DNA from: Rhynchobatus australiae | Taxonomy: Eukaryota | Direction: 5' to 3' | Length of the DNA: 64,000 bases | Assembly (NCBI GenBank): GCA_034780895.1 | Contig: JAUZTB010000069.1 | Coordinates: 19,312,582 to 19,376,581, forward strand | Shown here: one piece after another, positions 1 through 64,000 of the stretch | How the letters are laid out: the number at the start of each line of letters is the position of its first letter | Numbering within the stretch: position 1 is the first letter of the stretch | Program-made: the position numbers and the translations under genes | The notes under the pieces: generated by a model | What the model saw: the letters and a program-made list of their open reading frames with translations, nothing else | Database searches by the model: none | Told to the model about the DNA's origin: nothing

Positions 1-340
1 AAGATAGAGGCAGGAAGGTTGTTTCCACTGGTAGGTGAGACTAGAACTAGGGGACATAGCCTCAAGATTTGGGGGAATAGATTTAGGATGGAGATGAGGA
101 GAAACTGCTTTTCCCCGAGTGAATCTGTGGAATTCTCTGTCCAGGGAAGCAGTAGAGGCTGCCTCATTAAATATATTTAAGACACAGACAGATTTTTGCA
201 TAGTAAGGGAATTAGAGTTATGGGGAAAAGGCAAGGAGATGGATCTGAGTCCACGGCCGGATCAGCCATGGACTTACTGAATGGTGGAGCAGCCTCGATG
301 GTCCAGATGGCCGACTCCTGCTCCTATTTCTTATGTTCTT
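1..340 (+). mobile_element. CR1-clade LINE, 3' end
   Basis: Typical shark CR1 ORF2 C-terminus and 3'UTR (ctagaactaggggacatagcctcaag...gtgaatctgtggaattctct...ctcctgctcctatttcttatgttctt). Similar copies recur through the window. Confidence 0.85.
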
Positions 341-839
341 CAAACTGCCTGGCACTGGTCCAGAGGCGGATGAAGAGCTTGTACATGCCAGCAGATTTCT
401 GATATATGCTGTGATCTTGTTCTGTACAAAGGCCAGCAGATGGTTTCAGATCAAAGGATACAGTGGTGCTGGCATTGCCTTTCCAATTACGTCATTAAAT
501 TTAGACCATATGAGCAGGGCTCCGGAACGTTCCATCCCACTGGCAAGCAAGAAAATGCTGTTTTCGCTATGATTCCAGTTTACAGATTGAATAACAACAA
601 AGTGCTGTTACCAATTTAAAGAGATTTCAATGAGCTTTTGAAAGTCGTGATACCCACTGATTTAGCAAGCTAAAGTCACAGGTTGCTTCAGAAGGGGAGA
701 CTGCACGATACATAAAACAATATTGATGGTGTCTTGAGGAAAAACATCCCATAAAATAACGTCAGAAAGTTTATATGGTTATTCTTTGGAGCTGGGATAT
801 AGTCATAAAGCAAAATTCAGAATTTTAATCCCATTTCTA

Positions 840-1110
840 TTGCATCCTTCCCTGGTCACCCGTTCCAACTCTACAACTTTCCAAGATGTGTGTGCTCCTC
901 TCATCATAATGTTTTGAGCATCACCGAATTTAATTGCCCAACCAATGGCTGTTGTGTCTTTAGAGTTTAAGTTCTGGTAATCCTTACTTACTGAACTTTA
1001 GAGACATTTTAAAACCTCGTGTTTTATTCAAGCTCTTAGTTGTATTTCTTATCAAGTTCATATGCCGCTTGGTGTTATAATCATATCTGATATTGCTCCC
1101 ATGGAAGATC
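840..1110 (+). mobile_element. L2-clade LINE 3' fragment (old)
   Basis: Degenerate match to the L2-like tail seen at 17490-17740, 52040-52320 and 63330-63550. Confidence 0.45.
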
Positions 1111-1119
1111 AGGGGGGTT

Positions 1120-1510
1120 AGTGCTACAACATCAGTGGGTCAGTGCAGAAGGGGTGCTGCATTCTCAGAGGATCAGTACCCAGAGATGTCAGCACCACTG
1201 GAGAGGCAATCCTGAGGGATACTGCATTGTGGGAGGAGCAATACTGATGAAGCACTATCTGTCTTCAAGGAAAGATGTAAAATTCCCACAGCATGATTCA
1301 GATGAAGATCATGGAACTTTCCCAAGTACTGCCCTCCACCCCCTTCATGTCTGGGTTTGTATTTATCTTTTAATCCTTTAACCAACAACAATAAAACAGA
1401 TGATCCAGCCATTATCTCATTCCAGTTTATGTAACTACACATCAGAAGTACTTTGGTGGCCATGGAATGCTCAGGATCCTCCTGAGGTTATGAATGTCAC
1501 AACAGATGGT
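1120..1510 (+). mobile_element. Deu-domain SINE (SacSINE1/AmnSINE1-like)
   Basis: Contains gagggatactgcattgt...taaaattcccacagcatgatt...atttatcttttaa...accaacaacaataaaacagatgatccagccattatctcatt, shared with the other Deu-SINE copies in the window. Confidence 0.7.
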
Positions 1511-2069
1511 TCACCCTTTTTGCTCTAATTGCATTAACCATCCTTCAGATTAAGATATCGCCAGTTTAAATCTGCTCTATAGTGAGGATTAGACTGCCTG
1601 CTAAAATGTTTAATGGGGTCCCATGATCATAAATGATTGTGCCTGGAAGACAGAAGTTGGAGCAGATGATTGAGATTGTCCAGTGAGCATAGGTCTAAGC
1701 ATTCAGTGTAGTCCAAGGCTCACTCAACGACCTGCTCCTCTCTGTTCTTCACCACAGATTTACAAACTCTGGGTTGAAGAACTGCCAGAAAATCTCTATC
1801 TCTCCAGTAACATTTGAGATTTGGATAGATTGTGCTGCTTGAGCCTTGTACAGAACCTGGAACACAATTCGGCACTGCCAAGATTTCCAATGTTCAAAAC
1901 AGCTGTTGTGAAGAGGATACATTCTCTGCAGCTGCTCTGGATGGAATGTAATCCCTGAGCAAAAGGCATCTTGATTCTTCTCTTCAGCTCATACTTTTTC
2001 AGAAGATGATTGAAATCACCTTGGGGTCAATCATTGTTGGGAAGCAATCCTAACCAACTGGGAAGAAAA

Positions 2070-2330
2070 CGGGAAAAGTGACTGTTCCTGCCTCCACCAT
2101 CTCCCTCTGGCAACTCATTCCAGATACCAATTACTCCTTGTGTGAAAAATTTGTCCCTCAGATCCTCTTTAAAGCTCTGCCCACACATCTTAAGCCTGTG
2201 TCCACTGGTTTCAGCCACACTTACCATGGGAAACAGACTCTGGCAATCTAATGCGTCTCATAATTTTATATACCTCTATCATGTTACCTCTCAGCCTCCT
2301 TTGCTCCAGGGAAAACAGATCCAATATATG
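2070..2330 (-). mobile_element. CR1 LINE fragment
   Basis: ORF 2027..2227(-) reads SGHRLKMCGQSFKEDLRDKFFTQGVIGIWNELPE, the CR1 ORF2 C-terminal motif (RGH.LK...FF.QRVV..WN.LP). Confidence 0.85.
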
Positions 2331-2854
2331 TGCCTGCTTGCCCAGGGCAGGGGCTGACCAAATGAAACAGCAATTGAATAGGGGGACATCATATCATCAT
2401 GAACAAAGAGTAAATGGAGCCCCTCTGTGTGGGAGAATGAAAGCCTGAAACTCCACACCTTGAAATGTTTAAAAACTTTGTCAGTTCTTGATAAATGATT
2501 TCTTGATTATGAGGGTATTTAAATAGCTCTCTATTTAAATGTTTAAATAAAGCAGCTTAATTTAGTGGAAACCCACGGTTTATAATCAGGTCCATTTGGC
2601 AAGAACAGGATGCTTATGATTAATAACACAAGCTGTTCAGCTGTAGTTAACGTCAACAATAAATCAGCAGAGTGAAGGAGCCAGGTACAGAGAAAAACTG
2701 AGGCCACACCCAGGACCCTGCAGTGTGCGGCCAGGCACCGCACTAGAGTCTGTGTCAAACAGTGGTGGGCAGAAACTGATTGCCAGTGATCAGTCACAGC
2801 CAATGGTTTGGCTCTATGAGAAAGGCTCTATAGACAAAGGCTCCTGATCTCCTT

Positions 2855-3105
2855 GAGTGGACAGAGTGCCGAGCATCAGGGATGGACAACGTGCCCCAAT
2901 CTCCATAAATAGACAAAGGGTCCAAAGCTCCAAGGGTGGACAATGTGTCCCAGGGTCCATGGGTGGACAAGTGGACCTTTATCTCCCCAGTGAGCAGAGG
3001 ACCCCAAGCTTCTCAAATGGACAAATGGTCCTGAGCTCCATGGATGAACTCTACCAGTATAACCTCCATGGGTAAGCAAAGGGCTGGAATTCCATGGGTT
3101 GGCAG
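2855..3105. repeat. Degenerate ~22-bp tandem repeat (atggacaaagggtcc...)
   Basis: Recurrent (a/g)tggacaa...ggtcc...ctcca units. Confidence 0.65.
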
Positions 3106-4632
3106 TGTAGGAACCACTGGACAATAACCACCTGTGCTTATCTTAGTGCACAGTGCAAAATCTCCCAGAGCTCTTCTCTGACTGCAGGAAGCACTAAAAA
3201 TACTTAATACCATAAGAAGGTTTGAAAGGATAAAGTAATCCTACTTGCTCATTTTGTACCCAACCCTCTCAATCCTAATTGTAGTCCTTGCCCTACTGCC
3301 ATTGGAGTCAAACCAATCTGGAAACTTCTCTTGTGCCTTCATTCCTCATTTCGCGAGGAGTTTCTCAGCCCGTTTTTTTGTAAAGATGTCAGTTGGCCCA
3401 GAATCACATCACTTTTCTCTCAGTTAGTTCCACATGTAAAAACAATTAATTTAGGGTCAGCCAACAGCTTCTGGGTTGCTGTTTATTGTACATAGTTCCA
3501 TGGGGCCATCCAACTCCACTCATTTACAGGCTGAATCTAGGGTCTGTGTAAACAACTTGGAAAAATATAACATTACTTTATTTCTATCTTATAAACTGAG
3601 TGGATGAGTTCCCACCCATGTGTTGGTTTCTGATCTTGCTGAACCCACCCTCCCCCACCCCAGAATATTCGTAGATTAAGCCCAGTGTGTGACAGTTGGG
3701 AATTTACAAAGCCTTCAATCACATCAGGATAAAGAAGCAAAAGAATCTACGCTTATATTAGATGGAAGAGCTGCTAACATCTGGATTCATGGGTGGAAGG
3801 GCCTCTGGTCACAGCTGGAGTATGGGGCTGAGATGCCTCATTGTTAGTCATTTCAGTCATAGCTGAAATAAGAAGCAGGCAGACCTCTGGTCACATCTGG
3901 ATTCACAAATGCAAAGGCCTCCAGTCACAGCTGTATTAATGGGCAGTGGCGTCCCTGATTGTTTGTTGGCAGGGTTCACCACTTGCTGTCATTAAGGTTC
4001 AGACACTCCCTGTGCTCGGCTACCTCTCTGTCCAGCACAAGCATCAGCTCTCGGCAGCCCTCCCACTTGCTCACTTACACTGCTGGTCTCTCTGGCTGTN
4101 NNNNNNNNNNNNNNNNNNNNNNNNNNNNNNNNNNNNNNNNNNNNNNNNNNNNNNNNNNNNNNNNNNNNNNNNNNNNNNNNNNNNNNNNNNNNNNNNNNNN
4201 NNNNNNNNNNNNNNNNNNNNNNNNNNNNNNNNNNNNNNNNNNNNNNNNNNNNNNNNNNNNNNNNNNNNNNNNNNNNNNNNNNNNNNNNNNNNNNNNNNNN
4301 NNNNNNNNNNNNNNNNNNNNNNNNNNNNNNNNNNNNNNNNNNNNNNNNNNNNNNNNNNNNNNNNNNNNNNNNNNNNNNNNNNNNNNNNNNNNNNNNNNNN
4401 NNNNNNNNNNNNNNNNNNNNNNNNNNNNNNNNNNNNNNNNNNNNNNNNNNNNNNNNNNNNNNNNNNNNNNNNNNNNNNNNNNNNNNNNNNNNNNNNNNNN
4501 NNNNNNNNNNNNNNNNNNNNNNNNNNNNNNNNNNNNNNNNNNNNNNNNNNNNNNNNNNNNNNNNNNNNNNNNNNNNNNNNNNNNNNNNNNNNNNNNNNNN
4601 NNNNNNNNNNNNNNNNNNNNNNNNNNNNNNNT

Positions 4633-5030
4633 TATCCATTCCCCACCTTCACTTCCACTTCTCTCTCCCAAACCCTCCATTGTATCTTTCTTCATTCACA
4701 GTCTTTCCATTTCCATTTCTCTCTGTCAGTCCTCTTGCTCCCTCTTTCCCTACTCCTTTCACTCCATTCTATCTCCCTCCCTCTTCTCAGTTTACCGCTC
4801 CCCCTTTATCATCCTCTTTCCTTCATTTCCCTCCCTCTCCTCCTTCTCCCTTCCCTACCACTCTTCCTACTCTCACTCACTTTCCAGCTCACTCACTTTC
4901 TCCCTCCTCTTCATTCTCTTTTCCTTTGCCTTCCTCTCTCTCCCTCTGCCCCCTCGCATTCTCCCTCACTTTGTCTTCCACTTTCTCCCTTGTGTCCTCT
5001 CATTGTCTCTTTCTCGTTCCCTCCCTCCCA
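4633..5030. repeat. CT-rich low-complexity tract
   Basis: Near pyrimidine-only composition next to a gap; it produces spurious L/S/P-rich ORFs. Confidence 0.9.
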
Positions 5031-5639
5031 ATTACATCAATCCCTTCAACGGGTCACTGTTTACCATGCTTACAAGTGCCTGTCTTTTAATTACAATACA
5101 CCTCTTGATCCTGGATGCAGTAAGCAGCCCAGAGTTCAGATCTACACCAATTCTCCTTTCACACACTGTGAAACTCCTGGGGCATTGGAACTCCAGAGAA
5201 GGTGGCTCTTGTACAGTCATGTTGCATCTCAGATACTGAGACCAATATACTCATGGGTAGTTCTGCTAACCCTATTGGGGAGACCTTAAACCAGCTTGGC
5301 AAAGGGTATGGGAAACTAAGCATGGATTCAAGAGGGAGAAAGGCACAACAAGAAATGAAATGCAGAAAAATAAATAAGAATAAACAAACATTAGAAAGTA
5401 GACACAACAAGATTCTGGCTGGTCTTTGGTGGCAGATACGCAAGAATGAGAAATACAGTCAAAAAAACACATTAGTTGAATGCTTGAACAGAAGTATGAA
5501 ATTAAAGCGGTCATTGAGGTATGACTTATGGAGGGACAGAATTGGCAGCAACTCTCCTGGCTGCAGGGTTTTCAGGTGAGTTAGGGAGGGAGCGAAAAGA
5601 GAGGTGAGGGGTGATATTAGTTCAAGAAATAATGCCAGC

Positions 5640-6265
5640 TAGAATATTGTGTTACAGGGTTCAATCATGAAGCTACATGGGTTGACCTAAAGAGCAATAA
5701 GATGGGCAATCCCACTGCTGGGTAATATGAGGGAGATGGAACAAACCTGCAGGTAAATTTCTAACTTGCAAAAATACTGGGGCTGTATAGTGGAGGATAT
5801 CAATTACCTGAAATGGCATCAGAGTACCTTTGAGACCACAGGATTTCTAAGTTGCACTCAGAGAGCTTTTTCAGCCAGTGTGCAACAAGCCAACAAGATG
5901 GGATGTAATCCTGCATCGAAAGCTGGTGGAAGGAGGATTAGTGNNNNNNNNNNNNNNNNNNNNNNNNNNNNNNNNNNNNNNNNNNNNNNNNNNNNNNNNN
6001 NNNNNNNNNNNNNNNNNNNNNNNNNNNNNNNNNNNNNNNNNNNNNNNNNNNNNNNNNNNNNNNNNAAAGTGGAATGGAAACAAGTGGAAGATAAATTAGT
6101 CTCAGTAATGGGAGGCATTTAAAGAGGAGGTTCAAGGGCTTCCAGGTAAATATGTTCCCAGAAAAGGGGTGGGAATTGCAACCATTGAGCAGTCTGGATG
6201 ACAAGCTGAACAGAGGCTAAATTAAGGCATAAAAGGAAAGCTTACATGATTACTTAGAGCTTATT
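5640..6265 (+). mobile_element. CR1 LINE ORF2 5' (endonuclease/tether) fragment
   Basis: Decayed IVEDINY...W and FLSCTQ..F..Q.V..PTR...IL-type endonuclease motifs. Gapped, and followed by an RTE insertion. Confidence 0.6.
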
Positions 6266-6269
6266 ACAA

Positions 6270-7010
6270 TCACTCCAGAACCAAGGTCAAGCAAACCTCA
6301 GCTGCAACGTACATTTGCACGCATCCGGAGGCTGAGCTCCAAGCCATCATTTACTGAAACATGCGAGAGGATAGAGGATTCAACATTCACAAGACTGAAG
6401 TCCTCGAATAACACTGCCCTCTGACACAGAGGGTTCGCAGTGAGACCCTGGAAAATGGGGACCACTTCCCATACCCAGGGAGCTATCTCTCAGCCAAGGC
6501 ATACATCAAAGATAAAATTCACCATCACTTTCAATGCACCAGAGCAACATTTTGTTGATTGAAGGATAAGGTATTTGAGGATTATGACTTCAGCACTGGC
6601 TCAGAGCTCATGGTCCACCAGGCAGCAGTGATCCCTGCCCACCTGTGTAGTTCTGTGACTTGGGCTATCTACAGCAGGCACCTCAAGGAATTGGAAAGAA
6701 TACCATGAATGCTGTCTCCACAAAATCCTCCAAATTCATGGGACAGATAAATGAACCGATGTTAGTGACCCCTTCCAGGCCAACACCCCCAGCAATAACC
6801 CCTAGTCACACTCAGACAGCACCACTGGGTAGGCCCAACATTTGAGTCCCAAAACAGACAACTGAGCTCAGCCATGGGAAGAGATCAACAAAAGAAGAGG
6901 AAAAGGCTCAAAGATGTACTGAAAAGATGCAACATCCTCACTGACTTCTGGGAATGTCTGGCCCATCACCGTTCAAAGGGGAGAAGGAGTATTTGGGATG
7001 GGTATCCCTG
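6270..7010 (+). mobile_element. RTE (BovB-like clade) LINE 3' fragment
   Basis: Decayed translation TLENGDHFPYPGSYLSAK, AAVIPAHL.SS.TWAIYSRHLKELE and KRLKDVLKRCNILTDFWECLAHHRSK.RRSIWDG, typical of the RTE C-terminal region. Confidence 0.85.
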
Positions 7011-7084
7011 TAAAGCACCTCCTCCCCTATCTACGGAAGAGGCAGAATCCCAAAGGCTCCTTCTCTCTCCTTAGAGTAATCATG

Positions 7085-8165
7085 GGCCAGAGATTTCCCA
7101 AAGTGGGAGAAAGTCATCCTAAATTCCAAGGGACTGATTAAAAAGAGGTATGAGGAAAATGCAGTTGAAGAATATAGAAAATATAGGAGGGAAATTAGGA
7201 AAGCAAAGAGACCGTATGAAAAAAAATGCCAGCAAATAAAATCCAAGAACGTGTTATAAATAATAAAGTACAAGAGGAAATGTAAGGAAAGAGTCGGGCC
7301 TGTTAGGGACCAAAAGGTAGCCTACATGGGGATATGGGAAACGTTCTTAATGAATATTTTCCATTTGTCCTCACAAAAGAGAAGGATGATACTGATGTAG
7401 CAGTTAAAGAATGCGAATTATTAGATGGCTTAAACTTTGCAAAAGAGGAAGCATTAAAGGATTTAGCATTGTTGAAAGTGAATAATTTGCCAGGTGTAGA
7501 TGAAATATATCGTCAGCTACATAGGTGGTGCCAGAGAGTTGAAAGACTGCTGTCATTGTACCATTGTTTGAAAGGGGTGTAAGCAATAAACTGAGTAATT
7601 ACAGGCCCATTAGTTAACTTAAATGGAGAGCAATTTACTGAAATCCATTCCAAGTGACAGTATAAATCATTACTTAGAAAGGCACAGGTTAATCAGGGAT
7701 AGTTGGCATAGTTTTGTTAAGGGAAGGTCCTTTTAGGTTAACTTGTTTGAACTTTTTGAGAAGGTAACAAGAAAGTTATTTACCCTGGGATGGACAAGGC
7801 TGATAGGGATATAGAAAATTATGAGGAATGTAGATAGGGTGGATAGCAACAAACTTCTCCCCACAGCAGAGATGTGTAAAATCAGAGGGGATAGGTTTAG
7901 GGTGAGGAGTAGGAGGTTCAGAGGGTTTTTAAAGAAGAATGTATCCACTCAGAGGGTGATTGGAATTTGAAATACACAGCCTGAAGGGAAGCTGCAGGCA
8001 AAGACTTTCATATCATTTAACAAGTACTTGGATGAGCACTTAAATCACCAAAGCAGAGAAGGCTACGGGTTAAATGCTGGAAAATGGAATTAGTACAGAT
8101 GTGTACTCAATGATCGGCATGGACATGGTGAGCTAAGGGCCTGTTTTGTGCTGCGTAACTGTATG
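7085..8165 (+). mobile_element. CR1 LINE ORF2 fragments (internally deleted)
   Basis: MGNVLNEYFPFVLTKE, LALLKVNNLPGVDEIY, NYRPIS and HSFVKGRS motifs, then a CR1 3' end (gggcctgttttgtgctgcgtaactgtatgac). Confidence 0.85.
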
Positions 8166-8169
8166 ACAG

Positions 8170-8905
8170 CAAGCAGGTATTGGACACAAAAGGGGCGATG
8201 CATTTGGTAGAGCAGCAACAAGGCAGGGGAATACAAAATAAATGGGAGAACACTGAATGGTGTGGAGTGACGTTGGAGTCTATGTCCATGGTCCTTAAAG
8301 ATAGCAAGAGTGGTCAATAAAATGGCTAAAAATACATGTAGGATTCTTCCCTTTATTAGCTGAGGCAGAGAATAAAAGAGTAAGGAGATTCTGCTGGAGC
8401 TGAATACGCCGCTTGAGTAATGCTCCGCACATTACAGAAAAGATGTGATTGCACTGGAGAGGGTGCAGAGGAGATTTACGAGAGTGTTGTCAGGACTGGA
8501 AAAATTTAGCTGTGACGGAAGATTGGATCAGCTAAGGTTGTTTTCTTTGGAACAGAGGAAGCTAAGGGGATACTGAATTGAGGTGTACAAAACTATGAGG
8601 ATCAGGACAAAGTAAATAGGAAGGACCTATTTTTCTTAGCAGAGGGGTTAAAAGCCAAGAGGCATAGATATAAATAATTAGAAGGTTTAGCAGAGAGAGG
8701 AGGAAAACTATTTTCACCCAGAGCTCACTCACTGCATGAAAGGGTGGTAGAGATGGAAAACCTCATCACATTTTAAACGTACTTGCAGAAGAAGCTGCAA
8801 GTGACCTGCAGGGTCATGGAGCTGATGCTGGAAGGTGGGGAGGTCTTTCCCCACTGCGTGATGGCCCAAATGGCCTCCTGAGTTGTAAATTTTCAAATAT
8901 TCTAT
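8170..8905 (+). mobile_element. CR1 LINE 3' half
   Basis: gatgtgattgcactggagagggtgcagaggagatttacgag encodes DVIALERVQRRFT; LFSLEQRKLRG follows. Confidence 0.85.
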
Positions 8906-9554
8906 CTTCTAAATTAAAAGGTCCAAAACTGCACATGAATCAGCCTCAATCGCAGCGAGAGACTGTTGTTTTCCTCTTATTTTGATGTTGTTTTCCTGTT
9001 CTAAGGTCGTGGTGTTCTCTGTGCTTGGAGCTCACTGCAAGAAGGCTGGGATTATGTGGCTGAGGTCCACAGTCTCCACATCCATCCAAGGTCAGGGACA
9101 CCTCCACACAAGCAGCTGGGAGGGAGGCCAGCAGAGAGAGAATCACAAGGAGTTTCAGCATTGTTCACTACTAAAGGGAGGGATAAATTATTGGAACAAA
9201 GCCAAGTGGTGCAAGTTCCTGAGATCAGCTGAAACCATGGACTGGGGTGGTGGAGCAGGGGTCATGGCAGAGGATGGGGAGGACCAACCTAGTAAGAGCA
9301 GGATAGGCTTCCTGGGAAGGCCAAATATTAACTCTGCAATTTTGATTTAATTGTTTCAAATCTTGAAGCCCGCATAAAATTGCTGAGACATCCTTAGTAG
9401 GTTTAAAATATGGCAAGAGAAGAAGAGCAAATAAATTCTGTAACAGTCTGTTAGGGTGCAGGTTCCAACCAAAACTAATAGATGGGCAAAAGATTCCCAG
9501 GTTGAGATTTCCCAAATCCTGAAGCTGCAAACACAAGTGGGTTGTCGCAATACT

Positions 9555-9645
9555 AGAGAGACAAAGGACTGCATATGCTGGAATCCAGATGAAAAACACG
9601 ATGATGCTGGAGCAACTCAGCAGGCCAGGCAGCATCCGTGGAGAA
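9555..9645. mobile_element. Penelope-like element pseudo-LTR fragment
   Basis: gactgcatatgctggaatc...gctggagcaactcagcaggccaggcagcatccgtggaga matches the termini of the element at 48791-51299. Confidence 0.7.
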
Positions 9646-9844
9646 AAGTGGGGTTGCCATAATGGTGCAGCCCACACTCCGATTCAGATCAAATGGAACA
9701 TGCTATAACCCTTCATCAAAAGGATATTTAATATCTTCACCAGAGCGTCCACCCTGGCCCCTTCCCAGCCTCTATCATGGTTCTAGGATCCATTGAAACC
9801 AATCCTCAGTGACGGTCAATGTCTCTGGAATCCGTAGCCCAGTA

Positions 9845-10215
9845 TGGGTCAGTGTATATGGAACCCACCCTGAGTGAGGGTCAGTGTGTGTGATACCTGT
9901 CCCCCAGTGAGAATCAGTGTGTGTGTGGTACCCATCCCGCAGTGAGAGTCAGCGTATGTGGAACCCACCCTGAGTGAGGGTCAGTGTGTGTGATACCTGT
10001 CCCCCAGTGAGGGTCAGCGTGTGTTCGACCTGTCCCCCAGTGAGAATCAGTGTGTGTGTGGTACCCGTCCCGCAGTGAGAGTCAGCGTATGTGGAACCCA
10101 CCCTGAGTGAGGGTTGGTGTGTGTTGGACCTGTCCCCCAGTGAGAATCAGTGTGTGTGGGACCTGTCCCCTAGTGAATGTCAGTGTGTGTTGGACCTGTC
10201 CTCCAGTGAGAGTCA
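9845..10215 (+). repeat. ~33-bp minisatellite (gtgagggtcagtgtgtgtgggacccgtccccca family), ~11 units
   Basis: Direct tandem units are visible. The same unit occurs at 15425-15505(-) and 56270-56700(+). Confidence 0.9.
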
Positions 10216-10222
10216 GGTCTAC

Positions 10223-10335
10223 CAGTTCTGAGGAATGGTCTTCAACCTGAAATTTTAACTGAAGCTGCAAACCTGCTGGTTGCTTCTAACATTTTCAGTT
10301 TTTGTCTCAGGTTTCCAACATCTGCATTTTTTCAC
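10223..10335. mobile_element. Penelope-like pseudo-LTR fragment with degenerate hammerhead motif
   Basis: cagtt-CTGAGGA-atggtcttcaacct-GAAA-ttttaactg, followed by ...acctgctg...ttccaacatctgcatttttt. Confidence 0.6.
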
Positions 10336-10929
10336 TTCCTGCCAGAGAAACATGACCTCCATCCCCCCCACCAGTCTCTACCCCACCACCTCCCCACCCT
10401 CATCACCACCCCCTCCCCCCCTACATCACCACACACATACATACATACATAGGCACTGGCTAAGAGACAACATCTGAGGAGACTGAGAGGNNNNNNNNNN
10501 NNNNNNNNNNNNNNNNNNNNNNNNNNNNNNNNNNNNNNNNNNNNNNNNNNNNNNNNNNNNNNNNNNNNNNNNNNNNNNNNNNNNNNNNNNNNNNNNNNNN
10601 NNNNNNNNNNNNNNNNNNNNNNNNNCAAAGGTTTTACTTCTGCTGCAGAAAGATATCAGAATTATGTCTGAAACCAGAGTGGAAGAGAATATACCTAAAG
10701 GAATTCCAGCCTTTATCACAAGAGAAATCAAAAGAGCTGGAAGTTATGCCTCAGATGTACAGAGCTGTGGTCAAATCCCTACTGGATTATTGTGTTCAGT
10801 TCTGGTCAGCACATCACAGGAAGGATATATTGGCCCAGGTGGCACTACCATGCAGTATCAGAGTGATACCAGGGCAAAGAATGTTAATTTGAGGATAGAG
10901 TTCATTAGCAAAGCATATCTTCTCCAGTA

Positions 10930-12120
10930 ACGGAAGCATGGGAAGAGGTGGCCAGGGCTCTAATGGAGATATTTGTATTTTCGTTACCCACAGATCAGGT
11001 ACCAGATGACTCGAGGATAGTTAATGCTGTCCCCTTTTTTAAAATGGGCAGTAGCAATAATCTTGGAAACTACAGGCTGGTGAGCTTTACATCAATGGTA
11101 GGGAAGTTGTTTGAGAAGTTTCTCAGGGATTTACGTTTATTTCAAAAGGCATGGACCGAATGAGAGTAGTCAGCATGGTTCTGTGCAGGGGCGATCATGT
11201 CTCTCAAATTTTTTGAGGAGGTAACTAAAAAGATTGATGAAGGTAGAGCAGCAGACATGGTTTACATGGACTTCAGAAAGGGTCTTGACCAGGTCCCACA
11301 TGGTAGTCTGGTCCAGAAGGTTAAGGCACAAGGGATTCAAGGCATGTTGGCAAACTGGATACAAAATTGGTTTGGTGATAGAAGGCAGAGGGTAGTGATG
11401 TCAGGTGTCTTTCTGACTGCTAGTCTGTAACTAGTGAATATTACAAGGATTGGTGCGAGGATCTTTGTTGTTTGTAATGTGTGTGGTTAACTTCGATGAG
11501 AATGTAGGCGATATGATTGGCAGGTTTGCAGATGACACGAAAATTGGTGGATCACAGATAGTGAAGAAGGTCATCTGAGGATACAGCAGAACATAGATCA
11601 GCTGGGAAGTTGGACATGGCAATGGCAGAGGGAATTTAATCCAGACAAGTGTAAGGTAATGCACTCTGGGAGTTCAAATTCTGGTTGGAAATACAGAGTA
11701 AATGGCAGAGACCTTAATGTACAGGAGCATTAATGTACAGAGAGACCCTAGGGTGCAAGTTCATAGCTATCTGAAAGTGGCAACACAGGTGGATATGAAA
11801 GTGAAAAGGCTATTGGTATTCTTGCCTTCATAAGCCAAGGCATCGAGTATAAGATTGGGATGTCATGTTGCAGCTGTACAAAACATTGGTTTGACCACAC
11901 TTGAAGTATTGGTACAGTGAAGCAATCAGAACTACAGGAAAGATATGGTAGCAATATACAGAGTGCATTAGAGATTTACCAGGATGTTGTCTGGAATGGA
12001 GGGCTGTAGTTATAAAGAGAGGTTGGATTTATTCTCACTGAAACAAAGGAGGCTGAGAGGTTACATTTCAGAGGTTTATACAATTATGAGGGACATAGAC
12101 CAGGATAGTCAGACTCTTTT
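10930..12120 (+). mobile_element. CR1 LINE reverse transcriptase region (decayed)
   Basis: ORFs read DQVPDDSRIVNAVPFFKMG...GNYRLVSFTSMVGKLFEK and FFEEVTKKIDEGRAADMVYMDFRKGLDQVPHGSLVQKV...WIQNWFGDRRQRVV. tttgcagatgacacgaaa encodes FADDTK. Confidence 0.95.
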
Positions 12121-12924
12121 GGGTGAGAACTATTGGGGCTGTAGAGCCAAATTGTTTGCTTCTATGTAATAGGTGCACAAGTGAAAAAACTCCTGAGAAG
12201 CTGAAGTTTGGAGTCGGGGAAATGAAGAGAGACAAGAGAAAACTGAACGGCTTCCCTCAGTTCTCCGAGGGGTGAACATCCTCTTCCTGTTTCTGTGGAA
12301 TAAGCTCAAGAGCCACAGCCTCCCTCACTGCATGCGTTCCTTTAAGATTTTAACCCTGTGACTGCGACCATCTGGGAAAAAGTATCACTTCTTTTAAAAT
12401 TTTGAAACTGGAGTGCAGATTAAATCCAATCTGGGTGTCAACGAGGAGAAATTAAACTGTAACCACCAGCAGCTCTCTTTCTATTCATTCTTGCTTTACT
12501 TTATTCAAATTATCGACTGTTTCATAATGTTTGTACTGGTTCCATTACATTCACGGAAAGACTTCCCTAGAGGGTTGACTCACTGTGACAAACATAGCTT
12601 CCCACTGCAGTCTAGTCAGGGCTGGGAATTAATTGTCCAGATGGTGTGGTCTCTTGTACTTTCAACTGGTTAGAGCCCTGATAATCTCCTGATGCTGAGA
12701 TCTAACACAGAAGACAGTACCTCTTCATCATATTGTCACACAGAGACCCAACACACATATATTCATTCAAGCAAACAATCAGCCTCATGCACGCACAAAC
12801 AGTCATATTATTCCAACACACTCACAATGCTATACAAACACAATGCAAACATATAACAAAGCTGAGTAGAATATGATCAAACTGTCTTGCTCCAGATGAA
12901 TCATCCTCATTACTATTTCTATTT

Positions 12925-14135
12925 ATTCATTTTTTCCCACAGTGTGAGAGTAGCTGGCTAGCCCATCTCCAATTATCCTTGAGGAGGTGGTGGTGAGCTA
13001 TCTTCTTGAATTGTGCAGCTCTTCTAGTGAAGGTAGTCTCATTCCAGGAATTAGACCCAATCACAATGAAGAATGGCAATGTATTTCGAAGACAAGATGG
13101 TGTGCATCTTGGAGAGCAACCGACAGCCGGTGGCGTTTCCATGCCACTGCTGTCCTGGTCCTTCTTGGTTGTGGTGGTCTCAGGTTTTGGATCTACTTTC
13201 GGTGTAACCCAGGTGAGTAACTGCAGTGCATTTTGTCAGTGGCACACACTGCAATCACTGCATTGGTGGTGGAGGGGACAAATGTTCAGAGTGGTGAATG
13301 AAGAGGATGCTAGTCAAGGTGGATGCTTTGACTTGGATGGTGTCAATCTTCTTATCTACTGTTGGACCTAAGCTCATTGAAGCAAGCAGAGAGTATTGAA
13401 TCATGCACGTGACTTGTGCCTTGTAGATAAAAGAAAGCACAAGGGGCATCGGGAAATGCATGCCTCGCCCCAGAATACTTGGCCTCTGACCTACTCTTGC
13501 AAGTACAAAATGTACGTGACTGATCCAGTTGAGTTTCTGGTCAATAGTGGCCCACAGGGTGTTGATGGTGGGGGTCTCAGTAATGGAAATGCATGAAAGG
13601 TATGTGATGGAATGGTCTTTTGTTGGAAATGGTTATTAACTGGCACTTGTGAGGCATGAATGTTACTTGCCACATCCACCTATGCCTGAATGCTGTCCAG
13701 GTCTTACTGCAGCCAGGCATGAGCTCTTCACTTGCTGAGGAGTTGCATATGGAATTGAACATTGTGCAATCAGCAGTCAACAACAGCCCACTTCTGACCT
13801 TATAATGGAAGGAAGGTCATTGATGTAGCAGATGAGGTTGGTTGGGCCGAGGACTCTGACCAGAGGTGATATCCTGGGGCTGGAATGATTATCCTTCAAC
13901 AATCACAACCTCTGTGTGAGGTATGACTGCAACAAGTGTGTTTACCCTTGATGCTCATTGACTTCAGTGTCACCAGTGCTCCTTGATGCTACACTGAGTC
14001 AAATGTTGCCTTGACATCAAGGTCAGTCATTGTCACTTCACCTCTGCCATTCAGTTCTGTGGTCCGTGTTTGGGTCAAGGCAATGAAGAGGTTGGAGCGG
14101 AGTGGTCATGCCAAAACCTAAACTGAGATGAGCTG
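12925..14135 (-). mobile_element. Second CR1-type LINE family, RT C-terminal part and 3' end
   Basis: ORF 13577..13783(-) reads ADCTMFNSI...WQVTFMPHKCQ..TISNKR. Also IYKAQV..M.YS.LA.M and a SWN...FKK.AHHHLLK tail. Confidence 0.85.
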
Positions 14136-15424
14136 ATGAGGTAGATAGATAAGACTAGCAAGTTTCAATTAAATAATATAACATAGCCAGTTTTAATTTA
14201 GCTGAGGAGAATTTCAATTGGATATAATCAGATTAAAATCAACAAGGATTATTTGTCAGATGATAGTTAAAAATGTGTAAAATGTGGCATTGTGCAATCA
14301 GAGACCCAGTGGATCAAATGTCTAAGCAAAGCTTGGAAAGCAACCCCTGAGTATGGAGCNNNNNNNNNNGGCACCAGTGATATTGCTATTACAAACTGAG
14401 ATGTACCATCTGAGCTCAGACTGTTTGGTTTAAACCAAAGTGCATGGCTCATTAACGTTTAGACGGGAACAGCAATCACGTCTGGACAAAGAAGATACAA
14501 TGTGAATGTTGCATCTTTGTGAAGTGCAGCACATTCTTTTTACCCATGGTGTACTCAAAATGAACAGCAGCTGGCAATAAGGCATATACAATTTGCACGA
14601 TACAAGACGTGAATGAATCAATCCCTTTTCAGACAATTATATATCTACAGATTATATATACAGCAGTTGACACTGATGCACACTTGAGCTAAACAGGTAC
14701 TGACAGGAACGAATCATTCCCTTTGACACCATGTGCATTTGCAGGTACAGGAGCCAATGAGACACACGCAGGCTATATTAAACCAGACAGGAATGAGATA
14801 TTGCCCTTTATGTATGATATACTGCTCACACATAGGAATGAATAGCAAGACACATTTAGGGCATACAGTAGAAGAGAGTGGATCATTCCCTCCAGCTCTA
14901 CACCTCTGTGAATGTGCCTCTATCTATATTGCTTCAAACGAATCCCATGCATTAACCACTGGATCAATTGTTTCCTCACCATCCAAAGAAACACCACATC
15001 ATTGGTCCCTGTGCAATTCAATGAGACCCAGGAATTGCCACTGTGTGTAGTCAGTGCTGATAACAATTCTCTTGACTCTTGTGATATGTACAATCAAGAT
15101 CCAATGCCATATACAGTTTGTCCACACCAGTGTATTAATCCACTTAGTGCATTTCTGAAGGAAAAACATGTTTCTAAGCAATTCTAAATCACACCTTCTA
15201 ATTTCCAATGGCTATCCAATCCGTATTTACTGTAGTAATAATAAAATTCTCCAGCCTGTTTATTCACAGAGTGGGAACCATGAAATCCATTTGCTGATCC
15301 TGGTTCCAGTAAAAAAAATATGTAGGAATGTTTGATTTTGCAGCCAGTGGGAAGGATTAGCTTTATGCAAATTAACCCTCTATTCTCTTGTGTTCTGCTT
15401 GCCCTTTCTATGGTCTAACACAGC

Positions 15425-15505
15425 TGCACACACACCGACCCTCACTGGGGGACGGGTCCCACGCACACCGACCCTCACTGGGGGACGGGTCCCACAGAGA
15501 CCAAC
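15425..15505 (-). repeat. 33-bp minisatellite family, 2-3 units
   Basis: Reverse complement of the 56270-56700 unit (translates RVGVRGTRPPV). Confidence 0.85.
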
Positions 15506-16071
15506 TCTGAAGTGATGATCCTTGGGCTGCTGGACTGTCCCTGGGATTGAGCCATTAAGCAAAATCCAAATTTGATATTCCGGTGGTAATAGCTTACAAC
15601 CACACTCCCAAAATCCCATCAACATAGCCTTCAGTCTTCCATTTTCTGAAGTTATCTACCTGCTCAATGATACTCTCATTTCTACTTTCAGTGCCCTAGT
15701 CCCCACTAGAACCTTTATTCTCTCTCACCTGTCCACTCCACCTGGTACTCCCCTTTATTCTGCTCCCTTGTCCATGGGATGCGATAGTTTTTGCCACTAA
15801 GCACCAGATCTGCTGCACCACTTTATGCACCATCAGATCTCGTTCTTTGCCGCCAGCATCATTGTCAAATGTGCAGATAACTCTTGGATCCTTTCTTTAC
15901 AACAAACTGAATTCTTAACCACTCTCCTGACTCCTTCATGTTTGCCTCCAGTGCCAGGTGAGGCTCACTTCCTGCTCCCACTTAGCTGCTGATCACAGAA
16001 CTTTCCATCCTTGGCCACATATTAGTTGATACAAGTTCTCCCTGCTCATGTACTGCCCCCCCTCATCTAAA

Positions 16072-16330
16072 TCATGGTGTCGAGACAACAACCTTTTCCT
16101 CAGATGTCAGTAAAACGTAGGAGCTGGTCATTGATTTCAGGAAGCAGGGCAGAGAAAAACACTTTGTCTGCCTGCACTGCACTTTCTCTGTAACTGCAAC
16201 ACTATTCTGCATTCTGTTTTCTTTTTACCACCTCAGTGTAATTATGTATGGCATGATCTGTCTGGATGGCATGCAAAACAAAGGCTTTTCACTGTATCTC
16301 GGTACATGTGACAATAAAAGACCAAGACCA
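16072..16330 (+). mobile_element. Rex1/Babar LINE fragment fused to its 3' tail
   Basis: tggtgtcgagacaacaacctt...gtcagtaaaacgtaggagctggtcattgatttcaggaag encodes WCRDNNL...SKT*ELVIDFRK (Rex1 RT), immediately followed by the tail (ttttcactgtatctcggtacatgtgacaataa). Confidence 0.8.
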
Positions 16331-17059
16331 ATCTGCTGACACCACCCTCTATTCATTAATGCAAACCATGGTATCTCCATCTTTGGTACCTCCCTTTCAT
16401 ATCTAAAGTTCTTCAATGGTCTATCTCCTCTCCAAGCTATGGGGAACTCCATCTTCTAATCCTCCCAATAGGTTTCATCCTCTGTCATGGTACCAAAACT
16501 GCTGATCAAGTGATTATAAATTCCCGGTTCCAGCACATTACCCCCTCTCTGACTCCCTGCACCACTGTCAGATTTATCCTACATTCAGTGATGGATGACC
16601 ACAAATTCCTGGCAACTATATCCTGGGAATACCAAAGCTACGTTGTCAGCCAGTACAAGTTCCACTCCTTAGCTTCCAATTTGTAACTGAACCAAATAGT
16701 TTATAGCCTTGGTGTCATATCTAACCTGGAGAGAAGTCCCCAAGCACTACAAGCTGACTCACCTTCTGCACTACTGTTACCTCTGCTTCTGTTAACTCTA
16801 CATTTGACAATTCTAGTCCATTCTTGTCCAACCTCTCATGTCCTAATCTTTGTAAATTTGAGGTTATCCAATGCTCTGCTGCCCAATCCTAACTTGTATC
16901 ATCCATTTGCCCTCTCTGCCTGCTGAACTAAGTCAATCAATGTCTCAAATTTTAAAATTCCAATCCTTGTTATCAAATCCCTTCATTGCCTCACTCCTTT
17001 CTACCTCTTTAATCTCCTCTAATCCTACAACCCTCTGAGACATCTGTCCTGCCCAATCA

Positions 17060-17485
17060 AGAGAGGCTAGACAGTTTGGATTTGCATTCCTTGGAGTTTA
17101 AAACAAAATAAGGGGTGACGTTATTCAAACACGTAAAATCCTAAGGGGGCTTCACAGGGTAGATGTTTGAGAGGCTTCCACTACAGGAGCATCACAAACA
17201 AGGGGACCTAGTTTCAAAATAAGGGGACAGCCATTTAAAACCGAGTTGTATAGAAATTCTATCTCTGGAAAGAGCTGCTCCTGAGAGTGGTGGAGAGCGA
17301 GAGCCCAGAGNNNNNNNNNNGTAGTTATGGTGGAGACAGATAAATATTTGAAAGATTGAGGAATTGAGGGTAATGGGGATCTGGCATAGGAGTTAAGGCC
17401 AGCACAGAACACCACAATTCTATTGAATGGCAGGGCAGGCTTGGGAGCCCAGTGACCTACTCCTGCTCCTATTTCCTTGTGTCCC
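17060..17485 (+). mobile_element. CR1 LINE 3' end
   Basis: ccttggagtttaaa...ggggtgacgttattcaaacacgtaaaatcctaagggggctt...gacctactcctgctcctatttcc. Confidence 0.85.
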
Positions 17486-18089
17486 TGTATTCATCCAATT
17501 CTGGCCTCTTGATCATCCTCAAATGTAATTACTCTAGTGAGAGTGGCCATACATTCCACCTTCAAGGGCTTAAATCATTAGAATCCCCTTCCTAATATTC
17601 ACTCCTCCTGTTGAAGACATACCTAGAAACCCAATACTCTGGCCATCTGACCAAGGGTTGGCTGCTCCAGTATCTTCTTGTGTGACTTGCTGTCCATATT
17701 GATGCACACTGTGAAACACGTTGGAGCATCTTACTATGACAAAGGCATCATGTGTATACTCACTTCTGGTGCTGTTTATACCTCTGCCCACTCCTTGGGG
17801 AATTGGATCAGACCCACAGAAATCTTCAGAGTGAAATTGGATGGGTAAGATACAAAATGGGCAACATTACCTGCTGTCTGTTGGTCAGCTATCTAACACC
17901 ATGTAACATTGACATTAATATATTTGAATTTTGGGCAAACATGAAATACCAAATTTCACCCCAGTTTCAAAAAGGTAGAGGTGCGCACACACACTGCAGT
18001 ACACATCTGCAAGTGTATATACACCAATCCACATATATAATCTATGCACAGACACATACATTTATATTGATTGCCAACACGATATTTTT

Positions 18090-18620
18090 TTATTGGCGAG
18101 GTCCCGTGTTTCTTAAGCACATGGTGCAGTCGGTGGGCGTTGTCAACAGTCCCGAGTACCCACATCCAGCTGTTCTTACTGGGCGAGTGGTGTGACCCCA
18201 GCCTGCCTCCCCCGTGACAAATCTGTCATCGTTCTCAAAGCTGGCAATAACGATTGTGCAAATCCGTGCAAATGCCGACACCCAAGCACTTGCATTCCGC
18301 AACACCCTGGAGCCGTTTGGCAGACTCCTGATGTGCACTGGGTGTGAGATTCTGCTTCACACCCACTCGCCTTGGCGCATTTCGCACTGCAGAGTTTTGT
18401 GGGATCTGGTGTCTCACGCACCGAGTCCGAGTCCGAGTCCGAGCGGGGGAGTCTGCAACAGAAGGATAACTCCTCTCCCTGAGAGAGAGCGGCTGTAGCT
18501 GGCAGTGCGCCGAGCTGCAACTGCAGTGTGGGTAGTTGCCGAGAATGGGTAGCGAGGGAAGGAGACTGACTGGGCCGGAGAGAGGTAGCGTAAAACGACA
18601 AGACAGGCAGGAAAGGCTCG
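18090..18620 (-). promoter_or_regulatory. CpG island: probable promoter/5'UTR of an unidentified minus-strand gene
   Basis: Many CpGs in an otherwise CpG-depleted background. Non-repetitive apart from a (ccgagt)4 hexamer, and includes a minus-strand donor CCA|GTAAGA at 18180/18179. Confidence 0.7.
18180..18295 (-). CDS. Candidate first coding exon (MQVLGCRHLHGFAQSLLPALRTMTDLSRGRQAGVTPLA.), product unknown
   Basis: In-frame ATGs at 18295 and 18229 (the latter has A at -3). The frame is open up to the GTAAGA donor (phase 2). No family recognised; it could be 5'UTR only. Confidence 0.35.
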
Positions 18621-20130
18621 CAGTTTGGGGGGGGAGAGAACAAATCAGAAAATGAAGGGGAAATATAAAGAGAGGCAAAGGGCACAACAAGGGCAGACAG
18701 GACAACAGGAAACAAATGGAAGGAGAGCTAAAGGGAAATCGGGAACAAGGGAATGGGAATGAGAGAGAGAGAGATTAAAGAGCAAAGACAGAGGGAACCA
18801 GAATGGGAAAGAGACAGATGCAGAAAGAAATACGAGCTACAGAGGGAAATAGAGAGTGAACAGATAGAGAGGGAGTAAGAAAAAAAAGTGCAGGAAACAA
18901 GGAGTGATAAGCAAACGGATCGTGTGGAAGGCGTTCTGTCGATTCTGAATTTCTGGGAACGGTGCCTGTTACAATGAGGAAATCACGAACCAATTGCAAG
19001 GAGGGTGTTGTTAATACGGGGCCGAGCAGCAACGCTCCATGTGAGCCTAACCATCCCTCTGGACCTATGTGACGAACATGTCAGGCAGCACATGGTCCTT
19101 GAAGCATGTGGTATGGTCACAATCTTCCACAGGAAATGTTTTATCTCCCAACAGCCAGAACTACAGTGGGACTAAGAATACAGCTCCATCACAGAGGGCA
19201 GAACTCCAGAAATATACGGGATCGGGGATTTGGGCAGATGTGTGTCGGCAACTAAACGGAGAAACACACACACATGCAGACACACAGAGGCAAACAAGCA
19301 CACTTGCACATGGATTTAGAAACACAGACACAGATAGAAAACATACAAGGGTAAACACACACACAACAGGCAAAAAGATCACATAGTGATTCAGATGTTC
19401 ACAATCCCATGACTGTCACGCCTACAAATACTAACTCACTCAGTCACAGACACACACCAACCTACTCAGAGAGGAATGCACGCACCCCCCATAGGTAAAA
19501 ACACAAATGTTCAGTCCCAATGCACACGGATGCACATGGAAAGAGATGTATATGCAGACACACACACACAGACCCACACAGGAATATGCAAGCACACATA
19601 CACTGATATATAGTACCTGTACACAGACATTTAGATACTCATCGGAATTCACATACGTGTACAGGCATACACTCACAGCCAGACAGAAACAAAGTGACAA
19701 GTAGCGGTGATGAGGCAGTGATACAGATGAAGAGTCCTCTATGGGAAGCCAGGTACAGGCGAGATATGCAGATGAGAAGTCATGAAAACAACGCATGATG
19801 CAGTTCAGATGTCATATGACATTGGGCTGATGTTGTAATACGGAAGGTGTTATACAGATAAGCAGAGTGATAATCCTGAGGGTGGGATGGAGGCGAGAGA
19901 CAGAAACCAAGCAAGGGAGATTGACCGAGATGGCGAGAGAGAGAGCTGAAGGAGATTGTAAAGGAGGATGAGAGAGCAAGGGACTGAGACCAAATAGGAG
20001 GGATCAGTTGAGAGAGTGTGACAGTGGGTGAGCAAGATAATGCGAAATGTCTACTAAACAGGAAAGAGTGAATAAGAGAGAAAGGGAGCAAGAAAGAAAG
20101 AGGAAGTAAGGAAGAGAGGGAGACACGGCA
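18620..20130. repeat. GA-rich and CA-rich low-complexity tracts
   Basis: GA-rich at 18620-18910 and 19880-20130; CA-rich at 19260-19700. Confidence 0.8.
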
Positions 20131-21084
20131 CAACTTCAGAACATTTGAAAACAGTTTTACAGCCAATAACATACTTTTGAATGCTGTACTTACTATGATG
20201 CATCCCACTTCAAAGAGACTTCTTTTTTCTGCTCTGCCCCCATTCTCAACACTAATTATTAACTTTGAGGAAAAACTATTTATTTTTTGGGTGTGCCTCC
20301 AGTTGTAAGATTTAGGTTGGGGAATGAGAGAGCAGAAGAAAACCAAATGTGAAAGACATCAAGAGAGAGGCACCGAGCAAGATAGGGAGGGGAAGGGATA
20401 GGGTTCAGGATGTGGGCAGGATTGTGGTTGAGGGGATGGAGAGGTAGGGAGAGAGAGAGAGAAAATGTGAAGAAGATAGTTAGCTCAACAGGTTCCTACG
20501 GGTACAAGATGATGGAATGGCGAGTCAACGCCTTTGGGAACCCCATCATTATCAATCAGAAAGACTTTCCCTCCATTAACCTGCAGCAGAGTCAATCACC
20601 TTCACACCAGTGAGGAAGGTGTCATGATGCAGCAGGAAACGTTGCTTGTTCTGTGCCTAGTTGTTTGATGATCAGGCCTGTCTCTGCATGAGTAAGGCCT
20701 GTGTGTAAAACAGGTGAAATAGTGGGGATGTGAGTCTGCTTCCACGTAAAATTAAATCATGGCCCAAATCTGACCCAACCACAGCCAATGAGAAGCTGAC
20801 TAGAACCCAAGGATTAATAACTTTGCTCATACATGACCTGGCTATCACTGTACGATGCTATTGGTCTTTTTGAAACACCCCATATTGGTCAAGAACAGAG
20901 GCCACGTGCAGTGATACTCCGCAAATCATCATGATCTGGATAAAGTAATGACCAGGACAACTCACCCTGACCTGAACTTGAACATCTCATCAGAATATAC
21001 ACTTAAACCTGACTCCGTTTCATTTCCCCCAGGCAGGGCTCAGGTAATCAGGTCCACTAGACTTATCCCCAACCTGTCTGGATC

Positions 21085-21500
21085 AGTACAACTGCAACAA
21101 CATTCAAAAAGAAGCTCAGCACCACCCAAGACAAAGCCATCTTCTTGACGATCACTTTGTATTCACTCCCTGCAGGTTACAGTGTTGTCAACAGGATGCA
21201 CTGCAGATGATCCAAGTTTTCTTCAGCAAGACCTCACAAGCCTGCCACCTAACTAAAGGTAGCAGGCACAGGGAACCTCAAGCACCTCTAACTTCCCCTC
21301 CAAGTCACAAATCACCTGGAATTGAAAATACAACCACCCCGTCATTGGATCAAAATCCTGGAACTCTCCATCCCTACAGCACTGTAGTAGCTTCATCATA
21401 CCGACATTGAAGAAGGTGGCTCACTGTCACCTTCTGAGAGTGATTAGAGGTGTGCAGTGAATGCTGGCTACCACTGATGCCCATATCCTGACAGTAGACA
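21085..21500 (+). mobile_element. Second CR1-type family 3' end
   Basis: tcaaaatcctggaactctc...gaagaaggtggctcactgtcaccttct, the same tail as 12925-13100(-). Confidence 0.75.
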
Positions 21501-22224
21501 CAAAACAAAATCCCTCTGGGATATAAATGCACATGTTAGTAGATCCTTTGCCAGACACTCCCATCAAATCCCAAACATTCCCCCACCATCCTTAACCTCA
21601 GGTCATCTCAATATTTTTGCCACTTTTGGAATTTTGAGATGCTCTTCACCCTGATTCTTTTTTTTTGATCTGTGGTTTGACATTGCTGCAAACTGGCTTT
21701 GCTTTAAGTGGAGTCCAGCTTTAAATGCAACACCCCCACCACACCAATTTTTCCAGTGCAGTTCTCCAAATTATCTCAGCTTGGGAATTCATAATGGGGT
21801 CAGCACCAAGCCTATGGGACATTGGCCTATGATGCAACACATTGTCCAGTCTGAAAGAAATGGCACAATTTTTATGACTGGACAGGAGAGCTCANNNNNN
21901 NNNNNNNNNNNNNNNNNNNNNNNNNNNNNNNNNNNNNNNNNNNNNNNNNNNNNNNNNNNNNNNNNNNNNNNNNNNNNNNNNNNNNNNNNNNNNNNNNNNN
22001 NNNNNNNNNNNNNNNNNNNNNNNNNNNNNNNNNNNNNNNNNNNNNNNNNNNNNNNNNNNNNNNNNNNNNNNNNNNNNNNNNNNNNNNNAAATGCAGACGC
22101 AAGCCAAGCATTTTGCCACTGGCACACCCAAATGATATGGAACAGTGCAGAATTTGTGGGTTTTCTTTACTGCCACATATGATTTTTCAGGCTGTGGGCT
22201 AAAGATACTCTGACAATATAGAAA

Positions 22225-22620
22225 CCGTTGTCAGCCACGACTCAGTGAATATCTTTCCCACCTCTGAGTCAGAAGCTTGTGGGTTCAAGTCCCATTTAAG
22301 GAACTGGAGTAAAAAGACACTTCCCGTACTGCACTGTGGGAATGCAGCACAGTCAGAGGCAGTGAGATTAAATACCAGAGGAGGAATCCACCTACCCTCT
22401 TGGATGAATGCAAAAGATTCTGGGTCTGTTTCAAAGAACTTGGGCAGTTCTCCCTGAAATCCTGGTGAATATTTATCTCTGAAAGTAACACTTGAAAATA
22501 GATGATCATTATCACATTACAGAATGGCTTCTACATTTCCCACATTACATGACTACACTTAAAGTTCTTCATCAGCTGAAATGCTGACTTCATGATAGGT
22601 GCTATACAAATGCAAGTCTC
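22225..22620 (+). mobile_element. Deu-domain SINE (SacSINE1-like)
   Basis: tRNA-like head (cctctgagtcagaagcttgtgggttcaagtccca), Deu core (aatatttatctc...gatgatcattatcacatt) and tail gctatacaaatgcaagtct. Confidence 0.8.
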
Positions 22621-25339
22621 TTTTAGGATTTAATATTTAAACTTTGGTACTTTCTGACTCTTCAGAGTATCATGGGGTAATTCACTTTGCATTAGGCCCA
22701 TGACATTAACCTTCTGCTTTGCCACTTTCTCCAAACAACCTGCCAAGAGACTGGTATTTTCTACTGGTTCTAGCTTAACCATTAACATCTTGAATGACAC
22801 TAAAGTATAATGAGAGAGAAATGTGTGGGTAGTATGTTGGACTAGGCCACTCTAACTGCACCAGCCCATCAGCCTCAGAGGTTCTGCTGCCAAATTGCTG
22901 GAAGGCAGTAATTTTATTCTAATGCTGTTTGAGGCAACTTCAAGGTCCCGGCAGGGACCTGGGATGGTTGACTTTTCATTCTGCCATTTCATTCCTCCAA
23001 ATCCTATTCCATGTATTACAGCCCCAGGGAAATTTAATAAAAGTTTAAAGGAGACAAGAATACGCAAACAGCATCTTATATAATAGTTAACTTGGAGAGC
23101 TGCAGCTGGAGTTCAACAAGCCCGTCAGCAATGTAGGCTAGAAGGTTCTCCTGAGCTGAAGGGAGCTGGTGCTTGACAATTATGAAATGAACTGTGTACC
23201 GCTGCATTTTCTGCACTGATGCTGAAGCAGTGATGTTGAACATTATGCCACTTACCCTCAACAGCACCTTGTGTTTTATTTACCTTTGTAACATTACACA
23301 GTGGAAGATAGGAAACATAAACATTTAAATATTGCCTGAGTCGCACCAATCTGGCAAGAAATTAACTGAAAGGAGATAAACTGCCCCCACTGGCCTTCCA
23401 ATAAGCTGTCACCCTTTACTATTTCCTTCTGGTTTTATCGATAGGATGGTCATTAAAGCATGGTGAGAGTTGTACAAAGTAGAGCCAGCTTGATTTGATT
23501 GACTCCAGCAGCGAAAATTCTCCCTGAAGCCGAGTTTCAGCGCTGCAGCTTCTAAGGTTTGACCCGGCTGCCATTGCTGATGATCAAGGGTTTTGCTTGA
23601 CTGCTGCTAGAACCATGGGTCAGAGGGTGTTGATGCCCGTCCCTGAAGGAGCAATGGCCAGGTAAATGCAGATAGGATATAGATCAGCCATGATTAAACG
23701 ACAAAGGAGGTCCAAAGGCCATAGAAGTCCCCTCTTGTTTTTGTGTTTCTACATCTCAAACGTAAATAATAGCAAAGGAGTGCGTCCAGATATGGAAAGT
23801 TCACCATCCCATAGATTGTACCTGAATATGGAGGAAGCCACAGCAGAGCAGCTGGGGAGTGTACACCCCAGTTTTCTAAAGCAGTTCTGGTGGCTTTGGT
23901 GGGTTGGGTAGAGAGCAGGAACATGGTCACCTACATGTAGGGACCCAGGAAGCTCAGGCCAGTAGTGAAGCAGTAGTGGGTAAGGTCACACTCAAGGTCT
24001 ATGCCAGGAGTAAAGCAGCAAGGATGTGGAGACAATGCCACAGGGAATTTAATAACAGCACATGTGTGGTCAACGTCACTGTGGACATCAGATCCCATCT
24101 CCCAACAATTGCTCCATTAGCCTCCCATTCTGATTCATGCTACGCAGCCCCATGGCTCAGCACTCCAGGCTAGTATTCAAATGATCCATTAAATCCTTTC
24201 GTTCTCAGTACTACTGCAAGCCTCACACGCATTTCTCACAGTTGATAAGCACTGTCAGCTCTTTAATCACGGCAGGTACATCACCCCAACACACTGCAAG
24301 GCACTCACTAGCACACTTCCTTTTCTCATACAGTACAGGATAAAGCACAATCAGAGCCAGTGTTACCAGACTTGCAGGGGACAAGCCACTGTCTATTGAT
24401 TCACTGCACTGGAGGAGAGTCTGTTGGCCATTACTGGTGTGACCTTTACAAAATCCAGGGCTAGCAGTGACACAGGGATCAGACAGATGGTCATTGAGCA
24501 AAAAGCCTGATTTTCAGTGGTTCTGCGGGTTTTAACTGTCAGTCAGGATAACGTGGTCAATTTTTTAGGTGATAGGTTTCTTGACTGCCCTCGTCTTTCA
24601 GCTTAGTAAAGGTTGAGGACTTGGGAGATGCTGCCAAAGAAGTCTTGGTGAGATGTAATAGACTGTAGGTGGAGCAAACTACTGGATGGACTGCAGTGTT
24701 GCAGAGGGGCAGCAGACTGAAGGAATGCTATTCCTCTAGGTGCATGAAACTCTTGGGGTTGTATTGTGAAGGCCTCAGCGTGATGTTGGTGCCCCCAGTA
24801 CCATCAAAAATCTCCCCAACATGGAAACCCCCACAGCTTCTCTGCCTTTCATTTTCTACCCAAAGTCGTGTGGCACAGATAACTCCTGGACTGATAGGCC
24901 AGAAGGTGTTGATGCAAATATTCCAACCAGTGCAATGAGTAGCTAAATGGAGTTGAGATACTGAAAAAGATGAGCTTGGCTATCCTTCCGTAGACAGACT
25001 CCAAAACCTCCCTTATGTAATGGTATGCTGCAAATTACAAGATGTGACATAAACCTCCGGTAGCAGCCTCGAAGGAGCCTTGAATTCAGTGCAATGCAAC
25101 TACGATTGCAATGGGCAAGGTACTTCCTTGGAGAAGCAGTTTGCTCAGGTATAGTTTCTCTGTCAAGTTAATATGGAACGTGATGCTGAAAAAAATCTGT
25201 TGTGTATAGGGCCAGAGTCATAGATTCATACAGCATNNNNNNNNNNNNNNNNNNNNNNNNNNNNNNNNNNNNNNNNNNNNNNNNNNNNNNNNNNNNNNNN
25301 NNNNNNNNNNNNNNNNNNNNNNNNNNNNNNNNNNNNATA

Positions 25340-25655
25340 GTACTTCTGGCCCATCGAGTCTGAGATGACCATCAAACAGCCATTTCACTAATTGTACACT
25401 AATCCCATTTTATTCTCTGCACATTCCCATCAGCTCCCCCCAGATTCTGCCACTCACTGACACACGACAGGCAATTTACAATGGCCAGTTGACCTTCCAA
25501 TCTGGACACCTTCGGGATGTGGGAAAAAAAACCTGGGGGATATCCATGCTAGTCATTAGGACAACATACAAACCCCACACAGACAGCAACTGAGATATGG
25601 ATTGAACTTGAGTCGCTGGAGCTGTGAGGCAGGAGCTCTGTTGCTGCGCCACACT
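25340..25655 (-). mobile_element. HE1-type V-SINE
   Basis: The reverse complement reads gtggcgcagcaacagagctcctgcctcacagctccagcgactcaagttcaatcc...tgctgtctgtgtggggtttg; same family as 33955-34280. Confidence 0.85.
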
Positions 25656-26304
25656 TCTCCCCCTCTTCATCTTCCCTTGCCTGGCTAGCCAACCTAATCT
25701 GTGTGCTCATCTTCCCCTTCACCATAGCCAGAGACACATCTACCAAAACCCCACACTTTGATCAAAGTTGTGCAGGTTCAAGAAATCCTTTCATTTCTCA
25801 GCCCTCCCTCAACTTCTGAATTTCAAGTGGGTTTGAACAATGAAAATCAAGCAAATGTGCGCAACCAGCTTTTCTTTCCATTAATCATCAGACAAACTTG
25901 CAGTTACTGAGCATCCTTTCAGGTGATGTGGGTAATGGACCGGAAGTCTCGCTGCTGCTAAAGGCATGATGTTAGCTTGGTCATCACCACCCAGGTCTGC
26001 AGTACCTGCTTTCAATAAGCATTGCACAAAGAATGACATCACCAAGTGCTTATTCTTCAGATTTTCACCTTGTAAATGTAACACATGGCAACTCCCCATC
26101 CAGTTTGCTGAGCTAAGTCATGCTATAAATGTATACTCACAGGTCACACACAAACTTGGGGGTGTTGATATCCATAGCACCAGGAAAATTGGCAGCACAC
26201 ACCCAATTTCATGACATCAGTGTTTTCCTTCCATCAGTCCAATGACCCCTGCCTGTTGAGTCCAGAACAAGGTGGTGTATTATTAGAGTTTCTTCACACT
26301 TATG

Positions 26305-26510
26305 GAGGTACAAGGGATTGCAGATGCTGGAATATGAAGCAGAAATGAAATGCTGGAGGAACTCAGTGGGTCAGACAGCATTTGTAGAGGGAAATAGACA
26401 GTCTATGTTTTGGGCCATCAAGATGAAGGGTCTCAGCCTGAAACATCAGCTGTCCAATATTCTTCCACAACTTGACCCACTGAGTTCCTCCACCAGTTTA
26501 TAGTTTCCTT
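26305..26510. mobile_element. Fold-back (tail-to-tail) Penelope pseudo-LTR mini-element
   Basis: Perfect 20-bp inverted arms at 26354-26373 and 26473-26492 (tggaggaactcagtgggtca). Confidence 0.75.
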
Positions 26511-27224
26511 CACACTAAGCTGCAGTAGAGATCAGAAACTCCCTTGCCTAAAGTGCTGTCAAGGCTGGGATCAACTGAGAACTTCGTAACTGAGATAGTC
26601 AGATCTTATTTGACTGAGGCCATTGCAAATAGAAGTGGCGTTAAGTTACAGATGACTCATGCTCTACATTTGAATGCCCAGACAGGAGAGGTTGCAGAAT
26701 GATCCAGCACCATTGCTTTATGTTTAAGAGAGGAGGATCACGGTAAGCCCCTGGGCTTAGTACAAGTTGGTGAGACCCAGTAGTGAATAAAATGGACCAG
26801 CACCTGACGTGCATAAAGCCCAATTTGTCCTACTACGCTCCCCTCCCCAAATTTATACCAAATAGGATTAACCTGCTCACAATTTCCACTGCATCTTCGT
26901 GATCTGAACTCCATCCCATGCCCAATGCCCATGCACTATGCCCAACCCTAAGGTACAACTTAGACCACAGTGGTCTACGATGAAACCCAATCAATACTTC
27001 TCAAAGGTCAACTGGAGACAAAGAATAAATGCTGGCCTGGACAGTGAAATTCACATTGCAGGAGTCAAAAATAAAAAGAACACTTGGTGGAAAAAAAAGC
27101 CAATGGGTTAAGTGTCAGTGAAACAAATCTGAGCCATGCAGAAGTATGCTTGGGCAATGAGTTCTCAGAGAACAATAGAGGAATCATCACCTAATGGACA
27201 TCCTGCCCAGTGCTTTTATTTAGG

Positions 27225-27770
27225 GTCCTGAGTTCCAATCCCACTCCAGAGACACGAGTCTACAATCCCAACAAAGTACTCAAGATGAATTGGACCACAA
27301 AAGGGTCAATACTGAGAGAGTGTTGAACTATCAGAAGGGCAGAACTAAGGGTGTGATACATTATTGAAGAATCATTATTGAGGGAGTACTGTGTTGCTGA
27401 ACAGTCCATTAAATAGCCAAACACCATCGAAAAGCACAATGCTGAAGATTTGCTGTGCAATTGGATGGCGGAACTGAATGAGTGTTGTATCATTTTGTTG
27501 TTGAATTGAGTCCCATTCTCGGAATACAGATGATCTCAGCTCATGATTTTAAAAAGAAACAGGGAGTTCTCTCCAATGCCCTGGCTAATATTTATCCTCT
27601 AATTAACATTAAACAAGTCATCTGACCATTTATCACAATGTTTGGGGGTCTAGTGTACAAATTGTTTGCTATGTTCCCTACAGAATCCATAACTCAAAAA
27701 CTGTGCTTTAGCTGTAAAGCTCCTTAAGACATCCCAGGGTTGCTAAATATACTTTGTAAATGCAAGGTTT
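27225..27770 (+). mobile_element. Deu-domain SINE
   Basis: gagttccaatcccactccagagac head; agggagttctctccaatgccctggctaatatttatcctc Deu core; taaatgcaag tail. Confidence 0.75.
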
Positions 27771-27989
27771 CTTTTTTTCTCAAGTGGTATCCTCGTTGAG
27801 GCAATTTGAGGCTCCTTAACCTGAGCACTGAAACTCATTATAGCAATAAAATCACCACAGAATTCAGCTCAACCCAACATTCACCATAAAGCCCACATGC
27901 TCTGCCTTGAATCAATTCCATTCATGGTTGAGTTGCTTATTTTCTCTTTGATTTCCACCTGTAAATGTCACAGACACCCCTTTGAATCT

Positions 27990-28300
27990 GTTTCACCAAT
28001 GAGAAATGCTGATAAGTATCTTGTCTCCATCCACACATTTTCTTTCCAATTACCTGAGAACCCTTACACAACAAAAATCTGTTGCTTTCATTTTCAATTG
28101 ACCCTCAGCCTCAAAATTCTTTTGAAAAAGTTTGTCCAGATTTTTACTACTCTTTGTCGGAAAGAAGTACCTCCTGAACAGGCTGGCTTTAATTTTATGG
28201 TTGTGTATAAGAAGAAATATTTTCTCTTTATCCAGACTCTCTACTCCTTTCATCATCTTATACACCACAATTTAATCACCTCATAATCTGCTAAGCAGAC
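27990..28300 (-). mobile_element. CR1 LINE 3' fragment
   Basis: ORF 28050..28268(-) reads VYKMMKGVESLDKEKIFLL. Confidence 0.75.
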
Positions 28301-28469
28301 CAGGCCTGTTCAACCTGTCACTGGTTGACGAAACCAAAGCTGGCATGTTAAGAAAGTACATTTACCCAGCTTGACCTGCTGGGCAGGTCCCACAGGCCTG
28401 TTATTTGCAACACGTTATGCTTCTTTGTCTGAATTCTCTCACTAACTGCTCCCCTTAAACCGTTTGGCC

Positions 28470-28705
28470 GGAGGACTCTTACAACTCATCCCCACACAAC
28501 CCTGGCCTCATCCTATTATAGATATTCCCTTTGTCCTATCCATCCCTCCCACCACCTTCTCTGCAACTTAAAGCCACCATTTTTTAATCTCTCTTTCACA
28601 TTTCTGATAAAAAGAGCATTCTATGTGAAACATTATCCCGGTTTCTCGTTCCAAAGTTGCTGGCTGTCCTGCTGAGTATTCCTACGTTTTCTGCTTTTAT
28701 TTCGT
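28470..28705. mobile_element. Penelope-like 3'/pseudo-LTR fragment
   Basis: ccctttgtcctatcc...ctgcaacttaaa...ttctgataaa...gaaacatt...ctgctgagtattcc...ttctgcttttatttc. Confidence 0.55.
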
Positions 28706-29212
28706 TATTTATTAAACTGGCACCTGTGATGTTCCTTGTACCACCATGTCTCTGCTCAATGTTCAGCTGTCACTGTCCACTGATCTTGCTGCTGAGTTTG
28801 GTTGCACGACTGGAAGCAATATAATAAAAAATATTTCAACTCCATATCTAAAATGCTTATTATGCGAGTTGGCTGTTGAAGTTCCAACACATGTGGATCT
28901 CCAGCTGTGGACCCTGATGGACTTCAAGCACTTGGAAGGGACTAGGGTCAGATGTCTTCATTTTCATTTCCATAATAGGTTCCAGATGATGATCCACGAA
29001 TGCAGAATTTATTTAAATACATTTGTATTTTAAATTTGAAGCTGTACCTTACTATTATCAGTGAAGCAATTCCGCCATATTTATTGTTATTTGAGATACT
29101 TATGACTTCAGGAGGTAACTCTGGCTATTCACCCAAGTTTGTCATGCTGTGTCTGGGTCAGTGCATTTGTTTAGATACTAACATAGGATGAAGCAGCATG
29201 TCGTTGGCTCAC

Positions 29213-29448
29213 ACCTCAAATCAGTGGTGGGAAAGCTGCATGTGGGGTTCAACCTCCTCAAAGCTCCCCGATGAAGGACACATCCTTTGGCATGAGGCTT
29301 TTCCCAATAGGAATTGATGCTTCAGACTCTGTCCTCTACTGGGAGAGATCTGTACACAGCGTCTGCTATAACAGAGTGACATTTGTCCCACAGAGTAGGA
29401 CTTCACTGTTCTACTAGATGGAGTGCCATGAGTAAGGCTATACCCAAA
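29213..29448 (-). pseudogene. Pseudogene exon 7 (C-terminal helical lobe)
   Basis: Acceptor ttctgtctttcttgtag. Different frames give FGYSL / ALHLVEQ*SPTLWD / QSLKHQFLLGK / GKSLMPKDVSF / FEEVEP (compare ITPRIP-family YHLKTALLHL....W...KKLHHFFIGN...AEP.NLF). 3' end uncertain (possible gtgagc donor at 29212). Confidence 0.65.
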
Positions 29449-29599
29449 CTACAAGAAAGACAGAATTGCAGCTGAATTTTGGACGAGAGACAAAATTGCA
29501 GAAAAATTATATTTACTTTGATTCATTGCTGCAATTTGCAAAAATCAGTCTGTATGGTTGTTTGTAGATGGACACAGTTATGAGTTACACTTTTTTCCT

Positions 29600-29800
29600 T
29601 TCACAATCCAAAGACATGTGGGTTGGTAGGTTAACTGGCCACTGCAAATTACCCCTAGTATGTGGGTGTGGTAGGATCTGGGGGGAGTTGATGAGAATTT
29701 GGGGAGAATAAAAAAAATGGGATTAATTTAGGATTAGTCTAAATGGGTGGTTGATGCTCAGCACAGATTCAGGGTTTCTGTGATGTATCTCTCTGTGATG
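29600..29800 (+). mobile_element. HE1 V-SINE 3' part (in pseudogene intron 6)
   Basis: ccaaagacatgtgggttggtaggttaactggccactgcaaattacccctag...aaatgggtggttgatg. Confidence 0.85.
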
Positions 29801-29828
29801 CTACATCATAAAATGAGGAGAGTTTTAC

Positions 29829-30047
29829 CCGGTCAACTTTCGATTATTAACAATATGCTCCTTGCTTCACTGCAGTGATGTGATTGGCTTGGTTTATGTG
29901 GTCTGCTGCAAAAAGAGGTGAATCTAGGGATTGGGATTGGTAGGGCAAATGGCAAACCCCAGAAGTGGTTGAGAGGAAAGTCAGAGACCTCAGAAGCTGA
30001 AGTTGAATGGACGATCTGGCCTGTCGCAGCAAAGGACCAGCATACGT
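29829..30047 (-). pseudogene. Pseudogene exon 6 (219 nt)
   Basis: acattgcag| acceptor and CGG|gtaaaa donor. The entry frame reads DVCWSFAATG...LNHFWGLPFA (compare DWLLSFA); after frameshifts ANHITAVKQ and IVNNRKLTG (compare ACHLSCLQ..SKQSRLTG). Confidence 0.65.
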
Positions 30048-30289
30048 CTGCAATGTTGCATTTTAAGTAGGGCCTTACCATGGAACTTCAAAAAATAGGG
30101 TTAACCATATCACAGTGGCCCTTGGAATGTGGGGCAGTGCCCAACCTAGCCCAGGAGCTGTCCACACAGTTTAAATTGGTGATGGGAGGAATCGCTTGTG
30201 TCCCAAGAATGACCAGTTTGCTTATTCTCAGCTTCCATACATTGTGAGGTTATTTTAACAGAAACTAAATGGTATCAGATTAGTCACTC

Positions 30290-30670
30290 ATTATAAACCA
30301 ACCCCAGTGCACACCTACTTTGCTCTTGGCAATTATCCATAGGCACAATGTACATCTGTCCCATTACACATTTGGACTCATTAAGCACCGACCAATTTTA
30401 CATCTGCACATTACACATACCCATTATGCACTCTTGCTGGCTGCATGATCTGCCACAATTAAGGGAATATGCTCTGGGTCAGACTGTTCCACGAGTCTGA
30501 AGGAATGCCACATGGTCAGAGATGCCATCCTTCAGGCAATCTGCTAAATCCAGCTGGTCCCGTTATACACAAACTGTCATTTTAAAACCCATTATGCACC
30601 CACCCATTATACACTTGTCTGTTACAGAGACTGCCCATTATACATGCCCCATTATGCACCTACTGTTAGA
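30290..30670. repeat. Degenerate ~16-bp repeat (cccattat(a/g)cac...)
   Basis: Many cccattacac/cccattatgcac/cccattatac units in two clusters. Confidence 0.7.
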
Positions 30671-30869
30671 TACAAATTTTCTTTGGTAATTTGTTTGCAA
30701 CAGCTTATCACATAGTTATGTTTCATTTGCCACATGTTTAACAACAATAATTGTATGTTTTCATCCTGACTCTTAATATGTGCATTAATATAGCAACATC
30801 TCCAATACCTTACCGCAATGTCATACCCATGTATTTAACTAATCTCATGTTTATTCGATACCTGTGGCA

Positions 30870-31160
30870 TCACTTGGGAACATTACAGTGCTCTTTCTTT
30901 CAATAACATACTGACTTGTTATTTGGGAAACCAGAGTAACCATTTTGAACATAGCAAGGACCCACAAATGACTAAGAACTGAATGACTGGTTAACCTTCC
31001 AGGGATGACGTTGATGAAGGATTTGTTGGCCTGGACTTCAAAAACAAAACCTTGCCCTTTAATCAAAGGGTGCCCATAGGGCATCTGTTTAATAGATCAC
31101 CTGAAGGGTGGCATCTCTGACCATGCAGCACTCCTTCAGTGCCACACAACATTATGAGCC
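30870..31160 (-). mobile_element. Deu-domain SINE fragment
   Basis: catagcaaggacccacaaa...gatttgttggcctggac...gaagggtggcatctctgaccatgcagcactccttcagt is the reverse complement of the Deu-SINE core. Confidence 0.7.
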
Positions 31161-32109
31161 AGAAGATTTTCCAATCTTCTGAGTCTTGTATCATCTGCAA
31201 ACTTTGAAATTATGCAATTACGTCCTGTGTCCCCAACTCCAGGTCAGTAATACATTACAATAAGCAGTGGTCCTAACACTGACCTCACCATGTGCTTCCC
31301 ATCCAAATGATGCAGCTACAATATTCACCCCCAGAGGTCACATGCAGCAACTGTCCGTGCCCAATCTGACCTTGAAATCCCACATTCCTACTCGTCGGAG
31401 GCCAAAATCTGATACCCTTTGATCGATGCCCCACCCTCAGCTTGTTCCCAGCTTCTTGCTCTACCTGTGCCTCAGGACCACTGGTAGCCTCTGACCTGCA
31501 GAGCTGCGGAATCAAAGGCACCAAGCAAATCAAAGGCAGCCATTTGTGGAGCTGATCCTGAGCTGTAAGCAGTGGGTTAACCCAAGAATTGGCCCAGTGG
31601 AGTCTGCTCAGTCTCTCTTTGCATTCACTCCATGCCAGATCAACCCCCTGACGTGATTTAATATATAAAAATTAAAAACACATCTCTCTCTCATTGTTGA
31701 GAAAAGATGTTTTGAGTTGAGTGCTGCAGAGTGTGGAGAATGCAAAACATGGCCACGGCAGAAATTCTGGGAAAATCATTGTTGAGACAGATGGAAATAA
31801 TTGGAATCTTTCTCATGTTCATTTTAAACTGAATGTACAAGCGATGTCAGCAGTTACTCTGTTCTCTTGCACAGTGAGAGACATTCAAATGGGGGAGTGA
31901 GAAAGACCTTGTCCCCTCCTGCCACTTCTGCATCTTTAACGTTCCCCCCCCCCATCATTTGTGGACAAGCATCACCTCCTCAGACCTTAACATGGGGCAC
32001 AGCAGCAACAGCAAGATGGCAGGGAGATGGAATCAGACATTTCTGTAATTAATATACTCATTCACACTCCAGCAAGAAACCGACCTTTCCCTATTCACAT
32101 CAGAGCATC

Positions 32110-33780
32110 ACTGCTTTTTGATAAAGTAGTAATGAGGATTGATGAAGAAATTAGGTACTTTTTAAAGCTGTTTGACAAAGTACCCCATAGCAAAATGCAT
32201 AGCATTTTAGCAATTAGCAATATGAATGCCATTGGGATTAAGGGGACTACGGCAGTCTGGATGAAAAAATTAGCTCTGGGATAGAAAGACAGTTCTGAAC
32301 AGTTATTTTTCAGAAAGGAAGAAAGCATGCAGTAAGGCCAATATAGGACCACTGTTTATTGTAATGTATTACTGACCTAGAGTTGGGTACACATGGCATA
32401 ATTGCATAATTTCAAAGGCTGCAGACAATACAAAACTCAGAAATGTAATAAGCAATGAGAATCGAAACAACAGGCTCAGGAGACATTAATGGGTGAATTT
32501 AGCAGATTCAATCAATGTCAAGTGATATAAAAGAGAAAATGCTGGAAATATGAAGAAGATCAGGCAGCAGAAATTGAGAGAGAAACAGAACNNNNNNNNN
32601 NGGTCAATAATTCTAAGGCAATGACCTAACATTTTAGCTCTATTTCTCTCCCCATGGATACTGCCTAACCTCCTCGGTATTTACAGAAAATACTGTTTTA
32701 TCACAGATTTCTTGCATTTGCAGTATTTTGATTTGATAGTGTCAAGTGAAGCCTTTGGATAGGAAGATGAAGCAGAGACCAATGAACTAAAATATGTAGT
32801 ATAAATTTTAAATTGCTGCAGGAACTCAGAAACCAGGGTATGTGTTCACTATTGTTTGAAAGCAGCAGACAAGTTGAGAGTGCGTTCAGAACTCTTGGCT
32901 TTATAATTCGTGAAATGGAGAACATAAACAGAGAAGTTATACTAAAACTTCACAAAACCCTGGCAACATCTCAGCGGGAGCACTGAGTTCAGTTCTGGCA
33001 CCACATTTTAGGAAGGGTATCACAGTCCTGGAGAGGATGGAGAAGATATTTATCAGAATAATTCCAGAGATGTAAAAATTTGCATATGGTGAGACTGGAG
33101 AAATAGTTCTGTGCTCCTTAGAGCAAAGAAGGTTAAGAGAGTTGATAGAGATGTTCAAAATCACAATGTGCGAGTCAAAAGGGAGTGTTTCCACTGATGA
33201 GAGGTCGGGTGGAGGGTGGGTCAGGCCAGGCTAATCTGAGGACTCAGAGTTACTGTGGCTCACAAAGGACACAGCAGGAGAAAAGGAAATCTTTTTATGC
33301 AGCAAGCCATTGTGATCTAGAGAGTCTCAATCAAGGGGACATGGTTTCAAGGTAAGGAGTCAGTCAATTAAAACTGAGCTACGTAGAAATTTCTTTTCAG
33401 AAGGGAGTGAATCTCTGGAATTCTCTGCCCCAGAGAGTTGTGGAGGTTGGAATTATTTAAAATAGAGGTGGATATATTTTGGAAAGACCAGAGGATTGAG
33501 GGTTAGATCAGCCATGAACACATGGAATGGCGGAGCGGGCGCAAGGGGCCTGGTGACCTACTCTTGCTCCCATTTTCATGTGTTCTTGTGGAATGCACTG
33601 CCTGAAAGGGCAGGGAAGCAGACTTCAGAAACATTTAAAGAGGAATTGTCTAATTATTTGAAAATATGCAGGGGGTGGGGAAAATGCAGGTGTAGGACAC
33701 TAATCAGACAGGTCTTTCAAAGAACTTGCACAGGAAAGGTGTGCCAAATGGCCTCGTTCTGTGCTGCCAAGATTCCATTA
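32110..33780 (+). mobile_element. CR1 LINE RT/3' region with nested Penelope fold-back (~32525-32735) and a nested CR1 3' end
   Basis: FDKVVMRIDE...KLFDKVPHSK, gctgcagacaatacaaaact (ADNTK) and LERMEKIFIRIIP motifs; two CR1 tails. Confidence 0.8.
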
Positions 33781-33954
33781 CTTCTCTCAGCATCTGTCCA
33801 ACACCCTTGGTAACCATTGCCTTCAGTACCCAACTTATCACTCACACTCAAGGCTGACTTCACCATTACCTTCAATGCAGAATCCACCCAGGTGCCTGCT
33901 GCCAGTCACGGATCACCCGGAAATGATTAATCTGGGGTCAGGACTGGATAGGAC

Positions 33955-34280
33955 TAGAAGAGCCACTGCCTCACTGGGTTCAATCCTGACCTCAGGTGCT
34001 GTCTGTGTGGAGCTTATACATTCTCCCTGTGACTACATGGGTTTCCTCCTGGTGCTCCAATTTTTTCCTACACCCCAAAGGTGTGTGGGGTCAGTAGGTT
34101 AATTGGCCATCGTACATTGCCCCTGGTGTGTAGGCGAGTAGTAGATTCTGGGGGAAGTTAATGAGAACATGGGGAGAATAAAAAAAATGGGATCAATGTG
34201 GGATTAGTGTAAATGGGTGGTTGATGGTTGGCATGGACTCGATGGGCTGAAGGGCCCGTGTCTGTACCAATCGTGTATGT
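33955..34280 (+). mobile_element. HE1-type V-SINE (near full length)
   Basis: ctgggttcaatcctgacctcaggtgctgtctgtgtggag...ttctccctgtgactacatgggtttcctcc...gactcgatgggctgaagggcc. Confidence 0.9.
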
Positions 34281-34968
34281 GACATGATGAAGAGGTAATG
34301 GAATAGAAAACTGACAAACAGCCGCAGACTCTGAGCCCAGATTTGGGATTCCAGGCACACAAGCCCAAGCTTTCCATGAGTCAACTGCTTGGCTTGAGCT
34401 TTGGGAGTTCCTTCAGCTGGTGATCAACTGACACATGACCAACACTGATAACACACTCACATTACTGAAACCAAACAGGGTTGTCCTGTGACCACACTGT
34501 AATGCAGCAGAGAATGAGGGAGGCTGTGAAACTTCTTGGCATTGAACCAAACACAAACTCCATGGTCAATCTGTCACCAGCCTATTTGGTGAGGGTCCCT
34601 TGAGAACATACTCAGGTTCTGTCTCATTGCCTGAGATTCACTGCGGGGCCAGCATTTATTGTCCACCCTCGGGTGTGCTGATTAAATGATGGGTGGCATA
34701 TTGGATCTTGTTGTGCCTGTTCCCCAGGTGGAATATGTGGGCATTGTGGGATTAACCCTTCTGTACTGAACAAATTCTGCAAAACCTGAAGGGTTATACT
34801 GGTTCAGGCACTAAACTCATTGCCAAAACAGATCCCTGCCCACTTGAAATATGCTAATAATAAGGGTATGCTAATAATAATAATCTGTGTTATTTCCCAT
34901 TCTGTTAACGAGAGGTACGGGGATTGGCAGGCAAGTGGAGTTTAAAAAGGCATAAATTTATTCAGCAC

Positions 34969-35325
34969 CTTTCACTGGTTCAAGAAGGTCCCAAAGCATT
35001 TCACCATTTTGCAGCTGATGACAATATCCACAGAGCCCCAGGCCTGGTAATCCTGGCAGGACATTTTTTCACCATGCCCAGATAACACCAGCCAGTTGGC
35101 ACCAACCAACCAGCAACCCTTGGAGCCAGTTTCACACTGTGGGGCTGCAGTCCACATTGACCTACTATGGCAAGAGTGCCGTTTCCTTGACAACCCTCGA
35201 GCTTTCACAACACTCCAACTGCTCTGGGGATACTTGGTCTGATTCTAATCTACGAATGACCAGATTTCTGTATTTACAGCTTGCTCCAATGGGATTGTAA
35301 ACTCATGAATTTCTGGTTGCCTGTT
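34969..35325 (-). pseudogene. Pseudogene exon 5 (357 nt, phase 1-1)
   Basis: tattatag| acceptor and a weak AAG|gtgctg donor. Frame reads QATRNS*VYNPIGASCKYRNLVIRRLESDQVSPEQLECCESSRVVKETALLP**VNVDCSPTV*NWLQGLLVGWCQLAG...QNGEMLWDLLEPVK. Confidence 0.65.
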
Positions 35326-35989
35326 CTATAATATAACCTCTCAGGCAATGTGCTCACGTCACTTGACATCTCAGATAACCTTACCACCAACAATGTAGAG
35401 CAGTATGTGCCAGCTCACACCTGGCAATCATCACACCCATATCGGACCTCAATCCAACATCCCCAAGGTCAGGAGAGAGACCACAAGCTGATCCCTGAGA
35501 GCAGGAGTGAGACCTTCAACTGATCCCTCAGAACAGGAGTGAGCGCTGCACATCTCAAGTGGACAAGTGATTTGAAGCTGAGAAGCTGCACTCTGCCACA
35601 TCATTACAGAGAGTCTCGATCTTGCAAGGTGATTAACAGTTGGAATCACAACTCCTACACTTTGGTATTAAAGGGGGATCAGCTAGAGGAATTATTCCTG
35701 AGGTCATGGCTTTCTACAGAATCGATTTTTGGCCATGTAAAGCTTTTCCTTATCTTGCAGTTTTCTCCGTTCACTGAGGGGAGGAAGTCAGTAGGAGCAC
35801 AGATTGTAACTCTGTTGTCAGAGGAAAAGTTCAATGGTTGTATAACATATCCTCAGTCACAGGTTGTTTGGAAATTGTAGCAGCCTTGGTTTAATTGGAA
35901 GCTCTCCTATTTCTGGGCCCTAAGGTCATGGGTTTTAACCCCAGAGATTCACACATATAATGCAGGCTGGGGATTCCGAAGAACCATAA

Positions 35990-36550
35990 AGGCAGTGCTG
36001 CACTGTCAGAGGGGCAGTGCCGAGGGAGTGCTGGACTGTCAGAGGGGCAGTACTGAGGGAGTGCTGCACCGTGAGAGGGGCAGTACCGAGGGAGTGCTGC
36101 ACCATCAGAGGGGCAGTACTGAGGGAGTGCTGCACCGTGAGAGGGGCAGTACCGAGGGAGTGCTGCACCGTCAGAGGGGCAGTAGCGAGCGAGGGCNNNN
36201 NNNNNNNNNNNNNNNNNNNNNNNNNNNNNNNNNNNNNNNNNNNNNNNNNNNNNNNNNNNNNNNNNNNNNNNNNNNNNNNNNNNNNNNNNNNNNNNNGGAG
36301 GGGTATGACTGAGGGAGTGCGGCACCATGAGAGGGGCAGTACTGAGGGAGCGCTGCACCGTCAGAGGGGCAGTACCGAGGGAGCGCTGCACCGTCAGAGG
36401 GGCAGTACCGAGGGAGCGCTGCACCGTCAGAGGGGCAGTGCCGAGGGAGCGCTGCACCGTCAGAGGGGCAGTACCGAGGGAGTGCTGTATTCTTTAATGG
36501 CCAGAACCGAGGGAGCACTACACTGTCTGATGAGCAGAACTGAGGGAGGG
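35990..36550 (+). repeat. 33-bp minisatellite (gagggagtgctgcaccgtcagaggggcagtac(c/t)), gapped
   Basis: At least 11 near-identical units are visible. The unit matches an internal Deu-SINE segment and follows a SINE head at ~35915-35990. Confidence 0.92.
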
Positions 36551-36639
36551 CTCTACTATCCAAGACCAGGAGAGATTGAGTGACACAAGAAGTGGTGGGG
36601 CCGGTTGAAGAAGTGGGGTGGGGGGTGAAGGCTCGGGAA

Positions 36640-36950
36640 TAGACAAAGGTAGGTCTTGAGGTGGTGCAGATAGGAAGAGATGAATAAAATCTGTAAGTAC
36701 TAGATGGAGAAGAGGGAAACAAAACTGTAAGATTAAAAACCAGAAATGCTGATTATCTGAAATTCTAGGAACAGTGTAGGAGGCCAAAGACTGAGGTCAG
36801 CATAGAAGTGGAATGGAGAACTAAAGTGACAGGCAACTAGAAGCTCAGGGTGTCCCTACAGACTGAACAGGAACATTCTGCAAAGAGGTCACCCAATCAG
36901 CATCTTGTTTCCTTAATGTAGAGACCCATTCCCCATAGTGAACATATTAC
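36640..36950 (-). mobile_element. Penelope-like GIY-YIG fragment (old)
   Basis: The minus strand gives LYIKETRC*LGDLFAE, a decayed copy of the 49800-49970 segment. Confidence 0.6.
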
Positions 36951-36962
36951 AGGTCTACTTAC

Positions 36963-37085
36963 CACAAGGATCTCTGTCCACTTCTTGAAACTTCAGTGCA
37001 AAGGACACAGAATTCCCAGGGTAAAGTGGGAACAGTAAGCCATGGCCAGCACATGTCTGGTGAATAATTCCACATTATAGAACAT
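36963..37085 (-). pseudogene. Pseudogene exon 4 (123 nt, phase 1-1)
   Basis: gcattacag| acceptor and GTG|gtaagt donor. Frame reads DVL*CGIIHQTCAGHGLLFPLYPGNSVSFALKFQEVDRDPC. Confidence 0.72.
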
Positions 37086-37788
37086 CTGTAATGCAATATG
37101 TGTTTGAGAGATGGTTCCAAGAGGACATGAGTCAATAACAAAATTGCCCTTCATCCAGGCAACATCATGTTGGGTCACACCAAGGTGTCAGGGGTTTAAC
37201 ATGTTGAACAGCACTGAACAGGGGAGCAAATGCTCAAATGAAGATTGCATGGACATCTTTGATGGCTCACTGTAGAGGAAGCTCTGCTTTGTACCCATCC
37301 CTTACAGTACCTGCTTGAGGAAAGTTCAATGCCAATAGCAGGTTTCACATTAATCAGTCTTCCGCTCCCGTTCACTGACCCTCATTCAATGGTGAAGGAA
37401 ATAATTCCCAAGAAATATGCTTCAAAAAAATAAATGAAGCTGCATGTTTGGAGAAAGATGACAAATTTTAATTTAAAAATGACAATTTCAACAAATTGTC
37501 AAATCATTGCAACAAATCATTTGCAGCTTTGGGTTGCTGTGTGCCTTTTTGCATTTACACACACATTTCATGTCTGCATAAACGTTTGTGCCCAGATATG
37601 CACATACATGTCAGTTTGTATTTGTGTAAATCTATATTTTAACCGGACAGGAAAGCTAGTAGGAAAGAGAGGGTAAGGCTGATTTTGTGTAAATGTAAAC
37701 CCAGTGATGAGTCACTGCAACATTACTTCATGGTGTGTCATTATTTATAGTTCAAGTACAGAAATGGAAAATCAGCCTGTGTTCCTAC

Positions 37789-37979
37789 CTGTCACTAAAA
37801 TGTTGCAGGTCAGAGCTCCTGCTCAGACTGCTGCTCACAGGCTAGGTTATAGCAGCCCACAGGGGTAAGCAGTCCTTGGGGACATTAAGGGAAGTCTAGA
37901 CAGTCTTTCTTCAATCTTAGACAGCTGATCTTCCACAAAATCTCTCCTCTGTGTCCTGAACTTGACTCCTGGCTCTGGC
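37789..37979 (-). pseudogene. Pseudogene exon 3 (191 nt, phase 2-1)
   Basis: ctttcctactttctatctaag| acceptor and CAG|gtagga donor. Frame reads PEPGVKFRTQRRDFVEDQLSKIEERLSRLPLMSPRTAYPCGLL*PSL*AAV*AGALTCNILVT. Confidence 0.75.
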
Positions 37980-38314
37980 CTTAGATAGAAAGTAGGAAAG
38001 TTCCTCTCATATGCAGGCTCTTTCACAGTCTGTAATCATTGTTCCATTCAATCCTTACCATGGCATATACGCACACATACTTTCAATAGAGGACAAACAC
38101 ATTATACAGAAATCCACCTCCCTCGTCTTCCTTATGACTCCAACAGATCTATTCATTACATTCTATTTACCCTTATAAATCTCAATTCTATAGCTTTAAG
38201 AATTACTAACAACGTTCTCTTTAATCTGTTTACAGGGCTGGCGATTTCCAATCACCTGCAGCAACCAATCTCCTGACCCCACTCCTGGCTCTCAATCAAC
38301 CTTGTCAAGGTCTT

Positions 38315-38490
38315 TGCATTTTATTTGTCTACCTGCACTACAGTTTCTCTGTAACTGTAACACTATACTGCATTCTGTTTTCTTTTTACCACCTCCGTGC
38401 AATTATGTATAGCATAATCTATCTGGATGGCATGCAAAACAAAACGCTTTTCACTGTATCTCGGTACATGGGACAATAATACAGCAAATA
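38315..38490 (+). mobile_element. Rex1-type 3' tail
   Basis: Highly similar to 16160-16320 (ctctgtaactg..acact..ctgcattctgttt...tttcactgtatctcggtacatg). Confidence 0.8.
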
Positions 38491-39076
38491 CCCCTTTCTC
38501 CCTTATCCCTTTCCCCCACCTCTCGCTCTCCTCGCCCAGCAGATCCCACACAAACTGCACTTTGGAAACTAACTTTGCCATCACCTATAGAGCAGAGGAC
38601 TTCCCTCCTCCCTTAACCACTCAGTTCCCTCCCAGACATCCTTCACCCACTCCAGCCATCCATCACAGGTCTGGATACATACCCCTACGGTGGGCCCATG
38701 TCCTTTGACCCACGCCACAACTTCTCCACTCACCCTCTGCCCTCACCTCCCATCTGTATGCTCTGCCCTTTCAGAGGGTAAACCAGGAATGGTTAAGGAG
38801 AAGCCAGTGATAGAGAGTTAAACAGCTTCTGGGAAGAGGAGTGGATCAGCTCTGAAGGAGTTAGTGTAGGAGGCAGAGTGATGCGAGTGATTACACAGAG
38901 CAATATGAGTGGAGGAGGATACTCATTGAAGGTTTGTGTCTGTGCTGGAACTGCATTAATCTCCGCCAAAGCATTTAGATAAACAAAGGGAGATAACGTC
39001 GTAAAGATGCAGAAATCTTGAGTGAGCCCTGGACAAACTGCTTTCATAAACAGACATTCCTGACAGACTACCTCAC

Positions 39077-39133
39077 CGAAACCAAGAGCCTGTGGAAAGC
39101 CAGACCTTCAATTACCAGTTAAGCAGGGACTGT
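39077..39133 (-). pseudogene. Pseudogene exon 2 (57 nt, phase 2-2)
   Basis: ctttgttatttctgtgctag| acceptor and TCG|gtgagg donor. Frame reads QSLLNW*LKVWLSTGSWFR. Confidence 0.65.
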
Positions 39134-39439
39134 CTAGCACAGAAATAACAAAGCGGTGAAAAGGAATGTGCAAGGGGTGAGAATCCCAGAGGAAGTGGGA
39201 ACAGAATTGTCAGGAGTGATGATGTCTGCAACAACTTCCAGTTTTTAGTCATTAGCCCCTCAACAACCTCAAGGCTCCCTGATGAAATGTGGGGCCCAGA
39301 CCCCAGCAAAGCACCCCCCTCCACCCCTGGAAATCCCTGTTCCCATGCAGATCCCAGGTGAAATGTCTGCTTTCAAGATAATTCCTGGTGTAAGTGTCCA
39401 ATTTAAAGAAATTATTCGTAAAGCAATAGCTGTCATCCA

Positions 39440-40500
39440 TTCAACTAAGTGAGATGATGTATATATACAGATGTGGCAGAAATGCAGACCTGTTGGTTGT
39501 GGGATTGCTTAACTCTGTCCACTCCATGCCGCTTTTGCTGTTTAGTATGCAGGTACTTCGGTGTTGCAACCTTGCTGGGTTGGAACCTTTGTTTTAAGTA
39601 TATATGGGATGCTCTTCTGCCCTCTTCATTGATCCAGGGTTGGTGCCCTGCTTGATTGTAATGTTGGGCATATGCCAGGCTATGAAACTACAGACTGTGA
39701 TGGAGTACACTTCTGCTACTGCTCATGGTCCAGAGTGCCTCATGGATGCCTGGGATTGAACTTGCAGGTCTGTACTGACAATATTCAATTGAGCATGGTG
39801 GGGGGTGCCCTCAGCCTGAAGATAGAACTTTACCTTCACAGGCTGTGCAGTGGTCACCCCATCAATGCAATCATAGACATAAGCATCTACAACAGACTGG
39901 TGGGCGAAGATGAGCTCAGGTAAGTTCATCCCTCATGTTGGTTCATTTGCCACCTGTCCTTCAGGACTCAGTCTGTCCTGATGGACATTGAGGTCAACAC
40001 GTAAGAGTACATTCTGTGCCCTTGCTACTTTCAGTGCTTTATTCAAGTGTTGGTTAATGTGGAGGAACACTGATTCATCAGCTGGGGGAGGATAGGAAGG
40101 AAGAACTGCGAGGAGGTTTCCTTGCCCATATTTGACCTGATGCCACTAGGGTTTGGGATCAATAGTGAGGACTCCCAGGGCTACTTCCTCCTGCTTGTAT
40201 ACCAATATATTACTATCTTGGTGGGACAGTCCTGCCAGGGTTTGTATTGGTGGACAGCATGGCTGGTCAGCTATAGAGTACAATTCGATGAATATGACTC
40301 TATCAGGCTCTTGCTTGATTAATCTGTGGGACAACCCTCCCAATTTAAGCACAGTCCCCAAGCCCCAGATATGCAATGAGGAGGATTTTGCAAGGTCAAC
40401 TGGGCTGGGAGCAACTTTGCTGTGTTTGAATTCTGTCCTTGGTGGGCCTGCAGTGTTACCTTTATTTGGCTTTAATGTAGTGATTATGATAGTTTAAGAG
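39440..40500 (-). mobile_element. Second CR1-type LINE family, 5' ORF2 endonuclease region
   Basis: ORF 40146..40376(-) reads IWGLGTVLKLGGLSHRLIKQEPDRVIFIELY...VYKQEEVALGVLTID, a decayed APE endonuclease. Confidence 0.75.
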
Positions 40501-40790
40501 GGCTGTTGAAAGACAATGCTCTGAGCCCAGTGTCAGATATAGGTCAGACAAGGTAAGGAGACAGATTTCCCCCTGTGAAAGACATTAGTGAACCAGACTG
40601 AATTTTAGACCATCTAGTAATCTCACAGTCACCAATACAGAGACTAGTGCTTTCATCATTAATTCCAAAAGATTTAAATAATTGAATTTAAATTGCACAG
40701 GTGTCATGGTGGGAACTGAAAATGTATCTCTAGATTGTTAGTCCAGCCATTCTGGATTACTCACCCAGTAATTTAACCACTGCCACTATC
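40500..40790 (-). mobile_element. tRNA-derived elasmobranch SINE
   Basis: The reverse complement reads gtggcagtggttaaattactgggtgagtaatccaga...ttcccaccatgacacc...tttaaattcaa...ctggttcactaatgtctttcac. Same family as 54670-54905. Confidence 0.7.
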
Positions 40791-40859
40791 CAGTGGGAAC
40801 TAGGATTTTTGGAAGTAACCACTGGGAAAACGACAATGCTCAGTGCTTGAGCCTTGGCT

Positions 40860-41635
40860 ATTTAAATTATGTATACAGATTTTCTAACATTACAATACTT
40901 GCAGGGAAAGTGAGCTCAGAAGAGATCCAAGAGGATGCAGTGAAACCAACATGTTAAACGAATGGGCAAAAAGATGGCAGACGGAGTATAATGTGACGGA
41001 ATGTGAAATTATCCTGTTTGGTGGAAAAAAAAGAGAACAGAATATTTTTTTTAAACTGAGAGAGATTAAAAATGGAGGTGAGCAGTGGGAAATTAACCAG
41101 CAGGTGCCGTGAGCAATTGAAAAGCAAATACGATGTCAGTCTTTATTACAGAAGGATTAGAGTACAAGAAGAAAAAAAAGTTTACTGAAATTACAGAGGA
41201 CTTTAGCAAAGCCACACCTGGAGTCTTTTATCTTCTTACCGAAAGAAGAAAAACATGCATTAGCGAGGTCCCAAAGACTTGGGATTGTCCAAGAGGACCG
41301 ACTCCGTAGTCCATCCTATATTTCCTAAAGTTTTGAAGAATCACATGAAACATGTAGAATCCTTAAGAGGTGTGACAGGGAAGATGTCCTCCTGACGAGC
41401 TTGGTCATAATGTCAGGATAGGGGCTGGTGATTTAGGACCAACTGAGGGGAAATGTCTTCACTCAGGATATTCTGTACTCCCAAAGGTCTGTCATGGTCA
41501 ATCAGTGATGTCAGCAAATCTTGGACACTGCGAGGGTCAAAGAATCAAAGGGATGGTATCGATGTCAAACATCACACAATCTTATTGGATGGCAGAGCAG
41601 GCCCAAGGTTTGTATGCATGCTCCTTCTCATTGTT
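40860..41635 (+). mobile_element. CR1 LINE 3' half (decayed)
   Basis: gaatgggcaaaaagatggcagacggagtataatgtg encodes EWAKRWQTEYNV; GLEYK motif; CR1 tail. Confidence 0.8.
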
Positions 41636-42629
41636 TTGTTTTTCCAGTTATTTTCTTCCAACTGGGTATCCAATAGAAATCACATCTTCCCAGTGGATTC
41701 CAGCTCTCCCACAAGCCTTTGAAGTTGTTTCCATGTGGTGTCAACTCAGTCACAAGAATGGGACTTCGTAACAAAGAGTTAAGACAAGATAAGATTTCTT
41801 TATTAGTCACATGTACATCGCAACACACAGTTAAATGCAGTGAGTTAGGGGGAAGGATAAAACAAAGGTCACAGGAAGATTCAGCCTAGATCATTTCAAC
41901 AGTATTTCTTAAACTAAGACATTTCTTAAACTGTAATTATTGCCATCAACAATTCATTACTCACAGCAGCCTACTATAGAGTAAACAATGCTAATTAACT
42001 ACGGCAACCTCCCCTAGAAAACACAGCTTAAATTTTCCCAAGCAAATACATTGAAGAAAAGTTACATGCGAATTGTGTTCATAAAATCAATTCCAGTCAT
42101 TACTGCAGTGTGATCACCAAACTTGCACGAGAGGGGAACTACTCAACCATCTCCATTTGATTGGCCATAATATTGTCACTAAATTCAGCCTCCCTTGAAG
42201 GGACAGAGGAAAAAAATTAGGAGAATAGCATTAATTGAGTGTAGAGTGAGAAGTTTCAGATGATTAGAGTGGATAAGGGGTATAGAGAGAAAACATTTCC
42301 TCTGGTGGTGAGTCAAAAAGGGCACATCCCTAAAATTGGGGGTATTGTCAGACTTCACGCAAAGGGCAATGGAAACTTACAACTCCCTCCCCCAAAGAGC
42401 TGTTGAGGCTGGGGTAAACAAATGACTCAGAAGTGAGACTCACAGATTTTTGTTACGTGTATACATAAAGGATTATGTAACCACTGCGGACAAATGGAGT
42501 TAGGATGCAGATTAACAATCATCTGATAGAGTAGGGAACCAACTCAAGACCCTGAACGGCCTCCAGCTATTCCAAAGTTTACATGTTATGTTCAGTTAGA
42601 ACCATCCAAATTTACAATTGGGCGATCCA

Positions 42630-42830
42630 GCTCCCTCACCCACTGGCCTCCTCAACAACCAACTCCCTCACTGAGTGAGTTCCTAGCCCACCTACCTGCT
42701 TTACTACCAATTGCCTCACCCAATGACTCCTTTACCGAGTGACTCCCTCACCCTCCAATTCCCTCAGCGAGTGACTCCCTCACCCTCCAATTCCCTCAGC
42801 GAGTGACTCCCTCGCCCACCGACTCATTCA
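42630..42830. repeat. Short tandem repeat (16/32-bp gagtgactccctcacc... units)
   Basis: Two perfect 32-bp copies of gagtgactccctcaccctccaattccctcagc plus degenerate flanks. Confidence 0.8.
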
Positions 42831-42889
42831 CTAACAATTATTAAAACATTGACCTTACCTTCAACGAATAACAAAGAGAAGAGCCCTCA

Positions 42890-43300
42890 CCGTTCGCGGG
42901 GCAGCCGATTTCTCCCACCTATCAGCATGGGGGTCGCAGGGAGACTTGCGCCGGGTCAAACCCGGGACATCTGCTTGATGAGGCCGGGCCGGGGGAAGGG
43001 GTCATGCTCCCCGCTGCATTCCGTGCGGCGTCCACCGGAGCAGCAAGGGGTAAGTGCCCTAGCAACTTCCAAGGGGACAGCCGGGGTAAACGGTGCTGAC
43101 GGCGGGGTGGAAAATAATCTCCCGCCATTCATTCGCTTACTCCTCCCCTCTCCCTGGCGACCGCTGGGGTTAGGGGAGACCAACCCTGGCGACCCTGTGA
43201 TGATCTTCGGACAACATATCGGGCCCATCACAAATACCTCCGTAACATTGCCTTCTCCACCCTCAGCCACCCCTTCCCCTGGATGCCAATTCTGACGCAG
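42890..43300 (-). promoter_or_regulatory. CpG-island promoter with X-box-like, E2F-like and GC-box motifs
   Basis: CpG-rich. GTTGCTAGGGCAC(-) at 43054-43066 (RFX X-box-like), GGCGGGAGA(-) at 43118-43126 and ggcggggtgg at 43101-43110. Confidence 0.7.
42891..42970 (-). pseudogene. Pseudogene exon 1 (coding part)
   Basis: Reads MSRV*PGASLPATPMLIGGRNRLPRE(R) and ends at ACG|gtgagg (phase 2, compatible with exon 2). An alternative donor AAG|gtaagg lies at 42859/42858. Confidence 0.55.
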
Positions 43301-43534
43301 CCTCTCTTCTCCCCTGTATAACCTGAAGGTCGACCATCATTCTGCCGCCTTTGTCCAAACCCACACCAAGTCTTGCTCACGCATTGTCCTGTGCTCGCTT
43401 ATCCTACCCCGGCTCCGGCCTCGGGGAATAGATTGATGTTCAAAATTCGGAACCTTGTTTCCAAATTCCTCCACGTAGCTTGTCCCTAAACTGTAAATCT
43501 CCTCCAACCCTATAACGAACGGCCGATACTTGCA

Positions 43535-44030
43535 CTGGGCTTTACGTGACCTCAGGATGTCCCAAGGCAGACGGCAGGCAACAAATGATCTACTTTTAAA
43601 GTGTAATCACTGTTTTAATAAAGGAAATGTGGCTGCTAATCTATACACTGCAAGAGCCCATAGATATTCGCATAGTGACCAAGATAACTCAATTGTTCTT
43701 CTTCACACTGCTACCGTGGGACCTTTGCTGCTATGCCAGAGGGTAGCTGAGGCCTCAGGTTAATGTCTCCTTTTAAAGAGTTCGCAAGACTTGGTTTGGA
43801 GTTGGACAAAGGTGGCAGAGTGATGGTTGACCTCAGTGTTATGTAGGGGAGGAGAGAGGCCACATCAAAATAGGCATCCAGAGGAATAAAGGGGTGACAG
43901 TGCAGCACTTTCTCAGTTCTTCATTGAATTAACAGCTTAGATTTCTGTGCTGAAGTCTCTGGAGTCAGACTTCAACCTTCTGGCTGCAAAGTGAGAGTGC
44001 AGCCATTTGAGTCAAAGCTGACATTCAGTG
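43535..44030 (-). mobile_element. Deu-domain SINE (near full length)
   Basis: ttttaaagtgtaatcactgttttaataaaggaaatgtggctgctaatctatacactgcaagagccca...gacagtgcagcactttctcagt...ctctggagtcagacttcaacc. Confidence 0.8.
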
Positions 44031-44269
44031 CTCTGAGGTACCTGAAGCTCTCACCCCAGTTTCTTGAGCAACACTGATCTTTACTGGCCCACAACTGGCA
44101 GCCATCCCTCAGCTCCCAACATTGTCAGGAATTCTCTCCCTAAACCTCTGTCTCTCTACCTCCCTTTCTACTACTTCCTCCTTAAAACCTACCCGGTGCA
44201 TTCTTTAGATATTTCTGTGTCAAATATTGGTAAGATCTCATAAAGCATTGACTATGCTGATGGTGTAAG

Positions 44270-44990
44270 GTGATTTTAAGTTGTTATTGGAATGTGCAGA
44301 AGTATGGCAGATGCTGGATACCTGATGCAAGTTGGGAGAAATAACTTAGGAAGGAAATATAGTGTAACTAGCACAACTCTGAAAAGTGAATAGAAAGATC
44401 TTGGCATCCATATCCTTATAGAGGTCACAGCCAATTAAAAAAAAGCTTATGGATTATTTGGTGTTGTTAATGGAAACCTAGGATCTAAAAGCAAAGAGAC
44501 CAACTTTATAAATCACTGATTACACCTCATTTGGATAAATACTTCAGGAAAGATGTGATGGTAGGGGGCATTTTACCAGGATGTTACCAGGGATGAGGGA
44601 GTTAACATGAGGATAAGTTGGAAAAATTAGAACTGTTCTCCATGACCTAACAGGGATTTTCAACACAATGAAAGATTTGACAGTGGTGACTGAGCAGAAA
44701 AACTAAATCTGCACTGGCAAATGTGTCAGTAGCTAGTAGTCGTAGATTTAATACCATTAGGGAAAGTTCTAAAGGGAGATGAGGAGAAATCCTTCACTCA
44801 AGGTTGTTGGAATATGGAATCCCTGATCTGAAAAGCTGCAGGAGTTGATTCACAATTACTAAGGAGCTGGACAGAAGGGAGAGCATTGTGGGTGACAGGA
44901 TGCAAGACCATGAACAACTGCTGTTTCAAAGAGCCAGTACAAACACAATGGGGTGAATGGTCTCCTGAGGAACTCTAAGATGTCTAATTC
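44270..44990 (+). mobile_element. CR1 LINE 3' half (decayed)
   Basis: Decayed DLGI.I, LYKSLI.PHL and FTRMLPGMR motifs; gagatgaggagaaatccttcactcaaggttgttggaatatggaat. Confidence 0.75.
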
Positions 44991-45519
44991 ATGGAGAACC
45001 CAGTCTCACTGTGTTGGTTTACAAATATTTAAAGCTTTTCCGTTTGCCTTGTTCCAATTAAACACAGGAATGCAAGTGAAATAAAAATGAATAGTTTGTA
45101 GTTGCAATACCTTTGTTCTTCTAAAATTTGGTTTATACCNNNNNNNNNNNNNNNNNNNNNNNNNNNNNNNNNNNNNNNNNNNNNNNNNNNNNNNNNNNNN
45201 NNNNNNNNNNNNNNNNNNNNNNNNNNNNNNCCAGCAGTGAATTCATTCACAAATTCTAAGATAACTTTATGAAACACGGAAGGAATGTGGCATATGTTCT
45301 GATCAAAGGTAGCTTCCTGGCCCTTTCTTCCCTGATGTTGCTGCTCCCTAGTGTTGTGCTGGTGAGATCACTGTTTTCTGCAGTAAACCAGACACTACAA
45401 GGTTTCAGGGCCCCTCAGTGTGTGAACATTGCAAACCTTACAGAGATTCAAAACTGCTGCAGCTCACATTCACACCCCTGTTCCTCGACTTGTATCACCA
45501 GCCTGATGTTGAGCATTAT

Positions 45520-46060
45520 AATTCAAAAGGATGACAAAGCCTTGGAGAGGGTGCAGAGATTTACCAGATTGGTACCAGGATTGTGGTTACATGACGAGAC
45601 TGGAGAAGCTGGGACCTTTCCCAGGAGCAAAAAAGATTGTGAACCAACTTGATCGAAATGATCGTAACTGGGAATTGATTTGATAGGGCAAATAAAGAGA
45701 AACTGCTTCCAGTGGTAGGAGGGTCAGTAATGGAAGGAAATAGATGTAAAGATCCAGAGGTGAGATCAGATGAAATGTTTTTACTGAGTCACTGTAACCT
45801 AGAATGTCTGAAGGGAGTATGAAACAGAATAAATTCATCTTTAAAAGGGAATTGGATACATACTTGAAAAGGAAAAATTGCAGTGGTATGGGAAAGAGTG
45901 GCTCTAATTGGATAATTGGAAGGAAACTCGCTGCTCTTGCCCAGCACAAGCCCACATGTGACAACAGTGAGGTTGATTCTTAACTGACCCCCTGAAGTGT
46001 CCCAGCAAGCCTCACAGTTCAGAGCAACGAGGAATGGACAGATCCCAAAAATGAACCCCA
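45520..46060 (+). mobile_element. CR1 3' fragment followed by SINE tail
   Basis: KDDKALERVQRFTRLVPGL within ORF 45269..45652; SINE tail gtgaggttgattcttaactgaccccctgaa. Confidence 0.75.
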
Positions 46061-46504
46061 AAAAGATTTGGATGAGATTCCAACATGTTTGTAAATGAGA
46101 AAGGAAGTTCCTTCCAAAACTGAACAAATTTGAAATCACCATAATGCAATCCAGAGTAGCAGCTTGAGAGGATTAAAGAGGGATCAACTACGGATCTGTC
46201 GGCCACAGTATTACTGTAATGAAGAGGTTTAGATTTTATCAGTCACATGCCAGTGTTCAATCTCTGGAAAACAAACTCTCATTTGAAGCCTAATCAGATT
46301 ACAATTCACAAAATTGTCACAATTACTTTTCCTCCATTTTATTGCTGACAATAAACAGTTACACAATGGGGGAAGAGGGTGGGAATTGTGGGAACTGACT
46401 GATCTATCAATAATGTGACCTGTCACTGAGTAACTACCCTCAGTTAATGCAGCTCTGCTGCATGCAATTGTAAGGCCAATCATAATACAGCCCAATTGTT
46501 CCAT

Positions 46505-46680
46505 CAACACTGCAGCCTGTCACTGTGACACTGACTGTTCCCTCGACGCTGCAGCCTGTCACTGTGACACTGACTGTTCCCTCGACGCTGCAGCCTGTCA
46601 CTGTGACACTGTTCCCTCAGTACTGCAGCCTGTCACTGTGACACTGTTCCCTCAGTATTGCAGCCCTGTCACTGTGAAGC
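46505..46680. repeat. 32-36-bp minisatellite (ctgcagcctgtcactgtgacactgttccctc...), 5 units
   Basis: Direct tandem units are visible. Confidence 0.9.
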
Positions 46681-47959
46681 AGGTTAACTGATTAAGCTGT
46701 CCCTAAATACAATTGCCTTATCAGGAGTAGGAAATGGTTCTCTGTTTCTTTGAAAGTTGATTTGATTGGACTGTGAATGGCAAGTTCTCCACAAATTTCC
46801 AGCTGTCAGTGGAACAGATTCATGGAGTGAGCTGAGCTCAGAAGTTTGAGAATTATTTATAAATTATGGCTGCCAGCTGTTTGCTGTCTTTTCTCTGGGA
46901 GTCATGATTACCTGCCAGCTATTTAGGGTGTGATAGATTGTTCATTGATGTTGCCCCCACAGTGAGCGCCAGGGGGATAGATCGACAGTTCACCACAGTC
47001 AAAGCATTCCTGGTCTCATCCAGTACCCACACGCACACCCATATGTACACACAGGCAGGACCCTCTCATTTGCATACACGCACATGCACACCTGGGTGCA
47101 GACACATGAACACAGATGCAAATGTTCACGTGCAGACATTCATCCACACATGCACACACATATAATCATTCGCATGTAATAAAGCAGAAAATGCTGGAAA
47201 CACTCAGCTGGTCAGGTAGCATCTGTGGAAAGAAAAACAGTTAATGTTTCAGGTCAATGACTGCTACAGGAGCACACATGTGGAGAACAGTTGTTCTATA
47301 GATGAGGGGCAAGTATATAACAGTTCTCCCTCTGGGACGGTATTGGGATCACTGTGCTTTTTAATGACTTGGCCTTGGGTATGCAGGATCTCTCTTCAAG
47401 GTTAGCACATTACAACATGTTCTCAGGAAGGTAGAACCTGCAGAATCGATATTAACTTTCAAAGGCAAAATTTTTAAAAATGCTCAAAGTGAAACAAGTT
47501 GCATTAGCTGGGGAAGGAACTTATTGGATAGCTCTTTCAAAGACCCAATACAGGTATGAAGGATGGAACAGTCTCCTGTTGTGTCAATGATCCTTCCACA
47601 GATTCCTTCTGTTCTCCAGTGTCAGTGAATCTGCCCTGTGTGTCGTTGATACTCTGCTGTAACATGCAGTGGTTGAAAGGCTCTGGATATCAAACCTCCT
47701 GGGACAAAGGTTAGAGTTAAAGCTGTTCAACAAGCCGGAAATCCCATTGGGTCAGTAACGTGGTCACAGTCAGGTAGTCTGACAGCTCCCTCTGTTGATA
47801 ACCGGCTCTCTGTGGCTTCAGTCAGAGCAAGGTTCAGGACTCAGCCTGATTCAAAGTTGCTCCTGGTCATTCCTGCCTCTCCCAACAGTTTGAATCGTAC
47901 GGTTATCTTGAGCAGTTCCTCAGCACTGAGGGTGACTTGCTTTCACTCCTTTTAGTTCT

Positions 47960-48790
47960 GTGAGCAAAGTCAATTGAGGGGAACCTGTAGATGTGGTGTA
48001 TTTCAACCTCCACAAGACATTTGACAAAGTGCCACATAAAAGACTGGTGCACACGTTAAGAGCTTCTGGTGTTGGAGGAAGTGTTAGCATGGAAAACTGG
48101 TTATCACTTATAAAACAGAGTTGGAAATAAGTGGGTCTTTTTCAGATTGGAAGGATGTGACTAGTGGAGAACCCCAGGGATCAGTTATTTATTACTTATA
48201 CTAATGACCTGGGGAAGGGGGCAGAGTATACGATATCCAAGTTTGCCGATTACAAAAAAATAGGTGGAAGGGCAAGTTGTGACGAGGATATTGTGATTCT
48301 GCGACTGAATATAGATTGAGTGGGTGAAAACCTGGCAATTGAAGTTTAATGCAGTAAAGTGTGGAGTCAGATACTTTAGTAAGAGGAATCAAAAGGCAGA
48401 TTATTATTTAGATCGAAAGAGACTGCAAATGAGTGAAGTAGGGAGGGATTTAAATGTTCCTGAATCACAAAAGGTTAGCAGGTACAGCAAGTAGTTACAA
48501 GGACAAAAGGCATATCAGCCTTTATAATAAAGTTGTTGGAGTTTAGGAATGGGGAATTTTTGTTACAATTGTACAGGCGTGAGGCCACACTTGGAGTATC
48601 ACACCCAATTTTGATCCCCTTTAACAAAGGATATAGTAGAATTGGAGGGTGTCCAAAAGAGATTCACCAGGCTCATTCTTGGGGTGAGATGATTATACTG
48701 TCAAGAGAAGCTAAACAGATTGGGTCTTTATTCTTTGGTGTTCAGGAGAATGTGATGTGATCTTACTGAAGCAAATAAGATCCCAAGGGA
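47960..48790 (+). mobile_element. CR1 LINE RT region; continues at 51300-51545 after the Penelope insertion
   Basis: gtagatgtggtgtat...acatttgacaaagtgccacataaaagactg encodes VDVVY...TFDKVPHKRL; also SGEPQGSV and SKFAD. Confidence 0.9.
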
Positions 48791-51299
48791 GCAACAAACA
48801 GTCTGCTGAAGACACAAGAAATTCTGCAGATGCTGGAATCTGGAGCAATACACAAAAAGTGCTGGAGGAACTCAGCAGGTCAGGNNNNNNNNNNNNNNNN
48901 NNNNNNNNNNNNNNNNNNNNNNNNNNNNNNNNNNNNNNNNNNNNNNNNNNNNNNNNNNNNNNNNNNNNNNNNNNNNNNNNNNNNNNNNNNNNNNNNNNNN
49001 NNNNNNNNNNNNNNNNNNNNNNNNNNNNNNNNNNNNNNNNNNNNNNNNNNNNNNNNNNNNNNNNNNNNNNNNNNNNNNNNNNNNNNNNNNNNNNNNNNNN
49101 NNNNNNNNNNNNNNNNNNNNNNNNNNNNNNNNNNNNNNNNNNNNNNNNNNNNNNNNNNNNNNNNNNNNNNNNNNNNNNNNNNNNNNNNNNNNNNNNNNNN
49201 NNNNNNNNNNNNNNNNNNNNNNNNNNNNNNNNNNNNNNNNNNNNNNNNNNNNNNNNNNNNNNNNNNNNNNNNNNNNNNNNNNNNNNNNNNNNNNNNNNNN
49301 NNNNNNNNNNNNNNNNNNNNNNNNNNNNNNNNNNNNNNNNNNNNNNNNNNNNNNNNNNNNNNNNNNNNNNNNNNNNNNNNNNNNNNNNNNNNNNNNNNNN
49401 NNNNNNNNNNNNNNNNNNNNNNNNNNNNNNNNNNNNNNNNNNNNNNNNNNNNNCTGTGTGTAGTGGGTGGATGGAACCAGGAGGGGCGGGGGGGGGGGGA
49501 AGAAGGTGGGTAAAGGGGGGCTGGGGGCATATGAGGGAAAGGGGACAAAAATGGGACTAGAGGAGGATTGGGGAGGTGAGGGGGGGGAAGAAAGTGGGAA
49601 AAACACTGGGAGGGGGTTATCTAAAATTGGAAAACTCAACGTTCATGCCATTGGGTTGTAGACTACCCAGGCAGAATGAGGTGTTGCTCCTCCAGTTTGC
49701 GTTGGGCATCATCCTAGTAATAGAGAAGGTAGAGGATGGACAGGTCAGTGGGAATGGGAAGGGGGACTGAAAATGGTAATGCAACTGGGAGCTCGGGATG
49801 GCCATTGAGGACCAAGTGTAGGTGCTCTGCAAAATGGTCGCCCAGTCTATGCTTGGTCTCACCGATGTAGAAGAGGCCGTATCAGGAGCACCAAATGCAG
49901 TAGATGAGGTTGGAGGAGGTGCACGTGAACCTTTTCCTCACCTGGAAGGGCAGTTTAGCTCCCTGGATGGTGGTGAGGGAGGAGGTGTGAGAACAGGTGA
50001 GGATAAGGATGTTGGGTGAACAGAACTTGGGAGAGTTAAGACAACAGAATTTTGAATCAGCAGAGGTCTGTGGAGAGTTGGACACAGAGGTATCTGGAGT
50101 ACCACAGGGGAAAGTGCCAGGGGTCAGGAAGGGGTGGGTGGGGAGGGATGAGCAGACCAGGGAGTTATGGAGGGAGTGGTCCCTGCAGAAAATGATGAAG
50201 GGTGATATGCTGGATGTGGAGGCTCATAGGGTGAAGTGCACCTGCTCTCACATCTCCTGTTTCTCATATGTCTGCTCTCACCCCACCTCCCTCCAGACAG
50301 AACAGAGATAGAGATCCCCTAGTCCTCCACTTTCACCCCCCTTTACCCACCTTCCCCCTTTTGGTTCTATCCACCAACTACACACAGATCACCTACAGGT
50401 TTNNNNNNNNNNNNNNNNNNNNNNNNNNNNNNNNNNNNNNNNNNNNNNNNNNNNNNNNNNNNNNNNNNNNNNNNNNNNNNNNNNNNNNNNNNNNNNNNNN
50501 NNNNNNNNNNNNNNNNNNNNNNNNNNNNNNNNNNNNNNNNNNNNNNNNNNNNNNNNNNNNNNNNNNNNNNNNNNNNNNNNNNNNNNNNNNNNNNNNNNNN
50601 NNNNNNNNNNNNNNNNNNNNNNNNNNNNNNNNNNNNNNNNNNNNNNNNNNNNNNNNNNNNNNNNNNNNNNNNNNNNNNNNNNNNNNNNNNNNNNNNNNNN
50701 NNNNNNNNNNNNNNNNNNNNNNNNNNNNNNNNNNNNNNNNNNNNNNNNNNNNNNNNNNNNNNNNNNNNNNNNNNNNNNNNNNNNNNNNNNNNNNNNNNNN
50801 NNNNNNNNNNNNNNNNNNNNNNNNNNNNNNNNNNNNNNNNNNNNNNNTGCCACTCACCTCCCCCCTAGTGGTTCCCATTCTCACCTCCCTTACTTACCAG
50901 AGTCCAGCACCGACAGCCCTTTGTGTTCCCGTTTATCTCCCTCCAGCTGCTGCCTCCAATTTTCACACTCTGCTCCCTCCCACCTTGCTCCATCTGTTTT
51001 TTCTCCTCTGTCTGCCTCCATCTATCATTCACCTGCCACTGCCTCCCAACTCCAGCCCATCTCCCATCCCGTACCTGGCACAACCTGCCTGTCATCTTAC
51101 ACCCTCATCGGTCCACCAATCACCTCAAACTCCTTTCTCACCACTCCCCTTCTTTTGATACAGGCCATCCCGCCTCTCCTCTTCGTCCTGATTCAGGGTT
51201 CCAACCCAAAATGTTGACAATTCCTTTCCCCCCGCTGGGTTCCTCCAGCAGATTATTTGTTGCTCCAGATTCCAGCATCTGCAGTCTCTTGTATCTCTG
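48791..51299 (-). mobile_element. Penelope-like element (GIY-YIG endonuclease) with inverted pseudo-LTR ends, gapped
   Basis: Minus strand ~49820-49975 reads TIQGAKLPFQVRKRFTCTSSNLIYCIWCS*YGLFYIGETKHRLGDHFAEHL. Inverted termini and a 13-bp flanking duplication agatcc(c/t)aaggga. Confidence 0.85.
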
Positions 51300-51779
51300 A
51301 GATCCTAAGGGAACATGACATGGTAAATACAATGACGTTTTCACTCATAGCAGCACATCTGCAGATACACCACACCACAGTCTCGAACGAGGATACAGTT
51401 ACAAGGGGCCAGTCACTCAAAACCGAGGTACGTGGAAATTTCTTCTCTGAGGGTAGTGAATCTCTGGAATTTTCTGCCCGAGGATGGTGGTGGCCAGAGC
51501 ATTAGATATAAGGTGGAGCTAGATGAGGATTTGACAGATTGAGGGGTATTCAGGGGGCCATTCTTGTGTGGTTTCACTCCAACTTCGTGAGTTGTGAGGT
51601 GGCTGGTGAGGCCAATGTGGAAACAGACTCTCCTACAGCTGGGGCAGGAGGTCCTGATGGGTAGATAGTTTGTGAGATACTGTAACAGATTTCATATTAA
51701 TGAGCAAAGTCATGAGTCTGTGTACAACAATGGTCGTAAACAAGTGTGCACATTTCAGTAAAAGGTGCACATTCAACAT

Positions 51780-52325
51780 TGTGAGAGGAGCTCACCAACT
51801 TTTATTATCAAAGATCAAGCTGCCATTCAATGCACTCCAGGCTTCCTCCGTATCCAACTCTCCAAAGGCCTCTGCTCAACCAGAACTCTATTGTTTTAAC
51901 TTTCCCAAGTCCTGTTCACTCAGCACCCTTCTGCTCACCGACCTCCACTGGCTTGTGTCTGCTGATACAGTTTTACATTTTTCACCATCTTTAACCACCT
52001 TCATGGCCAAATCCTTCTCAACCTTTCTCCATCTCCACAATAGCCGCTGAGATCTCTGCAGCCTCAGATTCTGAGATCTTATGTATTCTCCTTCTTCACT
52101 CCACTATCGTCAGCAGGACCTTCCACTGCCAAAGCCCTCAGCGGCAGAGTTCCCTCCCCAAACTTCACCTCTATCTCTTATCCTTTCTGATGCTGCTTAA
52201 AAGCATCTCTGAACAAGCTTCAAAGCTCTTGTCTTAATATCTCCTCATTCAGCTCGGTGTTGAAATGTTAATGACACTCCTGTGTGGGGATAATCTGCAA
52301 AGTTAAAGGTGTAATATAAACAGTG
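51780..52325 (+). mobile_element. L2-clade LINE 3' part
   Basis: ctgctcaccgacctccactggct (LTDLHWL); gagttccctccccaaac...gctgcttaaaagcatctctgaacaagctt. Confidence 0.7.
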
Positions 52326-53044
52326 TCATTTTTAGAGAGTATGCATGACTACGTGCTAGTGGACAGTGTAGCATGTGAAATGAAGCTCAAACATGCTATA
52401 CTTGCATTCATGTTTACATGGGTATATTTGTATACAAACACAATGAATGCAAAATTGTCTGAAGGTCTATCTGATTTGTTTATATGGATTATATGTGCAT
52501 GCAAGTCTGTATACATAGATGGGAATGTGACTGTATGGGGTGTAAGACTGACTGTGTGTCCATGTGACNNNNNNNNNNNNNNNNNNNNNNNNNNNNNGTG
52601 AGTCAGAGGATACAGGTGAGTGTGTGACTGTGAATGTGCTTACGAGTGTGGTTGGGAAAAGGGGGAAGCCATTCAGTACCCTGTGCCTGTTCTGCCATCA
52701 GCTAGGTACTGCAGATCACTCATGACAATCTCCTGTGCTGGGTCCACGGCTCTGAATCTCCCCATTGGAGCCACACCATTCATCTCAGTTCTGGATTGTT
52801 CAGTTTGCCCAGCCTCAGCAGTGTTTGGTGTGAGAGTTCCCAACCTCCTCCGTCCCCTCTGCACTGAGCTGCTTCCTGACATTACCCCTGTGCCCTTGCT
52901 CAGCACCTTTGTTCTGGAGTGCCCAATGGAGGAAAAGGGTTCTCTGTCCCTCATATCAAATCCCCTCATCACTGCAACCAACGCAGTTAGTCACACTGGA
53001 ACCTGTTGTATTCAAGCCTCATAGACAGAGCTCTCCCCGTCACA

Positions 53045-53455
53045 GGCAAACATTGATACACCCCCCACACACCTCACTCCCACACACCCCTCACCACACT
53101 GTATACTTCTATCATTCTGATTCATTCCACATTTCTTACTATAACACAGATGAGCTCCACAGACCTCACTATAACACTGATGTACCCCACACTTACAGTA
53201 TCACAATGATGCACCCACAATTTGCACAATATCAGTGATATACCCCACATCCCAGACTTCATTCCAAGATGCCCCAGATCCCTCATTATATCATTCTGCC
53301 ATGCTTCACACCCCTCACTGTAACAATGATGTATCCTACACCCCTCACTGTAACACATTAATACCCCTTCACTGTAATGCTTTGATATGCCCCACACCAT
53401 AAAATAGTGATGAACTCAATATCCTTCCATATTACACTCCAATATCCCCTCCCTG
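53045..53455. repeat. Degenerate ~30-bp repeat (cccctcactgtaacactgatatacccca...)
   Basis: Recurrent ctcactgtaaca/ctataacac units; a related copy lies at 54530-54670. Confidence 0.7.
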
Positions 53456-54389
53456 TGTTGTTTTAAATCCTCTAACAGAATCTATTTGAACATGGAATTT
53501 TTGTGGTTGGCTGTTCCCAACTTATATTACAAATTATGTATTCAACAATTGCCATTTGCTGGATTTTTCTTGAAAAATGTTTTCTAATGGAAACCATCTG
53601 TGTTCGGCAGGGGAGGCCAGCACACAGGATAGAGGCAGTTCCATCAAACTACAAGGCCCTCTGGGACCTGCAAGGAGGTGCAAGCAGAGCAATACAGTGC
53701 AGGGGCTGGGCAGAGACAACGGCTGCTTCGACTGATAAACTCTCTCCCAGAACGATGGGGTTTCAAAGAATCACAGATCCTCAGCAGACAGGACCCTAGC
53801 TGAGTCGTGGCCAAAATTCACATCCCACAGGCAAGAACCAGGCATCTGGCCAAGAACTGGGGGATGAAGTCAGTGGAATTGGGAATTAGCTCTGTGTAAA
53901 TCATAATTACAGAGCAGAGAACTGAGGCTCCCAAAGCATTTCTGAATTTTCCACAATGGAGACATTGGACAGGACAGACCGGATGTGAGATGGGGTAGTC
54001 AGTGACAAGGGTGGGGCACTGGCAGAGGTGGGAGAAGAAGTAGGATGGGTAGAATCAAGCTCACCATTTCTCCATGACTGTGTCTTTGGATCAGAGGTCA
54101 GGATGTTGGCTTGTCAAAGCAAGCAGACCAAGCCTGAGCCCAGGCTTTGACTCTGGAAATAAACACCTGGTGACTGAAAGTTACTGCAAAGCTGGTGATG
54201 TCACAAATGTTGAGCAAACTCAGAGAACCCAAATGCAGCACACCGATATAAGACTGGAGTCAGGATACTTCCTCAGGACAAACACAGGNNNNNNNNNNNN
54301 NNNNNNNNNNNNNNNNNNNNNNNNNNNNNNNNNNNNNNNNNNNNNNNNNNNNNNNNNNNNNNNNNNNNNNNNNNNNNNNNNNNNNNNNA

Positions 54390-54525
54390 ATATCAGTCTG
54401 GATGCAGGGTTTCGACCGAGACTGTCGACCATTCCTGTCCCCCCCCCTCCAGATGCTGCCTGACCCACTGAATTCCTCCAGCAGATGTTGCTCCAGATTC
54501 CAGCATCTGCACTCTCTTGTGTCTC
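54390..54525. mobile_element. Penelope pseudo-LTR fragment
   Basis: gatgcagggtttcgaccgagactgtcgacc...gctgcctgacccactgaattcctccagca...ttgctccagattccagcatctgc. Confidence 0.75.
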
Positions 54526-54669
54526 CACTTGCACAATGTCACTTTGATATACCCCACATCCCAGACTTTATCATTCCATAATACCCCGAATCCCTCAACT
54601 GTATCATTCTGATGTGCTTCACCGCCCCTCACTGTAACATTGATATATCCATATATCCTACACCCCTCA

Positions 54670-54905
54670 ATGGCTGTTGCCCTTCAGGAAAGAAAATCTG
54701 GCTGGTCTGGGCTGTTCACCCAGGCTGGGCTTACAACATGACTCCAGTCCCACCCCAACATGGGTGACTCTTCTCTGCCCATTTATGTTATCTGGCAAAA
54801 TATTCATTGCATCAAACATCGAGAAGGTCCACCCACTTCATCTCAAGGCAGCTGGGATGGGGAACAGACATAACCTGTCCAGCAAAGCCCAGATCCCAAG
54901 AATCA
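54670..54905 (+). mobile_element. Elasmobranch SINE 3' part with CR1-type tail
   Basis: ccttcaggaaagaaaatctg...gactccagtcccacc...gtgactctt...ctcaaggcagctgggatggg. Confidence 0.6.
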
Positions 54906-55149
54906 GTCAGGAAGCTATTTTGACACTCAGGATGAATATGGGGAAAGATGTTTTTGTCAACATCTATTCAATGTGCCCTTCAGATATCCCATCTCACTGG
55001 TCTCTATTGGAGCAGATACAAACCCTTCAGGCACTATTCCTGCTTCAAACTAGTAACCATTTGCCTGGTAACTTCTCACTTGACATCCTCCTACTCTGGA
55101 GACACAACCCAGAGACACACACAACAGGCAAATCTGTAAGCACCAAGCA

Positions 55150-55750
55150 ACAGTAATTTGCACTAACAGCCATTAAACACTCAAAATGCTTCAGAGGAAA
55201 TCAGAAAAAAAAATGACAGTGAAAGCTTGGTTAGACTGGTGGGCTTTGAGAAGGTTCCTGACTGAGAGGTGGGTGAGGTGTAGCGAGAGGGTTCCAGAAC
55301 TTTGGAGCTCGAGAGCTGAAGGAACGGCTGCCAATAATGGAGTATGATAACTGGGGATGAGCACGTGGACAGCATTGGGGGGAGTGCAGAGCCTCAGAGG
55401 ATGGTAGGGCTGGGAGAGGTGCCAGAGGTGGGGAGGGCTGAGAGTGATTTGATAAAATGAGAAGATTACTGGAGGTTTGGCAGACCGAGAGCCATTCGGA
55501 GAGCACGGACTGCTGGGCAAATGGGGACGAGAGTTGAGCTGACTATGGGCGGGAGAGTTTTGAAAAAGCTGAAGCTTACTGAGGGTGGTGGGCCACGAAT
55601 GCTTTTGGAATGGATGCCAAGATGGGCACAGGAAGAGTTCTATACAAGAGTTAAACCTGGGTGGTTGAAACCCAGGCAATCTCCGAGACACCATGAGTCA
55701 CGTCAGAGGGCTGAGAGAACGGTTACAATTTTATGCTAAAATCCACTTGT
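55150..55750 (-). mobile_element. L2-clade LINE 3' part
   Basis: Minus strand reads SKLQLFQNSPA...IIGSRSFSSRAPKFWNPL, L2 C-terminal motifs. Confidence 0.75.
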
Positions 55751-56269
55751 GGTACACGACTCCTGCTGCTTGGCCATTGCTCAAGACTGGAGTGCTCAGA
55801 ATTTTAAATACTTGTGTGTCCCAACTTCACCTTAAACAACAGATAAATCAAACCAAGCTTTCCCCCATTAATCTGCAGCTGATTTTGGTGATGACTCTTA
55901 CTGTTTGCTCTGGATATAATGTTACTCCTCGCACCCAAGTACCGATACCTGAAATCTGTTGCTGGGGTGCCTCAACCACAAAAAACACTGACCCTGCCCC
56001 AGAATGGCCCAGAGGATTGGGTGCTGGGGCTCCGTAGGCGGTTGCAATAAGGGTGGCCTTACATCATTCAAAGAGGCTTCCTAGACCATCACAGAGGGTA
56101 TTGACCAAGAGGTTTGTACCACCAAGGGAGGTAACAAGTTACATGAGGACTCAGTGCTCTGTCTCAACACTATTCACAATAAAATGGAATCTCACTTTCT
56201 AATAAGCATTCCTCAAAAAATCTCACACAATTCTCACCTCAGTCAGGAACTGTTCCCAGTAAGCCCACT

Positions 56270-56700
56270 TACTGAGAGGGTTGGTGTGTGTGGGACCCGT
56301 CCCCCAGTGAGGGTCAGTGTGTGCGGGACCTGTCCCCCAGTGAAGGTCAGTGTGTGCGGGACCCATTCCCAGTGAGGTCAGTGTGTGGAACCCATCCCCA
56401 GTGAGGGTCAGTGTGTGCGGGACCCATTCCCAGNNNNNNNNNNNNNNNNNNNNNNNNNNNNNNNNNNNNNNNNNNNNNNNNNNNNNNNNNNNNNNNNNNN
56501 NNNNNNNNNNNNNNNNNNNNNNNNNNNNNNNNNAGGGTCAGTGTGTGTGGGACCCGTCCCCCAGTGAGGGTCGGTGTGTGTGGGACCCGTCCCCCAGTGA
56601 GGGTCAGTGTGTGGGACCTGTGCCCCAGCGAGGGTCAGTGTGTGGGACCCGTCCCCCAGTGAGGGTCAGTGTGTGGAACCCCTCCCCAGTGAGAGTTAGT
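56270..56700 (+). repeat. 31-33-bp minisatellite (agggtcagtgtgtgtgggacccgtcccccagtg), gapped
   Basis: At least 10 direct units visible. Confidence 0.92.
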
Positions 56701-57889
56701 GCCTCAAAAAGGTAATCACTTGATTAAAACAAAAACAGCCAAAGATCAACATTTAAAGTTCTTGCAGTAGCTTCTTTCTCCTGCCGACTGGTTTCCTGGC
56801 GTATCCCTAGATTTTCAGCAGTGTTTGTGATGGCAGTTTCTGGGATTGATTCACTTGTTGCTAGAACCCTGATGATCTGAGGATGTGGCTCCTGGAGTCA
56901 AGGTTCTTGCCTCATGGACTGTCGGCAGCTGGAAGATCAGAACCTCCGTGCCCCTGCCGACTGAACTCTGCACACATTCACCTTCAACGTGTTAACAGGA
57001 CTTCATTCCATCCTTCTGTCAACAGCTCTACCCTGCATTTGCATTCTGTCTTTGACATGCAAGTTGTCTCTAAGCTCTTTGTCGGCACGATATCAAGCAA
57101 AATTTGACAAAGTGACATGTGGATAAACAAGGCTAGCTGCCCAAAACATGGTCAAAGGAGGAATTCCAGGAATGTCTTGAAGGAGAAGAGTGGAGTAGAC
57201 TGGTCAGATATTTAGGGAGAGAACTCCACAGCTCAGGACTTTGGCGTCTGAAGTCACAGTTACCACGGGTGGAGCAGGAAGTAATGAGATGAACAAGAGA
57301 TCAGAAATGGAAGAACGTCCCTTCACTGTGGAGCTGGAGGTACTTCCTGAGATTGGGAGGGATGAAGTGATGGAGGGAAACTGGGATAAGATTTTGTTTT
57401 AACTGAGTCTTTGCTTAATAGGGAGTCGGTGATGGTCAGGGAGCACAGAGGTGAGGGGGGAATAGGAGTCAGCCAAGATGTAAAGAGTAGCTTTGGATAT
57501 CTTTAAGACTATGGAGGGTGGAAGACAGCACCAGATAAAGCATCCTAACCTTTTCCAGTCTTGTATTAATACAGCCCAAGCGCCACCCTGCTCCCAACCA
57601 ATACCTTTGAATCTTTAAATAAAATGTATATGAACAAATGTAACAATTAAATGTAATGTTTATTTGTCTGACAATGACCTGATTTTTCCAAAATTTCGTG
57701 GTTCCCTCTTCGCTTCTGACAAGCACCAAGAGAGAAACATGGAAGGCTGGGGAGCAGAGGATGTGGAGCGGCTGGTTTCAACACAATTACCCTCAAATTA
57801 GTTTCAGAAACTGATGATTGGTGAGTGAAACTCAAAGGGAGAAAACAGAGCTGGGTTTGTGTGGTTTTTATTAAAGTTCCTGAATAATA

Positions 57890-58610
57890 AGAGGGAGAAA
57901 GCAATGGCCAAATTAAGGAGAGGGAGGGAAGGAGGGAGACAGAGACCGACATGGGGGAAGAGAGGCCAAGACGGATGGGGGAACAAAGGCAGAAAGAGAT
58001 GGAAGGGCACAGAGCTACACACTGTCAGAGCTGGAGGGAGAGAGAAAGAGGCTGACAGAGAAGGCCAGTGAGAGTGAGACGGAGAGCAAAACAGGGGACA
58101 ACGAATGACAAGGCAGAAAGCAAGAGGAACAAAATCAGTTAAAACAAGTGACAGAGGTGGAAAACTGAGGGGACAGGAGAAAGAATCATCAGAAGGCAGG
58201 GAGAAGGATAAAGAGAATCGGGAGAGAGTGAGGGAACCGGCAAAAAACAGAGAGAGGGAAGGAGAGATGTGGGGAGAGTGAGTGGAGAGAGGAGAAAGAC
58301 TGCTAAAGGAAAGAGGATGAAGAACAGATCAAGTAGAAGGAAGTGAGATGACAGTGGTTGAAGATGAGAGGAGGAATCAGCTGGAGTGAGGTACAAAAGA
58401 AGAGTGGAGAATATAAAGAGTGAGAGAAACAGAAGCTGGGAAACCTGAGGGGAGGAAGAATGGAGAAATTATAGAAAGAGAACAGAGAGAAGGGGGGAAC
58501 GAGCAAGAAAGGATTGGAGAGAGAGTGGAAAGGTAAGGTTGAGAACCAAAGAGAGGAGTGGAGCAGAGCGAGGAGGAGAGATACAAAGCCAGGCAGAGAA
58601 AACAGGAAGC
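57890..58610. repeat. GA-rich low-complexity tract
   Basis: Purine-dominated sequence. Confidence 0.85.
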
Positions 58611-59034
58611 CCGTAATTATATGCTGTTGCTGTGAGAGGGGTGATGGTGACATACTAACTTCACCATGTCTTGGAGCAAGGGCAGGATAGGACCAGGAAC
58701 AAAGCACGCAGCCCAAGCCAGCAGCCTCCTCCTCCGCAGGATCAGTCGAAAGCACGACCTCGCTCCTTCTCTCCATCAGGCAGGCTGCTTTGGATTTGCA
58801 CTGACCTGTGAAAGACTTTGACCTCAATCACTCATGCAGCTGAAATAAAATCACATGTTTATTTAGTGCACTGAATGCAGATGTTCTGCTTGCCAAACCC
58901 CAGATGTGTTTCTCCCCAAAAATCTGGAACCATAAACAAAGTGGTAATTAAACATGTCAGTTCCTAGTGTCCTGTTCCCTTCCAATACAAACCCTCAGCA
59001 ATTGCTCATTCTCCAGCCCCTGACCATCTCTTAC

Positions 59035-59660
59035 ATAAGAGGATAAGAAACAGAACTAGGAGTAGACCACGACACCTCATACCTGCTCTATCATTCAATA
59101 AGATCACAACTGATCTTTTACCTCAGTGTCACTTCCCCGCACTGGACCATATCCCTTGAGTTCCTTTCTACATAAAAGTCTGTTTATCCCCATCTTGAAT
59201 ATCCTTTTGGGTAGGAAGTTCCACACATTCACCATCCTTTGGAGAAGAAATTTCTTCTCATCTCTGTCCTAAATTGGCCGGCTCTAGTATCAAGTCTGAG
59301 ATCCCTGGTTCTACACACCCCAGTCCCAGTAACATCCTGCACCAACCCAATGGAACCTCTTCAAAATATTGCACATTCTAGTGAGCTCACTCTCGTTCTT
59401 CCAAACTCGGGAGTATATAGGCCCAGCCTGCGTTATCCTTCCTCATACAAGAACCCAGCCGTCTCAGGGATCATTCGGGTGAATTTTTGTTGCTCTCTNN
59501 NNNNNNNNTGTATTGCAAATGTATCAAGGAAGGAGACCACCATGAGGTTTCACCAGGGCTCTGTATAAATGTAGCAAGACTCTGCATGTAGGTACACAAA
59601 GACCCCCAGATCACTCGGAACACCAGCACCTTTCAATCTCTCCCTATTTAACAAATACTC
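59035..59660 (-). mobile_element. CR1 LINE 3' part
   Basis: Tail cataagaggataagaaacagaactaggagtagacc and ggagaagaaatttcttctcatctctgtcctaaa, both reverse complements of CR1 3' motifs. Confidence 0.8.
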
Positions 59661-60474
59661 CACCTTCCTTGTTCCTTCTCACGGACTCACACCAGAAGGT
59701 CCATTCAACCCATGCCAGCCCTTTGAAGGAACTATCCACGGAGCCCCATTCTCCTGCTCTTTCCCCATGGCCCCGCATGGTTTCCGTTCTCAGGTTTTNN
59801 NNNNNNNNCCAATTCCCTTTTGAAAGTCACTCCTGAATCGCCTTCCAGATCACTACAACTTGCGGCTTAAAAAAATCATGAACTCACTTCCATGAAGTTT
59901 GAGAGTACTAACTCTTTAACCAAAGGCATTACATCTTTTTCCAACATTGCTCAACCATCCCTTAGGGTCATAGCATCATACAGCATGGAGACAGGCCCTT
60001 CAGCCCAACTCGTCCATGCTGACCAAGATTTTTGGCCCCTTTGTCTCTATTTCAACTGCTTTGTGTCCCCCACTCCTTCCTTTCACCATCTCCCTCTCCT
60101 TCCCTCTTGCTCTTTGTCCCTTCCCTCTATCCTCTTTCCACCACTTCTCCGTTCTTCCTTTATTTCCATGTTACAAACCGTTGCTGCAAACAATTTCTGT
60201 CTATTTACTTTGTCAGAACACCTCCACATTTTGCACACCACTATTAAACCCCCTCAACCTTCTCTTCTCTCAGAACAATCCTGGCTTGTTCAGTCCGCAG
60301 TCTTCATCTGAGCACAAATAACCCCCTTCCAAAAGATGAGCCTGGGACTGGTCACAATACCCCAGCCAAGGCCACACGAGTATTTTATAAGGTCCTTGCT
60401 TTTGAACTCGCATTTCTACTCAAATATTCTTGGAAAGCTAAGAATTCCAAATATCTTTGAGTGGCCTTTGCTTG

Positions 60475-61055
60475 TCATAGAATTATACAGCATAGAAACA
60501 GGCCCTTTGGTCCAACTTGCCCATACCTTCCAAGATGTCTAGCTGAGCTAGACCCATTTGCCTGTGTATGTCCCACATCCCTCTGAAACTTTCCTTATGT
60601 ATCTGTCCAAATGTCTTAAACATTGTAGTTATACTCACCTCTACCACTTCGTCTGGCAGCTCATTCCATATACCCACCACCCTTTGTGTGAAGAAGTTGT
60701 CCCTCAGGTCCCTTTTAAATTTTTCCCCTCTTACCTTAAATCTGTGCCCTCTAGTTTTAGAATCCTTTACCCTGGGAAAATGACTATGACCTCTGAGGTT
60801 TAATATGCCTCTATGGTCACCCCTCAGTCTCCTACACCAGGGAAAAAAATCCCGGCCTATCCAGCCTCTCCTTATAACTCAAGGCCTCCAGTCCCAGTAA
60901 CATCCTCGTGAACCTTTTCTGCACCTCTTCCAGCCTGATGACATCCTTCCTAGAGCTGGGCGGCGAGACTGCACATAATACTCCAAATGTGGTCTCACCA
61001 ACGACTTGTACAGCTGTAACATGACGTCCTAACTCCTGTACTCAGTGCCCTGACG
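60475..61055 (-). mobile_element. CR1 LINE 3' part (younger)
   Basis: ORF 60483..60680(-) reads MVGIWNELPDEVVE..TITMFK; LEEVQKRFTRMLLGLE and QLYKSLVRPHLEY on the minus strand. Confidence 0.9.
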
Positions 61056-63129
61056 GATTATCCTCCCTCCTCAAAATTTGTGGTGAAGGGATAAGGTTTC
61101 TAAGCTTTTATTACTTTGTAACTCAAAACCTCCTGGGTTTGGACCTCTTGATTTTTTTTAATCCCAGGCTACAGGGCAAGGGATTTAGGACTGAGATGAG
61201 GAATTTCTGGTGAACCTGTGGCATTCCGTGGTGGCCAAGATGCTGAATGTGTTTATAAAGGAGACGGAGAAATTTCTAGATGGAAAAGGACACAGCAGGG
61301 ATACATCGTTGAGACAGAGGAGATGCCATGATTGTATTGAATGACAGAACAGGCTGGGAGGGCCAATTTGCCGTCTCCTGTTCCAGCAGAGATGAGCTTT
61401 GCCGGCAAGGCAAACATTTATTGAACACCTTTGAGAAGATGATAAGCTACTTCCTTGAACTGCTAGAGGTCATTTAGGGAAGCTCTCCCCATGGTGCTGT
61501 GAGGTGGGAAGCACAAGGAGAGTGTGCAGACTCCACTATGACAGCGCTGGAGGTCGTGTCTGAGCCCGGGTCACTGGAGCTGAGAGGCAGTGACTGGACC
61601 AGCTGTGCCACTCTGGTGCTTGATCTGAATCCGATTACTTCCGGAATCCCCCTTCTGCTCTGCAGAGCTGAGGTGGTTCTGTTGTTTGTTCCTCTTCTCC
61701 TGACCTTGCTCCAGCTCTCCCCTTATACCTGGCCACTCTAACCTTTCTCCAATTGTGTATAATCTTCCCTCCTCGGTCAGTATCAATCAGCAAGTGTCAG
61801 CACAGTGACCGGCAGTATGAACACCGACCTTAAAGAGGGAGGTACCTGCCTGAACCAGTGGACAGAAACTGGTCTTCTATTTCTAACCTGTGTTGCACCT
61901 CCCCAGATGTACTCAACGGGGACTGTGCACATAATGGAAATGCAGAGGCAGCGATTCATTCAAAAGACAGACAATTGAGGAATGAGATTAAAATATAACC
62001 AGCAGATTTTGATGTCGGGAAAATGCACAAAGTCAGTAAACCTCATCAACAATGAGCATTCATTCTATTTCTCTTCAACCATGACCAGAACTTGTGTCTG
62101 TCTAAAGGTTTCATGCTCCTTGACTGCCATCTGGTGGTAGGTCCTGAAGGACAAGTGCAGACATTTGGCACCAACAAACCTACAACTCCTGAAACAGGTC
62201 ATTGCAGCAACTTATTTCCAAATGTTAACTCACATTGCAGTAACATCACCAACAACCTCAACCCCATGAATCCTCATGTAATCCAAAGTAATTAGGGTGG
62301 AAATGAACCTGGACCCAATTCTAACCCCAGATCAGCCTTGAACCAAGATCTACCCAAAACATTCACTCTAAGTTGTACCTTCCCCAGACCAGGATCTTGA
62401 ACCATATAGACAAGAGATGAAAGTTCAAAGGGAGAGAGGGCAATTACTGGGCTGAGTTGGGGGAGATGAGCTCTCCTGGCTCCACAGAAGGGGCTTCGAT
62501 ATAATCTTAATCTCAGGACAACAGAGACCTTCATCTTTACAGCAAGACTAATGCACAAGGAGAGGGGCTGCTGGTGCCTGCTGCTAAACAAAGATGCTGC
62601 TGGGCAGCTATTGAGCCACACTTACTCACCACACTTACATCTTTAATGCAATCTCCAGTGGTGCTTTCACCAGCCAGGGTTTAATTGAGTATAGGCTGTA
62701 CTGTACCCACTGCCAGTGGCTCACAGTCACAGGCTCTCAGTACTGACTTCAGTGAAGCAGAAGGAACAGTGTAAACCCATCACAGGCCTATTGCAACCAG
62801 TACAGACCCAGAAAATTCAGCTAAAGACTAGCACAGGTCCATTACACCCCGTGCAGGACCATTGCATCTAGCACATACCTAGCACAGGCACATTACAACC
62901 AGTACAGATCTCGTGGAGACACTTTACACGGAGCACAGACCCATCACATACCCAGCATTGATCCATCACAACCAGAACTGTAATCCACCCAGCAATGGGA
63001 CAGCACATCTGGGACAGGCCCTCAATCTCTTCCACTATTCAATCAGATCACAGTTGAAGAGTGGTCAAGCTCCATCCACTCAATAGGAGAGGGCTACTTC
63101 CTGCACCTTGACTTGGGTCTCACTACACT

Positions 63130-63550
63130 TCCAGCCCCTCCAAGCTCTGTAACCTTCACAGGCTCAGAACCCTCCCAGTCTCTGTAACCTCCTTCACCCC
63201 AGACCTCTGCTAGCTCCGATTTCTGTACCGTCCTCAAGCCTCATAACCCCTCTGATCTCTTTAAGTTCCTGCAGTTCCACATACCTCCATCTTTGTTATC
63301 TCCACCAGACCAACCTAGTTGGAGGCTGTACTTCTAGCTGTTCAAGCCCTAAAGTCTGAAGTTCTCTTCTAAACCTCGCTGCCTCTCTCTCCTTTCAGAA
63401 GCTGCTTAAACCCTACATTTTGCTCCAAATTTTTGGATGTCTGGCTTAACATCTTTGCTGGCTTCCCATCAAGGTTTATTAAACAATTGCATCTGTGAAG
63501 TGTCTTGGGACACTTTAAAACATTAAAGCTTCTATTTAATGCAAAATATT
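63130..63550 (+). mobile_element. L2-clade LINE 3' end with short internal repeats
   Basis: ctctgtaacc units, then aagccctaaagtctgaagttctcttctaaacctc...gctgcttaaaccctac...ctgtgaagtgtcttgggacact. Confidence 0.7.
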
Positions 63551-64000
63551 ATCATTTCAGGGACAGCATGAAGCTTGAAATTCCTTAACTACCTTCTCTC
63601 CAATTTCAACTCCTCCCACCGCCAAAATATTGTCACCAAGCTACAAGTTCTTGGAGAAGTTGTCATCTTTTAAAAGTTTAGCACAGGGCTGATGCCCCAT
63701 TGTGGCCGTATTTCTGCTTTGGCTGAGATCAGCGAACTCACCATAAACCAGAGGTGTCTGGGGTATGTGGCTCCATGCCACAATGACAGACCAAAACATT
63801 CATCCTTATACACGCTACACAAACATCACAGAACTCTTTGAACATGGCTCATAATGCTTTAAAACAAAAGTTCGGCTTTTTTTTAAGAATCTGATCAAGC
63901 TTTTCTTTGTATTACAACAAATAACATCAAAACAGCTCTGAATGGAATGGGTACTATGCCATATATCCACTGAGTGGCAGTGTTGTTACACCACATGTGC

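Follow-up and report, generated by a model that had tools for sequence, protein, structure and literature searches.

In the window, that is the whole 64,000 nt stretch of Rhynchobatus australiae DNA that was analysed, a chain of minus-strand exons lies behind a CpG island, and its spliced product encodes no long protein, the longest open stretch being 104 codons (Table 1). The first-pass annotation had drawn seven minus-strand exons with canonical ends, and all of these ends (14 of 14) were located as described, with AG before and GT after each segment. The window has two other CpG islands of this kind.

Table 1. Features of the locus. Percentiles are ranks among the 4168 AGs (acceptors) and 3596 GTs (donors) of the minus strand.
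Feature	Position	Strand	Acceptor percentile	Donor percentile	Observation
CpG island around exon 1	42801..43440				GC >= 0.55 and CpG o/e >= 0.6 over 640 nt
Exon 1, as first drawn	42891..42970	-	80	98.5	Good donor, weak upstream AG; without family motif
Exon 2 (57 nt)	39077..39133	-	94	96.5	Splice signals only; without family motif
Exon 3 (191 nt)	37789..37979	-	95	99.2	One frame, with 3 stops, contains a D1-type helix motif (37945) and a strand motif (37813)
Exon 4 (123 nt)	36963..37085	-	89	99.6	Strongest donor; stops per frame 1, 0, 1
Exon 5 (357 nt)	34969..35325	-	65	86.5	Two frames carry D1-type motifs (35128, 35042, 34993); weak acceptor
Exon 6 (219 nt)	29829..30047	-	64	94.5	W-x-L-x-F (29961) and LQ-x11-LTG (29875), spread over two frames; weak acceptor
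Exon 7, coding remnant	29213..29448	-	99.5	83.2	LHL-x8-W (29423) and H-x-F-x-x-G-x17-EP (29319), spread over two frames
Candidate polyadenylation signal	29080..29085	-			First AATAAA past exon 7; another begins at 29013

Splice sites were scored with approximate matrices, derived from textbook frequencies. Comparison of the 12 internal sites, taken together, with chance gave p = 2e-8, 2e-5 and 2e-3 when the best site was allowed to have been picked within 6, 15 or 30 nt, respectively. The signal is carried mostly by the donors, which alone reach p = 1e-3 at 30 nt of freedom, while the acceptors alone give p = 0.15. Moreover, four of the five internal exons have a length divisible by three, and exons 2–7 have a higher GC content than their flanks (p 0.007).

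As for the outer boundaries, the AG and GT assigned to exons 1 and 7 are present, but both the AG before 42970 and the GT at 29212, following exon 7, are weak. Since this AG also falls within the CpG island, it is more probable that exon 1 is a first exon and begins further upstream than drawn, and the island is a likely candidate for the promoter and the true exon start. Similarly, exon 7 is probably terminal and longer than its drawn extent; it more likely continues to an AATAAA, at 29085 or 29013.

The coding sequence had been described as dead, with at least 10 stops plus frameshifts. This was borne out, as the path through the family motifs described below requires a minimum of 12 stops with four frameshifts, nine with six, or five with nine. 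In the frame originally followed, 20 stops occur in 421 codons, corresponding to the background density (0.047 per codon); in another frame, six stops were counted in the 311 codons of exons 4–7 (P = 0.010, uncorrected for the choice of one frame out of three). With six GT/AG introns kept and the frame disabled to this extent, the locus has the features of a non-processed pseudogene, and the earlier proposal of a decayed spliced gene is supported. In its present state the locus is a decayed gene without protein product and says nothing yet about innate immunity.

The spliced translation had been proposed to be collinear with Mab-21 proteins. Motifs were compared with the published DANGER alignment, in which D1A, D1B and D1C designate ITPRIP/DANGER1A, ITPRIPL1 and ITPRIPL2 (PMC1784063), and the family spacings were counted by hand from the human D1A row. 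Nine short, degenerate D1-type motifs were found in exons 3, 5, 6 and 7, in the family order and each once in the exons. Among them are D1-type patterns, namely the helix, PG-x-L-x-I, LQ-x11-LTG, LHL-x8-W and H-x-F..EP, all picked after looking at the sequence. Six of the nine are absent from the rest of the window (123,000 six-frame positions), and the eight matches lying outside the exons form no chain. The start-to-start spacings, in codons, are 44, 115, 28.7, 16.3, 37, 28.7, 24 and 34.7 at the locus and 45, 97, 28, 15, 34, 29, 29 and 37 in human D1A. Seven of the eight differ by five codons or less, an agreement equalled by 1e-6 of random ordered placements; because the motifs were chosen after viewing the window, both this value and their rarity overstate the case. 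Five of the nine fall in the C-terminal part or in the strand directly preceding it, and this part is described as the most conserved (PMC1784063).

The reading frame at the junctions gives a similar picture. All three motif pairs flanking junctions (exons 3 to 5, 5 to 6 and 6 to 7) share a spliced frame, which would occur by chance in about 1 in 27 cases, and the sixth junction, across which the last pair lies, is therefore in phase too. The claim of compatible phase holds to this extent, but the frame originally followed found no supporting motif in exon 4 or in the first half of exon 5. Collinearity is likewise backed by motif order, spacing and phase, though by no search statistic. The peptides cited in its favour are all present in the translations, and the MB21D2 and ITPRIP segments given for comparison occur in published supplements, the last of them corresponding to the D1B row. 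The exon 3 segment, previously aligned with MB21D2, is better fitted by D1A, with 44 codons from the helix to the following strand against 45.

None of six held-out D1-wide motifs was retrieved at its expected place, even allowing one mismatch, and no family motif was found in exons 1 and 2. Members of the D1 group carry a signal peptide or transmembrane segment at the N-terminus (PMC1784063). In exons 1–3 no strongly hydrophobic N-terminal stretch was detected, the best 19-residue hydropathy means being 0.69, 1.39 and 1.46 in the three frames; the N-terminal frame and exon set are uncertain.

Exon readings were also searched against databases with stops as X and in single frames only, exon 1 in one frame; exon 2, with 19 codons, was too short for a scan. 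The significant Mab-21 match anticipated for these translations was not obtained in Pfam, PDB or the large protein sets. None of 16 exon frames and none of six genomic read-throughs matched any Pfam family, and PDB sequences returned unrelated matches only (E 0.35–3). The word-indexed search of 5.8 billion proteins, queried with two frames of exon 5 and with exon 3, gave no match out of 63, 1 and 3 candidates, respectively, and a full scan of 1.84 billion representatives with exon 5 in the frame originally followed gave none at E <= 0.001; no close relative was found in either set, which as to a lineage-specific loss is weak evidence. When six peptides of the window were compared with the supplements of PMC9980059, two had no match, and the matches listed for the other four were unrelated proteins.

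These results would be accounted for if the exons were those of a spliced non-coding RNA, or what is left of an unrelated gene, and the ITPRIP likeness came from fitting motifs across three frames. The negative searches, the failure of the held-out motifs and the background stop density all favour this explanation. However, the order, spacing and junction phase of the nine motifs agree jointly, and even a LINE reverse-transcriptase remnant in the window scored no better than E = 0.001, which falls short of the Pfam cut-off, indicating that searches with fragments so decayed have little power. On balance we regard this explanation as unlikely.

Somewhat less probable still is a pseudogene from another Mab-21 branch, either MIEF-like (D3), MB21D2/TMEM102-like (D2) or derived from a cGLR that was once active. 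The low-stop frame of exons 4–7 resembles by eye the D3 rows of MIEF1/MIEF2 (MiD51/MiD49; D3A/D3B), in exons 4–5 and at the start of exon 7; this indicates that by-eye matches can be obtained in more than one frame. These frames returned no PDB match, and the C-terminal motifs of the locus follow D1 and not D3. Parts of exon 5 look D2-like, and the aromatic-D-hydrophobic-x-PV strand and W-x-L-x-F are superfamily motifs shared with MB21D2/TMEM102 (D2A/D2B), whereas the exon 3 spacing is closer to D1A and the LTG and terminal EP motifs are missing from the D2 rows. MB21D2, fitting worse than D1, was ranked low as nearest relative. The relationships among DANGER groups are indeed ambiguous (PMC1784063), but PG-x-L-x-I, LQ-x11-LTG and H-x-F-x-x-G-x17-EP, together with the spacings, match the D1 rows and not those of D2, D3 or D4.

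With regard to a cGLR, the active site is described as h[QT]GS x8-20 [DE]h[DE]h x50-90 h[DE]h, and MB21D2, in which a putative one is complete, is classed among the cGLRs (PMC9980059). At the locus, h[QT]GS and [DE]h[DE]h are missing from all three spliced frames, only the third element being found (W-D-L, codon 262), and the strand expected to hold two acids reads T-C-N. Decay may have erased catalytic residues, but the earlier cGAS-like/cGLR label is left unsupported, and an active cGLR was ranked low. Cartilaginous fish are represented in Table S1 of Li et al. 2023 by four rows, all MAB21L3-type proteins, which the exons do not resemble by eye. If the family assignment holds, the locus would share the fold superfamily of cGAS and cGLRs.

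A very improbable reading is that both the exons and the homology are spurious, with AG/GT ends and peptides selected from neutral, repeat-rich DNA: AG and GT are common on the strand, two acceptors are unremarkable (64–65 percentile) and acceptors alone are not significant at 30 nt, but the donors remain so at the same freedom, and the GC excess, the CpG island at the 5' end and the internal exon lengths also argue against it.

We therefore consider it likely, on the sequence evidence, that the locus derives from an intron-rich Mab-21-fold gene of ITPRIP type (DANGER D1) and is now an old non-processed pseudogene. The family assignment itself is likely but unproven; since no database search confirmed it, the locus is a pointer to a lost gene rather than a new immune sensor. 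As in ITPRIP, ITPRIPL1 and ITPRIPL2, the nine motifs stand in the same order at near-equal spacing and no full catalytic motif is present; catalytic residues are kept in only some Mab-21 members (Kuchta 2009). Unlike the D1 genes, the locus has a dead frame, lacks a recognisable signal peptide or membrane segment as well as the six D1-wide blocks, and carries four introns inside the Mab-21 region. To our knowledge, this region lies within one exon in vertebrate D1 genes.

ITPRIP is a distant, probably non-enzymatic cousin of the DNA sensor cGAS. The ancestral gene would have encoded an NTase-fold domain (exons 3–5) followed by a helical C-terminal domain (exons 6–7), in a protein that was probably non-catalytic and had a binding or scaffold role, as reported for ITPRIP. 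After loss of protein function, about 9–12 stops and at least four frameshifts would have gathered. Less surely, transcription and splicing of the locus perhaps continue, yielding a non-coding, decay-prone RNA, as suggested by the intact CpG island and by internal GT/AG ends that are all intact (12 of 12).

These data are fitted as well by a dead duplicate, with the intact gene elsewhere, as by the proposed lineage-specific loss. No intact or tandem copy was found in the window, where self-BLAST retrieved only repeats, none of them within the seven exons. Neighbouring genes were not identified by Pfam on 16 candidate readings or on the 148 longest of 828 open frames of at least 40 codons (seven weak matches, none above cut-off), nor by ESM Atlas (two open frames), exon-like scans or Rfam. 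For a RASGRP member at the 18 kb CpG island no support was found.

If the assignment is true, the locus points to a vertebrate Mab-21/ITPRIP paralogue with an exon structure of its own, of which our literature search found no description, and which is not among the 12 human Mab-21 members listed by Kuchta 2009. A bolder proposal, to which we assign a low probability, is that it is what remains of a D1-type gene lineage, intron-bearing and so far undescribed, that existed in early jawed vertebrates and may have been the retroposition parent of the intron-poor ITPRIP, ITPRIPL1 and ITPRIPL2. That lineage would still be intact in certain cartilaginous or basal bony fishes and would survive here as a spliced non-coding transcript. 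The exon coordinates can be used directly to look for an intact orthologue and to trace the origin of the ITPRIP genes.

The seven minus-strand segments that the first-pass annotation had proposed as exons of a decayed Mab-21/cGAS-like gene (see table) were all found to carry AG and GT ends, so that this part of the observation stands, with doubt restricted to the outer ends of exons 1 and 7. Scored with approximate splice matrices (textbook frequencies), donors fell at percentiles 83–99.6 and acceptors at percentiles 64–99.5. Allowing for site choice, by assuming a free choice of the highest-scoring site over a range of 6, 15 or 30 nt, the 12 internal splice sites combined gave p = 2e-8, 2e-5 and 2e-3, respectively; at 30 nt freedom, donors alone gave p = 1e-3 and acceptors alone p = 0.15. 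The GC content of exons 2–7 exceeded that of their flanks by a mean of 5.6 points (p = 0.007, 5000 random placements), and exon 1 is contained in a CpG island. We take the exon chain as real. Exon 1 probably begins within the island, and exon 7 is likely to extend to the AATAAA at 29085 or 29013. An ATG frame in the same island, which past two stop codons joins the least interrupted of the spliced frames, is a candidate for the original start.

Features of the locus and of its surroundings in the window
Feature	Position	Strand	Remark
Exon 1	42891–42970	minus	80 nt
Exon 2	39077–39133	minus	57 nt
Exon 3	37789–37979	minus	191 nt
Exon 4	36963–37085	minus	123 nt
Exon 5	34969–35325	minus	357 nt
Exon 6	29829–30047	minus	219 nt
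Exon 7	29213–29448	minus	236 nt
CpG island	42801–43440		640 nt
ATG frame	42922–43128	minus	68 codons
16/32-bp tandem repeat	42714–42825		just within intron 1, 65 nt from exon 1 donor
33-bp satellite arrays	9849–10216, 15427–15496, 35990–36552, 56276–56701	either	three related
LINE remnant	11170–11427	plus	weak RVT_1 (reverse-transcriptase) match, E = 0.001
LINE remnants	60483–60878, 2027–2393	minus	related stretch common to both
Second CpG island	18101–18700	minus	open frame ends at good GT donor near 18180
Broken protein-like readings	62200–62700	plus	
Open frame	52676–52990	minus	105 codons, ordinary composition

Over about 420 codons each, the three spliced frames contain 20, 13 and 18 stops (background, 0.047 per codon). 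At least 4 frameshifts are required to follow the family motifs, and such a path still crosses 12 stops, or 9 stops if 6 frameshifts are admitted; the longest open stretch in the chain is 104 codons. The coding sequence is dead, as proposed. Stops and frameshifts would exceed what assembly error could explain, and no protein can be made from the locus today. The 9–12 stops in about 410 codons are about half of what neutral sequence would show, suggesting 0.1–0.3 substitutions per site since death. At such divergence the chance that all 24 bases of the 12 internal GT/AG ends remain intact is about 0.08 to 0.0002 (own arithmetic). Because these ends survive against the odds and the CpG island is kept, the locus may still be transcribed and spliced as a putative non-coding RNA, unless the proposed boundaries are in part neighbouring sites.

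The family assignment was examined against parts 2–7 of 8 of the DANGER alignment (PMC1784063) and the MB21D2 rows of PMC9980059 Table S1, where the family segments quoted in the first-pass annotation are indeed present. Nine degenerate motifs, written after inspection of the window as common to it and to the D1 rows (ITPRIP, ITPRIPL1, ITPRIPL2), each occur a single time in the exon chain and follow one another as in the family, starting at codons 58, 102, 217, 245, 262, 299, 327, 351 and 386 of the spliced product; six have no other occurrence in the six frames of the window, and the remaining three have 8 scattered matches outside the exons. Spacings differ from those of the human ITPRIP (D1A) row, hand-counted, by -1, +18, +1, +1, +3, 0, -5 and -2 codons, 7 of 8 thus lying within 5 codons, and all three motif pairs flanking a junction share a spliced frame. 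Both the Markov expectation within exons (0.0002–0.03 per motif) and the rate at which random ordered placements reach such spacing (1e-6) are far too low as measures of chance, because the motifs were fitted after the window had been seen. None of six held-out D1-wide blocks, unused in fitting, was found exactly in the exon chain, and allowing one mismatch gave two matches, both wrongly placed.

Exons 4–7 also allow a second reading, in phase 0, which spans 311 codons and contains 6 stops (uncorrected P = 0.010). By eye, its first part resembles the D3 (MIEF) rows of the alignment. No family motif supports the frame proposed in the first-pass annotation for exon 4 or for the first half of exon 5.

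Database searches retrieved no family. Pfam gave none for 16 + 6 exon readings (stops as X), PDB sequence searches returned matches in three of eight cases, all unrelated (E 0.35–3), three exon readings compared by word index with 5.8 billion proteins drew 63, 1 and 3 candidates and no matches, and exon 5, scanned in full against 1.84 billion representative proteins, found none at E <= 0.001. These searches exclude only weakly a close, intact, catalogued relative, because each could use only one genomic frame, with in-frame pieces of at most about 50 residues including stops.

The cGAS-like part of the interpretation was not supported. The motif defining cGAS-like receptors (cGLRs), given in PMC9980059 as h[QT]GS x8-20 [DE]h[DE]h x50-90 h[DE]h, is represented in the spliced frames by its third element only; the first two are absent from all three, and the locus should therefore not be classed as a cGLR. 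The D1A rows in the alignment parts compared (PMC1784063) likewise lack a full acidic pair at the corresponding strand, catalytic residues are described as retained in only some Mab-21 members (Kuchta 2009, PMC2794190), and for ITPRIP, a location in the outer nuclear membrane has been reported together with binding and inhibition of IP3 receptors in vitro (PMC6550788). On these grounds the ancestral product would most likely have been a non-catalytic binding protein.

The ITPRIP-type likeness is supported by motif order, spacing and phase. Weighing the post-hoc motifs, the missing held-out blocks and the second reading, we consider a D1-type origin fairly likely and an origin from any Mab-21 gene somewhat more so. 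The locus is a probable old ITPRIP-type pseudogene of unusual intron-rich structure, an assignment with no search statistic behind it. It may represent a unitary loss or, equally well, a dead duplicate. To our knowledge, the Mab-21 region of vertebrate D1 genes lies within one exon, whereas that of the locus would be interrupted by four introns. Among the literature matches listed there was no paper on a multi-exon ITPRIP-like gene or pseudogene in cartilaginous fishes; in PMC9980059 Table S1, the 4 chondrichthyan rows are all MAB21L3-type and no entry is named inositol or TMEM102.

The window itself is draft DNA of 43% GC with 17 N gaps, bearing 33-bp satellites, with one CpG-rich array in the intron that separates exon 4 from exon 5, and LINE remnants. 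The repeat types would fit an origin in a cartilaginous fish. An intact protein-coding gene was not recognised anywhere in the window: out of 828 open frames, the longest 148 yielded 7 weak Pfam matches, none above cut-off, and Rfam gave no match. The 105-codon frame, with no Pfam match, may be due to chance. The broken plus-strand readings resemble, by eye, an LTR-retroelement pol remnant; a 109-codon minus-strand frame at the same place had no Pfam or Atlas match. The open frame of the second CpG island has the appearance of a first exon whose gene would lie downstream; it matched nothing in Pfam or Atlas, and no further exons were found with it.
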